Part shown: piece by piece, positions 1-64,000 of the stretch | Position numbering within the stretch: the stretch's first letter is position 1 | Layout of the letters: every line of letters begins with the position of its first letter | NCBI GenBank assembly: GCA_903881505.1 | Contig: CAIRTM010000011.1 | Location: 5,612 to 69,611 of the forward strand | Direction: 5' to 3' | From: an uncultured delta proteobacterium | Lineage (GTDB): Bacteria > Desulfobacterota > WTBG01 > CAIYCZ01 > CAIRTM01 | DNA: 64,000 nucleotides | Notes under the pieces: model-generated | The model's database searches: none | Seen by the model: the letters and a program-made list of their open reading frames with translations, nothing else | What the model was told of the DNA's origin: nothing | Made by a program: the position numbers and the translations under genes

Positions 1-1402
1 CGGCCAGCACGTCAAGATAGCCGTATCCGTAGGTGTAATTGCCCTGACCCGAGGGGGGCGCGCCGCAGTCGCCGGCCGGTGCTGTGCCGGCCGTGCCCTG
101 CAGTGCCTGAATGGTTGCGTCGATATCGCCCCGAAGGTCCGGGCTGCAGGCCCACAGCAGGGCAACGGCACCGGCCGTGTGGGGACTGGCCATGGATGTG
201 CCGCTGTAGCCGCAGCTCCATCCGTTGGTCGGAACCGAGGAACACACGTTTACGCCGGGTGCGGAAATATTCGGCTTGGTGTAGGGCGTGGCGCCAAAGG
301 CCGAAGGGCCGCGGCTGGAAAACGAAGCTATGGTTCCGCCGCTGTCATGGGCTGCCGTTGCAAAGCTTTCCTGGTAGTCTCCGGGGGAGAGGAGAGTGCC
401 GCAGGTTGGCCCCTGGTTGCCCGCGGAAAAAGCGGGGAAGATGCCGGCCGCCCGCCAGGCATTGACCTTGGAAAGGTACCAGTTGTTCCCGGAACCGCCG
501 CCCCAGGAATTATTGACCACATGGGGCCGGTTAGCCGGATTGCCGTTCGGGGCTATGATCCAGTCAGCGCAGGAATTCAGCGCAAAATCGGAGCAGCTGT
601 TTGACTCGCAGCCCTTGCAGGCGATCCACGCCGCCCCGGGCGCCATGCCGGCCTGCCAGGTGAGCGCGGGATTATTGTCCCCGACCATGGTTCCCATAAC
701 GTGGGTGCCGTGGCCGTTATTGTCGCAGGCGCCGCCTGCGCCGCAGACGTTCGAAGGGTCGCTCCAGCAGGCCGGATCAGCGGGATCGCTGCCGCATTTG
801 TAGGCGCCGGCCAGGGCCGGATGGTTCCACTGCACGCCGGTATCGATGTTGGCAACGACGATGCCGTCACCTTCGCCGTAGGTCGGCCAGAACTGATCGG
901 CCCCGGTGTCGACAATACCCCAGGCAAGAGTGCCGGACGTCCGCGGCTGCGCGCTCACGGAATCATCGATGATCGGGGGAACGATTGCATAGGTGCCGGC
1001 CGTTGTGACTGCCGACACCTCAGGCAGCCCGGCCAGCGTGCTCGCCAGTTCGATGCCGCCGCCGCGCACATACAGAAGATTGCCGGTGAAAAAGGACACA
1101 TACTCAATCCCGGCCTCATCAAGCGTCCGGCGCGCCTGCGCCTGGCTCTCATCTGCGTTCCTGCGCAGCGCATCGTAGACAAACCGGCCGCGGGCATTCC
1201 AGTCCATATCATAGGCAGGACTCAGGTCGGCCTGCCGGGCAAAGTGCAGAATAAAATCAGCCTGCCCCTGCACCTGCAGCGCCTGCGCCAGCTCGGGCGC
1301 TATCTTTGTATTGGATGGAGGTATCTGGTTATTCTGCGCCCATGCGCCGGAGGCGGCCAGCACCAGTAGCGCAACAACTGCCTGTACAATTCTGTCTTGC
1401 AT
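1..1402 (-). CDS. Subtilisin-like S8 serine peptidase, paralog of the 6910..10438 gene. Only the N-terminal ~467 aa are in the window. The gene runs off the left edge and is missed by the ORF track.
   Basis: Manual minus-strand translation from ATG at 1402: MQDRIVQAVVALLVLAASGAWAQ (signal peptide), FILHFARQADL (I9 propeptide-like), DTGVQWNHPAL / HGTHVMGT / GTSMASPH catalytic triad motifs. About 75% aa identity to the 6910..10438 protease, and near-identical DNA stretches (e.g. ~150-250 vs ~9190-9290). Confidence 0.75.
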   Translation of the reverse strand, partial: MQDRIVQAVVALLVLAASGAWAQNNQIPPSNTKIAPELAQALQVQGQADFILHFARQADLSPAYDMDWNARGRFVYDALRRNADESQAQARRTLDEAGIEYVSFFTGNLLYVRGGGIELASTLAGLPEVSAVTTAGTYAIVPPIIDDSVSAQPRTSGTLAWGIVDTGADQFWPTYGEGDGIVVANIDTGVQWNHPALAGAYKCGSDPADPACWSDPSNVCGAGGACDNNGHGTHVMGTMVGDNNPALTWQAGMAPGAAWIACKGCESNSCSDFALNSCADWIIAPNGNPANRPHVVNNSWGGGSGNNWYLSKVNAWRAAGIFPAFSAGNQGPTCGTLLSPGDYQESFATAAHDSGGTIASFSSRGPSAFGATPYTKPNISAPGVNVCSSVPTNGWSCGYSGTSMASPHTAGAVALLWACSPDLRGDIDATIQALQGTAGTAPAGDCGAPPSGQGNYTYGYGYLDVLA

Positions 1403-1560
1403 ACGTCCTTCTCCTGTTTTTATAACGATTTATACCTGCTGGCACAACAGAGCAACCACAGCTGCTGTACGGAATTATACTATTAGTAATACTCCGACCG
1501 TACCCAAATATCAACCTGAATATAAAAAACGACAACGGGCAGTTTCTTCACGAAAAAAAA

Positions 1561-1581
1561 CAGGGCCCGCATGAGGCCCTG
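1561..1581 (-). terminator. Rho-independent terminator after the 1616..2824 gene
   Basis: On the minus strand: CAGGGCCTCATGCGGGCCCTG hairpin followed by a T8 run, immediately 3-prime of the stop codon. Confidence 0.6.
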
Positions 1582-1615
1582 TCTGTGATGCGTATTCTTC
1601 CCGGTAAAAAACCTG

Positions 1616-2824
1616 CTACTGGATCGCAACCTCGCCGGAGCAGTCGCCCACGCTGATCGGGTAGGCGCCCGGCGCAAGGCCGGCAGGCACGGTGACGAGT
1701 ATTTTCATCCGTTTTTTCTTCTGATTGAACTTCACTTTATTCCAGGTAAACACCCCCGGGTCAATCAGGCCGAAAACGTCAAAGGACTCATCCAGGCTCG
1801 TGACCTTCAATACCACCTTCCGGGCCCTGGTGAGCTTCTCAGAGCGGATTTCTTTGTTTGTGACGATGAGTTCACACGGAAATCTGCACACGCCTTCATC
1901 GCAGAACTGGCCTTCCGTGCAGTTGTCGTCGCTCAAACATTCAACGCACGTATCATTGCCCTCGTCGCATACGGGAGTGTCATCGCCGCAGGGATCGCCC
2001 GAGGCAACGCAGGTGCCGTTGTCGCAGGTTTCGACGCCGGTGCAGAACAGGCCGTCGTCACACTCATTGTCACTTTCACACGCACCTCCTGAGGCGAAGT
2101 TATCCAGCACGGCACCGCCGGCATACCCCGCGATGCCGATGCCGGTCCCCTCCGGCGCCGGCGCCCCGGAACAGACGTAGGTCTGGTTCGACTGTGCGCC
2201 GCCGTCGATATTGGTGAACTCGATGGTGACGTCGCTGCCGACGCGCGTGGCCCTCATGTGGGCCGTGGAGAACGGTGAAGACAGAGAGAAAAAGCCCAGA
2301 CCGAAAGAAGTGCTGTTATTTCCGGTGTAACAGGCAGCTGTGTCGAACAGGCCGCCCCCGCCGTTCTGCTGGACCTTGAGGAACAGGTTGGAGCTTCCGG
2401 CGCCGTAGTTGAGCACCAGACCGGTGTACTGCGTGCCTGAGCCGGCAGGGCCGACATCTGCCTCGGCGGTGTTGCCGTCCCCGGGGGCGCTGTTGAACGT
2501 CGCCAGGCCCATGCCGCCGCAGACGGCTGCATTGCTCGCGACGTTGCACCAGCCTGCACGCACGGTCCAGTTGGAGCCGATGGGACCGTCAGCGCGGTTA
2601 AAATCGTCGAGAATGCTGAGCGGTGCGGCTCCTGCGAGCTGATCAGGTCCGCCGGTTATTGCCGGAACTCCGGTCGGCGCCGGCTGGCCGAGCGTTGCAT
2701 CCACGGCCGGCGCTGCCTGCTGCGGGGCTGCCGGATCGTTTCCGGCAAATACCGCCGGCGCGGCAAACAGCACGGCCGAGCATGCGGCGGCAGCGACAGT
2801 CATCATAACGGTTACTGGTTTCAT
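1616..2824 (-). CDS. Secreted cysteine-rich repeat protein (402 aa). Signal peptide, one 8-Cys module, and the shared ~90-aa C-terminal domain.
   Basis: ORF track. N-terminal MKPVTVMMTVAAAACSAVLFAAPAVFAG signal. Cys module CxSDNECDDGLFCTGVETCDNGTCVASGDPC..TPVCDEGNDTCVEC. C-terminus CELIVTNK...VPAGLAPGAYPISVGDCSGEVAIQ is homologous to the C-termini of 3066..5951 and 6910..10438. A terminator sits downstream. Confidence 0.8.
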   Translation of the reverse strand: MKPVTVMMTVAAAACSAVLFAAPAVFAGNDPAAPQQAAPAVDATLGQPAPTGVPAITGGPDQLAGAAPLSILDDFNRADGPIGSNWTVRAGWCNVASNAAVCGGMGLATFNSAPGDGNTAEADVGPAGSGTQYTGLVLNYGAGSSNLFLKVQQNGGGGLFDTAACYTGNNSTSFGLGFFSLSSPFSTAHMRATRVGSDVTIEFTNIDGGAQSNQTYVCSGAPAPEGTGIGIAGYAGGAVLDNFASGGACESDNECDDGLFCTGVETCDNGTCVASGDPCGDDTPVCDEGNDTCVECLSDDNCTEGQFCDEGVCRFPCELIVTNKEIRSEKLTRARKVVLKVTSLDESFDVFGLIDPGVFTWNKVKFNQKKKRMKILVTVPAGLAPGAYPISVGDCSGEVAIQ

Positions 2825-3012
2825 GGCATTCTTCCCCTCTCCTTATACAGTGTTTTCAGTCTATTGAACAACGCACCCTGATGCGCGTGGAGCTTATGCC
2901 TGTATATACTCACTATTTAATATTAAACACTGCTATTTTTCAACAAAAAAATTGGCATCATGCGCGGCATGGCAGGAGCCGGACCGCAGTTGTACGCAAA
3001 AGGCTGCAAAAA

Positions 3013-3046
3013 AGGCAGGGCCGTTTGGCGGCCCTGCCTTCGGTTC
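3013..3046 (-). terminator. Rho-independent terminator after the 3066..5951 gene
   Basis: Minus strand: AAGGCAGGGCCGCCAAACGGCCCTGCCTTTTTT (GC stem plus T-run). Confidence 0.6.
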
Positions 3047-3065
3047 ACGCTTGGCACAAAAAGGC

Positions 3066-5951
3066 TCAGGGAGTGATCACGACCTCGCCGTAACAGTCAC
3101 CGACCCAGATCGTTATCGTCTGGGGTGTCATGCCCGCAGGTACGGTGGCATGGATTTTCAGATGGTTCTTCTTCCTGCCGAACACCACCTTGTTCCATGT
3201 GAGCGGACCCAGATCGATCCGGCCGTAAATATCAAATGCCGGATCAGCACTGGTAACCTTCAGAACGACCTTCCGGGCCTTGAAGAGCTTCGCGGCGCTG
3301 ATAGTCTTGTGCGTCACGGTCAGCTCGCAGCGCGGCACGCACACGTTTTCGCGGCACCATTCCGTCCCGGCGCAGTCGCCGTCAGCAAGGCACCCAACGC
3401 AGCGGTCGCCGGCCTCGTCGCAAACGGACGTTTCGCCCTCGCAGGAGTCTTCGGCAAAACCGCACGCGTTAGCCGTGCAGGTCGGCGCTCCCGTGCAGAA
3501 CAGGCCGTCATCCGGGCAGTCGCCGCTCGTGAGGCACTCAACGCAGGTGTCAGTGTCCTCATTGCAGAACGGGGTCGCGCCCTCGCAGGAGTCTTCGGCA
3601 AAGCCGCACACGTTATTCGTGCAGATCGGCGCTCCCGTACAGAACAGACTGTCATCCGGGCAGTCGCCGTCAGCAAGGCATTCCACGCAGGTGTCGCCGT
3701 CCTCGTCGCAGAACGGTGTCGCGTTGTCGCCCGCGCAGGGGTCCCCGGCAAAACCGCACACGTTGTTAATACATGTCGGCGCCCCCGTGCAGAAAAGACT
3801 GTCGTCCGGGCAGTCGCCGTCGGCAAGGCACTCAACGCAGGTGTCATTGTCCTCATCGCAGAACGGCGTCGCATTGTCGCCCGCGCAGGGGTCGCCCGGT
3901 GAAACGCACGCACCGTTGTCGCAGAATTCAAGGCCGTTGCAGTACTGGCCGTCGTCGCATTCGTTGTCGGAATCGCAGCACACGTAGCACTCCCGCCCCC
4001 GATATTCGACATAATCCATAGCAGCCGATCCATACCCGTCAATCGACCACAGTTTACCGTCCGCGACATTGGCAATATTGTCCAATCGGGCGTTATTCAT
4101 ATCATCAAGCAGTTCCCAGTCCCAGCTCGAACCGTTGTAACTGCCGCGAGCAACCGTCGATGTAAAGTTGAAGCTCCCGGCAGCACCGCCTATCTGATAA
4201 AAATCACCACCAAGAAAATCACCTTCCAGCCGGTAGCGGGCTGAGCCGGTGTTGCCGGCAGAGTGCCAGGAATTGTCGGCATCGTCAAAGTACCAGGCCT
4301 GGTCTGAAATGCTGCTGCCGCTCTGCGCTCCGGCCACGGACCAGAACTGATCGCCTGTCGGGGCATGCAGCACGCCGTCAGCCGCGCCCCACACATCAGT
4401 GGGATAGACGCCCATCTGTGCGTTCTCCGCATTCCACGCGCCAGGCGCAGACTGGCTCAGGTCATAGCACTGCGTGCTGGTCATTCCCCCGCCGTTATTG
4501 CCGCCGCCGATGCACAGGTACTTGACGCTGTCGATTGTACCAACCCAGGAATCATGGAAATCACGCACGGTTGTAAAGCTGCCAAGCTGCGTGAAGGCAT
4601 TTGCAACGGGATCATACACATAGGCTTCATTCAAATTACCAGCGCCGGGAGCAGTGGCGCCGCCGGTGACGTAGCACAGGTTGGTATCGGCATCATAGGC
4701 CCAGTCAGGAGCCCAGCGGTTTGCAGGCGTGTTAGTTGCGCCCGGATCAAACCAACTATTGGTATCATGATTATAGCCGTTGAAGCCGTTAATAGAACCT
4801 GCGGTGTCGCCAATAATATAGGTTACAAGGTCACCGGCAGCGTTTCTGGCCGTGCAGCCGTCAACCGGATAACCGCCGCCGGCCCACCCCGGAGCAGAGT
4901 CCGAAACCATCTGCCATTCAGGCTGTGCATCAATTGTATAGGTGACGGTGGCATTATCATAATAGCCGTTGCCGGATGCCCGGATCTGACCGGTCACATT
5001 GTCGCCGTCATCCAAACACAGATCGGTCGCAAGAGTCACCTGCAGGGTCTCGGTTGCGTTATCAGCAACGAAAATTGATGCAGGCCCGGCAAGCGTGCCG
5101 TTGAGGCTGGGCACGCTGTAGCTCAGGGTGAACGTGGCGTTATCGCCGGTTTTGTTCGTGATGGAGAGAGTGTAAGTGGCATTGTCGCCGTTGCAGCCGG
5201 CGTCGGTCTGGTTGTCTGGGGTAAGGAAATCCGCCTTCTCGCTGCCGCAAGCCGGCACTTGGGCCTGCGGATTCACGGCCTGATCGCAGGCATTCTGCCC
5301 TGCGGGGGTATAGCCGTCATCACTGCAGGGCCAGTGGGGGGTGCCTGCGTATCCATCGCCGTCCCAGTACCATGAAACGGGAGCAGACGCGCCGGCTTCG
5401 GCCGGTGTCACATCGAAACAGTAATAGGCGGTGCAGTGGTCAACTGTCAGCTGATAGCGCGGGTGATAAATATTAACCTCATAGGGCGAGGTCTGAAAGC
5501 TCCAGTTGAAGCTCCCCCAGTTTGCTCCACTGCTGCAGACCGGCGTTCCCTGAACGTCGGCACTGGTCACGCTCCAGTCTGAAGGGAACCTGACCCACAC
5601 GTTATAGACATACTCATAGTCATTCGTGAATGACTCGGCACGGAAGCACAGTGTCTGCGATTCTCCCGGTGTATAGCAGGTATCGCCTCCGCCCGATGAA
5701 TCAAAGGCCACATAGGATCCGCTCAGGCTCTGCGGAGCGACAGCCTGCGGGGCCGCATGAGCAGTTGGCAGCCTGGGCTTGGAAACGACCGCAGGTGCCA
5801 CAGGTGCCGGCGGAGCCGCAAGAACCGCAGGGGCTGCAGGAGCCTCAGGGTCAGTGCCGGTGAATACGGCCTGTGCACGCGCCGAAGCAACAAGCAGCAC
5901 GGCCGCACACACAAAAGCCGCCGCAGAGATAAAAATGTTTTTTTGCCGCAT
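3066..5951 (-). CDS. Secreted 961-aa protein. Kelch/beta-propeller-like N-terminal region, about 4.5 tandem 8-Cys modules, then the shared ~90-aa C-terminal domain.
   Basis: ORF track. Signal peptide MRQKNIFISAAAFVCAAVLLVASARAQ. Repeated unit CLADGDCPDDSLFCTGAPTCxNNVCGFAxDxCAGDNATPFCDEDxDTCVE. C-terminus PRCELTVTHK...VPAGMTPQTITIWVGDCYGEVVITP. Antisense ORFs 3280..3987 and 3320..4075 are artefacts of the repeats. Confidence 0.8.
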   Translation of the reverse strand: MRQKNIFISAAAFVCAAVLLVASARAQAVFTGTDPEAPAAPAVLAAPPAPVAPAVVSKPRLPTAHAAPQAVAPQSLSGSYVAFDSSGGGDTCYTPGESQTLCFRAESFTNDYEYVYNVWVRFPSDWSVTSADVQGTPVCSSGANWGSFNWSFQTSPYEVNIYHPRYQLTVDHCTAYYCFDVTPAEAGASAPVSWYWDGDGYAGTPHWPCSDDGYTPAGQNACDQAVNPQAQVPACGSEKADFLTPDNQTDAGCNGDNATYTLSITNKTGDNATFTLSYSVPSLNGTLAGPASIFVADNATETLQVTLATDLCLDDGDNVTGQIRASGNGYYDNATVTYTIDAQPEWQMVSDSAPGWAGGGYPVDGCTARNAAGDLVTYIIGDTAGSINGFNGYNHDTNSWFDPGATNTPANRWAPDWAYDADTNLCYVTGGATAPGAGNLNEAYVYDPVANAFTQLGSFTTVRDFHDSWVGTIDSVKYLCIGGGNNGGGMTSTQCYDLSQSAPGAWNAENAQMGVYPTDVWGAADGVLHAPTGDQFWSVAGAQSGSSISDQAWYFDDADNSWHSAGNTGSARYRLEGDFLGGDFYQIGGAAGSFNFTSTVARGSYNGSSWDWELLDDMNNARLDNIANVADGKLWSIDGYGSAAMDYVEYRGRECYVCCDSDNECDDGQYCNGLEFCDNGACVSPGDPCAGDNATPFCDEDNDTCVECLADGDCPDDSLFCTGAPTCINNVCGFAGDPCAGDNATPFCDEDGDTCVECLADGDCPDDSLFCTGAPICTNNVCGFAEDSCEGATPFCNEDTDTCVECLTSGDCPDDGLFCTGAPTCTANACGFAEDSCEGETSVCDEAGDRCVGCLADGDCAGTEWCRENVCVPRCELTVTHKTISAAKLFKARKVVLKVTSADPAFDIYGRIDLGPLTWNKVVFGRKKNHLKIHATVPAGMTPQTITIWVGDCYGEVVITP
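3340..3990. repeat. DNA-level tandem repeats (unit ~144-153 bp, ~4.5 copies) encoding the 8-Cys modules
   Basis: Recurring near-identical blocks GGCAAA(A/G)CCGCAC(G/A)CGTT...GTGCAGAACAG(G/A)C(C/T)GTCATCCGGGCAGTCGCC spaced ~144-153 bp apart across ~3450-3900. Confidence 0.6.
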
Positions 5952-6397
5952 AGCCTTCCTCTCTCTTTAATTATGATTTTTTAAGTAATTATAAATAGTT
6001 AGAAATTAATCTTGGCAAGCCACATGAAGCAGCGCATCGATTATGCCTATATACGAGTTTGAATGTAATACTAAACACTGTCGATTTTCAACTGAAAAGT
6101 TGATGAAACGCAAAAAAAAACGGGATACAGGGATTCTGATAATTATAAAAACATCAAAGAGAAACACGCAACGATGCGACGAGTGCTTACGGATTTATAA
6201 CTATTGCCCTGCATGTACAAAACATTCTCTTAAGGGACACTGCGGAGGAGATACACAGGCCTATTGGAAAGTTTACGCTCACCGTCCAAGGGGTTAGCGG
6301 ACGTTAGAAAAATTGCTGAATACATACAGGGCAGGATCATGCCTGAAGATCGGAACTGCAACCAGGCCAGAATACAGGACAAGCGCCACAGGCGGTA

Positions 6398-6559
6398 TCA
6401 ATGTTTCGGCGGCGCCGCCTCATCTGCCTCGTCGGCAAGCACCCGGCGCAACGCTTCAGGCACCGGGTCTGTTGCATCGCGTTCCGGTTCACGGCCATCG
6501 CCTGCCCGGTCCAGCCGTTCCGTTTCCCTGTCGATCCAGGCAAGCAGTTCTTTTTTCAT
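6398..6559 (-). CDS. Possible small acidic protein (53 aa). Absent from the ORF track.
   Basis: Manual minus-strand translation: MKKELLAWIDRETERLDRAGDGREPERDATDPVPEALRRVLADEADEAAPPKH. AGGAG lies ~9 nt upstream of the ATG. No homology was recognised. Confidence 0.25.
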   Translation of the reverse strand: MKKELLAWIDRETERLDRAGDGREPERDATDPVPEALRRVLADEADEAAPPKH

Positions 6560-6695
6560 ATACGCCGCTCCTGTGAAGTGTATGCGCTTTCATAGCCCCA
6601 AAAACAAAAAACTGTAAAGTCACTTTTTAACTTTTATAAAAAGTGAAGCCAATTCAATATGTTGTTAGCGAAAAGCATAAAAACGCTTTAAATGT

Positions 6696-6830
6696 TCACC
6701 AGATCGTCGAGCGCATCCTGATCCGCTCAACCGTGTACTGAAACCCATCCTCCATAAGGCGCTTAGGAACAACGGCCTGTCCGTCAAACAGCATGCAGGC
6801 CCTTTGCGCATATACGAGAAAACTGTGCCG
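6696..6830 (-). pseudogene. Relic 3-prime end of a TIGR01777-type epimerase paralog
   Basis: Minus-strand translation ...RACMLFDGQAVVPKRLMEDGFQYTVERI aligns with the C-terminus of the intact 10737..11633 protein (ACVLLDGQIAVPKRLTDAGFRFQYQRI), and the DNA shows the same similarity. It has no N-terminal body. Confidence 0.55.
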
Positions 6831-6840
6831 AGGCATAGAT

Positions 6841-6884
6841 ACACACAGGCAGGGGCGCTTATCGCCAGCCCCTGCCTGTGTGTA
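6841..6884. terminator. Strong GC hairpin downstream of the S8 peptidase gene. Candidate terminator.
   Basis: ACACACAGGCAGGGGC...GCCCCTGCCTGTGTGT perfect 16-bp inverted repeat. No clean U-run follows, so its role is uncertain. Confidence 0.45.
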
Positions 6885-6909
6885 ATCCATTGTGTCTGAG
6901 AAACAAAGT

Positions 6910-9900
6910 TCAGTCGATCACGACCTCACCACCGCAGTCGCCTACGCGGATCGGGATAACCTGCGGCGCAAGGCCCGCAGGCACGACCACCTTGATCTTG
7001 AGTTTGTTCTTCTTCAGTATATATTGGGTTTTTTCATGGACAAGCGGGCCGAGGTCAACCCGGCCGAACATATCAAAACCATCACCGCCGCTGATGAGCA
7101 GCGTCCGCCGCATGTGTTTCTTCAGTTTGAGCGCGTGCATTACCTTATATTGAACGGTCAGCCTGCATTTCAGGCGGAAGTTCGCGACAAGTACGCGATC
7201 TTCTTCGAGCGTGAATGTATACGACGGGCTTGAACTGACCGCCACGCCGTCTTCCGTCCAGTTGACGAATTCATATATATCAGTCGGAGAAGCGGTTACG
7301 GTAACGGAACTGCCCTCGCCGTACGTTCCGCCGCCGGATACGCTGCCCCCTTCAGCAGGATTAGCGCTTACCGAGACCGTGTGGGTCACAACGTTCATCC
7401 GCACAGGAACGGCAATGTCGCCGTACGGTGACGAATTGCGGACTCGAAGAACAGCCTGATAGAGGCCGGCTCCCGTAATATGCGGGTCAGCGGCATCAAA
7501 CAGCACATCGACCGTCCGGCTCCCGCCGGCTGCCACGCTGCCGCTTTCCGGGCTGACAGCCAGCCAGGTCGGTGATATCTCTCCAGGTGTGCTGCCCGGT
7601 AATTTGATAATGTCAAAATCAGCAGCCAGCCCGCCGGAGTTGGACAGGGTCAGGGGCAACGTCGAGGTCTGCCCCATGCCAAGGGTCACGCTCAGTTCAG
7701 CGGGATACGAGGACAGCTGGCCTGTGGCCAGATCGAAATCAGCCCTCACCGCCGTGCCGGCAATAACGGGCACTGTTTGGACCGCCTCTCCGTACCGGTC
7801 CATGCTGGCCCGGAAGACGGGTGTGCCCACCTCGGAATACAGGGTGTAGAAGCCATCGGGCAGAGCAGGATCCGCCGACGTTGGCAGCGTCAGCACCTGC
7901 TGCCCGGCGTCGCCCTCAACCAGGGCGCCGACAAGGCCTGTCTGGGTGTTCGCGTCAAAAACATTGCCCACCACGATGCCGCCTGTGGGGTCGTTACATC
8001 CCCCGATGGACACACGGTCGATATAGTAACCATTATAGGTCACGCTGCTGTCCGTGGTGATCCGGAAGCGGAATTGAGCCGTGCCGCCGGCGGCGGCGGA
8101 GATGGTATATTTCTTCTCAGCCCAGCCCGTCTGGGTCGTGCTTCCCGAATGCTGCCACATCACCTGCCAGGGTCCGCCGTTGATGCTCACCTCGGCATAG
8201 GCATGATCATAAGTTGCGCTCTCCATGTGCAGGGCCTGCCACCACCTGGCTTCCAGCGGGCCGGTAACCCCGCCCAGATCAATCACCGGCGAGGTCAGGA
8301 CGGCATTGGCGTTATTGGGATACAAACCGTCCAGGTTGGTGCCCCAGCATTTCGTTCCCGAAGCACAGGCACTCGGCCAGGTTACCGGCGAGCCCCACTC
8401 CCACAAATCCGCAGGAGTGCCTGAAGGTATGTAGCTGCCGTTATTGACCTCAAAATCCTGCAGATACGCCGTACTAGAGTACCCCGGGGCGGCGCAGGTC
8501 TGCAGGTTGGCTTCAAGGGCGAAGTCCTCCGTACGGTTGCCGGTCAGCGGCCCGACGCTGCGCTCGGCCGGGATATAGCCCTGCACAAAGGCCGACGCCG
8601 TAAACGGGAGGACGACTCCCTGCGGCAGGGACACGCTGTACGCGCCGGTGACCGGATCGGTCCACACAGGGTCTCCGGACCGCCCAGCGATGGTGATGCT
8701 GGCGTACAGGGGCCAGCCCGTGGTTGCATCCTCTACCCGGCCGGAAACAGTGCTGAAAGGAGCCGCTTCCAGCAAAAAATCCTGGGTCGTTGTGAGTTCT
8801 TCGGTTATTTCCACGCCGGAAGCGCTGCCCGGCAGGAAACCGTATGCCGTGGCTGTGATCTCGTACGTTCCCTCAAGCAGGAATATGGAATAGAACCCGT
8901 TCGAATCCGTTACCGCAGAGCGTGTTATCGGGCCGACGGCCCTGACCAGAACTCCCTCGAGAGGCGTATTGCCGGCGGCATTTTGTACATGCCCGTTCAA
9001 GGTGCCGGCAGCGCCGCAGTACTGGGCTCCGGCGGCGAGAACGTCAAGGCGGCCGTATCCGTACGTGTAGTTGCCCTGCCCGGAAGGAGGCGCGCCGCAG
9101 GTGGTTGCAGTCGCCTCTTCAGCGGTGCTCTGCAGGGCCTGAATGGTAAGGTCGATATTGCCCGCCAGCTCCGGGCTGCAGGCCCACAGCAGGGCAACGG
9201 CACCGGCCGTGTGGGGACTGGCCATGGATGTGCCGCTGTAGCCGCAGCTCCATCCGTTGGTCGGAACCGAGGAACACACGTTCACGCCGGGCGCGGAAAT
9301 GTTCGGCTTGGTGTAGGGAGTATAGCCGAATGCCGAAGGTCCCCGGCTGGAAAACGAAGCTATCAGCCCGGTGCTGTCATGGGCTGCCGATGCAAAGCTT
9401 TCCTGATAGTCTCCGGGCGAACCCATTGAGCCGCAGCTCGGCCCGTTGTTTCCCGCGGAAAAAGCGGGGAAAATGCCGGCCGCCCGCCAGGCATTGACCT
9501 TGGAAAGATACCAGTTACTGCCGCCCCCGCCGCCCCAGGAATTGTTCACCACGTGGGGCCGGTTGTCCGGGTCGCCTCCGGGGGCGATAATCCAGTCCGC
9601 GCAGGAATTCAGCGCGAAATCAGAGCAGCTGTTTGACTCGCAGCCCTTGCAGGCGATCCAGGTCGCCCCGGGCGCCATGCCGGCCCTCCATTGCAGCGAA
9701 GTATCGTTGTCGCCGACCATGGTCCCCATGACGTGGGTCCCGTGACCGTTATTGTCGCAGGCGCCGCCTGCGCCGCAGATGTTCGAAGGATCGCTCCAGC
9801 ACGCCGGATCAGCGGGATCGCTGCCGCATTTGTAGGCGCCGGCAAGGGCCGGATGGTTCCACTGCACCCCGGTGTCGATATTGGCAACGATGGTCCCCTG

Positions 9901-10438
9901 GCCCGTGCCGTATGACTGCCAGAACTGATCGGCCTTCGTGTCGACGATCCCCCATGCCAGATCGCCGACTGCCTGCGGCTCCGCGCTGACGGATTCATCG
10001 ATAATCGGGGCGACGATCTCATAGGTCCCCGGCTTTGTCACGGCCGCAACTTCCGCGATGTCTGCCAGTGCCTTTGCCAGAGACGCTGAACCGCCGCGGA
10101 CGTACAGGCTGTTATCGGCAAAAAAGGATACATATTCGACCCCGGCCGAGTCCAGGATCTGCTTCGCATGAGCCTGACTGGCCTGCGCTGTCGCGCGAAG
10201 TGCATCGTAGACAAAACGGCCGCGGGCCTTCCAGTCCATACGATAGGCCGGCCCCAGGTCGGCCTGCTGCGCAAAATGCAGGATAAAATCTTCCTGGCCA
10301 TCGTCCTGAAGTGCCTGGACCAGCTCGGGGTCGATTTTTCCTGATGCATCCTTCGGATTATCCTGAGCCATTGCACTTGCGGCAACCAGCACCATCAGAC
10401 AAACCGCTGCATTCAAAATTTTCCGTCTCATCCCTTTC
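6910..10438 (-). CDS. Secreted multidomain subtilisin-like S8 peptidase (~1176 aa from the MRRKILN start). I9 propeptide, S8 catalytic domain, several beta-sandwich and CarbopepD_reg-like domains, then the shared ~90-aa C-terminal domain.
   Basis: ORF track, with the start corrected to ATG 10438 (AGGAGGAAAGGG RBS, signal peptide MRRKILNAAVCLMVLVAASAMAQ). Motifs DTGVQWNHPAL, HGTHVMGT, GTSMASPH. C-terminus KCRLTVQYK...VPAGLAPQVIPIRVGDCGGEVVID. Confidence 0.9.
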
Positions 10439-10442
10439 CTCC

Positions 10443-10495
10443 TTGACAGTAAAAATTTATACAATACTGTATCCCGGATACTGTATACCGCACAA
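10443..10495 (-). promoter_or_regulatory. Candidate promoter and operator of the S8 peptidase gene
   Basis: On the minus strand, TGTATAAAT (extended -10 type) lies ~25 nt upstream of the ATG. The direct repeats ATACAGTAT-CCGGG-ATACAGTAT (plus-strand ATACTGTAT at 10464..10472 and 10478..10486) sit over the -35 region. Confidence 0.35.
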
Positions 10496-10736
10496 ACCAG
10501 AACCCATGGTTCATGAGGCTTCCCCACGCAATTATTGTGTCTATTCATTGCGTACCATAATCCTCGTTTTTCAAAATAGCAACAAAATTTACAATTATTA
10601 GTTGAAGAAAACCCCATAAAGTACTCCACGCCCCTTACAGGCCTTTTTCCAATGGAACCCCGTCAAAAAAACAGGTCCGCATCAACACAGGGAAGGCGGC
10701 AATCCATGCTCAGGGCGGCCTGCGCAACGTGAGATT

Positions 10737-11597
10737 TCAATCGCTCAAAAGATCGGCGAGAGCATCATCAATCCGCTGATATTGAAACCGAAATCCCGCA
10801 TCCGTAAGGCGCTTCGGCACGGCAATCTGTCCGTCAAGCAGCACGCAGGCGCCCTCGCCGAAGGCCAGCTTCACCGCAAAGGCCGGAACAGGCAGGAACG
10901 CCGGGCGGTTCAGCGCTGCCGCAAGTGCGCGCGTGAGGCCCGCGTTCGTGGTCGGCTGCGGCGCGCACAGGTTGTAGACACCGCCGAATGATGTATCTTC
11001 AATCGCAGCGGAAATCGCCCGCGCAAGGTCGGCAATATGCACCCATGAAACCGGCTGCATACCCGTGCCGATAACACCGCCAAGGCCCAGCCTGAACAGA
11101 GGCAGCATTTTGGCCAGCGCCCCGCCGCCGCGTCCAAGCACCACGCCGAACCTGAACACAGCCGTACGTACACCGGCAGACCGGGCCTCAAGCGCAGCCT
11201 GTTCCCAATCCCACGCGAGACGGCCCAGAAAATCATCCGGGCACTCGCCGTCATCTTCGTTCCAGGGGCCGCCGCTGGGGTATATGCCGACCCCGCTGGC
11301 GGAAATAAATACGGCGGGCCTGCGCTCCAGACCATGCATGGCGGCTGCAATTTTTTGCGTAAGCGGCACACGGCTTTCGTACAGCGCCTTTTTATGGGCT
11401 TTTGTCCAGCGGGCGGCTATCGGTGCGCCCGCCAGATTTACAACAGCGCTGCAGCCTTCAATTTTAGCATGAACAGCCGCAACCCCCTGTACGAAGTCAG
11501 CCCTGAGAAGCGGCACGACCAGCCAGCCTTTTTCCGCAAACACGGCCTTCAGATATGAGCCGACAAATCCCGTTGACCCGCTCATGGCGATCTTCAT
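10737..11597 (-). CDS. TIGR01777 / YfcH-like NAD-dependent epimerase family protein (SDR with a DUF1731 C-terminus)
   Basis: ORF track (10737..11633). The likely start is MKIAMSGSTGFVGSYL (Rossmann GxxGxxG). The C-terminal DUF1731-like tail is LDGQIAVPKRL. Confidence 0.85.
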   Translation of the reverse strand: MKIAMSGSTGFVGSYLKAVFAEKGWLVVPLLRADFVQGVAAVHAKIEGCSAVVNLAGAPIAARWTKAHKKALYESRVPLTQKIAAAMHGLERRPAVFISASGVGIYPSGGPWNEDDGECPDDFLGRLAWDWEQAALEARSAGVRTAVFRFGVVLGRGGGALAKMLPLFRLGLGGVIGTGMQPVSWVHIADLARAISAAIEDTSFGGVYNLCAPQPTTNAGLTRALAAALNRPAFLPVPAFAVKLAFGEGACVLLDGQIAVPKRLTDAGFRFQYQRIDDALADLLSD

Positions 11598-11728
11598 GGT
11601 GCCTCCCGTTAGAATACAGGTCCATTGTATCATCGGAATCGGGATCGCTGCGGCAATCGCATTCGAAATTCTTAAAAAGCCGATTACGACCCCGATACCG
11701 ATAGCGGCAACTCAGACAACGTACATAT

Positions 11729-12574
11729 TCACTGCTGCCAAACCAGCAGCGGCCCGCCTTCAACTCCCCGCACCCTGCCCTGCTCGCGCTCGCGCGGATA
11801 GCCCAGGCAGTGCGACACATAGCGCACCCCCTCGATCAATCGGTCGCGGTTGCGGTGCTGATGACCGTAAACATGCAGGCATGCGTTCAATGACCGTATC
11901 TGTTCATCAAGCTTCCGGCAGCCTGCCACGCGGCTGAAGTTGAAACGCGGCTGCGGATCGAGCGGCGGCAAGCCCGTAGCGGCGAACTCCTGCTCAGTCC
12001 AGAACATCAACTCAGGACGCGGCAGAAAATGGCTGAACGTAATGACCGGGTACTGACGGTCATCTGTAACGTCACAATCGTTGAGCGACAGAAAATACGC
12101 TGCCGGACCGGAATGCCCGTCAAACTGCGGCCAGCGCACAGCGCGCTTGTCCGCCCACATGCCCAGCTCCGGGTCCTCGCCCTGTTTCTCCACAAAAAGG
12201 CTCCCCTCGCCTTCATGCGGCTGCATATACCATGCCTGCAGCGGCACGATCCACGGACCGCCTTCATCCGCACGCTGCGGCCTGGTTTCTATGCCGAGAG
12301 CACGGCAGCGTTCCATCAGGGCGTAAAACTTGGCCAGCGAATCTTCATACCCGCTGTCGCGCAGCCACAGGTCATGGTTGCCGGACACGAAAAAGACAGC
12401 GCGGAAGCGTGGGCGCAGAACTTCCATGGCCCGGCACAGCAGCGGCTCATCGTGGCTGATGTCGCCGGCCACCAGCAGCACATCCCCGGTGTAATCAGAA
12501 CGGGAAAGCGACTCGACCCAGGCGAGATTCTCCGGATAATCAACGTGCAGGTCTGAAAGGGCGAATATGCGCAT
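11729..12574 (-). CDS. Calcineurin-like metallophosphoesterase
   Basis: ORF track (11729..12613). The likely start is MRIFALSDLHVDY (DxH motif). GDISHDE and GNHD motifs are present. Confidence 0.8.
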   Translation of the reverse strand: MRIFALSDLHVDYPENLAWVESLSRSDYTGDVLLVAGDISHDEPLLCRAMEVLRPRFRAVFFVSGNHDLWLRDSGYEDSLAKFYALMERCRALGIETRPQRADEGGPWIVPLQAWYMQPHEGEGSLFVEKQGEDPELGMWADKRAVRWPQFDGHSGPAAYFLSLNDCDVTDDRQYPVITFSHFLPRPELMFWTEQEFAATGLPPLDPQPRFNFSRVAGCRKLDEQIRSLNACLHVYGHQHRNRDRLIEGVRYVSHCLGYPREREQGRVRGVEGGPLLVWQQ

Positions 12575-12695
12575 GGCGGAAAAGTTCCAAAGTGCAGCGT
12601 ACAAAGTGCACATTATCGCTACCGGTATCGAACATCTGCCAGACGGGCAACATAACGATTGCTATCCCGATAGCGATGTATGTAGTGCAGATATT

Positions 12696-13349
12696 CTATA
12701 CGTTCAGCCTGCCGCGCAGATTTCGCAGCGGGCAGGCCTCACAGCGCGGTTTCGGACTGCAGTACACGTTGCCCAGCTTAACCAGCTGCGCGTGAAAATC
12801 ATTATAGAACGCCACGTCAGGCGGCAGGTGTTTCATGAACAAACCCTGAAAATCGTCATAGCCGTGCTGCATGCTCAAAATCCCGTGGCGGCTCAAAATT
12901 CGTTTTGTGTAGGCATCGACAACAAACACGGGCTTGCCCAGGGCATACAGCAGGATGCAGTCGGCTGTTTCTGGCCCGATACGGTACACGCCGAGCAGTT
13001 CATCGCGAAGTTCCAGGGTATCGCGCCTGCGCATGCGCTCGAGGCTGTAATGATAACGGGAGCCGAAATACCCGGCAAATGCCTTCAGCGCGCGGGCTTT
13101 CTGATTGAAATACCGGGCAGGCCGCACGAGGCGGGCCAGCTCCTGCTGATCGGCGGCGTCGATGCGGCGGAAACTCAACAAATGCGCATCCTTGAGCGCC
13201 TGCAGGGCCTGCACAACATTGGACCAGGCCGCGTTCTGCGTAAGGATCGCTCCGAAAATGACCTCTTCCGGCGTATCGGCAGGCCACCAGGCGCGCGGCC
13301 CGAACGCCGCATGGAGCTTTGCATAGATCCCAAGCAGCCTGCGCTTCAT
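12696..13349 (-). CDS. Endonuclease III-like HhH-GPD DNA glycosylase family protein
   Basis: The HhH-GPD signature LGKPVFVVDAYTKRILSRHGI, plus a C-terminal Cys cluster CSPKPRCEAC (a partial FeS loop). Confidence 0.75.
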   Translation of the reverse strand: MKRRLLGIYAKLHAAFGPRAWWPADTPEEVIFGAILTQNAAWSNVVQALQALKDAHLLSFRRIDAADQQELARLVRPARYFNQKARALKAFAGYFGSRYHYSLERMRRRDTLELRDELLGVYRIGPETADCILLYALGKPVFVVDAYTKRILSRHGILSMQHGYDDFQGLFMKHLPPDVAFYNDFHAQLVKLGNVYCSPKPRCEACPLRNLRGRLNV

Positions 13350-14770
13350 ATATTCGTCGTGCAGGCTTCGGCTGCCGGCGCATCAAAAATGCGGCCTGCG
13401 GCCCGGGCAAGCTCGGCATCGTGCTTATGATCAAGGGCGAAGACCCGGAACTGTACAACGCGCGCCGGAATGTAGCGGAAAATATCCTTCAGGGGCTCGG
13501 GAGAAATCGAATCGGTTGACGGGTTGTAGATGTTGATGCGCTTGTTGCTCTGGGCCATGGGGTTCAAAGGACGCGGGTCCTGGGCGGCCAGATCGACCCT
13601 GAACGGCTTTGAACGCACGGACCGCGGCAGCTGATCACGGATCGCCTCTTCGAGCTGCTCAGGCTTCGGAAAACTCAGCATGCCGCGTTCGACCCGGTCA
13701 ATGGCAAGCTCGGTCGCGTAGGCCATCTTCCATTTCACCTTCCGGCCGATAATATGGTCCCATTCGCGGCCCAGCGCTTTGAGCTCGGCATCATCGCTCT
13801 GCGTCCAGCGCTCGACGTCCTGCAGCAGAGACCAGTCGTTCAAATGCAGGTAGCGGCTAAGCGAGCGCTCCGGGTTCCAGGGGAAAAGCCGCTGCAGGGT
13901 GCGGGTGAATATCTCCTGCATATGAAAATCGATCGCGCGGCCGGTGCGGTGATGGTACACGTTTGAATACAGGTTCAGCCGCGCATTCAGAAAACGAGTA
14001 AACGCGGAAACGCCGGCCTGGTGCAGGGTAAGCCCCTTGTCAGAGAAAAAAGAATAGAACAGCAGCCGGTTGATGTCGACGATGTCGATCGAAAAACCGG
14101 TCATGTAGGCGTCGCGCTGCACGTAGTCGAGATTGTCGACCGTGTAGATGCCGGAGAAGAGCTGCTGCATGAAGCGCAGCCAGCGCGGCCTGCGCTCATC
14201 GGAGAGCTCAGGCGGCTTTTTGATCAGGTAGCCGATGTCCTCGGCGCTGATGCTCTCGCCGCTCTCAAAAGGCCCGCTCGGGCTGCGCCTGATGCCGCTG
14301 ATCAGGGAGCCGAGCCTGTGCACGATGATATCGCGCCCGAGCAGCTCATGGGTCAGCCCGTAGCCGGCAAGGAAATGATCGTCGAAGAAATGGCCGTAGG
14401 GGCCGTGCCCGATATCATGCAAAAGGCCGGCGATGCGGAACGTCTCTTCAAAACAGGCAGGCGAAGGCGCGTCGGCGCACAGTTTCTTCAGCCCCGGATA
14501 CAGGTGCCGCGCGAAACGGCCGGCCATATGCATGGTCCCGAGCGAATGCTGAAAGCGGCTGTGTTCGGCCGACGGATACACCCAGCGGGCGCTCTGCAGC
14601 TGATGGATGCGGCGCAGGCGCTGCATCCAGGCCGTGTCGATCAGGTCCTCCTCGGCGACCTCATCGGGCGCGTCGGCGTCGCGCACGGTGAAGGCTATAT
14701 ACTCATAGATCGGATCGGCAATCAGGGCAAGGCCCTTTGACGGAAACGCGGTCGGCATGCTCATGCACAA
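13346..14770 (-). CDS. HD-domain deoxynucleoside triphosphate triphosphohydrolase-like protein (dGTPase / SAMHD1 family)
   Basis: HD motifs HSLGTMHMAGRF and LLHDIGHGPYGHFFD. Length 474 aa. Confidence 0.8.
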   Translation of the reverse strand: MCMSMPTAFPSKGLALIADPIYEYIAFTVRDADAPDEVAEEDLIDTAWMQRLRRIHQLQSARWVYPSAEHSRFQHSLGTMHMAGRFARHLYPGLKKLCADAPSPACFEETFRIAGLLHDIGHGPYGHFFDDHFLAGYGLTHELLGRDIIVHRLGSLISGIRRSPSGPFESGESISAEDIGYLIKKPPELSDERRPRWLRFMQQLFSGIYTVDNLDYVQRDAYMTGFSIDIVDINRLLFYSFFSDKGLTLHQAGVSAFTRFLNARLNLYSNVYHHRTGRAIDFHMQEIFTRTLQRLFPWNPERSLSRYLHLNDWSLLQDVERWTQSDDAELKALGREWDHIIGRKVKWKMAYATELAIDRVERGMLSFPKPEQLEEAIRDQLPRSVRSKPFRVDLAAQDPRPLNPMAQSNKRINIYNPSTDSISPEPLKDIFRYIPARVVQFRVFALDHKHDAELARAAGRIFDAPAAEACTTNI

Positions 14771-14792
14771 TCCCCCGTATATCGTGTGCCGC

Positions 14793-15005
14793 TTAAAGGG
14801 CCCGCGAGCGTTTCAAAACCCCAAGCCGGTTTTCCATGCGCCCGTGCAGCTGCTGCACTTCCTGCAGCAGGGCGGTCAGGCTTTCAGGCTTTTTGCGCAG
14901 CAGCTTTTCAACTTCGTCCTTCCAGAAGACAAGCGTGTCAATTTCGCGCTGGCCGAGCTGCTGCTCGACCTTTTTCTGCATCTGGTCCAAAAAAGCCTTA
15001 TCCAT
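14793..15005 (-). CDS. Small hypothetical protein (70 aa, predicted helical/coiled coil)
   Basis: ORF on the same strand, in the gap between two genes. MDKAFLDQMQKKVEQQLGQREIDTL... No known domain. Confidence 0.4.
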   Translation of the reverse strand: MDKAFLDQMQKKVEQQLGQREIDTLVFWKDEVEKLLRKKPESLTALLQEVQQLHGRMENRLGVLKRSRAL

Positions 15006-15035
15006 GGGCGTCTCCCTGTGCGGGGTCCGGGGCGT

Positions 15036-15521
15036 TCAGCGCTTGTAGCCGATAATATCGGTCAAAAGCCTGGCGCGTTCCTGTTTGTCCTTGCCGGTTT
15101 CAACTCCTTTCGGGGCATCGCCGTCAATCACCCCGAGCACACCCGCGCCCCTGTCGCTGCGTGCGACAACGGCATCAAGCGGGTTGGCCGTGGCGCAGAA
15201 AATCCGGCAGACCTCCTGGCACTGCTTTATGCGGTCAAGCACGTTGATGGGATAGGCGCCCAGCATCAGCACATTGAACACATGGCCCGCGCCCAGTGCC
15301 CGGCAGTTCTCGGTCGCGGCCGCGACCAGCGCCTCGTCATTGCCGTCGGAGCGGATCAGGCAGGGTCCGGATGCCTCGTTAAAGGCAATGCCGAACTTCA
15401 CGCCCGGCACGGCCGTGACCATGATTTCATAGAGATCTTCGACGGTTTTAATGAAATGCGACTGGCCGACAATGATGTTCGCGCCTTCGGGAATTGTCAA
15501 TCGAACGGTTTGTATCTCCAT
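15036..15521 (-). CDS. Adenosine-specific kinase family protein (PF04008/COG1839-like)
   Basis: 161 aa. The conserved blocks FGIAFNEASGPCLIRSDGNDE and RIFCATANPLDAV are recalled from this family. Confidence 0.55.
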   Translation of the reverse strand: MEIQTVRLTIPEGANIIVGQSHFIKTVEDLYEIMVTAVPGVKFGIAFNEASGPCLIRSDGNDEALVAAATENCRALGAGHVFNVLMLGAYPINVLDRIKQCQEVCRIFCATANPLDAVVARSDRGAGVLGVIDGDAPKGVETGKDKQERARLLTDIIGYKR

Positions 15522-15760
15522 GGGCTGTTTTTTCCTCCTGCTGCAATACTGTGTACGAAGGGCCTTCTGCGCGGTATCATATCAAAAACAATGATATTAG
15601 CAAGGCGCTTGTGCCCCGAAACGCAGCACGGGCGGCAGCGCCTGCTGATAGCATTTGCATCATGCCACCCGCAACGATATAATGCGTACCTGCGCCCGGC
15701 GCGGCAGCGTCATGTGCGGACAACACTGACTGGACAGCATATACCATAACCGGCATTCGC

Positions 15761-16372
15761 ATGGCAGCCTCCCCTGACATCACGACCATCATGTTTGACC
15801 TCGGTCAGGTCATCGTCACCTTTGACCACATGGACCTGTGCCGCCGCGCCTCCGCCTACAGCCCGCATGCGCCCGAGGAGCTTTTCGCGCGCATGTTCTC
15901 AAGCGGCCTCGTCCAGCGCTTTGAAACCGGATTGCTGGAGGCCGATGCGTTCTATTGCGAAGCCTGCAGACTTCTCGACCTCACGGTAAGCCTTGACCAG
16001 TTTAAAACACTCTGGATGACGATTTTCACCCTGAACGCGCCCACCGCAGCCATTATAGAACGCCTGCGGGGCTACAGGCTGCTGCTGCTGTCAAACACAA
16101 ACTGCTGGCATTTCGCATACTGCCTTGAGAGCTATCCCGTACTCAGGCGCTTTGATGCATGGATACTGTCCTATGAAGTGGGCGCCTGCAAGCCTGACCG
16201 GGCGATATTTCAGGCGGCCCTTGACCGGGCAGCGGCCCGGCCGCAGCAATGTGTCTACATAGATGACATCGAACAGTACACGGAGGCGGCCCGCGGCCTG
16301 GGCATACACGCGCACACCTTTACCGACGCCGGGCGGCTCGAGCAGTATTTCAAAACACTGCATATCCTATGA
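15761..16372 (+). CDS. HAD-superfamily hydrolase (subfamily IA)
   Basis: N-terminal IMFDLGQVIV (motif I) and C-terminal VYIDDIEQYTEAARGLGIH (motif IV). Confidence 0.8.
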   Translation: MAASPDITTIMFDLGQVIVTFDHMDLCRRASAYSPHAPEELFARMFSSGLVQRFETGLLEADAFYCEACRLLDLTVSLDQFKTLWMTIFTLNAPTAAIIERLRGYRLLLLSNTNCWHFAYCLESYPVLRRFDAWILSYEVGACKPDRAIFQAALDRAAARPQQCVYIDDIEQYTEAARGLGIHAHTFTDAGRLEQYFKTLHIL

Positions 16373-16478
16373 GCCCGGCCGTTTTTTTAATTTGCGGGCC
16401 GGCATTGTTCTATAGTAGTGTTGAGCGCTGAAATCAATTGCGACATAACACCGTATCCGCAGCAAGGAGATACCCGGC

Positions 16479-17396
16479 ATGGAAAACGTCGTCATCATCG
16501 GCTCCGGCCCGGCAGGCTTGACCGCGGCCATCTATACCGCCCGCGCCCAGCTCAATCCGCTCGTCATCGACGGCCTGCAGCCCGGCGGCCAGCTCACCAC
16601 CACGACCGAGGTGGAGAACTTCCCCGGTTTCGAAAACGGCATTGACGGCCCCGTGCTGATGGAAACCATGAAAAAACAGGCCGCCCGGTTCGGCACGCGT
16701 TTCATCTCGACGCAGGTCAACGCAGCCGATCTCACGGCTCGGCCGATCCGGATCCGGACCGGAGAAGATACCCTTGAAACCCGCTCAGTGATTATCGCGA
16801 CCGGCGCCTCGCCGCGCCTGCTCGGCCTTGAATCCGAAAAGCTGCTGATGGGCCGGGGCGTGTCGGCCTGCGCGACCTGCGACGGTTTTTTCTTCAGGGG
16901 CAAGCACGTTCTGGTCGTGGGCGGCGGCGACACGGCCCTGGAAGAAGCGCTGTACCTGAGCGGCCTTGCGGCGCGCGTCACCGTCGTTCACAGGCGGGAT
17001 GAACTGCGGGCTGAAAAAATCATGCAGGAAAGGGCGTTCGCGCGCGACAACATCGAGTTCATGTGGGACTCGGTCATTGAGGACATTCTTGACGTCAGCC
17101 GGAAGACCGTGACCGGCGCCCTGATTAAAAACGTCAAAAGCGGCCAGATAACAAGATACGACTGCGACGGCATTTTCATGGCCCTCGGCCATATACCCAA
17201 TACCGCCCTGTTCGCCGGCCAGATTACCTGCGACGCGCAGGGTTTCATCAAAACCGCCAGAGGAACAGCGACTTCCGTGCCGGGCGTGTTTGCCGCCGGC
17301 GACGTGGCCGATCCCGTGTACAAGCAGGCGGTCACCGCGGCCGGCACCGGCTGCATGGCTGCGCTCGACGTGGAGCATTACCTGCAGGGAGCATAA
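16479..17396 (+). CDS. trxB: Thioredoxin-disulfide reductase
   Basis: Redox-active CATCDG motif, FAD/NAD GxGxxG motifs, 305 aa. Confidence 0.9.
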   Translation: MENVVIIGSGPAGLTAAIYTARAQLNPLVIDGLQPGGQLTTTTEVENFPGFENGIDGPVLMETMKKQAARFGTRFISTQVNAADLTARPIRIRTGEDTLETRSVIIATGASPRLLGLESEKLLMGRGVSACATCDGFFFRGKHVLVVGGGDTALEEALYLSGLAARVTVVHRRDELRAEKIMQERAFARDNIEFMWDSVIEDILDVSRKTVTGALIKNVKSGQITRYDCDGIFMALGHIPNTALFAGQITCDAQGFIKTARGTATSVPGVFAAGDVADPVYKQAVTAAGTGCMAALDVEHYLQGA

Positions 17397-17439
17397 CCGT
17401 ACGCTGAGCGCCGAACCCGCCAAGAGTTCATAGTCTGCC

Positions 17440-19413
17440 ATGACCCGGATCGACACACATCTGGCCGCCCAGAAACAAGCCGTGTTCGCCATTGTCGGCA
17501 ACATGAATGTCGGCAAGACCTGCCTGTTCAAGGCCCTGTGCGGCTCCAGCACCCACAGCATCAACATGCCCGGCTCAACCGTCAGTGTCGAGTCGGGCGC
17601 CGTACGCGGCACCGGGATCCGCATTCTGGATACTCCCGGCATTTATTCCATTTTCTCATCCAACGAGGAAGAGCGCGTCTGCCGCGACATCCTGCTGCCC
17701 GGCCGCGGCGAAGGCCCGGTTACCGGCATTATCCTTGTGGCTGACGCGAAAAACATGCGGCGGTCAATCGCCATTGCCCTGCAGTACGCCGAATACGGCC
17801 TGCCCATGCTGATGGTCGTAAACATGATTGACGAGGCCTCCTCGCGCGGCATCACGATCGATACAGCACGGCTGTCAGGCCTGATCGGCATTGACGTGTG
17901 CACCACGATCGCGCGCGAAGGCATCGGTGTGCGGTCAGTGGCCGCCGCGCTTGGCCGCATGCGGACTCCGGCACAATCCGTCACCTTCCCCGCCCCGGTG
18001 GAGAATTTTCTGCAGGATATGCAAAAACTGCTGGTCGGCGGGGCATGCTACCCCCGCGCGCTGGGGCTGCTGCTGCTCGACCGGGACCGTACCGCCCGTG
18101 ACTGCATCGAGCGCACCTTCGGGCCCGGAATGCTGGAGCGGCTTGCGACACTGGGCTTATCCTGCTGCCCGGAAGGACGCATACCTTTTCATATCGGCAT
18201 CACGAGCCTGTACAACCGTCAGGCCGAGCGTATCGCCGGCGAGGTTGTGCGCATTGAACCGGCGGCCAGGAGCAGCATGATCCAAAGGCTGGGTTCCATG
18301 TGCACCAGTCCGGCAACAGGCATCCCCATCGCATTCATCGTGCTTGCGCTTGTCTACCTGTTCGTCGGCTCGTTCGGCGCCACCTATTTGGTCGACACCA
18401 TCGATATCCAGCTCTTTGAAAACCGGCTGATACCGCTGTGCGAAAAACTTGTCGCGCCGATTCCATCGGCGTTCGTGCGCGACATGATCGTCGATCCGGA
18501 CTTTGGGCTTCTGCCCACAGGCGTGTTCCTGGCCCTTGGACTGGTGCTGCCGGTGCTCTTGTGCTTCTATATCGCCTTCGGTTTTCTCGAAGACTCAGGA
18601 TACCTGCCCCGGCTTTCGCTGCTGCTTGATAAAATCTTCAAAAAAATGGGTCTGAACGGCAAGGGAGTCATACCGCTGGTCATGGGATTTTCCTGCGTTA
18701 CCATGGCCATTCTCACCACCCGCATGCTCGACACGAAAAAAGAACGCAATATCGCCACACTGCTCCTGCTGCTGAGCAGCCCCTGTGCGCCCCTGCTTGC
18801 GGTCATGCTGATCATCCTGGACCGGATGCCGGTTTCGGCCACGCTGACTGTTTTCGGCATCATATTCGTGCAGACGTTCGCGGTCGGCTGGCTGCTGAAC
18901 AGAATGCTGCCGGGCCGCCCGGCGGGCCTGCTCATGGAAATACCCCCGCTTAGAATCCCCAGGGCCCTGCCGCTGCTGAAAATGGCCATTCTCAAGACGT
19001 TCCATTTCATGAAAGAAGCGATCCCGGTCTTCATGCTGGCCGCGCTGGTCGTGTTCCTGTTCGAACGCGCGGGAGGGCTTGCCAGGCTCGAAATGCTGGC
19101 AGGTCCGCTGGTGCACGACATTTTAGGGCTTCCGGAAAAAAGCGTGCAGGTATTCATCAAGACCATTATACGGCGTGAAAGCGGCGCGGCAGAGCTGATG
19201 CATCTGAAAGATGCCTACACGAACCAGCAGCTCGTCATCAACCTGCTGGTGATGACGTTTCTGCTTCCCTGCCTCAACTCGGCGATCGTCGTCGTCAAGG
19301 AACGGGGCGCCGCAACCGCTGCTGTGATGCTGTCGGGGGTCATGATCTATTCCATGGCGCTGGGCAGCGTCCTGCATTTCCTGTTTATCTGGCTGGGCAT
19401 CACGTTCAGCTGA
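17440..19413 (+). CDS. feoB: Ferrous iron transporter FeoB
   Basis: N-terminal G-domain (GNMNVGKT, DTPG), then a polytopic membrane domain. 657 aa. Confidence 0.9.
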   Translation: MTRIDTHLAAQKQAVFAIVGNMNVGKTCLFKALCGSSTHSINMPGSTVSVESGAVRGTGIRILDTPGIYSIFSSNEEERVCRDILLPGRGEGPVTGIILVADAKNMRRSIAIALQYAEYGLPMLMVVNMIDEASSRGITIDTARLSGLIGIDVCTTIAREGIGVRSVAAALGRMRTPAQSVTFPAPVENFLQDMQKLLVGGACYPRALGLLLLDRDRTARDCIERTFGPGMLERLATLGLSCCPEGRIPFHIGITSLYNRQAERIAGEVVRIEPAARSSMIQRLGSMCTSPATGIPIAFIVLALVYLFVGSFGATYLVDTIDIQLFENRLIPLCEKLVAPIPSAFVRDMIVDPDFGLLPTGVFLALGLVLPVLLCFYIAFGFLEDSGYLPRLSLLLDKIFKKMGLNGKGVIPLVMGFSCVTMAILTTRMLDTKKERNIATLLLLLSSPCAPLLAVMLIILDRMPVSATLTVFGIIFVQTFAVGWLLNRMLPGRPAGLLMEIPPLRIPRALPLLKMAILKTFHFMKEAIPVFMLAALVVFLFERAGGLARLEMLAGPLVHDILGLPEKSVQVFIKTIIRRESGAAELMHLKDAYTNQQLVINLLVMTFLLPCLNSAIVVVKERGAATAAVMLSGVMIYSMALGSVLHFLFIWLGITFS

Positions 19414-19441
19414 GCTGCCGATAGTATCGGGGGAGGCCGAT

Positions 19442-20104
19442 ATGCTAAGTGAAAAGCTGGTTGAAATCATGGAAGCGATCTGGTGCGCCGCGGAGAACAG
19501 GCTCTACACCCGCGACGCCATCAGGAAAAGCTGTACGGTTTCATTCGATGAGCCTGACCTTGACACACTGCAACAGCGCGGCCTGATCACAAAAAGCGGC
19601 GATACAATTCTGTTTACTGAATCCGGCAAGGCCGAAGCAGAGAGCATTATGCGCCGCCACCGCCTGGCCGAAGTGCTGGTCACGAGCATCCTGAAACTGA
19701 AAAAAGCCGAAATGGAGGAAGTGGCCTGCCAGGTTGAGCATGCGCTGCTGCCCGAGGTCGAGGCCGCTATCTGCACGCTGCTGGGGCATCCCGAACTGTG
19801 CCCGGACGGGCGCCCGATTCCGCGCGGAGCCTGCTGCCGCAATTTGCAGAAAACCGTCAGTACCACGGTCGTGAGCCTTGCCGAGCTCGGCGCCGGGGAA
19901 AGCGGCCGTATCACCTATATCAAGCCGGAAAATCATGCGCGCCTGCACCAGCTGCTGTCCTTCGGCCTGGAACCGGGTGTTACCGTAACCGTGCTGCGCA
20001 CCACCCCGGCGCTGTGCCTGATGTTTGAAAACACCGAGCTCGCCCTTGACCGCGATATCGCCGGCAGCATTTTCGTCTGGAAGGCTGAAGGCAAAAAACT
20101 ATAG
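19442..20104 (+). CDS. DtxR-family metal-dependent transcriptional regulator fused to a C-terminal FeoA domain
   Basis: N-terminal wHTH plus a metal-binding region (RRHRLAEVLV...CQVEHALLPEVEAAICTLLGHPELCPDG). C-terminal FeoA/SH3-like segment GESGRITYIKPENHARLHQLLSFGLEPGVTVTV. Confidence 0.75.
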   Translation: MLSEKLVEIMEAIWCAAENRLYTRDAIRKSCTVSFDEPDLDTLQQRGLITKSGDTILFTESGKAEAESIMRRHRLAEVLVTSILKLKKAEMEEVACQVEHALLPEVEAAICTLLGHPELCPDGRPIPRGACCRNLQKTVSTTVVSLAELGAGESGRITYIKPENHARLHQLLSFGLEPGVTVTVLRTTPALCLMFENTELALDRDIAGSIFVWKAEGKKL

Positions 20105-20214
20105 ATCTCAGGGAACGCTTTTTTTGATGGATTAGGCCGTTTTTTTGTTTTATAAGTACCGGTATCTGACGGGTAGTACACACCGCACACGGACTCTCTG
20201 GAAAGGCATCGCAC

Positions 20215-21201
20215 ATGGCGGTACTGGTTGTCGGCGGCGCCGGCTATATCGGATCACATGCCGTGCGCGCGCTCGCGCGCGCCGGACGCCACGTGGTCGT
20301 CTTCGATAATTTCGAGAAAGGGCACCCGGAAGCCGTGCGCGGCATAAGCGTTTTCAACGGCGACCTGCGCCGCCCCGCTGATGTGGCTGAAGTTTTTACA
20401 CAGCATGCCATCGAAGCGGTCATGCACTTTGCAGCCTACAGCCTGGTCGGTGAATCCATGCAGTGTCCCGAACGCTATTATCAAAACAATGTCTGCGGCA
20501 CGCTGAATCTGGTCAGCGCCATGCAGCGCTCCGGCATCAGGCATTTCATTTTTTCATCAACAGCGGCAACCTACGGCGAGCCGGAATATGCGCCGATCGA
20601 TGAAGCCCACCCGACCCGGCCGACCAACGTCTACGGAGAGACAAAGCTCACGATCGAGCGCATGCTGGACTGGTTTGGCGCGATATACGGACTGAAAAGC
20701 GCGCGGCTGCGCTATTTCAACGCCGCGGGCGCCGACCCGGCCGCCGATATCGGAGAGCTGCACGATCCTGAAACGCACCTGATACCCCTTGTTTTGCAGG
20801 CTGCGCTCGGGGAACGGGAAAGCATCTCCGTGTACGGCACCGATTACGATACGCCCGACGGCACCTGCGTGCGCGACTACATTCACGTGAACGACCTTGC
20901 GGATGCCCACATCCGGGCCCTTGATTACCTCGAGGCCGGAAACCCCTCCGATATGTTCAACCTGGGCAACGGCAGCGGCCACAGCGTCCGCCAGATCATC
21001 GATATCGCCCGCGCGGTCACCGGCCGCGATATTAAAGTGATCAACGCCGGCCGCCGCCCCGGCGATCCTGCAACCCTGATCGCCTCCTCGGCAAAGGCCA
21101 TGCGCGTTCTGGGATGGCAGCCGAAACTGCACGACATTGAAACCATTATCCGGACCGCCTGGGCCTGGCACAGCCGGACGGCGAAAACATGGAATACCTG
21201 A
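20215..21201 (+). CDS. galE: UDP-glucose 4-epimerase
   Basis: VVGGAGYIGSH Rossmann motif, YGETK catalytic motif, 328 aa. Confidence 0.9.
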   Translation: MAVLVVGGAGYIGSHAVRALARAGRHVVVFDNFEKGHPEAVRGISVFNGDLRRPADVAEVFTQHAIEAVMHFAAYSLVGESMQCPERYYQNNVCGTLNLVSAMQRSGIRHFIFSSTAATYGEPEYAPIDEAHPTRPTNVYGETKLTIERMLDWFGAIYGLKSARLRYFNAAGADPAADIGELHDPETHLIPLVLQAALGERESISVYGTDYDTPDGTCVRDYIHVNDLADAHIRALDYLEAGNPSDMFNLGNGSGHSVRQIIDIARAVTGRDIKVINAGRRPGDPATLIASSAKAMRVLGWQPKLHDIETIIRTAWAWHSRTAKTWNT

Positions 21202-22046
21202 TGCGCGCGATCAGCAGCAGCCATATAACTGAAACCGTGGCACGGCTGTGCCGGGAGGCAAATCACGTTCTCGGCGATGACGTCCTGGGCCTGCTCAAAC
21301 AGGCACGTGCCACGGAGGTCTCCGAAACCGGCCGGGAGGTCCTCGCCCAGATCATTGAAAACGCCGCCATTGCCGCTGAAGCGCCCCTGCCCCTTTGCCA
21401 GGACTGCGGCACCGCGGTGGTGTTTGTTGATATCGGACAGAACGTACGCGTTGAAGGCGACGATATAGAAAGCGCCATACAGGCGGGGGTTGCCCGCGGC
21501 TACCGTGACGGGTACCTGCGCATGTCCATGGCGGCCCGGCCGTTCAGCGCGCGTGAAAACACCGGCAACAACACCCCGGCGGTTATCCACTACCGGATGG
21601 TGCCGGGCGAACGGCTGTCGATCACGGTTGCGCCCAAGGGCGGGGGCAGCGAAAACATGAGCCGATTTATCGTGCTCAAGCCCGCGCAGGGGCGCCCAGG
21701 TGTTGTTGATTTCGTGGTGCAGGCGGTGTCGGAGGCGGGCGCTAATCCATGCCCGCCGCTGATCGTTGGAGTCGGCATCGGCGGCACCGCGGAGCGGTGC
21801 ATGGAGATTGCCAAGCGGGCCCTGCTGCGGCCGGCCGGACAGCCCTCACCCGATCCGGAAACAGCAGAACTCGAAGCTGAACTGCTCGATCGCATCAACG
21901 CGCTCGGCATCGGGCCCCAGGGCCTGGGAGGCAGCATAACCGCACTCGCCGTACACGTTGAAACCCATCCCGCCCACATTGCCAGCCTGCCGGTTGCGGT
22001 CAATCTGCAGTGCCACAGCGCCCGGCACAAGGAAGCCGAGTTGTAG
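21189..22046 (+). CDS. Class I (Fe-S) fumarate hydratase / tartrate dehydratase alpha subunit
   Basis: The CQDCGTAVVFVDIGQ motif typical of Fe-S hydro-lyase alpha subunits. 285 aa. No beta subunit lies adjacent in the window. Confidence 0.75.
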   Translation: MEYLMRAISSSHITETVARLCREANHVLGDDVLGLLKQARATEVSETGREVLAQIIENAAIAAEAPLPLCQDCGTAVVFVDIGQNVRVEGDDIESAIQAGVARGYRDGYLRMSMAARPFSARENTGNNTPAVIHYRMVPGERLSITVAPKGGGSENMSRFIVLKPAQGRPGVVDFVVQAVSEAGANPCPPLIVGVGIGGTAERCMEIAKRALLRPAGQPSPDPETAELEAELLDRINALGIGPQGLGGSITALAVHVETHPAHIASLPVAVNLQCHSARHKEAEL

Positions 22047-22216
22047 CAGACAAACCGGTCAAATTTCTAAAAATATTTTTTTTTGCGGGCTGTTCAAAAA
22101 AGCACAGATGCAAGGCGCGCGAAGTCACGAGGAATGAGGCGTACTTTGCCGTACGCCGCAGTGACGAATGATGAGCGCAACGCAGCAGACGGGCGTTTTT
22201 CAACAGCCCGCCGCCG

Positions 22217-22411
22217 CTACCAGGAATTGGTCGCTACTCCCGCGCACATGCTGACAAAACCGACAACGGTCATCAGCCAGGCGACGCCCAGCACGGTTCC
22301 TACCGCTGTATCGGTATAGTTCCTGATACGCAGTGCCGGGGCGATCTTTGTAAGGATGGTGATGCCTGCAAGGAAAAGGATGGTGCCGTCGCGTACGAGA
22401 TGCTCAAACAT
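22217..22411 (-). CDS. Small putative membrane protein (64 aa)
   Basis: Two hydrophobic segments (ILFLAGITILTKIA, GVAWLMTVVGFVSMCAGV). No homology was recognised. Confidence 0.35.
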   Translation of the reverse strand: MFEHLVRDGTILFLAGITILTKIAPALRIRNYTDTAVGTVLGVAWLMTVVGFVSMCAGVATNSW

Positions 22412-22522
22412 GCCGTTCTCTCATGAAATGTGTTTGCAAGACCCATCCCCTGTTAGTCAGTATAGGCTTGCCGCAGGGACGTGTCAAGGAAATCAGCAGT
22501 AAATCAGCAGATACAAGGATGG

Positions 22523-23011
22523 CTATCGGACGGCCTGAAAACGGAAGCGGCAGCAGCCGTCAACCGCACAGTACATGCGCGCATGTTCAACGGTCATGTC
22601 AGGGCAAAACTCGCGTGCGAACGTGCCGTATTCACGCGAGCAGATCACATCCGATATGCGGTCGAGAAACTTCTCACGGCCGGCCTTCCTGATATGACGC
22701 ACCCAGGGGCATTCGCGAACGGCAAGCGTAAAGCCCTCAGGACTGCAGGGCGACAGTTCGAATCCGTACTGCTCGGCCTCGAGCTTGAACTCAAGCGCCC
22801 GGCACAGGGCCTCAATGCCGTCTCCTGTTTCGAGCAGGCCACGGATGGTGCGCGCCTCGATCTTCGGCAGCACCTCCCATACCGCGGCGTCGAGCGCGAG
22901 CGCCTTTTCGAAATCAGCGTCCTTTTCGACCGCCATGAACCACAGGCCGTCAACGCTCACGAAGCACTTCCTGAAATAATCGGCGACGAGTTTCTGATCC
23001 TGCATCTGCAC
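22523..23011 (-). CDS. Hypothetical Cys-containing cytosolic protein (162 aa)
   Basis: A clean ORF with normal codon usage. Cys pairs CSPEGF..CPW and CAVDGCC. No confident family assignment. Confidence 0.5.
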   Translation of the reverse strand: MQMQDQKLVADYFRKCFVSVDGLWFMAVEKDADFEKALALDAAVWEVLPKIEARTIRGLLETGDGIEALCRALEFKLEAEQYGFELSPCSPEGFTLAVRECPWVRHIRKAGREKFLDRISDVICSREYGTFAREFCPDMTVEHARMYCAVDGCCRFRFQAVR

Positions 23012-23022
23012 CCTTTCTGATG

Positions 23023-23223
23023 TTATGAAATCAGCAGCGAAAACGCGATCAGGCTGCCGAACATAATAATAAAAATAAGCTGAATGGCTTTTATGTCGTT
23101 GCGGCGCTTATTGTCATCATCATAGGTGACGTAGCTCACTATGAGCCGCGCAAGCAGATATGCCAGCACACAGCCGGCAAAAAGGATCAATTCGACAATA
23201 TACTTTTCAACAAAACAGCTCAT
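23023..23223 (-). CDS. Small membrane protein (66 aa) in low-GC DNA. Possible orphan immunity-like gene.
   Basis: Two TM-like segments, an AT-rich sequence context unlike the flanks, and a position immediately beside the IS element. Confidence 0.35.
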   Translation of the reverse strand: MSCFVEKYIVELILFAGCVLAYLLARLIVSYVTYDDDNKRRNDIKAIQLIFIIMFGSLIAFSLLIS

Positions 23224-23283
23224 GGAAAAAACAGGGGCCGTTGCCCTAGATTGCTCCTGAATCGTTATCGTTCACTTATCCAG

Positions 23284-24386
23284 ATAGGGGACGTCCATAA
23301 ATTAATAAATAATTTTCAATCTAGCAGCTTGCATTTCAATTCTGCGGCCGTCTGCTCCCCGCGACGGCAAGCAAACACTATGGCTGGCTGCGTCAAACCA
23401 TATCGCTCGGCTAATGCCGTTCCGGATACACCCAGCTCATGCACTGCCCAGTATATGGCAAGACTGCGGGCTTCCACACGGCGCCGATCCCGCCCCTTCT
23501 TCCTTACTTCTTCTGCCGGCAGTCCCATTACTTCCGCTACCCGCCGTTCAATCTTATCAATGTCATAGCCCCGGCGCTTTAATTCATATCCCCGGCGGCA
23601 TGTCTCCTCTGCACGCGATAGCACCTGTTCAACAAAATCACTGTCTCCCAGTATCCGCACATCGCTCTTTACACGGTCCTGGCCTTGCAAGCGGATTTTT
23701 TTGACAGCATCCCAGCCGCCCATGCTCCGAATCAATCCGCCGCCAACCAGCTCCGGCCGCCTGCCATGTTCAATCCCCTGAGCAATAAACTGTGAATACT
23801 GTTTCCGCGCCATTTGTACCTTTTTGCCGAACATGTTGACCACATAGCCTGTCTGCTGCCAGGTGTAAGCTTTCTCTCCTATCAGGGCGCTGTGCCCAGC
23901 GTATGCGTACTTGTCCAGCTGCTTCATTGTTCTTACAATACCGGCCCTTAACGGATTTAAATGAATATAGCGGACCAGTTCCTTCAGATAGATATCCTCC
24001 TGGCATATAATTGATTTATACCGATTCTGAAACAGCTGACCGTGACGGTTATACTTACGATTGAAATATCCGGAATACCCAGTCAAAAGCCTCCTCATAA
24101 GCGTTGCCAGACCCACATCGCCAGTACGCAAAAGTAAATGCGCATGGTTGTCCATCAGTGCCCATGCATAGCAGCTCGTGTTGCTGGCCACAAGAAACTG
24201 CCCCAGCCGCTGAATAAACCACTCCTTATCCGCTGAAGTGCGAAAAATCTTTTTGCGCTCAATCCCCCGGAAGATAACGTGATGCACTACACCGGGTGCG
24301 TCCAGTCGGGCTACTCGTGGCATGCAAACACTTCTATCAAAGCACATCCCTTCCGTCAATTTATTAATTTATGGACGTCCCCTATA
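23284..24386 (-). mobile_element. IS200/IS605-like insertion element bounded by perfect 26-bp terminal inverted repeats
   Basis: ATAGGGGACGTCCATAAATTAATAA at 23284..23309, and its reverse complement at 24361..24386, flank the transposase gene. Confidence 0.75.
23316..24323 (-). CDS. IS200-like Y1 (HuH) transposase fused to a DnaA domain-IV-like C-terminal HTH
   Basis: ORF track (23316..24359, TTG start). The likely start is MPRVARLDAPGVVHHVIFRG. HuH motif MDNHAHLL and catalytic Tyr region FQNRYKS. The C-terminal RSLAIYWAVHELGVSGTALAERYGLTQPAIVFACRRGEQ resembles the DnaA C-terminal DNA-binding domain. Confidence 0.8.
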   Translation of the reverse strand: MPRVARLDAPGVVHHVIFRGIERKKIFRTSADKEWFIQRLGQFLVASNTSCYAWALMDNHAHLLLRTGDVGLATLMRRLLTGYSGYFNRKYNRHGQLFQNRYKSIICQEDIYLKELVRYIHLNPLRAGIVRTMKQLDKYAYAGHSALIGEKAYTWQQTGYVVNMFGKKVQMARKQYSQFIAQGIEHGRRPELVGGGLIRSMGGWDAVKKIRLQGQDRVKSDVRILGDSDFVEQVLSRAEETCRRGYELKRRGYDIDKIERRVAEVMGLPAEEVRKKGRDRRRVEARSLAIYWAVHELGVSGTALAERYGLTQPAIVFACRRGEQTAAELKCKLLD

Positions 24387-24536
24387 TTCTCCCCGGTTTC
24401 CTTGGCAAGAGTTCCCATACGACTAATAAAGTTCCTTCGGTCTTCTTCATCCCGGACTATCAGGCCCTTTTCTATACCTCTGATAATCACGTGATGCAAG
24501 GTTCCCGGCGCATCCAGCCTTGGCCCTCGTGGCATT
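24387..24536 (-). pseudogene. Truncated N-terminal fragment (~49 aa) of an older copy of the same transposase, interrupted by the intact element
   Basis: Manual translation MPRGPRLDAPGTLHHVIIRGIEKGLIVRDEEDRRNFISRMGTLAKETGE, then the reading frame runs into the right IR. A degenerate IR-like AACGTCCCCTAT sits at ~24607. Confidence 0.55.
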
Positions 24537-24661
24537 GACTCTTCCTTCCCTGTGCCTGTCGGTTTGATCCCTGCAGCATACTAACGTTTGTGTACTTTGT
24601 TAACAACGTCCCCTATCATGCACACTCTATCTTTTCCCTCAACCGATTCGGCGCAAAATCT

Positions 24662-25015
24662 TTATTTCTTTAAAAATGAGATTAAAAAAAGACTGGCTGA
24701 ACCTAATAGAACAATTCCCAAAATTGCAGCCGGAATCATATAATACAAAGCACCCGCCATTTCATCCAAATTTTGATTAATCATATAAGCAGCTATGCAT
24801 ATTAGTTCAAAAAAAACCAAGTGCCCCACAGAATGAATGGTGAATTTTGTATTAAAACAAAGAGGCATTGCAATCGAATATAAAATAGCCAACACTGAAA
24901 ACAGAATGAAAAAAAGCATGAGATGCCCATCTTTGCCTCTTGTAACGGCGTAAGATGCGATGACCAATAAGGTGCCAAACCAGTATAAATTGAAAATCTT
25001 CAATAGTGATTTCAC
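24662..25015 (-). CDS. Putative immunity protein of the Rhs toxin (117 aa, polytopic membrane protein)
   Basis: Its start overlaps the Rhs stop. Low-GC codon usage matches the toxin C-terminal domain. Four hydrophobic helices. Confidence 0.6.
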   Translation of the reverse strand: MKSLLKIFNLYWFGTLLVIASYAVTRGKDGHLMLFFILFSVLAILYSIAMPLCFNTKFTIHSVGHLVFFELICIAAYMINQNLDEMAGALYYMIPAAILGIVLLGSASLFLISFLKK

Positions 25016-28000
25016 CAGATACTCCCCATTGCTTTAATTTGGTTAATCGCAGGATTTTTTGAAACAATTATATCTGGAGCTGGTGCAAGATCAGGCCCAT
25101 GAATATTTGTAAAGAAGTCTGCTGAAAGCATATAATCCGAATGATTATATTCATCAAAAGGCTTATCATGTGGCAATATATATTTGCCCATGGTTTCATC
25201 TGGAGCAAATTTTCTATTCGTTATCCAACCAAGTTCCTGAATTTTTGCGATCTCATCTCCTTTTGCACCAATTCCGCCTTTAAACCATGCCCATTCATCA
25301 TTGGGGGACCAGTAATTATACGTTTTTCCCCGAATCTGAGATAGAGCCTTTAATAAATCATTCGTTTCTGAATTGAACGGGAGTACATCCAGAGGACTTC
25401 CCATCATGATAAAAGTATCCACCTTTGATCCACCTTGTAGAGCAGCAAGGCTAATTATTGTACCTTGACTGTGGGCAATAATACTAATAGGTTCACAACT
25501 TTTTTCTTTTTCCTTTATGCTATTCAAGAGATTTAAAATTCTTTTTAACCTATCAACACTAACCATCATGTATTTTCTGTTCGAATCTCGCATGCCCGCA
25601 ACGCTATCTGTTGCATAATTAGGCTGTCCACCTTGTTTTCTTGACAAGCCGAACGAAGTAGATGGATCCCCCCATTTAAAAGGAATTATTTCCTGAATAT
25701 TCTGCCCAGTAGAATTCCAATAGGCCTTCAAACCCTTTTCCGCAGTACTAAACCATGCAGCATCGGTATTTACACCATGAACCAATACAACGACATCACC
25801 TAAAGGATCGATGCAATCATTGGTATTATTAAAAACAAAATTATATAGATTGACACCCCCTGCTTCCCCCATCGGGTCTCTATTCAACCACCGTCCAAGT
25901 ACCGGGCTGTAATATCTGTAGCCATAATAATAGAGCCCCGTCTCAGCTTCGAGGTACTTTGTGGAAAAACGGTACGGGTTAGCTTCTGCCAACAAGCCAT
26001 TAGAATTGATGGTATTCCCGAAGGGATCGTATTCGTAGTGTGCGGCGATAATGCCATCAGTGTCTACAAGCTGGCCGACGTTGCCGTTGGCGTCGCAGGT
26101 GTAGTAGTGTGCGTTGTCGCTGATACGGGTAAGCAATCCGCCGATGCCGCCTGCGCCCTGGAGGGTGCCGGAGAGGTCGAGGCCCCAGACGTACAAAACA
26201 GAAGTCTGAAGTCCAGGGTTCGAGGTCGGAATAGAAACTTCACAGATAAGATTCCAGCCGTCGTAGAGGAAGCGGGTGTCGGAAGCAGCAGACCAGGAAT
26301 CGGCGTTGTAGTCAAACACCTGCTTTTGCACGCGGCGGCTCATGTAGTCGTAGGTGAAGGCGACCTTGCGGGTTCCGGGAGCAGGGGTTTGCGGTTCGAC
26401 AGAGATAAGGCGGTTTTCGGCATCGTAGGTTAAGGCGGTGCGCACGGCGCCCGCTACACTACCTGCGACCAGATTGCCGTCTTCGTCGTAGTGCAGGTCA
26501 TCAGTAACCGGCGCGCCCGCGTTCGTGGTGATCTGTGTGTATTGATTGAGCGGATTCGGGTCGTAGGTGATCTGCTTCGTCAATGCTTCGATTGCCGATT
26601 CGCGATTGCCGATATTGTCGTAGGCGAAGGTGCGGGCTTCGGCGTTGACCGGGGTGGTGGTGTCGCCTGTGTCGGTTCCGATGTAGCTCTGCGATCCAGT
26701 CAATTCACTGCGTGAGTTGTAGCCGTAGAGGTTGAAGGCGGCCCGGTCAAAGGCTGCGCCGGAGTTTTTAACGCTGGTCCTGCGGCCCATGCTGTCGTAG
26801 GCGTATGCATAATTTGAAATAATTTGCGCATTGTATGCGTTTTCAATGTTTGTTCGTACATTCCTGTTAGGTTCATAGCTGTAGGTTGTTATCAGACCTC
26901 TGTCGGTCGTGGTGCTCTGCAGCAGATGTGAATTCGGCACGTATGAATACACAGCATTGCCGGACAGGCTGTCGCCAGTCCAGCCTACATTGATAAATCT
27001 GCCGGTGGGGTCGTAGGCGTAGGTGATGTCATACCCAGCACCAAGAGAAAAACCGGAAGAACGGCCTAACCCGTCGTAGTCTCGAGTGATGGTTTCATTC
27101 ATAAGCCCGGTCATGGTTTCTGTTTCAAGCTGCAGGGCGCTGTTATAGGCAAATGTTCTGCTGCCGGCTGCATCACTCACGGTCTTCTGCCTGCCGAGAC
27201 GGTCATAAGAGAACTGCACATCGGGCGTGGCATCGGAATAATCAATTGCCGCAAGCTCTCCGGTTGCGGGATCATAATTATAGCTGGTGACAATCGTTCC
27301 GCCTTCGCGCGCCCAGGTGCGGCTTGCAAGCCTGCCGCCTGATGCGTAGGTATAGGCAACCTGCTTGCCTTCAGCATCCTGCTTTGCCTTGAGCAGCCCG
27401 GTTGCCTCATCATAGATCCACAGGGTTTCATCGCCTGATGCCCCTGCGGGGAACGTTTCGCCGTCAAAGCCTGCGCCTTCGCGGTAAGTGAGCATACGCG
27501 CAAGCCTACCGTAACCGTCATACTCATAGCTCACCGGATAAGTGGCGCTGCCCCACTGACGGGTGATCTGGCCCTGATTGTTGTAGCTGTAGCGCACGGT
27601 TGTGTTGTCAGGATTGGTCTCGGATATCTTCTCGCCGGTCGCCGAATTATAGTTGTACAGCGTGCGGTTACCGGCTGCATCCTGCACCCAGGCGACCCGG
27701 CCATGCGAGGTGTAACCTGTTGTGCTTCTGCCCGTGCGTGGATCGGTCAGGCCTACCCTTCTGCCAAGATCGTCATAGGCATAGGTCAACGTCACTCCGC
27801 TTTTGCCCGTGCTTGACATGAGCAAACCGTTCACGCTGAATGACACCGCATCGATGGTGCTGTCAGGATAATCAACCGTGGCGGTTTCAGTGCCCGCAGC
27901 CCGGTTGATTACGCTCCTTGATACCACCCGGTTGCCGAGCGTGTCAATTGAAACATTCTCGCTCACGAGCCCGCCCGAGCCAAGCCCGGTAAAGCGGCTT

Positions 28001-31000
28001 AACTGCGTTGCCACTGTTGTGGGTGTAGCGCTGTTCTCGGTTGCAAAAACCTTTTGCTCTGCTTTTTGCCACCAGGCATCATCAGCGGACACATACACCG
28101 AAGTGGATGCGGTGATGCGGTCGCCCGATGCAGGCGCAAGCACATTATTGCCATCCACATCAAGCCCGCTCATAACCTGATTGCCGATTTCATCGTATAC
28201 ATACAGGGTGGCAGCCATGCCGGTTGCAGTGGTTTTTACAAGCTGGCCCTTGTTGTTGTAGAAATTCTCAGCTGCTTCCACGGTTCCGCCAAAGCCCGGT
28301 TTTTCAACCCGCACTGTGCGGCCGAGCATGTCGGTCACGGTTTTCTCCCACACCGGGCCGCTCAAATCTTTGGTGTACACGGTGGTGCAGCGCGTGCCGT
28401 CCGGGTTCACGCCGTATTCATAGAAGCGCGCAATGGTACCCGTGCCGCTTACCGACTTGACCTGGCCGTCAAGAAAGCGCTCCGTGATTTCGGTCGCACC
28501 TCCGGGACGGGTGACTGTTGACACGCGCCCGCCAGCAGCATAGCTGTACTTCGTCACCAGGCCGTCAGCTGCCGTGCTGCTCGTGAGCCTCCCTGCCTTG
28601 TCGTAGGCACTCTCTGTTGCAAGGCTCAGGTCTCCCGCGCTTACCGTACTCGTCAAGCGCCTGCCTGATCCATCGTAGGTATAGGCGGTGGTGACCTGGC
28701 CGTGCGCGCCCGGGCGCCTCATGTGCGTTACGCGCTTCATAAAATCATACTCATAGCCCGTCACAATACCGCGCGCATCCGTCTCATCAGTCATGCCGCA
28801 GCAGTCCCAGTTAGCGCTGGTCTCGGTGCCGTCGGAGTTTACCACCCGGATGACATGGCCCTCGTGGTCGTAGGTATTCACCGTCCAGCTCACGCTCTCA
28901 TAGCCGGAACCGGTATACACGAGCGTTTCCTGCATCATGGTGCGGCCAAGCCCGCTTGCGATGGTGTTTTCGCGGATCGTCGTGCCGGCTATGCCCTCAG
29001 GGCTGGTGACGGTTCCGCGGGTCAGCGTGTTCTGCAGGTCACTGCCTGAACCTTCAGCGAAAGTGCCCTTCGATCCGTCGTCCGGCCGGCTGTAGGCGCC
29101 GCGCACATAGCTGTAGCTGTCAAGACGGCCGTCAGAATAGGCAACGCTTCTGAGCCTGCCGGAGTTCACCGTGCCGGTGCCTTTACTGTAATACGTGCGC
29201 GTTGTGCGCTGATTGCCGGAAGCGCCGAAGGATGCGCCGGGACTGGCGGCCTGCTCGACAGTCTCGATCCGGTTGCCGTGCGCATCACGTACATAAGAAT
29301 ACCAGGCCTTCGCAACCACGGTGCCCAGTATCGTCTCTGTTATTGTGCGCGGACGATGGCTGTCTTCGGGCAGGCCGGAGTCCTGCGGATCGATCGGGGT
29401 GTAATCGTAATGCCTGGCGCGCGCTGCACCGGCGCCGGCGCCCGCTGCGGAATCAAGCCATGAGCTTACCTCAACGCTTGTGCGGCCCTGAGCGTCGTAG
29501 CTGTACGTCGTGGCCGAACCGTCGGGCTGCGTCCGGCCGAGCACCCTCCCGGTAGCCGGATCGTACTGCGTGCGGGTGGTGAGGCGGGCAGCATCCGGAT
29601 CAATTGTTTGCTCCACCACGGCCCGGCCCCATGCATACGTGCGGTACAGCGTGCTGGTTTTGGAAGCAACCCGGCCTGAGCGGTCTTTTTCCGTGCGCAC
29701 CTCGGCACGCTCATCGCTGCCAATGTCCGTGGTCTGGACCTCTACCACCTGGTCGCTGTCGCCCTTGATGAGCGTCCAGACATTGGAGCCTTCCGGCTTC
29801 CGGTATTCGTAGCGCTTTGCCGCGTCGCCGCGGTTTTCCGTGATCAGCAGGCTTTCGCACACGTCCTTTGATGCGCTCTGGTTGCGGACAGTCCACTGCG
29901 CGATCGGGCTATATCCGAAGTTGACCTCATAGATACCCTCGTCGTTTTTCTCGCCCCTGGCCGAAGGCGGGTAAAACAGCACCTGGTAGGAATAGTCGTC
30001 AACGGGCAGGATATCCACGAAGGCCTCGGGCGCAACAATTTGGCGCAGCACGTCGCGGCCGTAGAGCTTGTACACATCGTAGATTTCGGAAGAGAACTCC
30101 CCTGACGGCGCATACACGGCCTCAAGGCCTTGTGCCAGGGACTCAAGGCCCAAAGCCGCCTCGGTGTGATCGCCGACGGCATCCGGGCTTTTGGGCTTCG
30201 CTGCATCGGGGCGGAGCCTGTCAGACTGAATGAACAGCGACCCGGCGCTCATGCCGCCCGCGGCCTTGCCCAGACTGATTTTGAAATCAATGCCCTGGTT
30301 CAGGTCGATATTCTTCAGCGCACACGCCGGGCAGCCGGATTTTTGCGCGCAGGATTCGCACCCCACGGCAATGCTGCGGGTGATTTCGCAGGCCGGGCTT
30401 TTAACATCCTTTACGTTCAGCACAATAAACCCGCCGCCGCCCTCAAGCCGGGTGCTCTCATCTATGGACAGCCAGCAGCTGGTTCCCTCCTGGGCTATGA
30501 TGCTGCCCAGAATGCCGGGGCTGGTCCTCTCGTTATCGATCTGCCACTCAAGCTCCATGCCCTCGTAGGGCTCCTCGGCGCGCACTTCAACCGTTGATCC
30601 CGGCATCAGCGGATAGGCGCTTTGGTCGTCCTGTGCGTCAATATAGACGTTCTTCAGCCTGCACGGGGCTGCGATGAAGGTGCCCGTGGTGCGCACCTCG
30701 CGGCCCTCGGGAGATGTGATCAAGAGCGTTATGGGGATTTCATCGCCCGGCACAAGGTTTTTCTCATTTTTCATGCGGAAGGTAAAATACCCCTCGCCAA
30801 GGGTGCCGGCCGTGGGCACGGGGTCGCCCACAAGCTCGAAGTCCGGGTGGGTCGAGCTGATCGCGGGCGTTTTGCCGCTCACCCCGAACCCGTTCAGATT
30901 GATCAGCGCGTACTTGACCGTGCGCTCGCCCTTGTCGATCGATGGAAAGTAGCGGTTTTCCCAGTTGTACTTCCCGTTTTCATAGTCGATATAGAGTATC

Positions 31001-34000
31001 CAGGTATTGTTCATGAACTCGTTCAGGCTGTCACGGGCCTGGTACATGGCGCCGATCTGACCCATGGCTCCCGCCAGGGTGAACCCGATACCGCCCATAC
31101 CCATTGACTGAATCCGGGCCAGCTGCAGCGCCATGACATTCTGCGCTATGCCGCGGATCAATGTATTGACGGGAACATTGCCGTCGCGGATCGAATCTGA
31201 ATTGGTTATGAGGGCTGCTGCAGCGTCGGCAAGCACGCCTGCAACCTGCAGCCAGTCGCTGTATTGAGGATCGACAAAATCCCGGTTCCACTTGGCGATC
31301 TCTTCGACAATCTGGCCGCCGCCGATGACGTACGGATCGGCGCCCTTGAGGCTGATGAAATAGCCCATGCGAAAGGGCCCCATGGGATTGCCCGGCGGCG
31401 TTGTCGATATGATGCCCACGCCGGTGAAGGTGCCGACATCAATGCGCTGGGAGGGCACAAGCACGTTCTGCCCATAGTCCGTGAGCTCGCGGCTGACGAT
31501 TTCAAGGTCTTCGGGCTCAAGCTGCAAAGGGGACAGATCAAAGCTTCCCATGTCCTGCGTGAACTGATACAGCGGCACATTTCTACCCACGGCCTCGGCC
31601 ACAAGCTTCACCGCCGAGACGGACTCCTGCCGGAAGAGCTGCTGCAGCACCAGGTGCTCGAACACCGAGCCCTGCATGCCCTCGGTGCGCAGGAAGGCAT
31701 CTCTCAGCTGCCAGTCGGCATCCTGCGGCACTGTCTGGACCCGCTCGGAGACATCGACACGGATATTGGTCTCGGTGACGCGCACGGGCCATACGTCGAA
31801 CAGGTAGGACACCTTCAGGTGCCGTGCAATGCGTATATCGGAAGGGTTGCGGTACCAGCGCACGCCCAGCTGCCGGGCGATCAGGTCGGCATGCGTGTCG
31901 AGCTGGTAAAAATAGGAGCTGCCGGTGATGTGCAGCTGCTCGCCCAGCAGCCGGTCCAGCTCGCTTGTGCGCTCGCCCAAGGCTTCGTTAAAACGCGCGA
32001 GCGCCGCGGTGATGTTTTCAGAACTGGCGCGGCCCAGGCCCAGCACAATCGCGGTGTGGTCGCCGACCGTGGTGACGTAATCGCTTGTGCGGGACGGGTT
32101 CTTGACGTCCTCGCCCGGCCGTACGATTGCTACGCGCAGGGTCTCCTCGAGTCCCATGGATATCTCGGCGTCCTTGCCCGTGTTCTCCGCCACCAGACGG
32201 CCGTTCAGGCGCAGCTGCGGACGCATGTAGATCATGTACAGGGGCGTTTCCAGAAATGTGCCCGTGTATTCGGCCAGGGTTTCGTAGTCTGCGCTCGTCG
32301 AGGGCACGTAGGACAGCACCAGGCGCTGGCCCGCCACCTGTGAGGTGGGCGCGCGAAAGTCGATTTCAAGAGTTTCAAGCTCGATGTCCAGGTCAACGCC
32401 CCAGTAGGAAAGCTGCACACTCACCTGATGGTGCTCTTCAAGGGGCACGGAGCTGTAGGTCCGGTACTGCGACTGGTCGGTCTCAAAGGGCAGCGTTATC
32501 GGCAGGATCGGGAATGTCTCCTTCGCCACCTCGTCATAGCCGTAAAAATCACGCAGCGTCATGTCCGGATGGTCATCGAGAAAGTCCTGCAGCCTTGCCT
32601 GGTAGTCTGCCGTGGATGCTGTCATGAACTCCTGGAACGATTCGGTATCGATATCAACCAGGCCGCTGTCGGCGATGTTGCTGAACTGATCGAGGCTCTG
32701 GATGAACTGCTCTGCATCGAAACCAAGGCCCTGTTCATTGACCGCCCCCGCAGTGCTGCGGTACTGCTTGAAGGCCGGGGCAAGGGGCACCCACAGCTTG
32801 TGCCTCTCGCTCTCAGCGGTGCCGCGGTAGTCGGCATAGGGAAGGTAGACCTCGACACAGGTGTGCAGGAATGAAGACTGCGCGATCGTTGAGCCGCGGT
32901 AGAGGTCCTCGACATCTTTGATGTCGCCGGTCGCCAGGTAATAGCCCACCATCGCCGGCGACTTCAATCCAAGCCACTGCATTGCGCGGTTGATGTCTAC
33001 GATTGCGCGGACCTCGGCGTAGCGGGCCGGATAGCCTGAATAGCGCAAAAGTGCTATCAGCAGCGAGGCGGTATCAACATCGTTGCCGCAGCCCTCGGCG
33101 AGCGTCTGCGCGGCCCCTTTGAGGCTGCCCCGGTAGGGCTGAAAGTCGATAGTGTTCTTGACCCACTCGTATATCCGTATGGGGTTTTTGCCAAGACTGT
33201 CGGCAAGCGCCTTGATGGGCGCGGCAAATACCACATCCCCCAGCTCATCCTCGAGCAGATCGGCGGCAGCCGGAGGCGCAACTGCGGCAATCGTCGCCCG
33301 GCTGAGAAGGCCCTGAACCGAAGAAACAGAGGCAACATGAATCGGCCGCGCGCGCCGGGGCAGATCCAGGTCCCAGGCCGCAACAGGGGAAAGCAGCGGC
33401 TGTGAAGGCTGCCCGGCGGACAGGGAGTCTTTGGAATTGAATTTCACCATTTTGAAGACGCCGTTTTCTGCCAGCAGGCCGAAGCCGGGGCGGGGCATGT
33501 TGAGCTCGCCTGTCTCGGCCGCAGTCAGTTCACGGCCCTTGGGCCTTACAATCTCTGAGGAGGTTTTGCTTTTGCGGGCGTTGCGGCCTAGTGCGGAAGA
33601 ACGCTCCATGGCCTCGATACGCTTCTTGCGGCCGCCCAGCAGGCCCCGCTCGATCATACCGTTAATGTCGCCGCGCCTGGTGCAGTCTGACAGGGCTGCA
33701 AAGCGTTTCTTCAGGGCGGCTGCCTGCGCCCGGTGGCGCTCAACAAAAACATCATCGGCTCCGTTCTCAAGGAGCTCCTGCTCCATCAGCGCAAGCAACC
33801 TGTCGAGCTCGCCGGTGCGGCCGGCAAAGCGCTCTGCGCTTTTCAAAAACGCTGCCAGGGCTTTTTCAGTGCGGCGTGACTGCATATCTTCAAATTTCCG
33901 GTCGAGCTGCTGCATGTGGCTCGACATCTCACTCCCCAGCTGCTCGAAACGCTCATACGTGCCGGGGTTGAACAAACTCTGGGCACCCGGCGCCGGAACA

Positions 34001-34053
34001 AAAAACAGACAACCTGCAAGAAGGGCACCTGTAAGCAGAGACAGCTTTTTCAT
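25012..34053 (-). CDS. Rhs/YD-repeat polymorphic toxin (3013 aa). Signal peptide, transglutaminase-like core, long YD-repeat shell, RHS core, and a C-terminal alpha/beta-hydrolase (lipase/PGAP1-like, Tle-like) toxin domain.
   Basis: N-terminal MKKLSLLTGALLAGCLFFVPAPGA. Transglutaminase-like core GCGNDVDTASLLIALLRYSGYPARY. Dozens of YDxxGR YD repeats. RHS core ending YRYYSPVLGRWLNRDPMGE...DPLGD. C-terminus VVVLVHG...IIAHSQGT (GxSxG nucleophile elbow). GC content falls over the last ~900 bp. Confidence 0.9.
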   Translation of the reverse strand: MKKLSLLTGALLAGCLFFVPAPGAQSLFNPGTYERFEQLGSEMSSHMQQLDRKFEDMQSRRTEKALAAFLKSAERFAGRTGELDRLLALMEQELLENGADDVFVERHRAQAAALKKRFAALSDCTRRGDINGMIERGLLGGRKKRIEAMERSSALGRNARKSKTSSEIVRPKGRELTAAETGELNMPRPGFGLLAENGVFKMVKFNSKDSLSAGQPSQPLLSPVAAWDLDLPRRARPIHVASVSSVQGLLSRATIAAVAPPAAADLLEDELGDVVFAAPIKALADSLGKNPIRIYEWVKNTIDFQPYRGSLKGAAQTLAEGCGNDVDTASLLIALLRYSGYPARYAEVRAIVDINRAMQWLGLKSPAMVGYYLATGDIKDVEDLYRGSTIAQSSFLHTCVEVYLPYADYRGTAESERHKLWVPLAPAFKQYRSTAGAVNEQGLGFDAEQFIQSLDQFSNIADSGLVDIDTESFQEFMTASTADYQARLQDFLDDHPDMTLRDFYGYDEVAKETFPILPITLPFETDQSQYRTYSSVPLEEHHQVSVQLSYWGVDLDIELETLEIDFRAPTSQVAGQRLVLSYVPSTSADYETLAEYTGTFLETPLYMIYMRPQLRLNGRLVAENTGKDAEISMGLEETLRVAIVRPGEDVKNPSRTSDYVTTVGDHTAIVLGLGRASSENITAALARFNEALGERTSELDRLLGEQLHITGSSYFYQLDTHADLIARQLGVRWYRNPSDIRIARHLKVSYLFDVWPVRVTETNIRVDVSERVQTVPQDADWQLRDAFLRTEGMQGSVFEHLVLQQLFRQESVSAVKLVAEAVGRNVPLYQFTQDMGSFDLSPLQLEPEDLEIVSRELTDYGQNVLVPSQRIDVGTFTGVGIISTTPPGNPMGPFRMGYFISLKGADPYVIGGGQIVEEIAKWNRDFVDPQYSDWLQVAGVLADAAAALITNSDSIRDGNVPVNTLIRGIAQNVMALQLARIQSMGMGGIGFTLAGAMGQIGAMYQARDSLNEFMNNTWILYIDYENGKYNWENRYFPSIDKGERTVKYALINLNGFGVSGKTPAISSTHPDFELVGDPVPTAGTLGEGYFTFRMKNEKNLVPGDEIPITLLITSPEGREVRTTGTFIAAPCRLKNVYIDAQDDQSAYPLMPGSTVEVRAEEPYEGMELEWQIDNERTSPGILGSIIAQEGTSCWLSIDESTRLEGGGGFIVLNVKDVKSPACEITRSIAVGCESCAQKSGCPACALKNIDLNQGIDFKISLGKAAGGMSAGSLFIQSDRLRPDAAKPKSPDAVGDHTEAALGLESLAQGLEAVYAPSGEFSSEIYDVYKLYGRDVLRQIVAPEAFVDILPVDDYSYQVLFYPPSARGEKNDEGIYEVNFGYSPIAQWTVRNQSASKDVCESLLITENRGDAAKRYEYRKPEGSNVWTLIKGDSDQVVEVQTTDIGSDERAEVRTEKDRSGRVASKTSTLYRTYAWGRAVVEQTIDPDAARLTTRTQYDPATGRVLGRTQPDGSATTYSYDAQGRTSVEVSSWLDSAAGAGAGAARARHYDYTPIDPQDSGLPEDSHRPRTITETILGTVVAKAWYSYVRDAHGNRIETVEQAASPGASFGASGNQRTTRTYYSKGTGTVNSGRLRSVAYSDGRLDSYSYVRGAYSRPDDGSKGTFAEGSGSDLQNTLTRGTVTSPEGIAGTTIRENTIASGLGRTMMQETLVYTGSGYESVSWTVNTYDHEGHVIRVVNSDGTETSANWDCCGMTDETDARGIVTGYEYDFMKRVTHMRRPGAHGQVTTAYTYDGSGRRLTSTVSAGDLSLATESAYDKAGRLTSSTAADGLVTKYSYAAGGRVSTVTRPGGATEITERFLDGQVKSVSGTGTIARFYEYGVNPDGTRCTTVYTKDLSGPVWEKTVTDMLGRTVRVEKPGFGGTVEAAENFYNNKGQLVKTTATGMAATLYVYDEIGNQVMSGLDVDGNNVLAPASGDRITASTSVYVSADDAWWQKAEQKVFATENSATPTTVATQLSRFTGLGSGGLVSENVSIDTLGNRVVSRSVINRAAGTETATVDYPDSTIDAVSFSVNGLLMSSTGKSGVTLTYAYDDLGRRVGLTDPRTGRSTTGYTSHGRVAWVQDAAGNRTLYNYNSATGEKISETNPDNTTVRYSYNNQGQITRQWGSATYPVSYEYDGYGRLARMLTYREGAGFDGETFPAGASGDETLWIYDEATGLLKAKQDAEGKQVAYTYASGGRLASRTWAREGGTIVTSYNYDPATGELAAIDYSDATPDVQFSYDRLGRQKTVSDAAGSRTFAYNSALQLETETMTGLMNETITRDYDGLGRSSGFSLGAGYDITYAYDPTGRFINVGWTGDSLSGNAVYSYVPNSHLLQSTTTDRGLITTYSYEPNRNVRTNIENAYNAQIISNYAYAYDSMGRRTSVKNSGAAFDRAAFNLYGYNSRSELTGSQSYIGTDTGDTTTPVNAEARTFAYDNIGNRESAIEALTKQITYDPNPLNQYTQITTNAGAPVTDDLHYDEDGNLVAGSVAGAVRTALTYDAENRLISVEPQTPAPGTRKVAFTYDYMSRRVQKQVFDYNADSWSAASDTRFLYDGWNLICEVSIPTSNPGLQTSVLYVWGLDLSGTLQGAGGIGGLLTRISDNAHYYTCDANGNVGQLVDTDGIIAAHYEYDPFGNTINSNGLLAEANPYRFSTKYLEAETGLYYYGYRYYSPVLGRWLNRDPMGEAGGVNLYNFVFNNTNDCIDPLGDVVVLVHGVNTDAAWFSTAEKGLKAYWNSTGQNIQEIIPFKWGDPSTSFGLSRKQGGQPNYATDSVAGMRDSNRKYMMVSVDRLKRILNLLNSIKEKEKSCEPISIIAHSQGTIISLAALQGGSKVDTFIMMGSPLDVLPFNSETNDLLKALSQIRGKTYNYWSPNDEWAWFKGGIGAKGDEIAKIQELGWITNRKFAPDETMGKYILPHDKPFDEYNHSDYMLSADFFTNIHGPDLAPAPDIIVSKNPAINQIKAMGSIW

Positions 34054-34823
34054 TAAAGAGCTCCTTTAGTGCGGTGATGGTCGTTTGTGGACGAAGTAGG
34101 CGTTGTGGACACTGTGGACTCAGTTGACCGGCACCGGGAGCGCACGCGGTAGAGGCGCTCGGTGAAACCGCCTTCATTTTCAAAGGCCTGTGCAAGGGAA
34201 GCGAGCTGACGGTCAAGCAGCGCACAGGCAACGGCCACAAGCGCAAGAGCGCCGTTGGCGGCTATTTCGGGAAAACCGGGAGTGGACATGGTGGACGATG
34301 TGGACGGCGTGGACGAAAAACCTTTATTAATATTTTTTTCAAAATGTCCACTGCGTCCACATCGTCCACTTGGTCCACTGTTGTACACCTCCCGCACCCA
34401 GTGCGCAAACTCATCGGCCGTTGTGCAGCGCCGGTCAACCAGGGCCTGCCTGCGCGCGTCCCCGCGCTGCCAGAGGGGCAGGCCCCGCTGGCGCAGAAAA
34501 TCCTCATAATCGACCCGGAGTTCCTCAAGGCTTGCGCGTGCGACACTGGTGAGCCGCAGCTCGGTTTTTTTCGAAGTGCCGGATGCCTGGCTGCCCTCGG
34601 CGATATTTTGCACGCCTGAGCGCGCAGCCTGCACCATCTGGTCGCGCGTTCGGCTGCGCCGGTCGACATAGCGCTCGCAGAAGCGCACGGTCACGTCATG
34701 CACGAGACGGGCGACTTGAAAGCTTTTCAGCCCGCGGTAGCCGCCGTGTTTTGGTATAAGCTTTTCAGTCATTCTGGGGCTCGCATTCAGGCAGTGTGCC
34801 GATGAACGGTTCATGGCCGACAT
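34053..34823 (-). CDS. Four-helix-bundle protein (TIGR02436 / 23S rRNA intervening-sequence protein family, DGR Avd-like fold). The 3-prime third overlaps the repeat/palindrome region.
   Basis: The likely start is MTEKLIPKHGG. It overlaps the upstream stop as ATGACTGA. Family motifs QMVQAARSGVQNIAEGS and LTSVARASLEEL. The ORF then reads through the GTGGAC arrays as STPSTSSTMST. Whether the downstream ~380 bp is coding is uncertain. Confidence 0.65.
   Translation of the reverse strand: MSAMNRSSAHCLNASPRMTEKLIPKHGGYRGLKSFQVARLVHDVTVRFCERYVDRRSRTRDQMVQAARSGVQNIAEGSQASGTSKKTELRLTSVARASLEELRVDYEDFLRQRGLPLWQRGDARRQALVDRRCTTADEFAHWVREVYNSGPSGRCGRSGHFEKNINKGFSSTPSTSSTMSTPGFPEIAANGALALVAVACALLDRQLASLAQAFENEGGFTERLYRVRSRCRSTESTVSTTPTSSTNDHHRTKGAL
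34084..34381. repeat. Arrays of head-to-tail 9-bp TGTGGACNN repeats (resembling high-GC DnaA boxes), arranged as a ~37-bp-arm palindrome around a 27-bp AT-rich core, plus a third array
   Basis: 34279..34316 GTGGACATGGTGGACGATGTGGACGGCGTGGACG. AT core AAAAACCTTTATTAATATTTTTTTCAAAA. 34344..34381 TCCACTGCGTCCACATCGTCCACTTGGTCCAC (inverted). 34084..34128 TGTGGACGAAGTAGGCGTTGTGGACACTGTGGACTCAGTTGACC. Confidence 0.6.
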
Positions 34824-37800
34824 TCATGGAGCCCTGCCATGACTTGACGATAACTGTGCCTGAAATAATGCCGCTGTTGTTTGTCAGTTCAGCCAGCGGC
34901 GCAAGCACACTGCCATTCAATGCCACTGCCGTACAGTCAAAGGACGTCGCCTCAAAAAAATTAAAAAGAATATAGCCGCGCATCCAGCCCGGAACAGCCA
35001 TGCCGATATGCGAAACTTCCGTATGCTCGCCACTGATATTTATGATAACCGTTGCGTTTCGCGGGATATCGCTCAGGTGCAGGCTGCTGGCGCTTCGCAG
35101 CTGCTGAGCGCTGATGTTGAATATCTGGACGGGGTTTGTGCCGCTGCCGCGCAGGGTCAAAACAGCGGCACAGGTTGATGCGGTTCCGGTGGGCGCAAGG
35201 CCGCCAAGACGCGTTGAGAGCAGGCGAAAGCGCGATGATTCCTGCTCGAAGCCAAAGGGTAGCTCTGCATTGCCGGCAACCGTTGCGCCCCGAGCCATTG
35301 TGCGGCGCACCATGCAGGACACACCGTCAACACTGCCGGAGGCGACGATGCTGCCCCGGTGGACCACGCCGATTCCGTACTCAATGTCGCCGCCGGAGAC
35401 AAGAACGCCACGCTCCGGAGCGCCGTGCGGCACATATGTGCCCATAACGACATTCTCAAGCTCGACATCACCGGCCGCGGCAACACGACCCGAAACGGTT
35501 GCATGCTGCGATGCCAATGGGCCAAGCGAAAAAATGCTGTAGTCCTGCGCAACGCCCAGACTATCGACACACTCAACCGGCTGATTGGGTATGGTAATCG
35601 CGCAGGTGTCGGGAATGCTGTCGAGCTCTCCGTCATTGACGATGAGCTGTATAATATAGGCACCGGCTTTATCGGCTGTAAAGACCGGGTCGGGCAGCGT
35701 GCTGTCATTGAGCACGGCCGTGCTGCCTTCAGGCGCGTTTACTATCGCCCACTGGTACGTAAGCGGGTCGGCATCGGGGTCATGGCTGGCTGAAGCGTCA
35801 AGACGCACAGCATCGCCTTCATTCACTTCACGGTCAGGACCGGCATCGGCAAGCGGGCGGCGGTTGCGCGTTGTGACCTCCAGTTCAACAGGATCGCTTG
35901 CATACTCAAAATCGCGTACAACGAGCTGCAGCCGGTACACACCCGCCATGTCAGCTTGGAAAACAGGATCGGAAGCAAAACGATCGGACAGTTCAGCCGC
36001 GCTGCCTTCGGGCCGGGCGGCCAAGGTCCACTCATACTGCACGATCGTATCGTTGTCGGGATCATAGCTTGCGGATGCTTCAAGCTGCACCGTTTCACCG
36101 ACCTCGATGAGCAGGCTTTCACCGGCGACCGCAAGCGGCGGGCGGTTTTCGGTGGTGACGAGCACGCTGTCGCTGCGGCTCCGGCACATGCCGTCAGAAA
36201 CGCTCAGGCGCAGCTCATACGCGCCGTGCCGATCCGGCAGCAGCGTCGGATTATAGATATCAGAACCGGCAAGCCGGGTGATGCTTCCCTCCGGGGACGC
36301 AGCCAGAGCCCAGCTATAGCTGATGCTGTCGCCGTCAGCATCGTAACTGCCGGAGCCGTCCAAGCGGGCAAAATCACCAACATGTACCAGGATATTTTCA
36401 CCGGCAACGGCAACCGGACAGCGGTTAATAATGCCCAGCGGGGCGAATGCAAGGTTGTGAGCGGTACCGTCAATCATGGTGGACAATATAATCACATAGT
36501 CGCCGCAGGCCAGACCTGCGCTCTCCAGCACGCTCGTGCCGCTGCAGTCGTTACCATCAAACATGCAGGTGGTTTCGAAAACCGTTGTCTCCTGCCGCGT
36601 GGAGGTGTTAACAGCCCTGGAAACCAATGCAGTTTCATCGAGTGCGGTATTACCGCTGTTGGTAACGCCATAGTTCAGCGCAACATCCTGCCCGCGATGC
36701 ACCTGTGCTGGCTCTGCGGTAAGAAAGGCGCCCAGCCCCCTGCCGCCGTCCGCGCTGGGTGCAATGGTGAAATGCGTTCTGTCCGATGCAACCGGGGTAC
36801 CGTCCTGCTCAACGCTCAGGTTCAGCGTGTAGAGGCCGGGGGCATGTCGCGCCGTATTCCAGGCCTGCTCCCAGGAGCGGCCTGCAAGCGGCGGCAGCAC
36901 CCCAACAGCATGCTCATCGGTATAGAGAACGTCACCTCTGGGGCTGAGCAGCTCGACAAAAGCGCTCAGGCCGCTAAATGCATAATTGGGCGAAAAGCTC
37001 TGCAGCACACTGCTGATGCGCACCTGCGCATGATCATAATAGAGCCTGCGCTCCGTGCTGACATCGGCGCCGACCGTCCGATCAGCCAGGATCACAAAGG
37101 GGGCAGCTGCCGCGGCGCGGCGCTGACCGTCTTCAAACAGGGTGGCCGCAACACTCAACTGCCCGGCCGGCGCGCTGCCCGTATTCCATACAAAGTCATC
37201 TATAACCACGGTGCCGCCGGGCGGCAGCACAACGATACGTCCTTTCGCAGGCTCGGCGGCGACCGTTCCGTTACTGTCAAGCATTGCCACGTCAAGAAGT
37301 ACGGTCCGTTCGACGGGAGAACTGTTGGTTATACGGGCTGTAATGACAACATCCTCGTCATATCCATACTGATCGCGGTCAAGGTTCAGCTCGAGCGCAA
37401 GTCCGCTGGGCACAACACGGATCAGGGCACTTCCTGTGTTGTTGTTCTCATTCTGTTCCCTGATCATGCCTTGGGGATCGGACTGCACGATGATGCGGCG
37501 CTCGCCCGTGCGCCCGGCTGTGTCAAACAGAGCGCTTGCCGTGCGGCTCCCGCCATGCGGCACGATCTCATGGATGATGCGCTCCGCGATCAGTTTTTCA
37601 GCCGCGACCTCGCTGTCGTAGAAATGCACCGTGACGCCGTCGACATCCGCTCCGAGGTTTCGCACCGCAGCCGACACGCTTACCAGCGCGCCTTCAACCG
37701 GAGATGCGTCTGCAAAGCTGATATCCGTATCGCGCACCTCAAGGTCGCTCAGGCTGCGGGGCACGACATCGATAGGTCGAACAGCACTGTTGTTGACCCG

Positions 37801-40800
37801 GTTGACATCATTGACCGCATTGACAGGATCAACAACAACATGGATATAGTTGCTGCCCAGCTGACCGTGCGTGTCCCACGGTTTGAAAACAATATCGCTT
37901 GCACCGGGCGCAAGCGATCCCAGCGCCTGATCGGACCCGATCGGCTCAGTGCCGTTCAGGAAGCGAACCGAGGTCGGGGCGGACGCGATGAGGCCGATAT
38001 TACGCACCCGGGCCGCGATGAGGACCGTGCGGCCCTCATCAGGCGCTTCGGGGCTGAACATGATATCCGTGCCTGCAATCGCAAGATCGGCAACAACATC
38101 GGACGTGTTCTCAACAACGAACGCACCCACGCCATAGCCCGGAACACCTTCAATGGTCCGCGCTTCGATGCTGACGATATCGGTACCGGCCGAATGAGCG
38201 GCGCTCAGCACATGGGTGCCGATAAACACCCCGCCAATCTTGGCAAATGCGATGCTGTGGGTGCTGCCTTCGTATTCGGTGACGCTGCCCGAGACCTGCT
38301 GCACCTGAAAGGCATCCTCTTCGGGTTCGACGGTTACAATCACCGTATCACCGGGCTGATAAGCAGGCTTATCAAACGATATCGCCAGCTCAGGCCCCGG
38401 GGTATAGTCAGCCAACGCAAGGGCCCTGACCGCATAACCTGTAGGGTTTGTGCTGCTGCGCAGCCCTGGCAGTATCGGCCAGCCGCCGTCAGCATTCTGC
38501 ACGGCCAGCAGCCATTGCACGGCACGTGCGGTTCCTACCCCCTGGTTATCGGTCTGGATCAGGGCAAGAAGGACGCAGGCTGTATCCTGAACCGTGCTTT
38601 CATACTCGCCCCAGCCGCCATCCGCATTCTGACGCTGCTGCAGCCAGGCAACAGCGTCATCGACCTCTGTCTGGTAACCACCAAACTTGTTAAGTATTTT
38701 TAAACTGTTGGCAGCATGAGAAATAGTTTCCCAATTGACTGTACCTGTCTTCTGGAGCAGAAGCCACTCAATTGCCTGCTCTGCAAGGTCTCTCTGCGCG
38801 CCGGTAAGCATGACACCATCAGACAGCAAACCCAGCACGCAAAGAATCGTAGGATTGATTTCTGACGGACCCCCGCCTGCAAGACTGTACCGGTACCAGC
38901 CGCCATCGTCATTCTGCTGTCCAAAGAGATATTGAATCACTCCAGCCATGGCGTCAGTTTTGCCGCTGACATTTAGCCCTGTTTGACCCAAAGCCCTGAG
39001 AACTGCTGCGCCCGCAGTAAGATGGTGCTGGGGAATCATGGAAAACTGTATGTGCCAGTTGCCATTGCTTTTCTGCGTGCTGATAATACGGACAAGTGCC
39101 TCCACTATTGTTGCATTGTATCCGCCGGCATCATTCATGCTATCCAATGCAAGAAGTGCCAGTGATGTGGGGATGGCCTGGTCATAGGGGTTTTGAAAAT
39201 CTCCATCCGGCTCAACCATCATGGTCTTAAGCCATTGAAACGCCTTCCTGATGGCTGCCCCGCCGCCTGTGTCACTGCTGCGATACAGGCTTATGACAGA
39301 CTCTGCCGTCATACGAGGAGACTCCAGCGGCGTAGCTGATGGCTTTTCATCAACCCAGCCGCCATTCGCAGACTGAAGGGCCTTCAGGTCGTTCATCGTG
39401 GCCGCTATATCGCCGGCATTTCGTCCGGTGTAAAAAAGCATGGCAAGATAAGCGCTTTTATAATTGGCAACACTCCATATGTTGTCCCTGTACCAATTGA
39501 CCGCCTGTGTAATTGCCGCCTGACCGGCACTGTCGCTTTCATGGCAGGCCCAATGCAGACCGGCAACGGCATAATGCATATTCGTAGGCGCACTTGCCTC
39601 TCCGGCATAGAACCCCCAAAACCCGTCAGGGTTACGGCTGTCGAGCAGCCATTGCCGTGCTGCCTGCACTGCAGGATCCTCACGGCTTACCCCGGCTTCC
39701 ATTAAAGCCCACAGGGCATGCCCTGTATCCCGCACCGGAGAACTGTTCAACACGCCATCATCCCGCAAATACCTTTGCAGCCATATGAGTGCATTACTGA
39801 TGACAGGTGATGAAATATCCTCTCCAACAGCAACCAGGGCCAGAACTGAGTCTGCTGTTGCAGAAACGTTGTTTTCCCAGCTGCCGTTGGTTGCCTGCGT
39901 TTCACGAACACGCCGCAGAATCGTCGCATACATGCCGCTAAACTCGGGATCGAGGTAGCGGCCTGAGATATGCAGGGCATGAAGCGCAGCAGCATTGGCC
40001 CGCGCTGGAGCAAAATCTTCCCATCCGCCAAGGCTGTGCTGATGCTCAACGAGCCACTGGACGCCCTGAGAGACAGCCCTGTCCTTGAGGTTCTGTGAAT
40101 ACGCGATGGCAACAGTGGCAGCGGCGGTATTGTTTGCCTCATTGCTCTCGGCCAGCCGGCCCTGACCGGTTCCGTCGTCGTCAACCACGACAAACAGGTG
40201 ATACTCTCCTTCGACCGGATCTTCCCAGATAAGCGTGACATCTGCATACGCGCCCGAGGCAAGCCCGGAGGCTGTCTGCTCAACGCCGAGCAGTATGGCG
40301 CCCTGAGCCGGATCGCCGCTATAAAAGGCGACATCAATGCCGGGATCAACATCCACGGTGCCGGTATTGCTGACACTCACAGTTATTGCAGCACTGTCGG
40401 GCAGATTGTTCGGATTGCGACGGACACGCGAAGCCGCAAGATCAAGCACGGGATCTTCTTCAGGCACACCCACGGTGAGCGCAAACGATGCGCTGTTGTT
40501 GGCTGTGCCGGATTCCGGCACGAATCCACCCGGATCTGCGACAACATGCAGTGTGTGAGCGCCTGCCGGCAGGGAAATTGAAAAGGAGGCCGGTGCGCTG
40601 GCGTCGGCGGCAACCAGCGGCAGATTCACCCGGCCAAGTTCGGGGCTGGTGTCAGGCGGTCCGCTGTATACAGCCGCTTCGACATCGTAGGCCTCATGCG
40701 TACCGATATTGTGTATAACGGCATCCAGTGTGAAGGATTCTCCGGGCAGAAGAGGGCCGGAGTCAACCGAGAGGTCATCTGCAGTTATTGACAGATCGGG

Positions 40801-43422
40801 CGAACTGACCAGCAAGGTCATACTGACTGTATTATTGTATTCATTCGTTTCTGTAATTGCGTCCTGAGAGTCGGCTTGCACGAAGACGCTCTGCGAAGCG
40901 GCAAGCAGCGCAGCCCGAGCGGAAAAAGCGAGACTGACACACGAGTGAACCTCAAGCGAATCAACCCTCGCAACGGCAATCGGCTGCATACCATCATGCG
41001 GCTGCCCTGCATCCAGGGCGATATCAAAAGGATCAGTAACCGGCCGCGAGCCCTGATTGCACACCGTAGCGTACATGGTTACGTCGTCGTCAATAGACGG
41101 TGCTGACGGAGAGAACGCGAGGCTGTCCGCACTGATCGCGAGATCGGGTCCCGGGTCATGGATAACCGCGAATGAACCCCAGGCACTATTGTTCTCCTCA
41201 TCCACTTCGGCAAAGCTTTCTTCAGGATCCACGAACGCATACAGGGTCTGCTCGCCGCCGCGGCCAGCAGTGTCGAACACGCCGCTTGCGTACAGCGACT
41301 GCCCCGCGCCGAGCCAGGCAATCGTCGGAAGGCTATCAAGAACCAACCTGCCGCCGCCGAGCGGATCGCCGTCATACACGCCGAACGCGACGCCTGCAAG
41401 GCCTACATTGCCGTGATTGGTGATCCTGCACCTGACAATAGCGGGATCGCCTGCATGAGGCATGGCAGGGGTTATGGTTAGAGCATCAACACCAAGATCA
41501 ACAACATCCAGAACGCCCAGAACATTCAGTGCTGCATACGCGATATTATTTGACGGTGTTTCGTCCTGCTGTGCCGGAGAGACAGTGACGGCCGCGAAGA
41601 TGCGGTAGGCGCCGGGATCAAGACTCACGCCATCCAGTGTGAGCGTAACGCTGCCACCGGCGCTGACCTCAACACCGCTGAAGGCATGCAGCAACGCGGC
41701 TGATTGCGCGGCATCAACAGCAAACAGCTCCACCACGGCATCCCTGGCGGCGACATCGCCCCTGTTGCGGATTAGGGCTGAAATGCTGATCTGTTCGTCT
41801 TCCCGCGGATAGGCCGGTAAAAAGGAAAGGCCGGATTGTTCAACCGCAAGATCGAGGCCCTGAATCACGCCCGGCATAACCGTGAACGGGCAGGCTTTGT
41901 CATTGTTATCGACGTGTTCTTCAACAACCCCGGGGCCTGCGGAAACCGACACCACGTATCCATAGGCACCGGCCGGCATGGTCAGTTCAAAATCAGCCCG
42001 GCCGCTGCAGCCTCCGCAGACATTATTGAGCGCAACCTCGAGCAAGGGAGCGCTTGCAGCCGGATTGCCCTCATACAGACCCACGGTGACAGGGCCGGCA
42101 TCGCTTTCACCCAGGTTGTGAACCTGCGCTGCAAGCGTGAATGGCTCATCCGCCAGCAGCGCTGCATGGTTCAGCTCAATGCCCGCGATGATCAGGTCAG
42201 GCAGAGTGCCGGCTGTCAGACTTTTAACCGCCACATTGTCGGCAGTGCTGATTTCCTCAACAAGGTCATGCGGGTCGACAATCACATACAGGTTGGCTCG
42301 GCCCGGCTCGCCGCTCAGCACAAAACCCAGCTGGACACCCGTATTGCCGCCCGGTGCCAGCGATGCAACCTCGCCGCTGGCAAGGAACTGCCCGCCTGCT
42401 TCGGGGTCACCACGGTACAGCTCGATCTCTATGTTTTCAGCCGTACTGCTGCCGGTATTGCGCACCTCACAGGTAACCGTAACCTGCTGGCCTGCAGCAG
42501 GATGAGCGGGCTGCACGCTGATGCCGGATGGATGCACCTGCAGATTCGGAAGGTCGATGCCGGCGCTTGCATGAAGGGCGGCAAGCGCAAGCGCGGTGTC
42601 GCGAACCCGCCCGTTCCAGCTGCCGCTGACCGGGTCCTGAACACTCAGCAGAAAGGCTCGCGCATCGGACACGGCCTGAGACTGGCTGCCTTCAGCCTGG
42701 AGAGCCAGAATCGCCAAAGAGGTTTCAACAACGCTGCTGCCATCCTCGCCGAAACCGCCGTCAACATTCTGATGCCCGGCGATAAAACCCGCCGCCCGCT
42801 CTGCAAATGACGACAGGTTATAGCGCGGCTGCAGCCTGTTCATGACAATGAGCGCCCGGCACGTCACCTCGAGACTTTCCGGGCCGCTGCCGGAATAGGA
42901 AAAAGCGCCGCTGCCCTGCTGACGGGCGGCGAGATATCCAAGGGCCAGACCGATGGCCTCGCCATCAATACCTGCCCCCAAAAGCGCGTCCAGAGCCAGA
43001 ATGCTGTCAATCACAGAGCCGGGATACCCGTCCGAAAAACCGAACCCGCCATCGCTGTTCTGCCGAAGAAGCAATTCGGCAACATCCTGATCAACTGCAT
43101 GCGCGTCATCGGCCAGGGCAATAATTTTATGCGCCCGGCAATCGGTTGAAGCGGGTTGCTGTTCGCTGAGATAGTGCCGCGCCGCTTGCACGTCTATGCC
43201 GCTGTCAGGGAAACGCGATACGGCCCGCAGAACCGCTGCCGTATCGCGCACGGATTCCGGCCCCCAGAGCCCGCTGTCGGGATCCTGCTCTTTGTCAAGC
43301 CATTCCAGTGCAACAGCCAGCTTCTGGGTGTAATCATCGGCATGGGATGCAGAAACCATGCAAAAGACAAAAAATGCAGCCCACGCAGTCCACAGCCCGG
43401 CAAACTTTCGCATTATTGCCAC
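34765..43422 (-). CDS. Giant secreted surface protein (2885 aa). Two blocks of QW/prenyltransferase-like alpha/alpha-toroid repeats, many CARDB-type domains, three PKD-like domains, and a C-terminal choice-of-anchor-A-like domain.
   Basis: Signal peptide MRKFAGLWTAWAAFFVFCMVSASHA. QW-like motifs (QNADGGWGEY, QNDDGGWYRY, HQNVDGGFGEDG, QSANGGWVDEKP). CARDB-like repeats. PKD-like repeats NRPPLAVAGE..ASASYDPDNDTIVQYEWTL. C-terminal LGVAQDYSIFSLG...NISGEHTEV. No CGEQ thioester motif. Confidence 0.85.
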   Translation of the reverse strand: MAIMRKFAGLWTAWAAFFVFCMVSASHADDYTQKLAVALEWLDKEQDPDSGLWGPESVRDTAAVLRAVSRFPDSGIDVQAARHYLSEQQPASTDCRAHKIIALADDAHAVDQDVAELLLRQNSDGGFGFSDGYPGSVIDSILALDALLGAGIDGEAIGLALGYLAARQQGSGAFSYSGSGPESLEVTCRALIVMNRLQPRYNLSSFAERAAGFIAGHQNVDGGFGEDGSSVVETSLAILALQAEGSQSQAVSDARAFLLSVQDPVSGSWNGRVRDTALALAALHASAGIDLPNLQVHPSGISVQPAHPAAGQQVTVTCEVRNTGSSTAENIEIELYRGDPEAGGQFLASGEVASLAPGGNTGVQLGFVLSGEPGRANLYVIVDPHDLVEEISTADNVAVKSLTAGTLPDLIIAGIELNHAALLADEPFTLAAQVHNLGESDAGPVTVGLYEGNPAASAPLLEVALNNVCGGCSGRADFELTMPAGAYGYVVSVSAGPGVVEEHVDNNDKACPFTVMPGVIQGLDLAVEQSGLSFLPAYPREDEQISISALIRNRGDVAARDAVVELFAVDAAQSAALLHAFSGVEVSAGGSVTLTLDGVSLDPGAYRIFAAVTVSPAQQDETPSNNIAYAALNVLGVLDVVDLGVDALTITPAMPHAGDPAIVRCRITNHGNVGLAGVAFGVYDGDPLGGGRLVLDSLPTIAWLGAGQSLYASGVFDTAGRGGEQTLYAFVDPEESFAEVDEENNSAWGSFAVIHDPGPDLAISADSLAFSPSAPSIDDDVTMYATVCNQGSRPVTDPFDIALDAGQPHDGMQPIAVARVDSLEVHSCVSLAFSARAALLAASQSVFVQADSQDAITETNEYNNTVSMTLLVSSPDLSITADDLSVDSGPLLPGESFTLDAVIHNIGTHEAYDVEAAVYSGPPDTSPELGRVNLPLVAADASAPASFSISLPAGAHTLHVVADPGGFVPESGTANNSASFALTVGVPEEDPVLDLAASRVRRNPNNLPDSAAITVSVSNTGTVDVDPGIDVAFYSGDPAQGAILLGVEQTASGLASGAYADVTLIWEDPVEGEYHLFVVVDDDGTGQGRLAESNEANNTAAATVAIAYSQNLKDRAVSQGVQWLVEHQHSLGGWEDFAPARANAAALHALHISGRYLDPEFSGMYATILRRVRETQATNGSWENNVSATADSVLALVAVGEDISSPVISNALIWLQRYLRDDGVLNSSPVRDTGHALWALMEAGVSREDPAVQAARQWLLDSRNPDGFWGFYAGEASAPTNMHYAVAGLHWACHESDSAGQAAITQAVNWYRDNIWSVANYKSAYLAMLFYTGRNAGDIAATMNDLKALQSANGGWVDEKPSATPLESPRMTAESVISLYRSSDTGGGAAIRKAFQWLKTMMVEPDGDFQNPYDQAIPTSLALLALDSMNDAGGYNATIVEALVRIISTQKSNGNWHIQFSMIPQHHLTAGAAVLRALGQTGLNVSGKTDAMAGVIQYLFGQQNDDGGWYRYSLAGGGPSEINPTILCVLGLLSDGVMLTGAQRDLAEQAIEWLLLQKTGTVNWETISHAANSLKILNKFGGYQTEVDDAVAWLQQRQNADGGWGEYESTVQDTACVLLALIQTDNQGVGTARAVQWLLAVQNADGGWPILPGLRSSTNPTGYAVRALALADYTPGPELAISFDKPAYQPGDTVIVTVEPEEDAFQVQQVSGSVTEYEGSTHSIAFAKIGGVFIGTHVLSAAHSAGTDIVSIEARTIEGVPGYGVGAFVVENTSDVVADLAIAGTDIMFSPEAPDEGRTVLIAARVRNIGLIASAPTSVRFLNGTEPIGSDQALGSLAPGASDIVFKPWDTHGQLGSNYIHVVVDPVNAVNDVNRVNNSAVRPIDVVPRSLSDLEVRDTDISFADASPVEGALVSVSAAVRNLGADVDGVTVHFYDSEVAAEKLIAERIIHEIVPHGGSRTASALFDTAGRTGERRIIVQSDPQGMIREQNENNNTGSALIRVVPSGLALELNLDRDQYGYDEDVVITARITNSSPVERTVLLDVAMLDSNGTVAAEPAKGRIVVLPPGGTVVIDDFVWNTGSAPAGQLSVAATLFEDGQRRAAAAAPFVILADRTVGADVSTERRLYYDHAQVRISSVLQSFSPNYAFSGLSAFVELLSPRGDVLYTDEHAVGVLPPLAGRSWEQAWNTARHAPGLYTLNLSVEQDGTPVASDRTHFTIAPSADGGRGLGAFLTAEPAQVHRGQDVALNYGVTNSGNTALDETALVSRAVNTSTRQETTVFETTCMFDGNDCSGTSVLESAGLACGDYVIILSTMIDGTAHNLAFAPLGIINRCPVAVAGENILVHVGDFARLDGSGSYDADGDSISYSWALAASPEGSITRLAGSDIYNPTLLPDRHGAYELRLSVSDGMCRSRSDSVLVTTENRPPLAVAGESLLIEVGETVQLEASASYDPDNDTIVQYEWTLAARPEGSAAELSDRFASDPVFQADMAGVYRLQLVVRDFEYASDPVELEVTTRNRRPLADAGPDREVNEGDAVRLDASASHDPDADPLTYQWAIVNAPEGSTAVLNDSTLPDPVFTADKAGAYIIQLIVNDGELDSIPDTCAITIPNQPVECVDSLGVAQDYSIFSLGPLASQHATVSGRVAAAGDVELENVVMGTYVPHGAPERGVLVSGGDIEYGIGVVHRGSIVASGSVDGVSCMVRRTMARGATVAGNAELPFGFEQESSRFRLLSTRLGGLAPTGTASTCAAVLTLRGSGTNPVQIFNISAQQLRSASSLHLSDIPRNATVIINISGEHTEVSHIGMAVPGWMRGYILFNFFEATSFDCTAVALNGSVLAPLAELTNNSGIISGTVIVKSWQGSMNVGHEPFIGTLPECEPQND

Positions 43423-43818
43423 CCCGCTTTATTCGGCAGCCTTAAGTATATACAACAATGGCCACCCCAGAATTTGTAGATACAAAATATTCACTGGTCA
43501 CTATGGTTTAATAGTGATTGACACTAATATAATGTCGCAAAACAGCCAGTTTTCTTCCCGGACTTTATAAAAATATAAGGTGCAATCTCAGCGAATTTGC
43601 CGGACACTGGCCGGGCGTATACATAGAGGTACAGATGTAGTCCTGAATTTTAAAGGCGGGTTCTTTGGCCTGTACGGCCACAAAATAATGTGCTGTCTTC
43701 CCCTGTGTATAAAAAAAATACACCCCCGTTTCCCGCTTGCGAAAAGCAGAGGAAATACGCTATACTCCCCCCGCAACCGCCGTGAGCGTCAACCGTAACC
43801 CCTGATACGAATTGCGCC

Positions 43819-45282
43819 ATGCTCAGATTTCAGCCCGCGTCTTCGGAACCGGCCGCCTTTAACTGGCAGTCCTTCATTCTGCGGTTCGTCATTCCCATCG
43901 TCCTGACCATCGCCCTGTTCATCCTTGCCATATTTTTCATGCTGATCCCGCTGATTGAAAAAAACAGCATGGACCGCAAACGCGAAATGATACAGGAGCT
44001 GACCCGCTCGGCCTGGAACATTCTGGCCAAACTCGAAAACGACGCGCGCAGCGGCCTGCTGACGCGCGAGCAGGCCCAGCAGCAGGCCATCGAACAGATA
44101 CGCAGCATGCATTACGGCCTTGAGATGAAGGATTACTTCTGGATCAACGACATGCACCCTCGCATGGTGATTCACCCCTACCGCAGCGACCTGAACGGCC
44201 AGGACGTCACCGACTACCAGGACCCGGACGGCAAGTACATCTTCCGTGAAATAGTCGAGACCGTGCGCAACAACGGATCCGGGTTCGTAAGCTACAAGTG
44301 GCAGGCGCGCGATAATAAATACCACATAGTTCCCAAGCTTTCCTACGTCAAGGGGTTTGAGCCCTGGGGATGGATTATCGGAACGGGCATCTATACCGAT
44401 GACGTCAAAGCGGAAATAGCGGCGATCAACCGAAGCGTGATGCTGTTTTCAGGCATTATCCTGATCCTCATGATGCTGCTGATGGGCAGCCTGCTCAGCA
44501 TCAGCTACAAGGCGCACCTGCAGCAGCAGGAAGCAACGGCCGAGCTGCACCAGGCCCAGGCAAGCCTTGCCATTTCCGAAAAAATGGCCTCGCTGGGCAA
44601 GCTTTCGGCCATGGTGGCGCATGAAATCAACAATCCGCTGGCAGGCATCCTGTCGTATGCACGCCTGACCGGGCGCTACTTTGAGAGGCAGGAGGACCTA
44701 AACGAGCATCTTCCCGCGGTCCGGGACAATCTCCGGCTGATAGCCGACGAGGCCAAGCGCTGCGGCAACATCGTCAAGAACCTGCTGCAGTTCGCCCGCC
44801 AGAGCGTCGGCGATGTCGGGCCCACGCATTTGAATGAAATCATTGCAGTCAGCACCCGGGTCATCGACCACAGCGCCCGGATGAAAAACATCGAGCTCAA
44901 AACCGAGCCCGGCCAGGGCGACGATGTGCTGCAGTGCGATGCCGGCGCCATTCAGCAGATCCTGGTCGCCCTGATCGTGAATGCAATCGAGGCATCCCCC
45001 GAAGGCCGTGATATCCTTGTCGCAACCGACTGCACAGATCCTGACTACGTCGGCCTGCGCATCCGCGATTTCGGCTGCGGAATACCCGAGCAGGACCTGC
45101 ATAAAATATTTGAACCGTTTTTCTCAACCAAGGAATCCAACAAAAGCCTCGGTCTGGGCCTGGCAGCCGTGTACGGCATCGTGCGGCGGCATGCCGGCAA
45201 GATCAAGGTCGACTCGCGGCCGGGCAGCGGCACCACATTCACGATACGGCTGCCGCGGCGGCATGTGCCGGATACCGCATGA
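43819..45282 (+). CDS. Sensor histidine kinase with a periplasmic Cache-like domain
   Basis: TM helix, Cache-like sensor (YFWINDMHPRMVIHPY...SYKWQ), second TM, HisKA (MVAHEINNPL), and HATPase_c with N/G boxes. Confidence 0.85.
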   Translation: MLRFQPASSEPAAFNWQSFILRFVIPIVLTIALFILAIFFMLIPLIEKNSMDRKREMIQELTRSAWNILAKLENDARSGLLTREQAQQQAIEQIRSMHYGLEMKDYFWINDMHPRMVIHPYRSDLNGQDVTDYQDPDGKYIFREIVETVRNNGSGFVSYKWQARDNKYHIVPKLSYVKGFEPWGWIIGTGIYTDDVKAEIAAINRSVMLFSGIILILMMLLMGSLLSISYKAHLQQQEATAELHQAQASLAISEKMASLGKLSAMVAHEINNPLAGILSYARLTGRYFERQEDLNEHLPAVRDNLRLIADEAKRCGNIVKNLLQFARQSVGDVGPTHLNEIIAVSTRVIDHSARMKNIELKTEPGQGDDVLQCDAGAIQQILVALIVNAIEASPEGRDILVATDCTDPDYVGLRIRDFGCGIPEQDLHKIFEPFFSTKESNKSLGLGLAAVYGIVRRHAGKIKVDSRPGSGTTFTIRLPRRHVPDTA

Positions 45283-45334
45283 AACTGGCCCTGAAACAAT
45301 ACTGGCGAGTGAACGGAGAGGAGCCCCATCAACC

Positions 45335-46684
45335 ATGAAACCGTCTGATATCGGAATACTGATCGTCGATGACGAAGCCTCGGTGCGCGACGCCCTGCAC
45401 AAATGGTTCGAATTTGACGGCTACCGGGTCGACAGCGCGGCCGACGCGCAGATAGCGCTGCAAAAGCTGCAGGACGCTTCCTGGGACATCGTGCTGCTGG
45501 ATATAAAAATGCCGGGCATGGACGGCCTTGAACTGCAGCGGCGCATCAAGGAAATCGACCGGGACATCATCACCATCATGATCACCGCCTTTGCCTCGGT
45601 CGACACCAGCATTCAGGCGCTCAAGGAGGGAGCGTTCGACTATATCGTCAAGCCGGTCGATCCCGACGACATGGGCCACCTGATCAGAAACGCGGTCGAG
45701 CAGCGCCGGCTCTATTATGAAAACCGGCAGCTGCGCAGCCAGATCGAGGAGCTGAACATCACCGATGACATCGTCGGCCAGAGCGAGCAGCTCAAGGGCG
45801 TGCTTGACAAGGTCGCCACGGTCGCGCCGACCGACTCGACCGTGATGATACGCGGCGAGAGCGGCACGGGCAAGGAGCTGATCGCGCGCGCGATTCACTC
45901 CAACAGCAACCGGCGCTATTTCCCGATCATCACCATCAACTGCGGCGCCTATACCGAGGGACTGCTTGAAAGCGAGCTGTTCGGTCATGAAAAGGGCGCC
46001 TTTACCGGGGCACTGTACCAGCGCCGCGGCAAGCTGGAGATGGCCGACAAGGGAACCATATTCCTGGATGAAATCGGCAACATCGGCATGAAGATGCAGA
46101 TGGACCTGCTGCGGGTGATCGAAACGCGCCAGTTCTGCCGCCTGGGAGGCGACAAAACCATCAGCGTCGACTTCCGCATTATCTGCGCAACCAACAAGGA
46201 TCTGGAGGCCGCGGTGCGCAGCGGCGTATTCCGCGAAGACCTGTACTACCGGCTCAATGTTTTTTCGATCACGCTGCCGCCGCTGCGCGAGCGCACCGGC
46301 GATATCGCCCGGCTGGCCCGGTTCTTCGTCAACAAGTTCTCTCAGGCCATGAATAAAGGCGGCATGGAGATTGCCCCTGAGACCATTGAGCTGCTTGAAC
46401 GCTACAATTGGCCCGGCAACGTGCGCGAACTGCGAAACGCCATCGAACGGGCCGTGGTCAGCGCGCGCGGCGCCACAATCACGCCGGAGGACCTTTCGTT
46501 CCCGCTGCCGGCCACGGCCGGCGATACAGCCGAGGAATCCGCTTCACTTGAGGATATTGAACGCGGACACATCAAGAAAATCCTGCGCGCAACCGGCGGC
46601 AACATTGCGCGGGCCGCATCCATTCTAAAAATAAGCCGCCTGACGCTCTATAAGAAAATCGATAAATACCGCCTCAAAAAATAA
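45335..46684 (+). CDS. Sigma-54-dependent Fis-family response regulator (NtrC type)
   Basis: REC domain (ILIVDDE, D at DIKMPGMDG), AAA+ sigma-54 activation domain (GESGTGKE, GAFTGA, ESELFGHEKGAFTG), C-terminal Fis HTH. The start was refined from the ORF-track 44981 to MKPSDIG, with a GGAGAGGAG RBS. Confidence 0.9.
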   Translation: MKPSDIGILIVDDEASVRDALHKWFEFDGYRVDSAADAQIALQKLQDASWDIVLLDIKMPGMDGLELQRRIKEIDRDIITIMITAFASVDTSIQALKEGAFDYIVKPVDPDDMGHLIRNAVEQRRLYYENRQLRSQIEELNITDDIVGQSEQLKGVLDKVATVAPTDSTVMIRGESGTGKELIARAIHSNSNRRYFPIITINCGAYTEGLLESELFGHEKGAFTGALYQRRGKLEMADKGTIFLDEIGNIGMKMQMDLLRVIETRQFCRLGGDKTISVDFRIICATNKDLEAAVRSGVFREDLYYRLNVFSITLPPLRERTGDIARLARFFVNKFSQAMNKGGMEIAPETIELLERYNWPGNVRELRNAIERAVVSARGATITPEDLSFPLPATAGDTAEESASLEDIERGHIKKILRATGGNIARAASILKISRLTLYKKIDKYRLKK

Positions 46685-46720
46685 GGGGCCGTTCCCCCCT
46701 GCAGGAAGCGGCCCCTTGAG
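46681..46720 (+). terminator. Possible terminator hairpin after the response regulator
   Basis: GGGGCCG...CGGCCCC stem directly after the stop codon. It lacks a strong U-run. Confidence 0.3.
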
Positions 46721-47020
46721 GCATATCAACAACAATGCCCAAACGTGCGTCAGGCGTTCCGTGAGAGGGGCGGCTATGATTGACTGTCCGGCATGGCGAG
46801 CGCTGCGCGCACGCTGAAAATCGGGTGCATCGCGGCCGGATGGGGATACCGGCGGCTGATAGGGTGCCTGACCTGCAAGGCGTCTGCGGAGCTATCGAGG
46901 AGGGGAACAGGGGCGGGATCAAAACCGGACAGCGGGCGGCGGGAGCATGCGGGGGACCGCCCCTCTGACGGAATGCCTGATATTGACTTGTGAAAGAACG
47001 CGAAGTTCTGCCTGACAATT

Positions 47021-47557
47021 ATGCCGTATATCTACATCGTCCCGATCGCCGCGCCGGCAACGCACTGGCTTGGGCCGCTTGAACAGGCGCTGAAAGCATG
47101 TTTCACCCTGCCGGTCAGGCGCCTGAGTTGCGATATCGACCTCGATTCCGCCTACGATCAGGGCAGGCGCCAGTACAACTCCTCGCAGATACTGCTGCAG
47201 CTTATCAGAACAGCACCCCCGGATACGGCTAAAATACTGGGGGTTGCCGCGGTTGATCTGTTTATTCCGATTCTCACCTATGTGTTCGGCGAGGCCCAGC
47301 TCGGCGGGATCGGCGCGCTTGTATCAACACACCGTCTTAACAGCCGCCTGTACGGCCTGCCCGAAAACGAACAGCTGCTGCGCGAGCGGCTGATCAAGGA
47401 ATCCATTCATGAACTGGGACACACATACGGACTTCTGCACTGCGCCACTCCCGGATGCTCGTTGAATGCGTCAACCTATGTCGAGGACATCGACCAGAAA
47501 AGCGATCAGGTTTGCCCTGCGTGCCGGGCGCGCATCACCGGCCATCACTCCGTTTGA
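47021..47557 (+). CDS. Archaemetzincin-like zinc metallopeptidase (M54 family)
   Basis: HELGHTYGLLHC zinc site, plus the CPACRA / CATPGC Cys4 motif arrangement typical of archaemetzincins. Confidence 0.8.
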   Translation: MPYIYIVPIAAPATHWLGPLEQALKACFTLPVRRLSCDIDLDSAYDQGRRQYNSSQILLQLIRTAPPDTAKILGVAAVDLFIPILTYVFGEAQLGGIGALVSTHRLNSRLYGLPENEQLLRERLIKESIHELGHTYGLLHCATPGCSLNASTYVEDIDQKSDQVCPACRARITGHHSV

Positions 47558-48294
47558 CTGCCGGTCAGCGACTCCAGCATCTGGTAATATTGCTCGGGGC
47601 TGAGCATATCGGCCAGGCTGGCTACCTTTTCGCCTCCATCATGCAGTGTCGGGCCGAGTTCGGCTGAGCCGGCTCCGATCATCGAGCCGACGGTTTCAAC
47701 CACCGACTGTTCACACTGTTCATACCACAGCCGGGCCTTTTTCCCGAACAGCAGCTGCTGCAGGTCATGTTCGAGATTGTCGGGCTGCAGCGCTATCAGC
47801 CAGCCGCTTTCCCATGAGTCATCCACAATCAGCTCCGGCGACTTGACCAGCTTCGCATTGACCGCGCTCACCGTCCCGCTGACCGGCGCGATCAGCTCAA
47901 GCACGTGCTTTTCTTGAATAACATGGGCGAAGACGCGGCCCTGCTCGACCCTGTCTCCGGGTCTGGGCAAAGACACCGTGCGTACCTTGACCACAAAATT
48001 CGTCAGGATGCTGTCGATGCCGATACGAACCAGGGCCGGATTTTCGACCCGGGCCCAGCAGTGCTGGCGGTTGAAAAACAGCGCCTCATGCACCCCGGCC
48101 TCGGGCTCAAACGCACGCCCGCTGCGCTCGCAGTTCAGCGCAGGCACAGCACCGAAATCATTGCGCATGACCCGGTCGAACATGCAGGTTTCGCACTCAT
48201 AACTGCGCGTGCACAGCTTATAGGAGATAAGCCCGGTGTCCATCCACACGCATTTGTTTTCGTGTTCAGGGATCACCTGATGTGTTGCAGCCAT
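47545..48294 (-). CDS. Glycine-cleavage H-protein-like (lipoyl/biotinyl-type) domain protein with an N-terminal Cys4 extension
   Basis: ORF track (47545..48411). The likely start is MAATHQV. A Cys cluster C-x14-C-x5-C-x2-C, then a GcvH-like fold (VRIGIDSILTNFVVKV...VIQEKHVLELIAPVSGTV). Confidence 0.55.
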   Translation of the reverse strand: MAATHQVIPEHENKCVWMDTGLISYKLCTRSYECETCMFDRVMRNDFGAVPALNCERSGRAFEPEAGVHEALFFNRQHCWARVENPALVRIGIDSILTNFVVKVRTVSLPRPGDRVEQGRVFAHVIQEKHVLELIAPVSGTVSAVNAKLVKSPELIVDDSWESGWLIALQPDNLEHDLQQLLFGKKARLWYEQCEQSVVETVGSMIGAGSAELGPTLHDGGEKVASLADMLSPEQYYQMLESLTGSQTE

Positions 48295-48418
48295 CGCGCA
48301 CACTCCAGTTTTGTTTGGTTTGGGCGGCACAGGGCCGTTATTCCATAAAGGCCGGATCCCGGGCGGTTCTGCGGTTCGTCCCCTGCACTCCCCGCAGGGC
48401 CGCCCGATCAACCGGTGT

Positions 48419-49744
48419 TTACTTTTTATCTTTTTCTACCTTCTCGCCGCCGTCAGCCATGGTCGCACCCAGCACGGGCTGGTACATAACACCCGGCAAC
48501 GGCACGACAGCGGATCTGGGCTTGAGCGTCATGGTGAACATGGCGCCGATGACCAGCAGCGTGCCGGCAACCATAAAGGAAGTTGAAGAGCTGCCGGTCG
48601 TTGCCTTTATCATCTGATAAAGACGGCTCATCACGAAACCGCCGACACCCCAGGCGGTAAACAGCAGGCCGTAGTTAATACCAAAATTTTTCAGACCCCA
48701 CATGTCCTTGCTGAACGAGGGGAACAGCGAAAGGTTGGTGCCGTAATTGAATCCGATGAAGGTTGCCAGAAGCACCAGCAGCAGGGCGCTTGAATTCTGC
48801 GAGCCGACAATCGGGATGCAGGCCCCCATCAGAAGGGCCTGGAGAACCAGCATGATCAGCAGCGTATTGCTGCGGCCGATTTTGTCCGAGAGGATGCCGG
48901 CCACGATACGCCCGCCGGCATTGCCGATGGCCATAATGGCAACCGCGACAAACGCAGCTTCCCCCATGCTCTTTTTAGCTATTTCAGCCACACTGCCGAT
49001 TACCATCAAGCCGGCACCAGCGCCGATGAAATAAATGAACCAGAGTTTCCAAAAACTGCCCGAACGCAGCATCTGCATCGGCGCAACATTGTTTTCAGCA
49101 GCAACGGCCTTGGCCTTCGCAGCGGATGCGCCTGCCGGCACATAGCCCTTCGGAGGGTTATTGAGAAGCATCGACAGCAGACATACGACAATCAGAAAGG
49201 CAATGCCGAAAACCATCATGGCTTTCTGCAGGCCGAACGCGCCCAGCAGATAGGTGGCAAGCGGGGCGATATAGACGGAAGCAAGGCCGAAACCAGCTAC
49301 AACCAGCCCTGCGATCAGGCCCGTCTTCGCAGCCGGAAACCATTTCAGCGCAGGAGGCGTAGCTGCTGAATAGCCGAAACCGATGCCCGCCCCGGCCAGC
49401 ACGCCGAATCCCAAAATCCAGGACACATAGCTCGTTGTCTGCGAAATCCAGATAAAGCCGAGCCCTACCAGTATGCCACCCATCATGGCCGTTACTTTCG
49501 GACCAAACTTGTCCTGGCATTTGCCTGCCAGAATCATTGAAAACGCAAACACCAGGCAGCAAATCGCATAAGGATCATTCAGCTTTGCCAGTTCCCAGGC
49601 AAACGCGCCTTCACCGCCGGTTTTAATAGACTCGGCGATTGCACCCTTGAAAATACTCCAGGCGTAGAGTATTCCCAATGCGAGGTTGATGCCGAGTCCG
49701 GCCATGGTCACCGACCAGCCTTTGTTTTTTACTGCTTCTGACAT
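48419..49744 (-). CDS. MFS transporter, oxalate:formate antiporter (OFA) family
   Basis: 12-TM profile, with OFA-like conserved segments (GFGYSAATPPALKWFP, LLGACIPIVG). Confidence 0.85.
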   Translation of the reverse strand: MSEAVKNKGWSVTMAGLGINLALGILYAWSIFKGAIAESIKTGGEGAFAWELAKLNDPYAICCLVFAFSMILAGKCQDKFGPKVTAMMGGILVGLGFIWISQTTSYVSWILGFGVLAGAGIGFGYSAATPPALKWFPAAKTGLIAGLVVAGFGLASVYIAPLATYLLGAFGLQKAMMVFGIAFLIVVCLLSMLLNNPPKGYVPAGASAAKAKAVAAENNVAPMQMLRSGSFWKLWFIYFIGAGAGLMVIGSVAEIAKKSMGEAAFVAVAIMAIGNAGGRIVAGILSDKIGRSNTLLIMLVLQALLMGACIPIVGSQNSSALLLVLLATFIGFNYGTNLSLFPSFSKDMWGLKNFGINYGLLFTAWGVGGFVMSRLYQMIKATTGSSSTSFMVAGTLLVIGAMFTMTLKPRSAVVPLPGVMYQPVLGATMADGGEKVEKDKK

Positions 49745-50183
49745 GTGAGCCTCCTTTTAATAAAATTATTTTTCAAGACCTTTAAAACATCATGTATGCA
49801 TAATCGTGTTCACGAAAGAAACACTTTCAATAATCGTGCCAATTTGACACACATGAAAAGCGACAAGAAGTCATAAGTATAAAGGTATAAATACATATTT
49901 AATTATTCTAATTTTATTAATAAAATAGAATAATCGGATTCGCAAATAAAGATCAAGGGTGTTTACTTTGATAACAACAACAAGATTGTTTGCGGAAAAA
50001 ATATAAAAATGTAGTAAAATTAGTATGTTAGCTATTTTTTGCTATGTTAATATAGTAAACATTTATATGTTTTCTTTTTTAACATGCTGCGCAAGAAAAG
50101 CATATGCGTCCGCTGGCTGATTCTTTTTTCTCTAAAAAAATAAGAAAAACGGCAGTATCTGAGCACAGAGTTCCCGGTACCGA
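49745..50183. promoter_or_regulatory. ~440-bp strongly AT-rich intergenic region upstream of the OFA transporter, containing the perfect palindrome TCGTGTTCACGA
   Basis: A sharp GC drop. The palindrome is at 49804..49815, with a related TAATCGTGCC half-site at 49831. Confidence 0.4.
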
Positions 50184-50939
50184 CTAAGCCGGCAATGATT
50201 TGAGCTGCTGCACGACACGCTCAAGCACATCTCCGGCAGGGCCCTTGACGATGTAGGCGGAAATGCGCCCGGTGAGGGGCGTTTCGGAAGGATTGATTTC
50301 AACGACCCGTGCTCCGGCATCGTGGGCTATATCGGGCATGGAGGCCGCCGGATACACCATGGCGGATGTGCCGATCACCAGCATCAGATCGCAGGTCGAC
50401 GCCTCCCGGTGGGAGCGCATGAGCGCATCAGACGGGATAGCCTCGCCGAAAAACACGGCATCCGGCTTGACCGGACCGCTGCATTTTGAGCAACGCGGGG
50501 GCAGCTTATCAAGATCTATATCGGCGCTGGGCACCCGATGGCCGCAATCCATGCAGGAAACCGACTGCAGATGGCCATGGAACTCAATCACGTCCCGATT
50601 GCCGGCAACGTGGTGCAGGCCGTCAACGTTCTGGGTAATGATCGCACGCAGCTTTCCCATGCGTTCAAGCTCTGCCAGCGCGTAGTGACCCTTGTTGGGC
50701 TTGGCCTTCAGGATTTCGCGCTGCATGTCGCTGAGCATGATCCAGGCCTTGGCGGGCTCGTAACGCAGCGTGTTTATGTGACCGTACTCTTCGGGATCAT
50801 ATTTTTCCCACAGCCCGCCAGGGCCGCGGAAGGAGGCGATACCGCTTTCAACCGACATTCCCGCCCCGCTCAGCGCGACTATGCGTGAGGCTTTCCGTAT
50901 ATCGCGGGCAAGCCGTGCAATCTCGCTTTCGTTCACCAT
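50184..50939 (-). CDS. cobB: NAD-dependent protein deacylase (Sir2 family, CobB type)
   Basis: GAGMSVESGIASFRG, Zn-ribbon Cys (CMDCGH...CSKCSG), VIGTS and VEIN motifs. 251 aa. Confidence 0.9.
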   Translation of the reverse strand: MVNESEIARLARDIRKASRIVALSGAGMSVESGIASFRGPGGLWEKYDPEEYGHINTLRYEPAKAWIMLSDMQREILKAKPNKGHYALAELERMGKLRAIITQNVDGLHHVAGNRDVIEFHGHLQSVSCMDCGHRVPSADIDLDKLPPRCSKCSGPVKPDAVFFGEAIPSDALMRSHREASTCDLMLVIGTSAMVYPAASMPDIAHDAGARVVEINPSETPLTGRISAYIVKGPAGDVLERVVQQLKSLPA

Positions 50940-51015
50940 GCCATAACCTCCTGCAATCGATTATATGTCCGCATCTTAACTGCAACATTGCCGCGTACCG
51001 TCGGCAGCAAGTGCC

Positions 51016-51450
51016 TTACAAGGGCTGGTCTTCATCATAGAGGCCATAACGGTGCGAAGCAGAATATCTTTCAACCTCACGGCCGTCCCGATACATATAG
51101 TAATTGTTGATGTAATACTGTATATCGCCATACATGGCGACCCATCTTTTTAATGTTCCTCCGCGCCTGCACAGCACATAGTCGTCGATTATGACCTGAA
51201 TTTCCTTCATCAGCAGCAGGCGTATTTCAGCGTCTATCCGCACGTATTCATCGCTGCCCGGGGCAAGGCTCTTGCTTTTTTTGAGCAGCCGTTCAATATC
51301 GCCCATTATCTTGTCAAAGATATCGCTGCGCCCGCCGGGATCAAGCTTCAGGCAGCCGCGCGAACGCGATGTTTCATGCAGCTTTTTATAGAGTTGCTCA
51401 ACCTGGCGCAAGCTCATGGGGTAACCCTGATGAACACGTGTGTTTTGCAT
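51016..51450 (-). CDS. Hypothetical protein (144 aa)
   Basis: A clean ORF with normal codon usage. No homology was recognised. Confidence 0.5.
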   Translation of the reverse strand: MQNTRVHQGYPMSLRQVEQLYKKLHETSRSRGCLKLDPGGRSDIFDKIMGDIERLLKKSKSLAPGSDEYVRIDAEIRLLLMKEIQVIIDDYVLCRRGGTLKRWVAMYGDIQYYINNYYMYRDGREVERYSASHRYGLYDEDQPL

Positions 51451-51505
51451 GGGCGGGTGTATATGTGTGCATATACCAGACTCAGAACAATTTCAAGCAT
51501 AAAAA

Positions 51506-51536
51506 AAGGCCTCAGCGCCTGGCTGAGACCCGGATA
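51506..51536 (-). terminator. Rho-independent terminator ending the ribosomal alpha operon (after rplQ)
   Basis: Minus strand: GGGTCTCAGCCAGGCGCTGAGGCC followed by T7. Confidence 0.55.
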
Positions 51537-51557
51537 CTGCACTGGTATGTGCCGGTC

Positions 51558-51962
51558 TTACTCGGCTTTTTTAGCCGGTTTCTTTTTTGCGGATGTTTGG
51601 CCTGCCTTAGGAACGCTCCATTCCAGAATCGCCATCGGCGCATTATCGCCAGGCCTGGGGCCGATTTTTACAATACGGGTATAGCCGCCCTGCTTTTCCT
51701 TAAACCGGGGCGCAAGCTCATCAAAAAGCTTCTTGGCTGCCGTCTTGGTCCGCAGGGTTTTCAGGCTGACACGCAGGGAATGCAGGTCGCCGCGCTTGCC
51801 CAGCGTTACCATCCGGTCAGCCAGCCGGCGTATTTCCTTGGCACGTATATCGGTGGTTTCGATACGTTCGTGCTCGATGAGCGAGGTCACCATGTTGCGC
51901 ATCATGGCGTTGCGATGGCTTGCGTTCATTCCCAGTCTTCGGTACGCTTTCAAATGTCTCAT
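51558..51962 (-). CDS. rplQ: 50S ribosomal protein L17
   Basis: MRHLKAYRRLGMNASHR... Position after rpoA. Confidence 0.95.
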   Translation of the reverse strand: MRHLKAYRRLGMNASHRNAMMRNMVTSLIEHERIETTDIRAKEIRRLADRMVTLGKRGDLHSLRVSLKTLRTKTAAKKLFDELAPRFKEKQGGYTRIVKIGPRPGDNAPMAILEWSVPKAGQTSAKKKPAKKAE

Positions 51963-51976
51963 GATACCATTCCCAC

Positions 51977-53002
51977 CTATTCTTCACTGTCGTGTGATGC
52001 CTGAGCGTCGGCCTGGCGTTCGGCAGCGCTGCGCGCCGAGAAGCCGTCCAGCTTCATGCCAAGCGACAGACCCATTTCAGTTAAAATTTCCTTGATTTCA
52101 TTGAGCGACTTGCGGCCGAAATTTTTGGTCTTCAGCATCTCGGGCTCAGAGCGCTGCACAAGCTCATAAATATATTTTATGTCGGCATTGCGCAGGCAGT
52201 TTGAAGAGCGCACGGAGAGTTCCAGCTCATCGATGCTGCGGTAGAGATTTTCATTAAAGCTCTGTTGCTGCGGTTCCTCATCGATGAGGTCTTCGAGTTC
52301 TTCCTCAAAATTAACAAACAGCCTGAACTGATTCTGAAGCAGCTTGGCGGCATAGGCCACAGCGTCTTCAGGGGCGATTGTTCCATCGGTCTCAACCTCG
52401 AGCGTCAGACGTTCGTAATCGGTGATTTTGCCGATGCGCGAATGGGTTATCGTGTAGTTCGCGCGCCGCACCGGGCTGAAAATCGCATCAATGGGAATGG
52501 TGCCGATCGGTGCCTCTTCGTCCCTGCCGCGTTCGGAAGGACGGTAGCCGACGCCGGTTTCAACCGTCAACTCCATGTTGAACTTGGCATCGGCGCTCAG
52601 CGTGGCGATATGCTGGTCGGGATTGACAACCTCAACATTGCTGTTCACTGCGATGTCGGAGGCCTTGACCTCACCCGCGCCCTTATGCGAAAGCGTCAGC
52701 GTCTCCGGTCCGTCGGAGGAGAGCTTCAGCACCACGTTTTTGAGGTTCATAATGATTTCGGTCACATCTTCACGCACCCCGGGAATCGTGGAAAATTCAT
52801 GGAGAATGCCCTCAATGCGCACGGCCGTAATGGCGGTACCTTGAACGGAGGACAGCAAAACCCGGCGCAGCGAGTTACCGATGGTCGTGCCGAAACCGCG
52901 CTCAAACGGCTCTGCGGTGAATTTCCCGTATGATGCGGTCAGGGTCTCTTCGTCCACTTCAAGGCGCTTGGGCCTTATGATTGATCTCCATTTACGAAGC
53001 AT
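51977..53002 (-). CDS. rpoA: DNA-directed RNA polymerase alpha subunit
   Basis: 341 aa, N-terminal dimerisation domain and C-terminal domain. Position between rpsD and rplQ. Confidence 0.95.
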
Positions 53003-53063
53003 AGTTCCTCACCTTCAACGTGTTTGTGTTCGTATATACTGCCTGCTCCAGTTGCCCGCCCGG

Positions 53064-53690
53064 TTACTTGCTGTAGAGTTCGACGATGAGCTGCTCCCGG
53101 ATCGGAGCGATTATTTCCTCGCGTTCCGGCACGGCAAGCACCTTGCCGGTGAACTGCTCGCTGTTAAGCTCAAGCCAGCGCGGGATGCCGCGCTGTTTTG
53201 CCGTCTCGATGGCATCCTTGATGCGCTGGACAGTCCGGCTGCGTTCGCGCACGCTGATTACGTCCTCAGGCCTCAGCAGGTACGAAGGAATATCGACCTT
53301 TTTACCGTTAATCCGGAAATGACCATGCTTGATCATCTGGCGCGCCTCATTGCGAGAGCTGCAAAATCCCAGCCTGAAGATCATGTTATCGAAACGGCTC
53401 TCAAGGGTCGCGATCAGGTTTTCGCCGGTCACACCTTTTTTTTGGCTTGCCTTGTGGTAATACGTGCGAAACTGCTTTTCCAGAACGCCATACATGCGCT
53501 TGACCTTCTGCTTTTCGCGCAACTGCTCGCCGTAGGGTGAAAACTTCGCCCTGCCCTGCCCGTGCTGTCCGGGCGCAAACTGCCGGCGGTCAAAAGCGCA
53601 GGAATCAGTGAAGCAGCGCTCACCCTTCAAAAAAAGCTTCATATTTTCCCGGCGACATTGCCGGCACCGTGGTCCTGTATATCGTGCCAA
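53064..53690 (-). CDS. rpsD: 30S ribosomal protein S4
   Basis: [15 protein letters not shown]... Zn-ribbon N-terminus, 208 aa. Confidence 0.95.
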
Positions 53691-53743
53691 AAGGATTCTC
53701 CTTTCTCTCTAAGAGAACATGTGCGGTGTAATAAGACTGTCCG

Positions 53744-54136
53744 TTACACTCTTCTGCGCTTGGGCTGACGGCAGCCGTTGTGGGGAATCGGGGTACGGTC
53801 CCGTATGTGAGTAATCGCAAATCCCGCAGCCTGCAGTGAGCGGATGGCGGCCTCACGTCCGGATCCCGGACCGCGCACCAGCACTTCAATGCTTTTCACG
53901 CCGTGTTCCTGGGCCTTTTTGGCAACGTCTTCTGCGGCCTGACTGGCCGCAAACGGCGTGCTTTTGCGCGACCCCTTGAAGCCGACCGATCCGGCGCTCG
54001 ACCAGGCGATCACATTGCCGATGACATCTGTAATGGTGATAATAGTGTTGTTAAACGTCGCCTGCACATGCGCGATGCCGTTCGGAACGTTCTTTTTTTC
54101 GCGTTTTTTCTTTATGATTTTCTTTTTGCCAGCCAT
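53744..54136 (-). CDS. rpsK: 30S ribosomal protein S11
   Basis: 130 aa, ...[11 protein letters not shown]... Confidence 0.95.
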
Positions 54137-54155
54137 GGGTCGTCCTCACAACCTC

Positions 54156-54536
54156 CTATTTCTTCGGTGCAATTTTTTTGCCGGCTATCGCCCGGCGCGG
54201 TCCCTTGCGTGTGCGGCCGTTGGTATGGGTGCGTTGCCCGCGTACCGGCAGTCCCTTACGGTGCCGCAGACCGCGATATGCACCGATCTCCATTAAGCGC
54301 TTGATGTTCAGCGAGGTATCCTTGCGCAAGTCGCCTTCAACCTTGAAATCCTTGAAGATGACATTCTGGATCGAGGCTACTTCCTGCTCGCTGAGCGTAT
54401 CGGCCCGCCGCACTGCTTCGATGTCGGTCTTCAGCAGAATCTTTTCAGCGGTCGTGCGCCCGACGCCGAAAATATAGGTCAGCGCGATACCGATCGGTTT
54501 GTTTCTGGGTATGTCCACACCGGCGATTCTAGGCAC
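54156..54536 (-). CDS. rpsM: 30S ribosomal protein S13
   Basis: [13 protein letters not shown]..., 126 aa. Confidence 0.95.
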
Positions 54537-54570
54537 TTCCTGCTCTCCTTTGAGATATGGCTGTTAACTG

Positions 54571-54684
54571 CTAACCTTGTCTCTGTTTGTGTTTTGGATT
54601 TTCACAAATAACCCGCACGACACCCTTGCGCTTGATTATCTTGCACTTCTCGCACATTTTTTTAACCGATGTTCTGACTTTCAT
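54571..54684 (-). CDS. rpmJ: 50S ribosomal protein L36 (missed by the ORF track because it is <60 aa)
   Basis: Manual translation [37 protein letters not shown] between rpsM and infA. Coordinates are accurate to about 2 nt. Confidence 0.8.
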
Positions 54685-54719
54685 TGCATGTCCCTGCGTG
54701 CTGTTTAAAGTATTCCGGT

Positions 54720-54938
54720 TTACTTCGAGCGATACACGATTCGTCCGCGGTTAAGATCATAGGGTGAAAACTGCACTGTGACACGGTCGCCCGGAAGTAT
54801 TTTTATATAATGCATCCTCATCTTGCCGGATATATGCGCCAGCACTTTATGACCGTTTTCAAGCAGCACACGAAACATCGCGTTCGGCAGGGTCTCCAGC
54901 ACTTCACCTTCCATCTCGATCATGTCGTCGCGTGGCAT
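54720..54938 (-). CDS. infA: Translation initiation factor IF-1
   Basis: 72 aa, S1-like fold, ...[16 protein letters not shown]... Confidence 0.95.
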
Positions 54939-54986
54939 ATTCCCGAAAACCTCATAGGCTGAACTGCGCCACCGGCATCCCGGCGG

Positions 54987-56321
54987 CTACCTTCTGCCGC
55001 GTCCGCCGATTTTTTTACCCTTGTCCAGAAAACCGTCATAGTGGCGGGCAAGCATATGCGATTCAATCTGCCCAACCAGGTCAAGCGCGACACCGACCAC
55101 GATCAGCAGCGCCGTACCGCCGAAATAAAACGGTATATTAAACTGATAAATCAGCACCGTCGGCAACACGCACACGGCCGAGATATACAGGGCGCCGACG
55201 AAGGTAATACGCGACAGGACCCAGTCTATATATTCGGCGGTTTTCTTGCCGGGGCGTATCCCCGGTATATAGCCACCCTGTTTCTTCATGTTATCTGCCA
55301 CATCAATCGGGTTAAACGTCACCGCAGTGTAAAAGTAGCAGAAGAAAATAATCAGCGCCACATACATAATGTTATACAAAAAATGGCCAGGCCCTAATGA
55401 TTGTAAAATGCGATCAATGAACGGATAGGCGTCTTTCATCTCCTGCGGCATAAACTGCACGATGGTCAGGGGAAACATCAGGATTGAAGACGCAAAAATC
55501 GCCGGAATGACTCCGGCCGTATTGACTTTCAGCGGCAGATGCGTGCTCTGGCCGCCGTACATCTTTCGCCCGATGACCCGCTTGGGATACTGCACCGGTA
55601 TGCGCCGCTGGCAGCGCTCCATAAAAATAACACATGCAACGACCATGACCATCAACGCAAGAATAAACAATATGGCGATCGGGCCCATCTCGCCGGTCTG
55701 CATGAGCCGGATCGTGTTAAACGCTGCGGAAGGCAGACGGTCAACGATTCCGGCGAAAATAATCAGCGAAATGCCGTTGCCGATCCCGCGCTCCGTTATT
55801 TGCTCGCCGAGCCACATTAAAAACGCGGTCCCGGCTGTAAGCGTTATGACGGTCATCAGGCGGAACCCCCAGCCGGGAGAAAGCACGATCTGGCTGCCGG
55901 CGGGACCGGTCATTTTCTCAAGGCCAACGGCTATGCCGAACCCCTGAATAATGCTCAGCACAACGGTGCCGTAGCGAGTATACTGGGTTATTTTCTTGCG
56001 GCCGGCCTCGCCTTCCTTTTTAAGCTTCTCAAGATATGGCACCACAACCGTCAGCAGCTGGAGAATGATGGATGCGCTGATATAGGGCATGATGCCGAGG
56101 GCAAAAACCGACATGTTTTGAAGTGCACCGCCTGAAAACATATCCATCATTCCGAGCATGCCCTGGTTATGCTGCTCGAAAAATGCCGCAAGCGCCCGTC
56201 CGTCAATACCGGGCGTAGGAACATGCACGCCGATCCTGTACACCGCAAGCAGCAGGAAACTGACGACGATGCGTTTGCGCAGCTCGGGTATTTTCGGAAT
56301 ATTCTGGAAGCCGCCTGCCAC
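54987..56321 (-). CDS. secY: Preprotein translocase subunit SecY
   Basis: 444 aa, 10 TM helices. Position after rplO. Confidence 0.95.
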   Translation of the reverse strand: MAGGFQNIPKIPELRKRIVVSFLLLAVYRIGVHVPTPGIDGRALAAFFEQHNQGMLGMMDMFSGGALQNMSVFALGIMPYISASIILQLLTVVVPYLEKLKKEGEAGRKKITQYTRYGTVVLSIIQGFGIAVGLEKMTGPAGSQIVLSPGWGFRLMTVITLTAGTAFLMWLGEQITERGIGNGISLIIFAGIVDRLPSAAFNTIRLMQTGEMGPIAILFILALMVMVVACVIFMERCQRRIPVQYPKRVIGRKMYGGQSTHLPLKVNTAGVIPAIFASSILMFPLTIVQFMPQEMKDAYPFIDRILQSLGPGHFLYNIMYVALIIFFCYFYTAVTFNPIDVADNMKKQGGYIPGIRPGKKTAEYIDWVLSRITFVGALYISAVCVLPTVLIYQFNIPFYFGGTALLIVVGVALDLVGQIESHMLARHYDGFLDKGKKIGGRGRR

Positions 56322-56783
56322 TTACATCACCTCAACCGTGCCGCCGGCCGCAACGATCTTGGCCGCGGCAGCCTGGCTGCACTTGTGTACTTTCACCGTC
56401 AGGGGCCGGTCGATATCACCGTTGGCCAGCAGTTTGACACCATCCAGGACTTTTGAAACGAGCCCGTTTTTCAGCAGGGCTTCCGGGTCGATCACGGAGC
56501 CCTTTTCAAACACCGCCAGGTCGCTGACCTGCACGAGCGCGTACTGCTTTTTGAAAATATTGGTGAAACCCCGCTTGGGCAGGCGCCGCGCCAGGGGCAT
56601 CTGCCCGCCCTCAAAACCGGGGCGAACCTTTCCGCCGGTGCGGGCTTTCTGACCCTTGTGGCCGCGGCAGCTGGTTTTGCCGTGCCCTGAGCCTGGACCG
56701 CGGCCGACACGTTTACGGTTTTTGACAGAACCCTTCGGGGGGCTTAAATTACTCAAATCCATGTGAGCATCCTCTTTCAACAT
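56322..56783 (-). CDS. rplO: 50S ribosomal protein L15
   Basis: 153 aa, Gly/Arg-rich N-terminus. Confidence 0.95.
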
Positions 56784-56816
56784 TCAATCCGGATATATAC
56801 GACGACATGCGGCGCG

Positions 56817-57293
56817 TTACGACGCGCGCTTGCGCTGGACCTCTTCGGCGCTGCGCAACTGCTCAAGCCCTTCGATAGTGGCCTTTAAAACGTTATGCGG
56901 ATTGTTGGTTCGCAGACACTTTGTCAGAATGTTCTTTATGCCGGAAACCTCCATGATTGCGCGCACTGCTCCGCCGGCGATAATGCCGGTACCCTGTGAA
57001 GCCGGCTTTAAAAACACACGGCCTGCGCCGTGACAGCCGATAACCTCGTGGGGTATGGTACCGTCGACGATCGGGAAGCTGACCATGGACCTTCGGGCAT
57101 GCTCAACCGCCTTGCGAATGGCCTCGGGAACCTCGCGGGCCTTGCCCAGTCCGCAACCGACACTGCCCTGCCCGTCGCCGACGACCACCAGCGCGCTGAA
57201 GCTGAAGCGCCGGCCGCCCTTCACAACCTTTGCCACCCGGTTTATATGTACGACACGATCGATCAAATTTGATTCTTGCTGACCTTCAAACAC
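56817..57293 (-). CDS. rpsE: 30S ribosomal protein S5 (no L30 gene follows it)
   Basis: 158 aa, ...[14 protein letters not shown]... Confidence 0.95.
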
Positions 57294-57307
57294 GAAGCGG
57301 AACCTCC

Positions 57308-57697
57308 CTAAAATTGTAATCCCTTAGCGCGGGCGCCGTCGGCAATCGCCTTGACTCTGCCGTGATACAGGAAACCGTTACGGTCAAAAACCACCTTGCT
57401 GATGTTGAGCTTAAGCGCCTGCTCTGCCAGCGTTTCTCCCAGTTTGCGCGCGGCTTCAACGTTGCCTGATTTTGCAAGCCCGGACCTGAGATCGCCGGAT
57501 ATCGTCGACAGTCCCAGCAGTGTACGGCCGGACTGGTCATCGATCAACTGCACGTAGCAATGGTTCAGGCTCCGGTACACACTCATGCGGGGAACCGCCG
57601 CGGTTCCGGAAATTTTCCTTCTGATCCGTTTCTTGCGCTGCACTTTCTGCCGATTTTTTCTCTGCTGTTGTTCCACGGTAATTTCCTGCCCTGTCAT
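57308..57697 (-). CDS. rplR: 50S ribosomal protein L18
   Basis: 129 aa. Confidence 0.95.
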
Positions 57698-57722
57698 CTA
57701 TAAGGCGTATATCCCGCCCTGT

Positions 57723-58262
57723 TTATTTTTTCGCCCCGGCCTTGCCGGCCTTGCGCCGCACGCTTTCTCCCACATAACGAATGCCCTTACCCTTATAGAC
57801 GTCGGGCTTTTTCACCTTGCGGATATTGGCTGCGGTCTGGCCGACCAGGTGTTTGTCGATGCCTTCAACCCTGATGACCTGTTTATCAACACTGATGGTT
57901 ATGCCGGCCGGTTCGGCAAAGTTGACCTGATGCGAGAGCCCGACGCTGAGATTAAGCGTTTTGCCGCTTTTTTCAGCCCGGTACCCGACGCCGACAACCT
58001 CAAGTTCCCGCTTGAAGCCCTGAGAAACACCCTCGACCATGTTGGCGACAAGCGTGCGCGTCAATCCATGCATGCTGCGCTCAATACGGTTATCAGTTGT
58101 GCGCGTAACCAGCACTCGCCCGTCAGCGACCTCAACGGCAACCTGGGGAGGGACAACATGCTGCAATTTTCCACGGGGGCCATCGACCTGCACCAGCCTG
58201 CCGGCGCAGGTAACCTTAACTCCGGCGGGAATAACGATCGGTTTTTTTCCAATTCGGCTCAT
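57723..58262 (-). CDS. rplF: 50S ribosomal protein L6
   Basis: 179 aa, MSRIGKKPI... Confidence 0.95.
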   Translation of the reverse strand: MSRIGKKPIVIPAGVKVTCAGRLVQVDGPRGKLQHVVPPQVAVEVADGRVLVTRTTDNRIERSMHGLTRTLVANMVEGVSQGFKRELEVVGVGYRAEKSGKTLNLSVGLSHQVNFAEPAGITISVDKQVIRVEGIDKHLVGQTAANIRKVKKPDVYKGKGIRYVGESVRRKAGKAGAKK

Positions 58263-58278
58263 ACTGTTTTATCCTTCT

Positions 58279-58674
58279 CTACCAGACGGAACAGAGCAAC
58301 TCTCCGCCGACGCCCTGCTGGCGCGCCACGGCATCCGTTACAATACCCTTTGATGTCGAAATAACCGCCACGCCCATGCCACTGCGTATCTTCGGCACAT
58401 TGCCCTTGTTGACATACACACGCCGGCTGGGTTTGGAAAGCCTGATCAGTTCGGTGATAACGGGTTCGCCTTTTTCTCCGTACTTCAGGGAAATTTCAAG
58501 CACCCCCTGCTTGCCGTCCGGCACCACATGATAGCTCTGAATATAGCCTTCCTCCTTCAGAATCCTGGCGATATTCACCTTGACGCTGGATGACGGTATT
58601 GCAACCTTTTCGAACCGGGCCTTGATGGCATTTCTGATGCGGGTCAGCATGTCCGCAATGGGGTCGGTCATCAT
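58279..58674 (-). CDS. rpsH: 30S ribosomal protein S8
   Basis: 131 aa, [16 protein letters not shown]... Confidence 0.95.
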
Positions 58675-58712
58675 ATCTACGCTACTCCCTGATGTATTAA
58701 ATTACCGAACGT

Positions 58713-58898
58713 TTACCAGCTTGACTTCGTAACCCCGGGCAGGTCGCCCTGCAGGGCAAGTTTCCGCAAACATATTCTGCACATATCGAATTTACGATAG
58801 TAGGCCCGTGGACGCCCGCACAGCGGGCAGCGATTATAGGCTCTTACGCTGAACTTCGGCTTTCGGCTCGCTTTCGCAATCAACGACTTCTTGGCCAC
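58713..58898 (-). CDS. rpsN: 30S ribosomal protein S14 type Z (zinc-ribbon form)
   Basis: 61 aa, [20 protein letters not shown] Cys4. Confidence 0.95.
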
Positions 58899-58921
58899 GC
58901 GGCCCTCCTTATTACTGGTAT

Positions 58922-59464
58922 TTAATTTTTCTCAAACGGCATACCCATCATTTCCAGCAGCGCTTTGGCTTCTTCGTCGGTGCGCGCACTGGTATTGATG
59001 ATGATATTCATTCCCTTGATTTTGTCTATTTTATCGTATTCAATTTCAGGAAAAATAATCTGCTCGCGGATGCCGAGCGCATAGTTGCCGCGGCCGTCAA
59101 AAGCTTTTGAGGAAACACCCTTAAAATCGCGTATGCGAGGCAGGGCCAGGTTCAAAAGGCGGTCGATAAACTCATACATGCGTTCACGGCGCAGGGTTAC
59201 CTTGCATCCGATCGGCATGCCCTGCCGGAGCTTGAAGTTGGCGATAGCCTTGCGGGCCTTGGTGACAACAGGTTTCTGCCCGGTGATATCGGCGATTTCC
59301 TTCTGCGCAGACTCAAGCAGCTTAACATTCTGGATCGCTTCTCCCAGGCCCATATTAATGACGACTTTTTCAAGCCGGGGTACCTGCATGACGCTGCTGT
59401 AACTGAATTTCGACATCAGCTGCGGTACGATTTCCGTATTGTATTTTTCCTTAAGCCGAGCCAT
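58922..59464 (-). CDS. rplE: 50S ribosomal protein L5
   Basis: 180 aa. Confidence 0.95.
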
Positions 59465-59475
59465 GAATGTTTCTC

Positions 59476-59808
59476 CTAATTATCAAAAACCTCGCCACAT
59501 TTGTGGCAGATACGCACCTTCCGTTTGTCGTCAAGCTCCTTGCGGCGGACGCGCACCGGGGCATTGCATTTAGCGCACAGCAGGCTGACATTGCTCGCAT
59601 GCAGCGCACCTTCACGCTCGATAATGCCGCCCTGGGGTGCCTGCTGGCTCGGGCGGGTGTGCCGCTTAAGGAAGTTGAGCTTCTCGATCGTAACGGTATT
59701 TTTTTCGCTGTTGACCGTGAGCACCTTGCCGGATTTGCCCTTTTCTCGACCGGCCGTCACGATGACCATGTCGCCTTTTTTAACATGCATTCTCTGCGTA
59801 GCCGCCAT
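59476..59808 (-). CDS. rplX: 50S ribosomal protein L24
   Basis: 110 aa, KOW motif ([20 protein letters not shown]), with a C-terminal Cys-containing tail. Confidence 0.95.
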
Positions 59809-59836
59809 GTGCCGCTTCTCCTAACGGGTGTTCCGC

Positions 59837-60205
59837 TTACACGACTTCCGGTGCAAGGGATATGATCTTCATAAAGTTTTTCGCACGCAGCTCGCGCGCG
59901 ACCGGTCCAAAAATACGGGTGCCAATCGGCTCATTTGCCTGGTTGATCAGCACCGCCGAGTTATCGTCAAAACGGATATAGGAGCCGTCAACACGCCGGG
60001 TTTCCTTGGCGGTGCGCACGATAACTGCCTTCATCACGGAGCCCTTCTTAACCTTTGAATTCGGTATGGCTTCCTTAACCGACACGACTATCACGTCGCC
60101 CAACCCGGCATATCGTCTCTTTGAGCCGCCCAGCACCTTAATGCACTGAAGCCTTTTTGCTCCTGAGTTGTCGGCAGCCAGCAGATTTGTCTGCATTTGA
60201 ATCAT
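59837..60205 (-). CDS. rplN: 50S ribosomal protein L14
   Basis: 122 aa, [17 protein letters not shown]... Confidence 0.95.
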
Positions 60206-60258
60206 GGGTCATTCCCCGCAAAAAAAATAGTTATTCAAAAAACATGTCCGGCCGGCTG

Positions 60259-60510
60259 CTACAGCGCCCGCGCCACAACGTCTACCACCATCCAGCGCTT
60301 GTCCCGTGACAACGGGCGGGTTTCCTGCACCAGAACCGTGTCGCCGATGCGGCACTGGTTCTGCTCATCATGCGCCTTGAACCTGATGCGCTTTTTTATA
60401 TACTTACCGTACAGGCTGTGTTTGGTGAGGCGATGCGTCATCACCACAACCGTCTTATCCATTTTGTCGCTTACCACGACAGCTGTTTTTGTCTTTTTCT
60501 GCTTTTTCAT
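60259..60510 (-). CDS. rpsQ: 30S ribosomal protein S17
   Basis: 83 aa. Confidence 0.95.
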   Translation of the reverse strand: MKKQKKTKTAVVVSDKMDKTVVVMTHRLTKHSLYGKYIKKRIRFKAHDEQNQCRIGDTVLVQETRPLSRDKRWMVVDVVARAL

Positions 60511-60529
60511 GTGCGTCCCTTCAACTGCA

Positions 60530-60724
60530 TTAATCCCGAGCTGCTTTCTGCCGCGCGATCGTCTTTACCCTGGCGATATCGCGTCTGACACGCTGCATCT
60601 GGGCGGTGTTGGTAAGCTGCTTGGTGGCATGCTGTATCCTCAGGTTGAAAAGCTTGGCCTTCAGCTCTTTTTCCTTGATCAGCAGTTCCTCAGCGCTGGA
60701 TTCACGTATTTCCTTAGCCTTCAC
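60530..60724 (-). CDS. rpmC: 50S ribosomal protein L29
   Basis: 64 aa. Confidence 0.95.
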
Positions 60725-61133
60725 TTGTTTCCCTCATCACAAAGGTTGTCTTGATAGGAAGCTTATGGGCCGCCAGGCGCAGGGCCTCTCGCGCGGTTTC
60801 CTCGTTAACCCCGTCGATTTCGTACAGCACTCTGCCCGGTTTCACGACCATGACCCAGTATTCCGGGGCACCCTTGCCTTTACCCATGCGTGTTTCAGCG
60901 GGTTTTTTCGTGATCGGCTTATCCGGAAACATGCGGATCCAGAGTTTGCCGCCGCGCTTCACATGCCGCGTCAGCGCGATACGCGCAGCTTCGATCTGGC
61001 GTGAGGTAATCCGGCCGCATTCGGTCGCCTTCAAGCCGTAGGTGCCGAAATCAAGCGCTGCGCCGCGATAGGCAGTGCCCTTCATCCTGCCCTTGAACAT
61101 CTTGCGGTGTTTTACTTTCTTAGGAGCTAACAT
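60714..61133 (-). CDS. rplP: 50S ribosomal protein L16
   Basis: 139 aa, [11 protein letters not shown]... Confidence 0.95.
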
Positions 61134-61773
61134 GTGAAGCCTTTCCTTTTGACAGGGTTTCGCCGCGATATACCCACACCTTTACCCCGATAATGCCGTA
61201 TGTTGTGCGCGCTTCATAAAATCCATAATCGATATCAGCGCGCAGGGTGTGCAGCGGAACCCGTCCTTCGCGGTACCATTCGGTACGGGCTATTTCAGCT
61301 CCGCCCAGCCTGCCCGAACACGATATTTTGATCCCCTTGGCGCCGAACTTCAGCGCCGATCCCACACTGCGCTTCATGGCCCTGCGGAACGCTACCCTCT
61401 TGATGAGCTGCTGGCAGACGTTTTCTGCGATCAGCTGTGCGTCGACCTCGGGGCGCTGCACTTCCGTAATATTGATATACACTTCGCGATCGGTCAGCTT
61501 CTGGATTTCAGCCTTCAATCGTTCTATTTCGGACCCTTTTTTCCCGATGATGATGCCGGGACGTGCCGCGGCTATGTTAACCCTGAGTTTGTTGGCGGCA
61601 CGTTCAATTTCAACGCTTGAAACGCCGGCCGGTGCGAGTCTGTCCTTGACAAACTTCTTGATATTCAGGTCTTCATGCAGCAGCGTGCTGAACGACTTGT
61701 CAGAATACCACCTGGAGTTCCAAGTTTTAATAATGCCGATCCGAAATCCTACGGGATGTACTTTTTGTCCCAA
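61120..61773 (-). CDS. rpsC: 30S ribosomal protein S3
   Basis: 217 aa, [13 protein letters not shown]..., KH domain. Confidence 0.95.
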
Positions 61774-61808
61774 CTGACACCTCCTGATAGTTGTATTCTG
61801 GGCAACCG

Positions 61809-62141
61809 CTACCCTTCATCGAGCACGACGGTGATATGGCATGAACGCTTCAATATCCGCGACCCACGCCCCATTGAACGCGCCCTGAACCGCTTCATCG
61901 TCGGGCCCTCGTCAACGCAGATGGTCTTCACGAACAGTGTATCGACATCAACGCCTTCGCGGGATCCCGCATTGGCGACCGCAGAGCTCAAAAGCTTTCC
62001 GACATAACGGCTGCCGGCTTTCCGGGTATATTCCAGCGTGCTGAGCGCATCGCTGACCGGCATCCCGCGCACGAGGTCTGCAAGCAGACGTACTTTTTGG
62101 GCCGAAATACCGACATGTCTATCGCAGGCTTTAATTTCCAT
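61809..62141 (-). CDS. rplV: 50S ribosomal protein L22
   Basis: 110 aa. Confidence 0.95.
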
Positions 62142-62200
62142 AATGCAATACTCGACTTCCTAGCATATGTTGGCGTACAAAGGGCTTAACCGGCCGTGCA

Positions 62201-62461
62201 TTATTTCTTGCCGTGGCCGTGGTAGGTTCTCGTCGGCGAAAACTCTCCCAGCTTGTGCCCAACCATGTTCTCGGTAACATAGACCGGGATAAATTTTTTG
62301 CCATTGTGCACGGCAAAGGTCAGGCCGATCATGTCGGGCGTTATCGTCGAGCGGCGCGACCAGGTTTTAATAACCTGCTTATTGCCGGTGCTGTTCGCGG
62401 CATCAACTTTTCTGGCTACATGGTCGTCAACAAACGGACCTTTCTTTACAGACCTTGGCAT
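62201..62461 (-). CDS. rpsS: 30S ribosomal protein S19
   Basis: 86 aa, [12 protein letters not shown]... Confidence 0.95.
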
Positions 62462-62472
62462 CCTGCAACTCC

Positions 62473-63297
62473 CTATTTGTTCCTGCGTCTCACGATAAAC
62501 TTGTCGGTTGATTTGTTATGCCGCGTGCGGTAGCCCTTTGTCGGAATACCCCAAGGCGTACAGGGATGGCGCCCGCCTGAGGACCGGCCTTCGCCGCCGC
62601 CCATCGGATGATCAACGGGGTTCATGGCAACGCCGCGAACCTTGGGCTTTTTCCCGAGCCAGCGCGTACGGCCGGCCTTCCCAATGCTGATATTCTTGTG
62701 ATCGGCATTGCCGACCTGACCTATCGTGGCATAGCACTCGACATGCACCAGCCGGATTTCACCCGATCCCATCTTGAGATGGGCATATTTGTTTTCCTTT
62801 GCCGCCAGTTGCGCGCTCGCACCGGCGCTGCGGGCAAGTTGCCCGCCTTTACCCTGCTTGAGCTCTATATTGTGGATCTGGGTGCCGACCGGGATTCTGC
62901 GGATCGGCAGGGCATTACCCACGGCGATTTCGGCATTCTCCCCGGCCATTACCTGATTGCCGACCTCGAGGCGGTCCGGTGCCAAAATGTAGCGTTTCTC
63001 TCCGTCAACATACTGCAGCAAAGCGATCCGTGAGGTGCGGTTTGGGTCGTACTCAATGCTGACAACTTTTGCGGGAATCTCGTGCTTATCTCGCTTGAAA
63101 TCAATGATACGGTAGCGGCGTTTATGCCCGCCGCCGATATGCCGGGCGGTAACGCGCCCGTAGCAATTGCGCCCGCCGGTTTTCTTAAGCGGCGCCAGCA
63201 GGCTTTTCTCTGGACGACTGGCAGTAATTTCAGAGAAATCGGCAACGGTCTGAAAACGCCTTCCGGGTGATGTTGGTTTAAACGATTTTACCGCCAT
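62473..63297 (-). CDS. rplB: 50S ribosomal protein L2
   Basis: 274 aa, [14 protein letters not shown]... Confidence 0.95.
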
Positions 63298-63345
63298 GGT
63301 TGAGACTCCATTTCAATGCTGTCAAAAACAGGCCCTCAAGGCCGC

Positions 63346-63636
63346 TTACACGCCTTCAAAAAACTCGATTGAATCCCCGGTCTTCAAGACGACAACCGCT
63401 TTTTTCCAATCGGATTTCTTCCCGACATGCCGCCCGACCCGCTTGGTTTTGCCGAGAAAATTCATAACACGCACATCGGTCACGGTTACATTGAAAAGCC
63501 GCTGAACCGCATCCTTTATCTCGAGCTTGTTAGCGCGCCGGTCGACTTCAAACGTCACGGCATTGGTTTCTTCACGCTGAACGGTGCTCTTTTCCGTAAC
63601 AATCGGGCGGCGGATTATCCCATATATGTCCTTCAT
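63346..63636 (-). CDS. rplW: 50S ribosomal protein L23
   Basis: 96 aa. Confidence 0.95.
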   Translation of the reverse strand: MKDIYGIIRRPIVTEKSTVQREETNAVTFEVDRRANKLEIKDAVQRLFNVTVTDVRVMNFLGKTKRVGRHVGKKSDWKKAVVVLKTGDSIEFFEGV

Positions 63637-64000
63637 GCAGCCAGGCTCCTCTCGATTGACCTCAAACTTGTCTGCGTAATAAACAGCTCATCGTATTTCA
63701 AGACGTCATGCAGGTTCAGCCCCTCGGGCGGAAGTACTTTCACATGCGGTACGTTGCGCGAGCTTAGCAGCAGATTATGGTCGGCGTCCGCGATAATGAG
63801 TGCGTTGCCAGCCTTAAGTTTTTCAAGTATGGCGACAAACGCGGCAGTTTTAATCTCGGAAACTTCAAGCGCGTCCAGTACAAGCAGCTTTTCCTGCTGT
63901 ACCTTCAGGGTCAGGGCTGAACACATTGCCGCCCGGCGAACTTTTTTGGGAACCTTTATGTCGTAGGAGCGGGGCTTGGGGCCGAAGGCGATACCGCCGC
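63633..64000 (-). CDS. rplD: 50S ribosomal protein L4 (C-terminal part; the gene continues beyond the right edge)
   Basis: The frame stays open to the window edge. Upstream of the ORF-track Met it reads ...GGIAFGPKPRSYDIKVPKKVRRAA..., the L4 signature. Confidence 0.9.
   Translation of the reverse strand, partial: GGIAFGPKPRSYDIKVPKKVRRAAMCSALTLKVQQEKLLVLDALEVSEIKTAAFVAILEKLKAGNALIIADADHNLLLSSRNVPHVKVLPPEGLNLHDVLKYDELFITQTSLRSIERSLAA

What the first reader, a model, noticed from the sequence alone, without database searches (positions are those of the whole stretch)
1616..10438. Three tandem secreted proteins (S8 peptidase plus two Cys-rich repeat proteins) share an unclassified ~90-aa C-terminal domain
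The last ~90 residues of three proteins align clearly over their full length with each other, and only with each other in this window. The proteins are 1616..2824, 3066..5951 and 6910..10438. The domain starts with a Cys ([RK]C[ER]L[TI]V..K), carries a Lys-rich patch (KKKRMKI / RKKNHLKI / KKNKLKI) and a VPAG motif, and ends with VGDCxGEVxI. I do not recognise it as PEP-CTERM, LPXTG, T9SS CTD types A/B, PPC or MYXO-CTERM. A protease and its neighbouring non-enzymatic proteins carry the same tail, as happens with dedicated sorting or anchoring pathways such as exosortase/PEP-CTERM, T9SS and sortase. That arrangement suggests an undescribed sorting, anchoring or protein-protein docking module. 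The paralogous protease at 1..1402 probably carries it too, beyond the window edge.
Basis: seen in the sequence. Interest (0 to 1): 0.8.

Follow-up and report, generated by a model that had tools for sequence, protein, structure and literature searches.

The report
Unclassified basic Ig-like C-terminal tail
Several exported proteins of an uncultured deltaproteobacterium end in the same small, positively charged, disulfide-pinned Ig-like domain that no database names; it most likely tethers them to the cell surface, but this is inferred from comparisons, not shown.

Summary
Three minus-strand genes end in the same ~86-aa domain: 1616..2824, 3066..5951 and 6910..10431. Pairwise identity is 43-58%, and nothing else in the window matches. 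No Pfam or NCBIfam model covers the domain, even at E<=10.

It is not confined to these paralogs. About 100 protein clusters out of 1.84 billion carry it. All those with any label come from uncultured 'Deltaproteobacteria' MAGs or metagenomes, with at least 4-6 carriers per genome. The carriers have Sec signal peptides and very varied, very acidic passenger domains: S8 and C25 peptidases, Lcl_C, Kelch, LRR, hydrolases and a lectin-like jelly roll. A Myxococcus-type Cys-rich stalk usually precedes the tail.

The tail is a divergent IPT/TIG-like beta-sandwich. It has a co-varying Cys pair and nine conserved Lys/Arg positions, with a median pI of 9.6. Homologs of one passenger in other phyla carry IPTL-CTERM or PEP-CTERM tags in the same position.

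My best reading is a non-covalent surface-anchoring or docking module. A T9SS-like secretion signal is the main rival. No conserved partner gene was found nearby. This is a new domain family of moderate interest; its function is unproven.

The parts
6910..10431 (-). S8a: secreted subtilase, 1173 aa. Architecture: signal peptide, Peptidase_S8, CarboxypepD_reg, MAM/choice-of-anchor J-like, choice-of-anchor D-like, Flg_new_2, then the tail directly, with no Cys stalk.
6913..7167 (-). Tail domain of S8a (residues 1089-1173). Net charge +9, pI 9.95.
3066..5951 (-). 961-aa secreted protein: signal peptide, Ig-like region and Kelch-type beta-propeller, Cys-rich stalk, tail.
3330..3980 (-). Cys-rich repeat stalk of the 961-aa protein (residues 658-874).
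   Evidence: Sequence; coordinates; Myxo_Cys_RPT/TraA-type repeats across carriers.
3069..3329 (-). Tail domain of the 961-aa protein (residues 875-961). Net charge +7, pI 9.8.
1616..2824 (-). 402-aa secreted protein: signal peptide, ConA-like lectin/glucanase jelly roll, Cys-rich stalk, tail.
   Evidence: AF2 pLDDT 94.2. Foldseek hits to legume lectins, GH16, CBMs and galectin-like folds. Identical to database protein P0012.
1877..2080 (-). Cys-rich repeat stalk of the 402-aa protein (residues 249-316). Weak TIGR04201 Myxo_Cys_RPT and TraA hits.
1619..1876 (-). Tail domain of the 402-aa protein (residues 317-402). Net charge +5, pI 9.48. This is the sequence that was modelled.
1558..1584 (-). 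Strong intrinsic-terminator-like hairpin (11-bp stem plus T run), 32 nt after the stop codon of the 402-aa gene.
1..1402 (-). 5' part of S8b, a paralogous subtilase 78.8% identical to S8a over 467 aa. The full gene is 818 aa and does NOT carry the tail. The next gene beyond the window edge is a 1034-aa Abhydrolase_5 protein that does carry it.
   Evidence: locus L040, 99.9% identical to window 1-12000.

Best explanation
The shared tail is a previously unclassified, lineage-restricted offshoot of the IPT/TIG (E-set) Ig-like fold. It serves as a modular module for keeping proteins on the cell surface (anchoring or docking).

Proposed path:
1. Each carrier is exported by Sec. Type I signal peptides are seen on the carriers; export itself is inferred.
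2. The tail folds in the oxidising periplasm or outside the cell, with a disulfide between its first-strand and last-strand Cys. This is inferred from correlated conservation and loss of the two Cys.
3. After crossing the outer membrane by an unidentified route, the very acidic passenger (pI about 4) is held away from the cell on a rigid Cys-rich stalk. This is inferred by analogy with Myxococcus TraA.
4. The strongly basic tail (median net charge +6, nine conserved Lys/Arg columns) binds non-covalently to an anionic envelope component. Candidates are LPS, a capsular or EPS polymer, an S-layer, or an acidic receptor protein. This step is inferred.

The window holds three carriers of a six-gene cluster of secreted proteins. 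A fourth carrier lies just outside the window.
For: Family and position:
- The family is real and narrow: 104 representatives at E<=1e-3 among 1.84e9 proteins, 72 of them at E<=1e-10. In 185,579 species genomes, true hits occur only in two 'Deltaproteobacteria' MAGs, with 4 loci in one and 5 in the other (6 carriers). The window genome has 4.
- 76 of 82 complete domains end within 8 residues of the C-terminus.

Carriers:
- Passengers are unrelated to one another: Lcl_C, Peptidase_S8, Kelch, DUF4394, MAM, Peptidase_C25, LRR_5, Oxidored_molyb, Abhydrolase. They also include adhesin-type and choice-of-anchor J/D domains.
- Complete carriers have Sec signal peptides and no lipobox.

Comparative evidence for an anchor role:
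- The lectin-like passenger of the 402-aa protein has homologs 50-77% identical in Desulfobacteraceae, Thermoanaerobaculales, Acidobacteria and Nitrospiraceae MAGs. In these, IPTL-CTERM (PF18203), PEP-CTERM (PF07589) or similar TM-plus-Arg tags follow directly after the same '...LDNFA' domain end. So stalk plus tail occupies the slot of known surface-sorting tags.
- IPTL-CTERM occurs on a verified S-layer protein (PMC8671808).

Evidence for a binding module rather than a signal:
- Tails have median pI 9.64 against passenger median pI 4.05 and -10.5 charges per 100 aa. Nine columns are >=71% K/R.
- Some distant members append poly-Lys or Lys/Glu-rich extensions.
- The position is occasionally N-terminal (P0036, L026) or internal (L027, L028, L036), while the ortholog in L025 has it terminal.
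- Ortholog pairs share 67-77% identity in the passenger but only 45-69% in the tail. P0018, an S8a ortholog, has the lowest tail identity of these pairs (45%). Tails therefore diverge faster than passengers and may be exchanged between subtypes.

Fold:
- hhalign of the tails against IPT/TIG repeats gives probability 92.8%, E=4e-7.
Against: - No ligand or receptor is identified, and surface location is not shown for any carrier.
- No outer-membrane translocation route is known for these proteins.
- Basic charge could simply offset the acidic passengers.
- A PorU-like C25 peptidase carries the tail where PorU carries its T9SS CTD. That fits a secretion-signal reading at least as well.
- The choice-of-anchor argument rests on one passenger family examined in detail.
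Confidence: 0.45

Rival explanations
1. The tail is a cargo-recognition signal, analogous to a T9SS C-terminal domain. In this reading a dedicated outer-membrane translocon recognises it, and a PorU-like C25 'sortase' may cleave it and replace it with a covalent anchor.
For: It shares the gross properties of T9SS CTDs: an Ig-like sandwich of 80-90 aa, at the extreme C-terminus, on many unrelated Sec-exported proteins per genome, including S8 and C25 peptidases and BspA-type LRR proteins (PMC4804311). One carrier, P0067 (1115 aa), is a PorU-like C25 peptidase: NF033707 T9SS_sortase at 261.6 bits, covering profile positions 9-735 of 1095. It has the tail where PorU has its own CTD. Known tags replace the tail in homologs.
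Confidence: 0.2
2. The tail is a protein-protein docking module, cohesin/dockerin-like in logic. It would assemble the secreted enzymes and lectins into a multi-protein extracellular complex or matrix, for instance through basic tails binding the highly acidic Cys-rich stalks or a scaffold protein.
Against: No scaffold or receptor with repeated partner domains was seen in any locus. The cohesin similarity is no better than that to any other Ig-like fold. Many carriers lack a stalk (S8a, P0018, P0034, P0026).
Confidence: 0.15
3. The tail is merely a structural Ig-like spacer or stabilising domain with no targeting role. In this reading it spread through a lineage-specific secretome by cassette shuffling together with the Cys-rich repeats.
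Against: The preference for the extreme C-terminus, the nine conserved basic columns, the co-varying Cys pair and the replacement by sorting tags in homologs are all unexpected for a passive spacer. The family persists across loci with GC from 0.37 to 0.63.
Confidence: 0.15

Closest known systems
T9SS C-terminal domains (type A TIGR04183/PF18962; type B TIGR04131)
   Same: An Ig-like beta-sandwich of about 80-90 aa at the extreme C-terminus of many functionally unrelated Sec-exported proteins per genome. The cargo repertoire overlaps (S8 and C25 peptidases, BspA LRR), and a PorU-like peptidase itself carries the domain.
   Different: There is no HMM or sequence similarity, and the conserved motifs differ (C-x-L...K-x-x-K-L-x-K-P-R-K...VPAGL-x-PG...VGDC-x-GE). 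The tail is strongly basic and has a Cys pair. It is sometimes N-terminal or internal. It occurs in 'Deltaproteobacteria' MAGs, and no T9SS genes were seen.
IPT/TIG (E-set) Ig-like domains, Pfam PF01833
   Different: The Pfam TIG model does not detect it. It occurs as a single terminal copy rather than in tandem arrays, and it adds a disulfide and a conserved basic A-B loop.
Myxococcus TraA-type architecture (variable domain, Cys-rich repeats TIGR04201, MYXO-CTERM)
   Same: The order is passenger, Cys-rich stalk, C-terminal element. Among 56 carriers, 9 hit Myxo_Cys_RPT and 5 hit TraA.
   Different: The terminal element is a folded 86-aa domain, not a short tripartite tag with a TM helix. No myxosortase-type processing is implied.
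PEP-CTERM / IPTL-CTERM sorting tags
   Same: They occupy the same position after the same lectin-like passenger in homologs from other phyla.
   Different: They are short (about 25-30 aa) tags made of a motif, a TM helix and an Arg cluster. The tail has no hydrophobic helix and is a globular domain.
PPC (bacterial pre-peptidase C-terminal) domain PF04151
   Same: A small beta-sandwich at the C-terminus of secreted peptidases.
   Different: There is no HMM match, and most carriers of the tail are not peptidases.

Membership tests
T9SS CTD type A/B | Match to PF18962 / TIGR04183 / TIGR04131 profile | tested here: not met
   The 3 window tails and 68 family tails give no hit at E<=10.
T9SS CTD type A/B | Obligate extreme C-terminal position (signal lies in the last ~22 residues; PMC4804311) | tested here: inconclusive
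   76 of 82 domains are terminal. P0029, P0036, P0060, L026 and L027/L028/L036 are N-terminal or internal.
T9SS CTD type A/B | Genome encodes T9SS core components (SprA/Sov, PorK/L/M/N, PorV, PorU) | not testable with these tools
   Only about 10-kb flanks are available. A PorU-like protein scores below cut-off, 261.6 against 420 bits. No other component was seen in the neighbour scans.
IPT/TIG domain (PF01833) | Pfam gathering-threshold match | tested here: not met
   TIG does not appear among the hits at E<=10.
IPT/TIG domain (PF01833) | E-set Ig-like fold and profile-profile similarity | tested here: met
PEP-CTERM / IPTL-CTERM / MYXO-CTERM / LPXTG | Short signature motif, then a hydrophobic TM helix and a basic cluster at the C-terminus | tested here: not met
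   The tails end in ...VGDCxGEVxI with no hydrophobic helix, and no NCBIfam or Pfam hit is found.
PPC pre-peptidase C-terminal domain (PF04151) | Pfam profile match | tested here: not met
   No hit at E<=10.
Myxo-type Cys-rich repeat (TIGR04201), for the stalk and not the tail | Profile match | tested here: inconclusive
   The window 402-aa protein scores 21.5 bits against a cut-off of 25. 9 of 56 carriers hit at E<=1e-3, best 4.2e-7.

The most novel reading that the evidence does not exclude
The tail is the cargo tag of an undescribed outer-membrane secretion and attachment pathway in an uncultured deltaproteobacterial lineage. This would be a T9SS-like or entirely new system outside the Bacteroidota. 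Its PorU-like C25 peptidase carries the same tag, and the tag replaces IPTL-CTERM or PEP-CTERM tags on orthologous cargo.
Probability: 0.15. Interest if true: 0.8.

Novelty: new variant of a known kind. Interest (0 to 1): 0.45.

Why it matters
C-terminal sorting and anchoring domains determine which proteins a bacterium displays on its surface. Each newly recognised one (PEP-CTERM, the T9SS CTD, MYXO-CTERM) has exposed both a secretome and a piece of machinery. This tail gives a one-step way to list the surface and secreted proteins of a poorly known group of anaerobic, uncultured 'Deltaproteobacteria'. Those proteins include proteases, hydrolases, lectins and adhesins. The tail also deserves its own profile model in Pfam or NCBIfam. 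If it proves to be a secretion tag rather than a binding module, it would point to a T9SS-like pathway outside the Bacteroidota. If it is a basic envelope-binding Ig domain, it would be a compact candidate tag for surface display.

Tried and rejected
- Named sorting domains (PEP-CTERM, IPTL, MYXO-CTERM, LPXTG, T9SS A/B, PPC) were rejected by the HMM scans.
- A PDB sequence search with the tail profile gave 0 hits at E<=10. Foldseek against PDB gave nothing at E<=1e-3. The afdb50 library was unavailable.
- A word-indexed protein search with the 68-tail alignment returned only 7 hits and added nothing.
- Loci L012-L014 from the genome scan are spurious partial matches to the VPAGL..PG motif. P0082, P0091, P0102 and P0108-P0110 are not family members: some are IPT/TIG-repeat proteins and the rest are other proteins.
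- The search for a conserved partner gene found only syntenic housekeeping sets by BLAST clustering. Pfam on 148 non-redundant neighbours within 7 kb gave only TPR, radical SAM, ferredoxin and methyltransferase families, each in 3-4 neighbours at most.
- Cluster look-ups gave no names beyond 'hypothetical protein [Deltaproteobacteria bacterium]'.
- The idea that the S8 peptidase is the dedicated partner was rejected: many carrier loci lack one.
- The idea that the PorU-like peptidase is a universal partner is weakened, because it is a remnant in the VGSH01 MAG.
- PglB-type sequons in the stalk are only weakly enriched: 0.142 per 100 aa against 0.089 +/- 0.019 in shuffled sequence.
- The finer taxonomy of the host could not be resolved with the available tools.
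Full report
**1. The observation**

On the minus strand, three ORFs end in the same segment: 1616..2824 (402 aa), 3066..5951 (961 aa), and the ORF that ends at 6910. Aligned, the last ~90 residues have 32 invariant columns, and the other two tails are 58% and 43% identical to the first.

I built an HMM from the three tails and ran it against all six reading frames of the 64-kb window. It finds only these three ORFs, at E=1e-47 to 1e-50; the next best score is E=0.92.

The subtilase starts at the ATG at 10431 (MRRKILNAAVCLMVLVAASAMAQ...). An independent gene call on a 99.9% identical contig also gives 1173 aa.

All three proteins have type I Sec signal peptides.

**2. It is unclassified**

- Whole proteins hit Peptidase_S8, CarboxypepD_reg, MAM-like, Flg_new_2 and Kelch models, plus weak Myxo_Cys_RPT and TraA, but nothing covers the tails.
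- The three tails alone, and later 68 family tails scanned one by one, give no meaningful Pfam or NCBIfam hit at E<=10.
- The only recurring weak hits are two other Ig-like E-set families: Qn_am_d_aIII in 4 of 68 tails (best E=0.0076) and NPCBM_assoc in 4 of 68.
- A profile search of PDB sequences finds nothing.

**3. There is a wider family**

- An exhaustive HMMER search of 1.84 billion cluster representatives finds 104 proteins at E<=1e-3 and 72 at E<=1e-10. One of them (P0012) is identical to the window's 402-aa protein.
- About six of the weakest hits are not members. Several are IPT/TIG-repeat proteins that match only the 'VPAGLxPGxYxIxV' part of the profile.
- A scan of 185,579 species-representative genomes finds true copies in only two MAGs, both labelled Deltaproteobacteria. 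One has 4 loci; the other has 5 loci holding 6 carriers.
- A metagenome scan adds 25 loci. GC content ranges from 0.37 to 0.63 across all fetched carrier loci, these 25 included, so several lineages are involved.
- No source gives these proteins a name.

**4. Anatomy of the carriers**

- Of 82 complete domains, 76 end within 8 residues of the C-terminus.
- The exceptions:
  - P0036 and L026 have the domain directly after the signal peptide, followed by an esterase.
  - P0060 has it followed by TSP3-like and CarboxypepD_reg domains.
  - L027, L028 and L036 are Ntn hydrolases with the tail followed by about 60 aa of TSP3/Cys-rich sequence. Their ortholog in L025 has the tail strictly terminal.
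  - A few distant members add Lys/Glu-rich or poly-Lys extensions.
- Passengers are heterogeneous. Among 56 carriers: Lcl_C in 6, Peptidase_S8 in 6, Kelch in 6, DUF4394 in 3, MAM in 3, and Peptidase_C25, BspA-type LRR, molybdopterin oxidoreductase and alpha/beta hydrolase in 1 each.
- NCBIfam adds Myxo_Cys_RPT in 9, TraA in 5, choice-of-anchor J in 3, choice-of-anchor D in 2, and adhesin families.
- Complete carriers have Sec signal peptides and essentially no lipoboxes.
- Most carriers have Cys-rich repeats immediately before the tail. The window's S8a does not.

**5. The domain itself**

- AlphaFold2 with a 12-sequence alignment gives a confident beta-sandwich (pLDDT 84.3, pTM 0.70).
- Profile-profile comparison of the tail family with IPT/TIG repeats gives probability 92.8%, E=4e-7, in register over the C-terminal half.
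- I therefore read the tail as a divergent IPT/TIG-like domain.
- Two features set it apart:
  - A Cys at the start of the first strand and a Cys at the start of the last strand are both present in 78 of 82 tails. Both are lost together in 3 tails, and only one is lost in 1 tail. This is the pattern expected of a disulfide.
  - Nine columns are >=71% Lys/Arg. Tails have a median net charge of +6 and pI 9.64. Their passengers have a median pI of 4.05 and -10.5 net charges per 100 residues.
- Between orthologs, tails are 45-69% identical where passengers are 67-77% identical. P0018, an S8a ortholog, has the lowest tail identity of these pairs (45%). Tails therefore diverge faster than passengers and may be exchanged between subtypes.

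**6. Surroundings**

Locus L040 is 99.9% identical to window 1-12000 and runs past the left edge of the window. It shows a six-gene cluster of secreted proteins, in this order:
1. S8a, with the tail.
2. The Kelch protein, with the tail.
3. The lectin-like protein, with the tail.
4. S8b, 818 aa, without the tail.
5. A 1034-aa Abhydrolase_5 protein, with the tail.
6. A 155-aa secreted protein, without the tail.

UvrC and Adk follow the cluster.

Upstream of the cluster, the genes for an epimerase, a metallophosphatase, an HD protein and FeoB are syntenic with L002 and L009. At the same site those loci carry a different, DUF1566-type carrier. The site thus behaves as a variable slot for such genes.

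A strong terminator-like hairpin follows the 402-aa gene.

**7. Search for a partner gene**

- BLAST clustering of ORFs from about 40 loci finds only syntenic housekeeping sets.
- A Pfam scan of 148 non-redundant neighbours within 7 kb shows only generic families, each present in 3-4 neighbours at most.
- Many carrier loci lack an S8 peptidase.

**8. Two comparative clues to function**

First, the passenger of the 402-aa protein is a ConA-like lectin/glucanase jelly roll (pLDDT 94.2; Foldseek hits).
- It has homologs 50-77% identical in Desulfobacteraceae, Thermoanaerobaculales, Acidobacteria and Nitrospiraceae MAGs.
- In these, the same domain end ('...LDNFA') is followed directly by an IPTL-CTERM tag, a PEP-CTERM tag, an 'IPAxG'-TM-RR tag, or a short 'IPVELxxFxVE' end.
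- This is the behaviour that defines NCBI's 'choice-of-anchor' domains (described in PMC11878542). IPTL-CTERM is found on a verified S-layer protein (PMC8671808).
- Stalk plus tail therefore sits where surface-sorting tags sit.

Second, one carrier (P0067) is a PorU-like C25 peptidase.
- It scores 261.6 bits against the T9SS_sortase model, below the 420-bit cut-off.
- It has the tail where PorU has its own CTD.
- In the VGSH01 MAG this gene is only a C-terminal remnant, while other carriers there are intact.

**9. Interpretation**

The data support a targeting or anchoring role much better than a passive spacer. To choose between a secretion signal and a binding module, I weigh four points:
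- the occasional N-terminal or internal position, whereas T9SS needs the last C-terminal residues (PMC4804311);
- the conserved basic positions set against very acidic passengers;
- the poly-Lys add-ons in some distant members;
- the lack of any nearby processing enzyme.

These favour a non-covalent anchoring or docking module that binds an anionic envelope component (confidence about 0.45). A T9SS-like signal stands at about 0.2, protein-protein docking at about 0.15, and a passive domain at about 0.15. Every functional step beyond Sec export and the fold is inferred.

**10. Novelty and score**

This is a new domain family within a known fold. It is used in a known way (a shared terminal module on secreted proteins) but is distinct from every named sorting domain, so I rate it a new variant of a known kind. 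It is useful for annotating the secretome of an uncultured lineage. It would become exciting only if a dedicated pathway were found. Interest: 0.45.

Noticed in passing
L040 11423-17266 (just beyond window position 1): The S8 paralog truncated at the window edge is 818 aa and has no tail. The next gene, a 1034-aa Abhydrolase_5 protein, is a fourth tail carrier. A 155-aa secreted protein ends the cluster, before UvrC and Adk.
   Followed up: yes
window 6398..6559 (-); L002 8745..8891: A small acidic ORF without a signal peptide (53 aa, MKKELLAWIDRETERLDRAG...) lies in the 958-bp gap between S8a and the Kelch gene. It is conserved in the syntenic locus L002 (MKKDLIEWIDKEAARLEREG...), where it precedes a different carrier. 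Function unknown.
   Followed up: partly
window 25012..34053 (-), with the GC dip at 24001-26000: A 3013-aa RHS-repeat protein with a transglutaminase core and a C-terminal Tle3-like phospholipase domain. Its 3' toxin end lies in a low-GC stretch (0.415 against about 0.59). An IS200-like Y1 transposase gene is adjacent at 23316..24359. This looks like a polymorphic-toxin tip exchange.
   Followed up: no
window 34765..43422 (-): A 2885-aa surface protein with six CARDB domains, PKD domains, prenyltransferase/squalene-cyclase-like alpha-alpha toroid segments and a C-terminal pAdhesive_15 (ice-binding-like adhesive) domain. It does not carry the tail.
   Followed up: no
P0113, P0116-P0118, P0125, P0132, P0133, P0137, P0139, P0140 (homologs of the 402-aa protein's passenger): Homologs from Thermoanaerobaculales and Acidobacteria end in a short conserved 'IPVELxxFxVE' motif with no TM helix, in the slot where others have IPTL-CTERM or PEP-CTERM. 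This may be an unrecognised C-terminal tag.
   Followed up: no
P0067 contig (ERZ1426837) and L008 9394-15064: A PorU-like C25 peptidase carrying the tail sits next to a lipocalin, an STT3/PglB-type oligosaccharyltransferase and a GT2 gene. In L008 only a C-terminal remnant of the peptidase remains. The Cys-rich stalks often contain C-D-E-x-N-x-T-C, which is a bacterial D/E-x-N-x-S/T sequon. Enrichment is weak: 0.142 against 0.089 per 100 aa in shuffled sequence.
   Followed up: partly
P0079, P0093, P0098, P0099, P0100: Distant family members extend beyond the domain with poly-Lys or Lys/Glu-rich low-complexity tails of up to about 90 aa.
   Followed up: no
window 51977..64000 (-): Part of a ribosomal-protein/SecY/RpoA operon (L2, S3, SecY, RpoA) is present. 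It could place the organism phylogenetically, but the tools available here could not do that.
   Followed up: no
window 34053..34823 (-): A 256-aa ORF with a sub-threshold match (31.6 bits against a 33.8-bit cut-off) to the 23S rRNA-intervening-sequence protein family (PF05635) sits between the RHS gene and the giant adhesin gene.
   Followed up: no

What the first reader, a model, noticed from the sequence alone, without database searches (positions are those of the whole stretch)
23284..24620. IS200-like element encoding a Y1 transposase fused to a DnaA-type HTH, inserted into an older copy of itself
Perfect 26-bp inverted repeats at 23284..23309 and 24361..24386 bound a gene whose N-terminal half is a HuH/Y1 transposase (MDNHAHLL, FQNRYKS). 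Its C-terminal segment resembles DnaA domain IV. Directly beyond the right IR, a 49-aa N-terminal fragment of a paralogous transposase continues at ~24387..24536 (MPRGPRLDAPGTLHHVIIRG...), with a degenerate IR-like AACGTCCCCTAT at ~24607. This is a nested self-targeted insertion. IS200/IS605 elements normally lack terminal IRs, and the fusion to a replication-initiator DNA-binding domain is itself notable.
Basis: seen in the sequence. Interest (0 to 1): 0.6.

Follow-up and report, generated by a model that had tools for sequence, protein, structure and literature searches.

The report
TIR-flanked tyrosine transposase beside older remnants
This is an intact copy of an already described but never experimentally studied kind of bacterial mobile gene (a RAYT-like tyrosine transposase with a DnaA-type DNA-binding tail and terminal inverted repeats), sitting among the broken ends of older relatives; it is a fairly ordinary find.

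Summary
The sequence features are real. A perfect 27-bp inverted repeat (23284-23310 / 24359-24385) bounds a 335-aa gene with a Y1/HUH nuclease domain and a DnaA-domain-IV-like HTH. A 225-nt 5' remnant of a paralogue follows at 24393-24617. The kind is known: it is a "TIRtron" encoding a TIRYT (Di Nocera 2013), which corresponds to TnpA-Y1 subclass 2.1.2 (Quentin 2018) and RAYT group 1 (Bertels 2017). That literature already describes both the terminal repeats and the DnaA-like C-terminus. It is RAYT-like rather than IS200-like: its best structural match is E. coli TnpA-REP. The remnant is not an older copy "of itself". It belongs to a second lineage (59% aa identity) with its own 28-nt TIR. 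Simple nesting fails because the rest of the old gene is absent on the far side. A syntenic relative (L114/L132) shows that the old copy was there first, and that a third TIR already lay at the other junction. So the intact element replaced a segment inside a cluster of TIRtron debris. Same-orientation stacks of 5' ends recur in relatives, including Chlorobium phaeobacteroides. TIR doublets, solo TIRs and stuttered termini are common in metagenomes. Verdict: a new member of a known kind, of modest interest.

The parts
23284..23310 (.). TIR on the 3' side of the gene (ATAGGGGACGTCCATAAATTAATAAAT), with the conserved core GGGGACGT
   Evidence: It is a perfect 27-nt inverted repeat with 24359-24385 and 0 matches are expected by chance. 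The same TIR is present in relatives L016, L017 and L074.
23316..24323 (-). TIRYT gene, 335 aa plus stop. The Y1/HUH domain spans about aa 1-150 (23874-24323), with HUH HAH at 24138-24146 and the class-2 Tyr motif YIHLNP at 23952-23969. The conserved GRRPELVGGGL motif is at 23733-23765. The DnaA-domain-IV-like HTH spans aa 255-330 (23334-23561).
24324..24358 (-). 5' UTR of the gene. A -35-like TTGACG at 24354-24359 directly abuts the TIR. Relatives carry TTGACA-N17-TAnnnT at the same place.
   Evidence: Sequence and comparison of 5' ends. The window's own -10 is weak and was not called by the consensus scan.
24359..24385 (.). TIR on the 5' side of the gene
24386..24392 (-). Purine leader GGAGAAT outside the perfect TIR (GGGGAGAATATA|GGGG). 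It is absent from the uninterrupted old gene in L114, so it is not old-gene sequence and presumably arrived with the intact element or formed at the junction. Similar GGGAGnAAAATA boxes flank relatives L017, L074 and L077.
24393..24617 (-). 5' remnant of a second TIRtron lineage. Its own TIR is (GATA)GGGGACGTTGTTAACAAAGTACACAAAC at 24586-24617. It has a promoter-like TTAACA-N17-TATGCT (24603-24575), a UTR, the ATG at 24535 and about 48 codons. It is called as a 59-aa fusion ORF (24356-24535) that reads into the inner TIR.
   Evidence: It is 95.6% identical to L114 2919-3143. The TIR is shared with L114 and with both ends of L115. No partner TIR exists in the window.
23270..23279 (-). ATAAGTGAAC, the probable remnant of the AT-rich half of a third TIR. 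The syntenic relative L132 still has this TIR intact (ATAGGGGACGCCCTTAAATAAGTAAAC) at the equivalent position upstream of the 66-aa ORF.
   Evidence: Confidence is moderate: it is a 9/10 match at an equivalent distance from a conserved terminator-like block.

Best explanation
The locus is a complete "TIRtron". It is a unit of about 1.1 kb (23284 to about 24392) made of one gene for a TIR-associated tyrosine transposase (TIRYT; RAYT group 1 / TnpA-Y1 subclass 2.1.2), its own promoter region, and two 27-bp terminal inverted repeats with the family core GGGGACGT.

It lies in a small cluster of TIRtron debris between an RHS toxin/immunity cassette and housekeeping genes. On one side it abuts a 225-nt 5' end (TIR, promoter, about 48 codons) of a second, older TIRtron lineage. 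On the other side it abuts a 10-nt vestige of a third TIR. The intact element arrived after these. It now occupies the place of the segment that once joined them, through insertion plus deletion or a one-step replacement.

Inferred mechanism (not shown), by homology with IS608 TnpA and E. coli TnpA-REP. The HUH/Tyr119 domain would cut and rejoin single-stranded DNA at or just outside the GGGG cores through a 5'-phosphotyrosine link. Single TIRs do not fold on their own. The substrate would therefore be the long stem that the two TIRs form with each other when the strand is single-stranded at a replication fork, as in the short TIR doublets. The DnaA-IV-like HTH would supply sequence-specific binding to the TIR.
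For: Identity of the element:
- Domain hits.
- At least 8000 homologues, mostly 335 aa with the same two Pfam domains, several named RayT.
- Fold matches: 4er8 (RAYT-REP complex) at E 4e-6 and DnaA domain IV 1j1v at TM 0.72.
- PDB profile hits only to DnaA domain IV.
- Literature definition of TIRYT/TIRtron and subclass 2.1.2.

The TIR belongs to the family:
- The identical or near-identical TIR flanks proteins 58-81% identical in unrelated contexts.
- 18 full copies measure 1089-1097 nt (two L016 pairings that span its duplicated ends give 1189-1190).

Mobility (indirect):
- Seven copies 95-100% identical, with unrelated flanks, occur in one metagenome.
- Internally deleted copies, 50-90-bp doublets and solo TIRs exist.

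Order of events:
- L114 carries the same old 5' end (95.6% identity) after the orthologous RHS gene. There it continues to codon 69 and reads ACCGG|CACGTCAG where the window has ACCGG|GGAGAATATAGGGG.
- L132 is syntenic with the other flank and has an intact third TIR where the window keeps only ATAAGTGAAC.

The junction is real: L131 is 99.97% identical over 3157 nt, and the fusion ORF occurs on at least 4 contigs.

Hairpin logic: single TIRs fold with z -0.3 to -0.7, doublets with z -3.7 to -7.7.
Against: - No TIRYT has ever been shown to transpose. Cleavage sites, strand polarity and the role of the HTH are inferred only.
- The window holds one intact copy, so mobility in this genome is unproven. 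The source genome was not in the genome collection.
- The TIR core GGGGACGT matches the published GGGGWSAS motif at only 6 of 8 positions.
- Bac_DnaA_C scores below Pfam's cutoff, and REP_Tyr_transpos scores below NCBIfam's cutoff.
- Model confidence is low for residues 190-240.
- The orthology of the 10-nt vestige rests on a short match.
- L114 and L132 are two contigs of one metagenome sample. They were assumed, not shown, to come from one organism.
Confidence: 0.72

Rival explanations
1. First reader's model. An IS200/IS605-type insertion sequence made a simple, self-targeted nested insertion into an older copy of itself.
For: The Y1_Tnp domain is present. The fragment is truly homologous and shares the 11-nt terminus ATAGGGGACGT. 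The old copy predates the intact one.
Against: There is no remainder of the old gene beyond 23283. The old copy is a different lineage with a different TIR. The ends have no subterminal hairpins. The protein is closer to RAYT than to IS200/IS608 TnpA. The far junction lies at a third TIR, not in the old gene.
Confidence: 0.08
2. 5'-end stacking. The fragments are the newer parts, not the older ones. A directional copying process would start at the 5' TIR, like a rolling circle. When it aborts, it would leave TIR + UTR + N-terminal pieces, which are joined exactly at the outer boundary of a resident TIR. This would build same-orientation stacks upstream of a full copy.
For: Stacks in one orientation with variable truncation points (UTR, then codons 10, 13, 46, 49, 62, 69, 105) and precise downstream TIR starts occur in the window, L016, L028, L114 and Chlorobium phaeobacteroides L125. 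All 5 heterotypic junctions are co-oriented. Junction-spanning tandem stutters of 8-94 nt occur at TIR boundaries. GGGAC/GGGGA lies within 40 nt outside 22 of 92 ends, against 7 of 84 controls.
Against: The window and L114 share the same old fragment but with different lengths (48 against 69 codons). That is simpler to explain as one ancestral copy truncated twice than as two independent additions. Nested insertion followed by deletion between co-oriented TIR cores also predicts co-orientation and a missing remainder. The TIR-based search biases detection toward end-containing fragments. One junction in L125 lacks a TIR altogether.
Confidence: 0.12
3. A domesticated, immobile RAYT-like host gene. 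The flanking repeats would be operator or regulatory sites, and the neighbouring fragment would be ordinary pseudogene decay after a local duplication.
For: RAYT-class genes are typically low-copy, and intragenomic copies are divergent. P0090 sits at one fixed locus across 10 sample assemblies. The window has a single intact copy.
Against: The same TIRs with 58-81% identical proteins sit in unrelated contexts. Seven near-identical copies have unrelated flanks in one sample. Gene-less doublets and internally deleted copies exist. Many homologues lie on 1.1-1.4 kb contigs, typical of collapsed repeats. Group 1 is the most IS-like RAYT group. The fragment has a different TIR, so it is not a local duplicate.
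Confidence: 0.06
4. A metagenome assembly artefact that joins two different elements at a shared repeat.
For: The window is probably from a MAG. Other assemblies break near this locus.
Against: An independent assembly (L131) reproduces 21856-25012 at 99.97% identity without gaps. The 59-aa junction-spanning ORF is on at least 4 contigs. The junction at 24392/24393 is not inside the shared 11-nt motif.
Confidence: 0.02

Closest known systems
TIRtron / TIRYT (Di Nocera, De Gregorio & Rocco 2013, PMC3733652). This corresponds to TnpA-Y1 subclass 2.1.2 (Quentin, Siguier, Chandler & Fichant 2018, PMC6006769) and RAYT group 1 (Bertels et al. 2017, PMC5581495).
   Same: It is a RAYT-like Y1/HUH protein longer than RAYTs. 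It has a C-terminal Bac_DnaA_C-type HTH and the class-2 Y---NP motif. The gene is flanked by terminal inverted repeats with a GGGG-led core rather than by REPs. Copy number is low, with divergent paralogues in one genome. Related TIRs occur as solo copies, dimers and clusters.
   Different: The core is GGGGACGT rather than GGGGWSAS (6 of 8 positions). I found no description, in the papers read, of the features seen here: same-orientation stacks of 5' ends, stuttered termini, a promoter abutting the 5' TIR, or replacement of a resident copy.
REPtron: RAYT (TnpA-REP) flanked by REP/BIME sequences, E. coli structure 4er8
   Same: It is the best structural match for the nuclease domain (E 4e-6). 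The gene sits between inverted copies of a short repeat. The short repeat doublets fold as hairpins like REPINs.
   Different: A single TIR is not a palindrome and does not fold (z about -0.5). There is no GTAG tag. The protein scores 62.7 bits against a cutoff of 80 for NCBIfam REP_Tyr_transpos. It carries an extra 180-aa C-terminal half with an HTH.
IS200/IS605 family (IS608, ISDra2 TnpA)
   Same: It has the Y1/HUH fold and the Pfam Y1_Tnp domain, and no target-site duplication is seen at full copies.
   Different: IS200/IS605 elements have no TIRs, have subterminal imperfect hairpins at each end, and encode a transposase of about 130-155 aa. Here the ends are long TIRs without hairpins and the protein is 335 aa with an HTH.
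DnaA domain IV (1j1v, 3pvp, 2z4r)
   Same: The whole domain aligns, at profile positions 254-327. TM is 0.72, rmsd 2.0 A and identity 26%.
   Different: The DnaA-box-reading signature (DHTTV in E. coli) is replaced by SQPGV/TQPAI. There is no AAA+ module. The DNA target is unknown.

Membership tests
TIRYT / TIRtron | RAYT-like Y1 protein with an HUH motif and a class-2 tyrosine motif (Y---NP) | tested here: met
   HAH is at aa 60-62 and YIHLNP at aa 119-124, invariant in 42 homologues.
TIRYT / TIRtron | Gene flanked by terminal inverted repeats instead of REP palindromes | tested here: met
   A 27-nt perfect IR lies 5 nt after the stop codon and 35 nt before the ATG. The same arrangement is seen in 18 related full copies.
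TIRYT / TIRtron | TIR carries the motif GGGGWSAS (found in the majority of TIRtrons, not all) | tested here: inconclusive
   The TIR has GGGGACGT, matching 6 of 8 positions, with the last two differing. The B-type neighbour in L028 has GGGGACAG, a full match.
TnpA-Y1 subclass 2.1.2 / RAYT group 1 | C-terminal extension of Bac_DnaA_C, HTH_23 or HTH_28 type | tested here: met
   Pfam gives 8.3e-06, below cutoff. The PDB profile search hits only DnaA domain IV. The fold match to 1j1v has TM 0.72.
TnpA-Y1 subclass 2.1.2 / RAYT group 1 | Phylogenetic placement within the subclass | not tested
   The reference sequences of Quentin 2018 and Bertels 2017 were not available to the tools. The assignment rests on architecture and TIR type.
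IS200/IS605 | Subterminal imperfect hairpins at each end and no terminal inverted repeats | tested here: not met
   Long perfect TIRs are present. Each end folded alone as ssDNA gives z -0.31 and -0.69.
IS200/IS605 | Insertion 3' of a fixed tetra- or pentanucleotide that abuts the left end | tested here: inconclusive
   The bases outside GGGG are sublineage-specific (ATA, CAAT, TAATG), and a purine box is frequent at -8 to -6. Whether this is target or element sequence could not be settled. No empty/filled site pair was available.
RAYT / REPtron | Flanking GTAG-tagged REP palindromes, and a protein above the NCBIfam REP_Tyr_transpos cutoff | tested here: not met
   The score is 62.7 bits against a cutoff of 80. 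There is no GTAG tag and no single-repeat hairpin.
Active insertion sequence (any family) | Several near-identical copies in different places of one genome | not testable with these tools
   The source genome is absent from genome contigs, and only one intact copy lies in the 64-kb window. There is indirect support for a sister sublineage, which has seven contexts in one metagenome.

The most novel reading that the evidence does not exclude
TIRtrons do not land at random. Their ends, or the 5' region next to them, would be preferred substrates for further TIRtron events. This would build co-oriented stacks of 5'-end fragments and stuttered termini. Those natural products would record the polarity and cut sites of a still uncharacterised single-strand (possibly nick-primed, 5'-end-first) transposition pathway. 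In that pathway a DnaA-type HTH would replace hairpin recognition.
Probability: 0.15. Interest if true: 0.6.

Novelty: new member of a known kind. Interest (0 to 1): 0.3.

Why it matters
For annotation, loci like this should be called TIRYT/TIRtron (RAYT group 1), not IS200, and the adjacent 59-aa ORF is a fusion artefact of a remnant. More broadly, no TIRYT has been studied experimentally. The family is very large: at least 8000 clusters were scored in one search. The natural rearrangements collected here give concrete, testable predictions about where the enzyme cuts and what it recognises. These rearrangements include a replaced resident copy with a syntenic "before" state, co-oriented 5' stacks, junction-spanning stutters and hairpin-forming doublets. 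The window's own locus is only one more example.

Tried and rejected
1. Mapping all copies in the source genome. The genome-contig scan found only relatives of about 30% identity, so the source is not a species representative there. Exact-protein look-ups gave the same locus in other assemblies, not other copies.

2. P0090's "13 contigs" turned out to be one locus seen in many samples, not many copies.

3. DnaA-box idea. TTATCCAGA, one mismatch from TTATCCACA, overlaps the 3' TIR boundary at 23276-23284. Nothing comparable was noticed when reading the flanks of related copies (no systematic search), so I treat it as coincidence.

4. Target-site duplication. None was seen at 18 full copies, nor around the composite in the window.

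5. "3' terminus truncated because it lacks the purine box". This is weakened because the closest relative, L016, also lacks the box at its 3' end.

6. The search with the 49-aa fragment returned only proteins of 47-86 aa. This may reflect candidate selection by the tool and truncation at contig ends. P0131 is a frameshifted copy, not a fragment family. I did not build on it.

7. An Rfam scan of 20000-28000 found nothing.

8. The promoter scan did not call the intact gene's promoter. The promoter statement rests on conservation of TTGACA-N17-TAnnnT in relatives.

9. A literature search for work on TIRYTs after 2018 found none in the library.
Full report
**Observation**

A 27-nt perfect inverted repeat has arms at 23284-23310 and 24359-24385. 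It occurs only at these two places in the 64-kb window, against 0.00 matches expected from shuffles. Between the arms, on the minus strand, lies one ORF. The ORF list starts it at a TTG (347 aa), but the homologues are almost all 335 aa, so the real start is the ATG at 24323.

Pfam finds Y1_Tnp (1.1e-10) and Bac_DnaA_C (8.3e-06, below the curated cutoff). NCBIfam's best hit is REP_Tyr_transpos at 62.7 bits against a cutoff of 80. Beyond the right arm, a 59-aa ORF begins with a 41-residue stretch that is 59% identical to the start of the intact protein (E 1e-14). It is preceded by ACGTCCCCTATC at 24606-24617, which pairs with 23283-23294.

**Domains**

A 42-sequence family alignment, used as a profile against all PDB sequences, hits only DnaA domain IV: 2z4r at 1.7e-3, 1l8q/2hcb at 3.5e-3 and 1j1v at 0.12. 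The match covers profile positions 254-327.

The AlphaFold model has mean pLDDT 79, with low confidence at residues 190-240. Its best match is the E. coli RAYT-REP hairpin complex 4er8 (E 4.4e-6, TM 0.65 on the target). The ISDra2 and IS608 transposases follow at about 1e-3. DnaA domain IV also matches: 1j1v with TM 0.72, rmsd 2.0 A, 82 columns and 26% identity, and 3pvp. Both domain calls therefore hold.

One correction concerns the tyrosine motif. The class-2 signature is Y---NP (Quentin 2018). Here it is YIHLNP at aa 119-124, and it is invariant in the alignment.

**What is already known**

Di Nocera et al. 2013 (PMC3733652) described RAYT-like genes flanked by terminal inverted repeats. 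They named the units TIRtrons and the proteins TIRYTs. Many of the TIRs share GGGGWSAS, and TIRs also occur alone, in dimers and in clusters. Quentin et al. 2018 (PMC6006769) place 20 of those 26 proteins in TnpA-Y1 subclass 2.1. Its subgroup 2.1.2 carries Bac_DnaA_C, HTH_23 or HTH_28 C-termini, and subclass 2.1 corresponds to Bertels' RAYT group 1. Bertels et al. 2017 found group 1 to be the most IS-like of the RAYT groups.

No experimental work on it was found.

**The TIR belongs to the family**

- Proteins 58-81% identical to the window's carry the same or nearly the same TIR in unrelated contexts (L016, L017, L018).
- An exact-pattern scan of metagenomes with GGGGACGTYCATMAATWAATAA returned 86 contigs.
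- 18 full copies measure 1089-1097 nt from GGGG to CCCC and show no target-site duplication (two L016 pairings spanning its duplicated ends give 1189-1190).
- The 5' TIR is followed directly by TTGACA-N17-TAnnnT in most relatives. The window has TTGACG.
- Of 85 unique TIR ends, 17 adjoin a full gene and 13 adjoin a gene that runs to the contig end. A further 13 adjoin only gene fragments, 12 are 50-90-bp TIR doublets, 23 are solo, and 7 could not be classified.
- Single TIRs do not fold as ssDNA (z -0.3 to -0.7), whereas doublets fold strongly (z -3.7 to -7.7).
- Seven copies of one sublineage in a single sample are 95-100% identical, with unrelated flanks.

**The fragment is a different lineage**

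Beyond the shared ATAGGGGACGT, the two 5' ends diverge. The outer sequence GGGGACGTTGTTAACAAAGTACACAAAC (24586-24613) is a genuine TIR. It recurs in L114 and at both ends of a frameshifted copy with an HTH_23-type C-terminus in L115. It has no partner in the window.

**History of the locus**

Nothing left of 23284 resembles a transposase, so simple nesting fails. Two contigs from JGI sample 3300005077 are syntenic with the two sides of the window.

L114 has the orthologous RHS gene (76.6% identity over 1662 nt), a different toxin/immunity tail, and then the same old 5' end (95.6% over 225 nt). There the old gene continues to codon 69. It reads ACCGG|CACGTCAG where the window reads ACCGG|GGAGAATATAGGGG. 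After codon 69 it is cut by yet another co-oriented 5' end.

L132 matches the window's other flank: the 66-aa ORF at 88.5%, DUF6125 at 85.6%, and fumarase onward at 80.9%. Upstream of the 66-aa ORF it carries a solo TIR, ATAGGGGACGCCCTTAAATAAGTAAAC. The window retains only ATAAGTGAAC (23270-23279) next to the intact element's 3' TIR.

The simplest reading is that the old copy and a third TIR were already present, and the intact element now occupies the segment between them. That could have come about by insertion followed by deletion, or by one replacement event.

The arrangement is not an assembly error. L131 reproduces 21856-25012 at 99.97% identity, and the junction-spanning ORF is on at least 4 contigs.

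**A recurrent pattern**

Co-oriented stacks of the form [TIR + UTR + N-terminal codons][next TIR ...] occur in several relatives:
- L016, where both ends are doubled with periods of 93 and 94 nt;
- L028, with three layers from two lineages;
- L114;
- the complete genome of Chlorobium phaeobacteroides DSM 266 (L125).

Many ends also carry junction-spanning tandem stutters. L020 differs from L018 in this way, and L028, L034, L080, L096 and L110 show them too. GGGAC/GGGGA lies within 40 nt outside 22 of 92 ends, against 7 of 84 controls.

Two models fit. One is nested insertion followed by deletion between co-oriented TIR cores. The other is a directional, 5'-end-first copying process that aborts and rejoins at TIR boundaries. 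The second remains open, and I give it as the novel reading.

**Mechanism**

The mechanism is inferred, not shown. By homology with IS608 TnpA and TnpA-REP, the HUH/Tyr119 domain should cleave and rejoin ssDNA. Because single TIRs lack hairpins, the likely substrate is the stem formed by the two TIRs, or by a doublet, in single-stranded DNA. The DnaA-IV-like HTH is the obvious candidate for TIR recognition. Its DnaA-box-reading residues are not conserved (alignment), so its DNA target is unknown.

**Verdict**

The element is a new member of a known kind, and interest is modest (0.3).

Noticed in passing
L018 vs L020 (2420-2445 and 3528-3560); also L028 40-70, L034, L080, L088 1080-1150, L096 199-260, L110 5134-5200: The termini are "stuttered". 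Short tandem duplications of 8-21 nt span the flank/TIR junction, for example ggaggttGGGGACG repeated twice in L020 but not in the otherwise identical L018, and (CAATGGGGAC)n in L034 and L080. Together with single G-core-like motifs, GGGAC/GGGGA lies within 40 nt outside 22 of 92 ends against 7 of 84 controls.
   Followed up: partly
L016 2347-2465 and 3514-3633: The closest relative (81% aa identity, identical TIR) has both ends doubled with almost the same period (93 and 94 nt). Each unit includes the TIR plus adjacent gene sequence. On the 3' side it also includes 10 nt of flank (TAGTGTGCAC), which itself repeats a third time. This is either symmetric tandem end duplication or insertion into a 190-bp deletion derivative.
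   Followed up: partly
L125 (Chlorobium phaeobacteroides DSM 266, CP000492.1 2546195-2552407), locus 2500-3230 and 5190-5365: A finished isolate genome holds a co-oriented stack of three TIRYT 5' pieces, with 105 codons, 46 codons and a partial UTR, among IS110 and IS3 elements. Another 31-codon 5' fragment lies 2 kb away. One junction has no TIR.
   Followed up: partly
L054 1542-1625, 2141-2220, 3325-3400; L105; L029; L032/L079; L044/L057/L066/L078; L069: Gene-less TIR doublets of 50-90 bp fold as strong ssDNA hairpins and resemble REPINs or MITEs. Three copies lie within 3.4 kb in L054. All four copies of that type share asymmetric extra bases beyond the TIR (CCAAK on the left, TGTTGTC on the right).
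   Followed up: partly
window 24650-25850 and 25012-34053; L114 1-2903; L017 1660-2454: The element cluster sits directly after an RHS protein whose C-terminus is a Tle3-like phospholipase, followed by a 117-aa putative immunity ORF. This stretch is 34-39% GC against 55-65% nearby. The syntenic L114 has a different toxin tail (Tle1-like) and immunity gene, with homology resuming exactly at the old TIR. L017 also has an RHS fragment next to its TIRtron.
   Followed up: partly
L133/L134 4840-5920: In a more distant relative (DUF6125 79% identical), a different 260-aa class-2 Y1 gene occupies the intergenic space upstream of DUF6125. Its TIR is TTGGGGTCGGACCACGA, and a 62-nt tandem duplication lies at its 5' end. 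This may be a recurrent landing zone.
   Followed up: no
window 23276-23284: TTATCCAGA, one mismatch from the DnaA box TTATCCACA, overlaps the outer edge of the 3' TIR. No such motif was noticed at the ends of related copies (flanks read by eye, not searched), so it is probably chance.
   Followed up: partly
(proteins P0121-P0240): A database search with the 49-aa fragment returned 215 hits, and the 120 listed are all 47-86 aa long, with none full-length. This may be a bias of the search tool together with contig ends, or it may mean that N-terminal TIRYT stubs are very abundant.
   Followed up: partly
L113 557-942: Two N-terminal fragments of about 60 codons from different TIRYT paralogues face each other (convergent), with no TIR between them.
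   Followed up: no
window 34765-43422 and 6910-10629: Further very large ORFs (2885 aa and 1239 aa) lie upstream of the RHS gene. They were not examined.
   Followed up: no

Follow-up and report, generated by a model that had tools for sequence, protein, structure and literature searches.

A 9-kb gene in a Thermodesulfobacteriota-like (deltaproteobacterial) genome raises the question of what a secreted Rhs protein with a transglutaminase-like N-terminus carries at its tip, and whether the small membrane protein encoded beside it is the matching immunity factor. We analyzed the 64-kb stretch of DNA that contains this gene (hereafter, the window); all coding features given with coordinates below lie on its minus strand. 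The gene (25012–34053), identified from the ORF list, Pfam, and NCBIfam as an Rhs polymorphic toxin gene, encodes 3013 amino acids in an unbroken reading frame, and its ATG start codon overlaps the stop codon of the gene upstream by a single base. From N- to C-terminus, the protein is built of a signal peptide, a transglutaminase fold, YD repeats that form a shell, the RHS core, and an alpha/beta-hydrolase tip of 261 aa. A motif scan located GCGNDVD (321), YRYYSP (2712), DPLGD (2749), VLVHGVNT (2756), and IIAHSQGT (2858), that is, all of the motifs cited in a first-pass annotation made from the letters alone; its ORF coordinates, and the overlap of a 117-aa gene with the toxin stop codon, also agreed with the ORF list. 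We consider it probable that the locus encodes an Rhs "cocoon" toxin with a Tle3-like tip and a small membrane immunity gene in a recently exchanged low-GC cassette, the functions being predicted ones, and that it would represent a chromosomal, Sec-exported polymorphic toxin.

The Rhs assignment rests on several independent matches. The shell of ~1200 aa (~aa 1500–2752; 25798–29556) scored 133.8 bits against RHS_repeat (Pfam) and 98.4 bits against YD_repeat_2x (NCBIfam), and phmmer aligned it with solved Rhs and TcC cocoons (top match 7q97, E 1.2e-35). It ends in an RHS-associated core (aa 2675–2752; 25798–26031; Rhs_assc_core, TIGR03696, 80.8 bits, cut-off 32.5) with two DPxG motifs, DPMG (D2726) and DPLG (D2749). 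Together with a homolog bearing a swapped C-terminus (L018, see below), these features support the polymorphic toxin proposed earlier. Autoproteolysis is predicted at G2752/D2753. The C-terminal autoproteolysis motif of Rhs proteins has been given as PxxxxDPxG[LWF] (bioRxiv 10.1101/2024.02.26.582050); the junction here, TNDCIDPLGD, is non-canonical because D, instead of L/W/F, follows the glycine, and it also lacks the proline at –5, although both DPxG motifs are kept. Cleavage is therefore not assured. The motif scan of the 3013-aa protein found no PVxxxxGE, the N-terminal cleavage motif of the T6SS type.

Next, we asked what the tip might be. The C-terminal toxin domain (aa 2753–3013; 25015–25797; 29 kDa) is a minimal Tle3-like alpha/beta hydrolase according to Pfam, phmmer, alignment, and a structure model. 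Pfam Tle3 (PF24322) matched aa 2824–2890 (54.4 bits; cut-off 27), spanning only positions 156–223 of the 321 in the profile, and was also carried by 16/16 close homologs. A profile search against lipase, Tle, and PGAP1 families, as suggested by the first-pass annotation, favored Tle3; Lipase_2, PGAP1, and Abhydrolase_8 gave weak matches only. The tip model (pLDDT 82, pTM 0.85) found the Tle3 of adherent-invasive E. coli (AIEC), 8BOZ, as its best PDB match in Foldseek (E 2e-8), followed by a DDHD phospholipase and esterases, in keeping with the Tle-like alpha/beta-hydrolase first proposed. Tle3 has an SHSQG elbow with the nucleophile Ser265, an oxyanion residue Val55, and PLA1 activity (PMC9860674). 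Both the VHGVN and the HSQGT of the tip align with Tle3 in phmmer, and the tip shares with AIEC LF82 Tle3 the VHGVN oxyanion loop, the xHSQG elbow, and the Ser-Asp-His order. The elbow of the tip reads AHSQG (AxSxG), and the GxSxG named earlier was in error. The key residues are HGVNT (2759–2763), S2862 in AHSQG, D2919 (or D2889), and H2971; among 17 homologs, H2759-G-V-N-T, S2862, D2889, D2919, and H2971 are invariant, so both aspartates are candidates for the triad acid.

The tip family has 391 representatives and also terminates other signal-peptide Rhs proteins of 2761–4034 aa. By contrast, Tle3 itself is a stand-alone T6SS cargo of 658 aa with large insertions and a Ca2+ site, whereas the tip is a 261-aa core fused to a Sec-signal Rhs cocoon. 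The term "Tle-type" is valid for fold and family only: the locus shows no T6SS element, and its immunity protein bears no relation to Tli3. An alpha/beta-hydrolase fold, moreover, does not disclose the substrate.

The tip and the small gene form a horizontally exchanged cassette (24635–25894). Over these 1260 nt, the window is 96.0% identical to an unrelated metagenome scaffold (L001) that bears the same tip on another Rhs fragment; identity is 65.2% upstream and ~46% downstream. The RWLNRDP codons mark the left junction, and the right one falls within the terminator hairpin of the cassette. The cassette has a GC content of 0.34–0.39 against ~0.60, and a plot near 24.6–26 kb showed the drop that had been claimed: GC is 0.36–0.41 at 24500–26000 (versus ~0.60), and in-frame GC3 of the toxin gene falls from 0.64–0.72 to 0.26–0.38 from about aa 2700 onwards. 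In 5/5 loci checked, cassettes were GC-poorer than their flanks. L018, a collinear homolog of 2894 aa, is 42% identical over aa 1–2752 and then continues into an unrelated tip followed by a different downstream gene (a lipoprotein). The claim of horizontal exchange of a low-GC module is upheld by the jump from 65.2% to 96.0% identity. Orphan tip/immunity pairs were not found in the window, where tblastn queries with the core, tip, and immunity sequences returned the locus itself as the sole match.

Downstream of the toxin, the gene at 24662–25015 encodes a 117-aa polytopic membrane protein, which we predict from its ORF, locus linkage, hydropathy, and alignment to be the cognate immunity factor. 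It overlaps the toxin stop codon (ATCTGGTGA, a GTGA overlap), and a Shine-Dalgarno-like GGGGAG lies 6 nt ahead of its GTG start. Hydropathy resolved three clear hydrophobic segments and a weaker N-terminal one, giving three to four membrane helices, so the four helices of the first reading stand for three segments and less firmly for the N-terminal fourth. In L001, L002, and L003/L004, homologs (92%, 46%, and 28% identity) directly follow the toxin domain downstream, and in L007/L008 a homolog adjoins a 67-aa toxin remnant. Phycisphaeraceae contain an orphan immunity gene accompanied by a toxin remnant. Linkage between toxin domain and small gene is kept in 5/5 informative contexts, remnant included, which is the behavior expected of an immunity gene and supports the pairing put forward at the outset. 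The family is marked by invariant motifs (R26-G-x-D29-G30, H65, E85-M86-x-G88, and P95) and has a conserved intramembrane His and Glu. Neither Pfam nor NCBIfam assigned the 117-aa protein to a family. The immunity partners known for Tle effectors are lipoproteins or reside in the periplasm, and none is a polytopic membrane protein (PMC9860674); Tli3, for example, is a beta-sheet-rich outer-membrane lipoprotein with no detectable similarity to the protein described here. The predicted membrane immunity family is uncatalogued and unlike the known Tli lipoproteins.

At the opposite end of the toxin, sequence and hydropathy indicate a signal peptide (~aa 1–26, MKKLSLLTGALLAGCLFFVPAPGAQS; 33976–34053) with two candidate ends, a signal peptidase I cut after AQS or a lipobox-like LAGC. 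Homologs likewise begin with signal peptides, and their Cys is not conserved. The region that follows (aa 27–240; 33334–33975) is conserved in close homologs and is probably an alpha-helical stalk and linker, its relatives matching helical families below threshold only. Between the signal peptide and the transglutaminase core lie ~260 aa of helical/linker sequence. The core itself (aa 289–405; 32839–33189) scored 40.5 bits against Pfam Transglut_core (cut-off 23). Of the triad, H397 is kept, D325 occupies the canonical Cys position, and A425 the canonical Asp position. The Cys of "GCG" in GCGNDVD is off the catalytic position, the nucleophile site being D325, around which the family consensus is GN[D/A]xD. 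Judged from these positions, the transglutaminase domain is catalytically dead, because an Asp sits in place of the nucleophile Cys and an Ala in place of the triad Asp. The fold is part of a conserved N-terminal module (aa 240–1240; 30334–33336) that also comprises mixed alpha/beta domains, a three-helix bundle, and Ig/macroglobulin-like beta-sandwiches. This module is also found without RHS repeats, joined to DUF900-type hydrolases.

Sec-dependent RHS toxins with an N-terminal inactive transglutaminase were described in 2012 by Zhang, de Souza, Anantharaman, Iyer and Aravind (Biol Direct 7:18; PMC3482391), who proposed a role in surface anchoring for the inactive domain. The transglutaminase-like core noted in the first-pass annotation is real, whereas its remark that such a core is unusual for Rhs proteins does not hold, because the combination of signal peptide, inactive transglutaminase, and RHS repeats had already been reported (PMC3482391). 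Like that class, the protein has a signal peptide, a transglutaminase fold with lost catalytic residues, RHS repeats, a variable tip, a downstream immunity gene, and adjacent Ig-type domains. Unlike it, the fold is embedded in a ~1000-aa conserved module, and ~1100 aa lie between it and the first YD repeats. By sequence, the locus has the class features (signal peptide then transglutaminase fold, triad loss, and RHS with a polymorphic tip). In the literature that we searched, we found no experimental work on this class, predicted since 2012.

T6SS Rhs effectors (7Q97, Tse5 8CP6, and Tse15 8UY4) and TcB-TcC cocoons share with this protein the YD shell, the RHS core with two DPxG motifs, and the encapsulated tip. 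Unlike the T6SS effectors, however, it lacks PAAR, VgrG, and clade domains as well as PVxxxxGE, and has in their place a signal peptide followed by a large N-module of the surface type. The Bacillus subtilis WapA is a Sec-exported, cell-wall-anchored Rhs toxin of a monoderm host, with cell-wall-binding repeats and tRNase tips. The common ground is conceptual: an Rhs toxin exported through Sec, kept at the surface, and ending in a polymorphic tip, with its immunity gene next to it. Here, the host is diderm and that of WapA monoderm, and therefore an additional outer-membrane step would be needed. Overall, the locus is a further example of a known weapon class and no new kind of system.

The neighboring genes were also inspected. 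Directly upstream, 34053–34823 encodes a 256-aa four-helix-bundle protein (23S rRNA IVP family with a TIGR04258 suffix; Pfam and NCBIfam) whose gene overlaps both its neighbors. A PDDEXK_3 gene takes its place in L018, and it is missing in L017; it is probably an unrelated small inserted gene. An Avd-like resemblance of this four-helix bundle suggested a diversity-generating retroelement, an idea we rejected: the window contained no template/variable repeat pair, and the scanned ORFs showed no reverse-transcriptase domain. The apparent operon is headed by a gene for a secreted giant protein of 2885 aa (34765–43422) with terpenoid-cyclase-like alpha/alpha toroids, eight CARDB domains, PKD, and choice-of-anchor A domains. 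Four diverged loci (the window, L005/L011, L017, and L018) keep such an adhesin-like gene in the position directly upstream of transglutaminase-Rhs. A sigma-54 promoter ahead of the operon was likewise discarded, as 43422–43800 contained no TGGCAC-N5-TTGC with up to two mismatches and window-wide matches were below chance; it would have tied the operon to a divergent Cache kinase and NtrC-type regulator. Rfam gave no match in the window. The scanned ORFs of the window included no T6SS gene, and no outer-membrane export or delivery machinery was identifiable within the 64 kb.

From this architecture, we infer the following mechanism. The signal peptide would carry the toxin over the inner membrane, and the ~1200-aa N-terminal module (helical stalk, dead transglutaminase fold, and Ig/macroglobulin-like sandwiches) would anchor or present it at the cell surface. 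The YD-repeat shell would enclose the 29-kDa C-terminal domain, which the aspartyl protease of the RHS core (D2726 and D2749) is expected to free by cleaving DPLG|D. The freed domain would be a minimal Tle3-like serine hydrolase (S2862, D2919, and H2971, with the oxyanion loop HGVNT) that, acting from the periplasm, most likely strips acyl chains from the membrane phospholipids of a competitor. The 117-aa protein, as the cognate immunity factor, is predicted to present its two invariant loops (RGxDG and LxEMxG) on the periplasmic face of the inner membrane. Lastly, the mobile low-GC cassette of tip and immunity gene was recombined onto the Rhs scaffold at the conserved core. The sequence and model data document the domain order, the hydrolase fold, the conserved residues, the linkage of toxin and immunity gene, and the exchange of the cassette, whereas the route of export, the autoproteolysis, the lipid substrate, and the topology and mode of action of the immunity protein are inferred.

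Several other readings deserve consideration. The tip might be a serine hydrolase whose target is something other than a phospholipid, for example an acyl chain of a lipoprotein or of lipid A, an O-acetyl group of peptidoglycan, or a thioester; "lipase" would then be a misnomer, and the toxin/immunity logic would stay intact. Thioesterases, carboxylesterases, a siderophore esterase, and cutinases follow Tle3 with like fold scores, and the Tle3 Pfam match is partial, the large Tle3 insertions being missing (261 aa vs 658 aa). We nevertheless think this unlikely: a demonstrated PLA1 is the best match of the tip in both sequence and fold (PMC9860674), the next fold match, DDHD, is also a phospholipase, and a membrane-embedded immunity protein suits a substrate at the membrane surface. 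It is also conceivable that the cassette and its scaffold are a recent, non-functional fusion from which the toxin is never freed, given DPLGD in place of DPxG[LWF], the missing proline, and a right-hand junction that truncates the terminator hairpin. However, the long frame is intact, the catalytic-type D2726 and D2749 are kept, other carriers of the tip vary after DPxG (T, E, K, or L), and the L001 copy has the identical DPLGD junction, making a dead fusion very improbable.

A quite improbable reading is that the 117-aa protein does not bind the toxin as an immunity factor and instead assists its activation or export, or handles lysolipids as a distant YhhN-like protein. There is a precedent for the latter role, as a YhhN enzyme guards M. 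tuberculosis against lysolipids (PMC9052158), and the family does have the intramembrane His and Glu. Pfam YhhN was matched in one register by 6/10 members of the small family (best 24.6 bits, E 2.4e-5) and by 0/8 reversed or shuffled controls. On the other hand, all scores fall below the gathering score of 25.6, and the window's own protein has no match. Moreover, hhalign gave a 0.2% probability against E. coli YhhN, equal to that of a control membrane protein, and 3% over 32 columns against a five-sequence YhhN profile. With ~4 helices against the 8 of YhhN, a family that is also marked by five conserved intramembrane polar residues, we rejected membership in the YhhN/TMEM86 lysoplasmalogenases (PF07947), keeping it as a low-probability lead; the retention of the small gene beside a truncated toxin remnant is, besides, typical of immunity genes. 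Finally, the Rhs protein could chiefly be a surface adhesin, a nutrient-acquisition enzyme, or an anti-eukaryote factor, as its Sec signal peptide and Ig/macroglobulin-like domains, its co-transcription with the giant adhesin-like protein, and the lack of T6SS genes nearby might suggest. Yet when a protective-type gene is tightly coupled to the toxin and transferred with it, and the tip varies while the scaffold is conserved, this is the mark of bacteria protecting themselves against an antibacterial toxin, and the orphan gene with its toxin remnant in Phycisphaeraceae points the same way; we regard a role other than that of an interbacterial weapon as highly improbable.

Our preferred reading remains a Rhs toxin with a Tle3-like tip and its immunity gene. 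A bolder extension, speculative and rather doubtful, is that the giant protein and the ~1000-aa dead-transglutaminase N-module form a dedicated, T6SS-independent apparatus for surface display and contact-dependent delivery of Rhs toxins in Thermodesulfobacteriota, with a new polytopic class of immunity protein guarding the inner membrane against a periplasm-acting lipase. As the locus shows, Tle3-type lipases occur beyond T6SS cargo, and the near-identical cassette on a second scaffold fixes the recombination junctions within ~30 nt. With a defined 29-kDa warhead, a membrane immunity family with sharp invariant motifs, and a conserved giant neighbor gene as a candidate partner, the locus makes testable the question of how Sec-exported Rhs toxins of diderms reach their targets.

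Both predicted genes were present on the minus strand as the first-pass annotation gave them: a 3013-aa ORF (25012..34053) encoding the Rhs protein and a 117-aa ORF (24662..25015) whose GTG start, preceded by a Shine-Dalgarno-like GGGGAG, overlaps the TGA stop of the Rhs gene (ATCTGGTGA). In the Rhs protein, Pfam assigned residues 289-405 to Transglut_core (40.5 bits) and residues 2824-2890 to PF24322, the domain of Tle3 phospholipase effectors (54.4 bits, cut-off 27); RHS_repeat scored 133.8 bits, and Lipase_2, PGAP1 and Abhydrolase_8 matched weakly. NCBIfam placed an RHS-associated core at aa 2675-2752. The expected compositional break was also seen at the tip end, GC falling from ~0.60 to 0.36-0.41 over 24500-26000 and in-frame GC3 from 0.64-0.72 to 0.26-0.38 past about aa 2700. 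The window is chromosomal, with genes for SecY, RpoA and ribosomal proteins. No T6SS genes were found among the window ORFs scanned.

The C-terminal toxin domain (tip, aa 2753-3013) had been read as a lipase-like alpha/beta hydrolase, and both the PF24322 match and structural modeling agree. A confident model built from the homolog alignment (pLDDT 82, pTM 0.85) had the Tle3/Tli3 complex of adherent-invasive E. coli as its top solved-structure match (8BOZ, E 2e-8), followed by a DDHD phospholipase and generic esterases; moreover, phmmer aligned VHGVN and HSQGT of the tip to Tle3. Tle3 is a phospholipase A1 with its nucleophile within SHSQG and its oxyanion hole at Val55 of the VHGVN-equivalent loop (published structure, PMC9860674). 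The elbow of the window tip, previously given as GxSxG, reads AHSQG, and the tip is a minimal core of 261 aa, compared with 658 aa for Tle3. HGVNT (2759-2763), S2862 inside AHSQG, D2889 (GSPLD), D2919 (WSxxD) and H2971 (HSDYM) were invariant in 17 aligned tips; D2919, which follows beta7 by strand order in the model, is the likely triad acid. The family is rare, as the last 271 aa had 16 homologs among 5.8 billion clustered proteins, and, with a profile, 1.84 billion representatives yielded 391 matches at E<=1e-3, 36 of them at E<=1e-30. Judged by family assignment and modeled fold, the tip is a rare minimal Tle3-like hydrolase, with phospholipids as its probable substrate.

For the 117-aa protein, 3-4 hydrophobic helices were predicted and no Pfam or NCBIfam family matched. 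Its proposed role as a small membrane immunity protein gained support from linkage: homologs lie directly 3' of the same hydrolase domain in database loci L001 (92% identity), L002 (46%) and L003/L004 (28%), regardless of whether the toxin sits on an Rhs fragment or a stand-alone signal-peptide protein. A Phycisphaeraceae MAG (L007/L008) has an orphan-immunity arrangement, in which only 67 aa of the toxin C-terminus remain ahead of a homolog. The family is small (eight database matches), with RGxDG (between helices 1 and 2), His65 (helix 3) and LxEMxG (ahead of helix 4) invariant. By the positive-inside rule, the RGxDG and LxEMxG loops would face the periplasm, which fits a lipase acting there. 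Judged by its linkage, the protein belongs to a predicted membrane immunity family not catalogued before.

Horizontal exchange of the toxin/immunity module, also postulated earlier, is evident from L001. This locus and the window share 96.0% identity across 24635..25894 (1260 nt), a stretch that opens at the RWLNRDP codons and closes 30 nt after the immunity stop codon; identity is 65.2% for the upstream Rhs shell and ~46% downstream. The right junction falls inside the terminator hairpin of this cassette, and the hairpin is intact in L001. Cassette GC was below its surroundings in five of five loci checked (37% in L001, flanks ~50%). A truncated Y1 (IS200-like/REP-associated) transposase paralog, of which a 5' fragment of ~48 aa is left (MPRGPRLDAPGTLHHVIIRG..., 24392..24535, minus strand), sits just downstream of the right junction; beyond it is a full-length Y1 transposase with a fused HTH domain of the DnaA C-terminal type (23316..24323, minus strand).

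The identification as an Rhs polymorphic toxin was upheld by L018, a Thermodesulfobacteriota MAG locus encoding a collinear 2894-aa protein (42% identity over aa 1-2752) with an unrelated tip and a lipoprotein gene downstream. The window shell resembles the solved cocoons of Rhs and TcC proteins, and both DPxG motifs are kept, but the core/tip junction is TNDCIDPLGD in place of PxxxxDPxG[LWF]. A motif scan of the window protein found no T6SS-type N-terminal PVxxxxGE. The tip family also ends Rhs proteins that have a signal peptide (2761-4034 aa) but not the N-terminal module of the window protein. Mini-carriers of the tip with their own signal peptides occur in L001 (2674-4944), L003 (6001-7394) and L002 (6001-7445): a 350-aa Rhs-end fragment (L001), a protein that retains only the core remnant YYHAGMGRFLSRDP (P0003) and one devoid of RHS sequence (P0002). 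Hence the tip is probably secretable without a full cocoon.

For the N-terminal transglutaminase-like core, the fold stood (Transglut_core) but two of the three catalytic residues did not. The canonical nucleophile position reads GN[D/A]xD family-wide (D325 in the window), the triad Asp is Ala in the window's clade (WVPLAPAF), His397 is kept, and the Cys of the previously noted 'GCG' is not conserved; the domain is therefore catalytically dead. Nor is the architecture unusual, as had been claimed, since RHS toxins that combine a signal peptide with an inactive transglutaminase, some beside Ig domains, were described by Zhang et al. 2012 (PMC3482391), who proposed an anchoring role for the transglutaminase. 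Two features appear to exceed that report: the module is conserved over ~1000 aa, and it is also found in proteins that lack RHS, fused there to alpha/beta hydrolases of the DUF900 type. Residues 250-890 are shared by 24 homologs, the closest of which match over aa 1-1200. In four RHS-less proteins of ~1950 aa (P0020, P0021, P0023 from L012, and P0035), a hydrolase of the DUF900/Abhydrolase_6 type lies around aa 1520-1700, so the module is a recurrent partner of alpha/beta hydrolases. By identity in the transglutaminase region (89%), the nearest genome is a lake-derived 'Deltaproteobacteria' MAG; most other carriers belong to Thermodesulfobacteriota, and distant ones come from CPR bacteria, Bacteroidota and Akkermansiaceae.

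In a tight cluster of four genes, the Rhs gene comes third. Gene 1 (34765..43422, minus strand) encodes a secreted 2885-aa protein with alpha/alpha toroids (terpenoid-cyclase/prenyltransferase-like), CARDB, PKD and a C-terminal choice-of-anchor A/pAdhesive_15 domain; gene 2 (34053..34823, minus strand) encodes a 256-aa four-helix-bundle protein of the 23S rRNA IVP family with a TIGR04258 suffix. Homologs of the giant gene 1 lie directly upstream of Rhs homologs in L005/L011 (70% identity; L005 601-9246), L017 (44-8938) and L018 (93-8048; 29-44% for both), making four diverged loci, window included, in which it adjoins a transglutaminase-Rhs gene. None was found beside the homologs in L019, L012 and the contig of P0018, which are more distant or RHS-less. 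This adjacency may be simple inherited gene order, and flanks at the compared loci are short. The small middle gene differs between loci: four-helix-bundle in the window and L005, PDDEXK_3 in L018 (8396-8782), none in L017. Both families occur in 23S rRNA intervening sequences, which hints that the middle genes are small mobile genes favoring the giant/Rhs junction. Within the window's four-helix-bundle gene is a 34-nt inverted repeat of GTGGAC-type hexamers (34281..34379; 85% complementary, 31-nt spacer). Genes for a histidine kinase with a Cache domain and a sigma-54-dependent response regulator (43819..46684, plus strand) run divergently from the operon; the region between showed no match to the sigma-54 promoter consensus.

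Elsewhere on the minus strand, the last 100 nt of three more genes for large secreted proteins resemble one another. They encode a 402-aa protein lacking annotation (1616..2824), a Kelch-repeat protein (3066..5951) and a subtilase that also has CarboxypepD_reg and InlB B-repeat domains (6910..10629). The proteins may share a C-terminal sorting domain. Cys-rich repeats are common to the first two; in the Kelch-repeat gene they recur in tandem every 144-150 nt. Collinear stretches of 1..1369 (1-68, 90-389 and 1059-1307; repeat families D1, D3 and D8) recur 9032 nt downstream (9033..10339) at 74-89% identity, where the copies lie towards the 5' end of the subtilase gene.

Collectively, our results support the earlier interpretation with three corrections: the transglutaminase is dead, the architecture was already described, and the elbow is AHSQG. 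From its sequence, the locus belongs to the Sec-dependent inactive-transglutaminase class of Rhs toxins, with export predicted and autoproteolysis possible.
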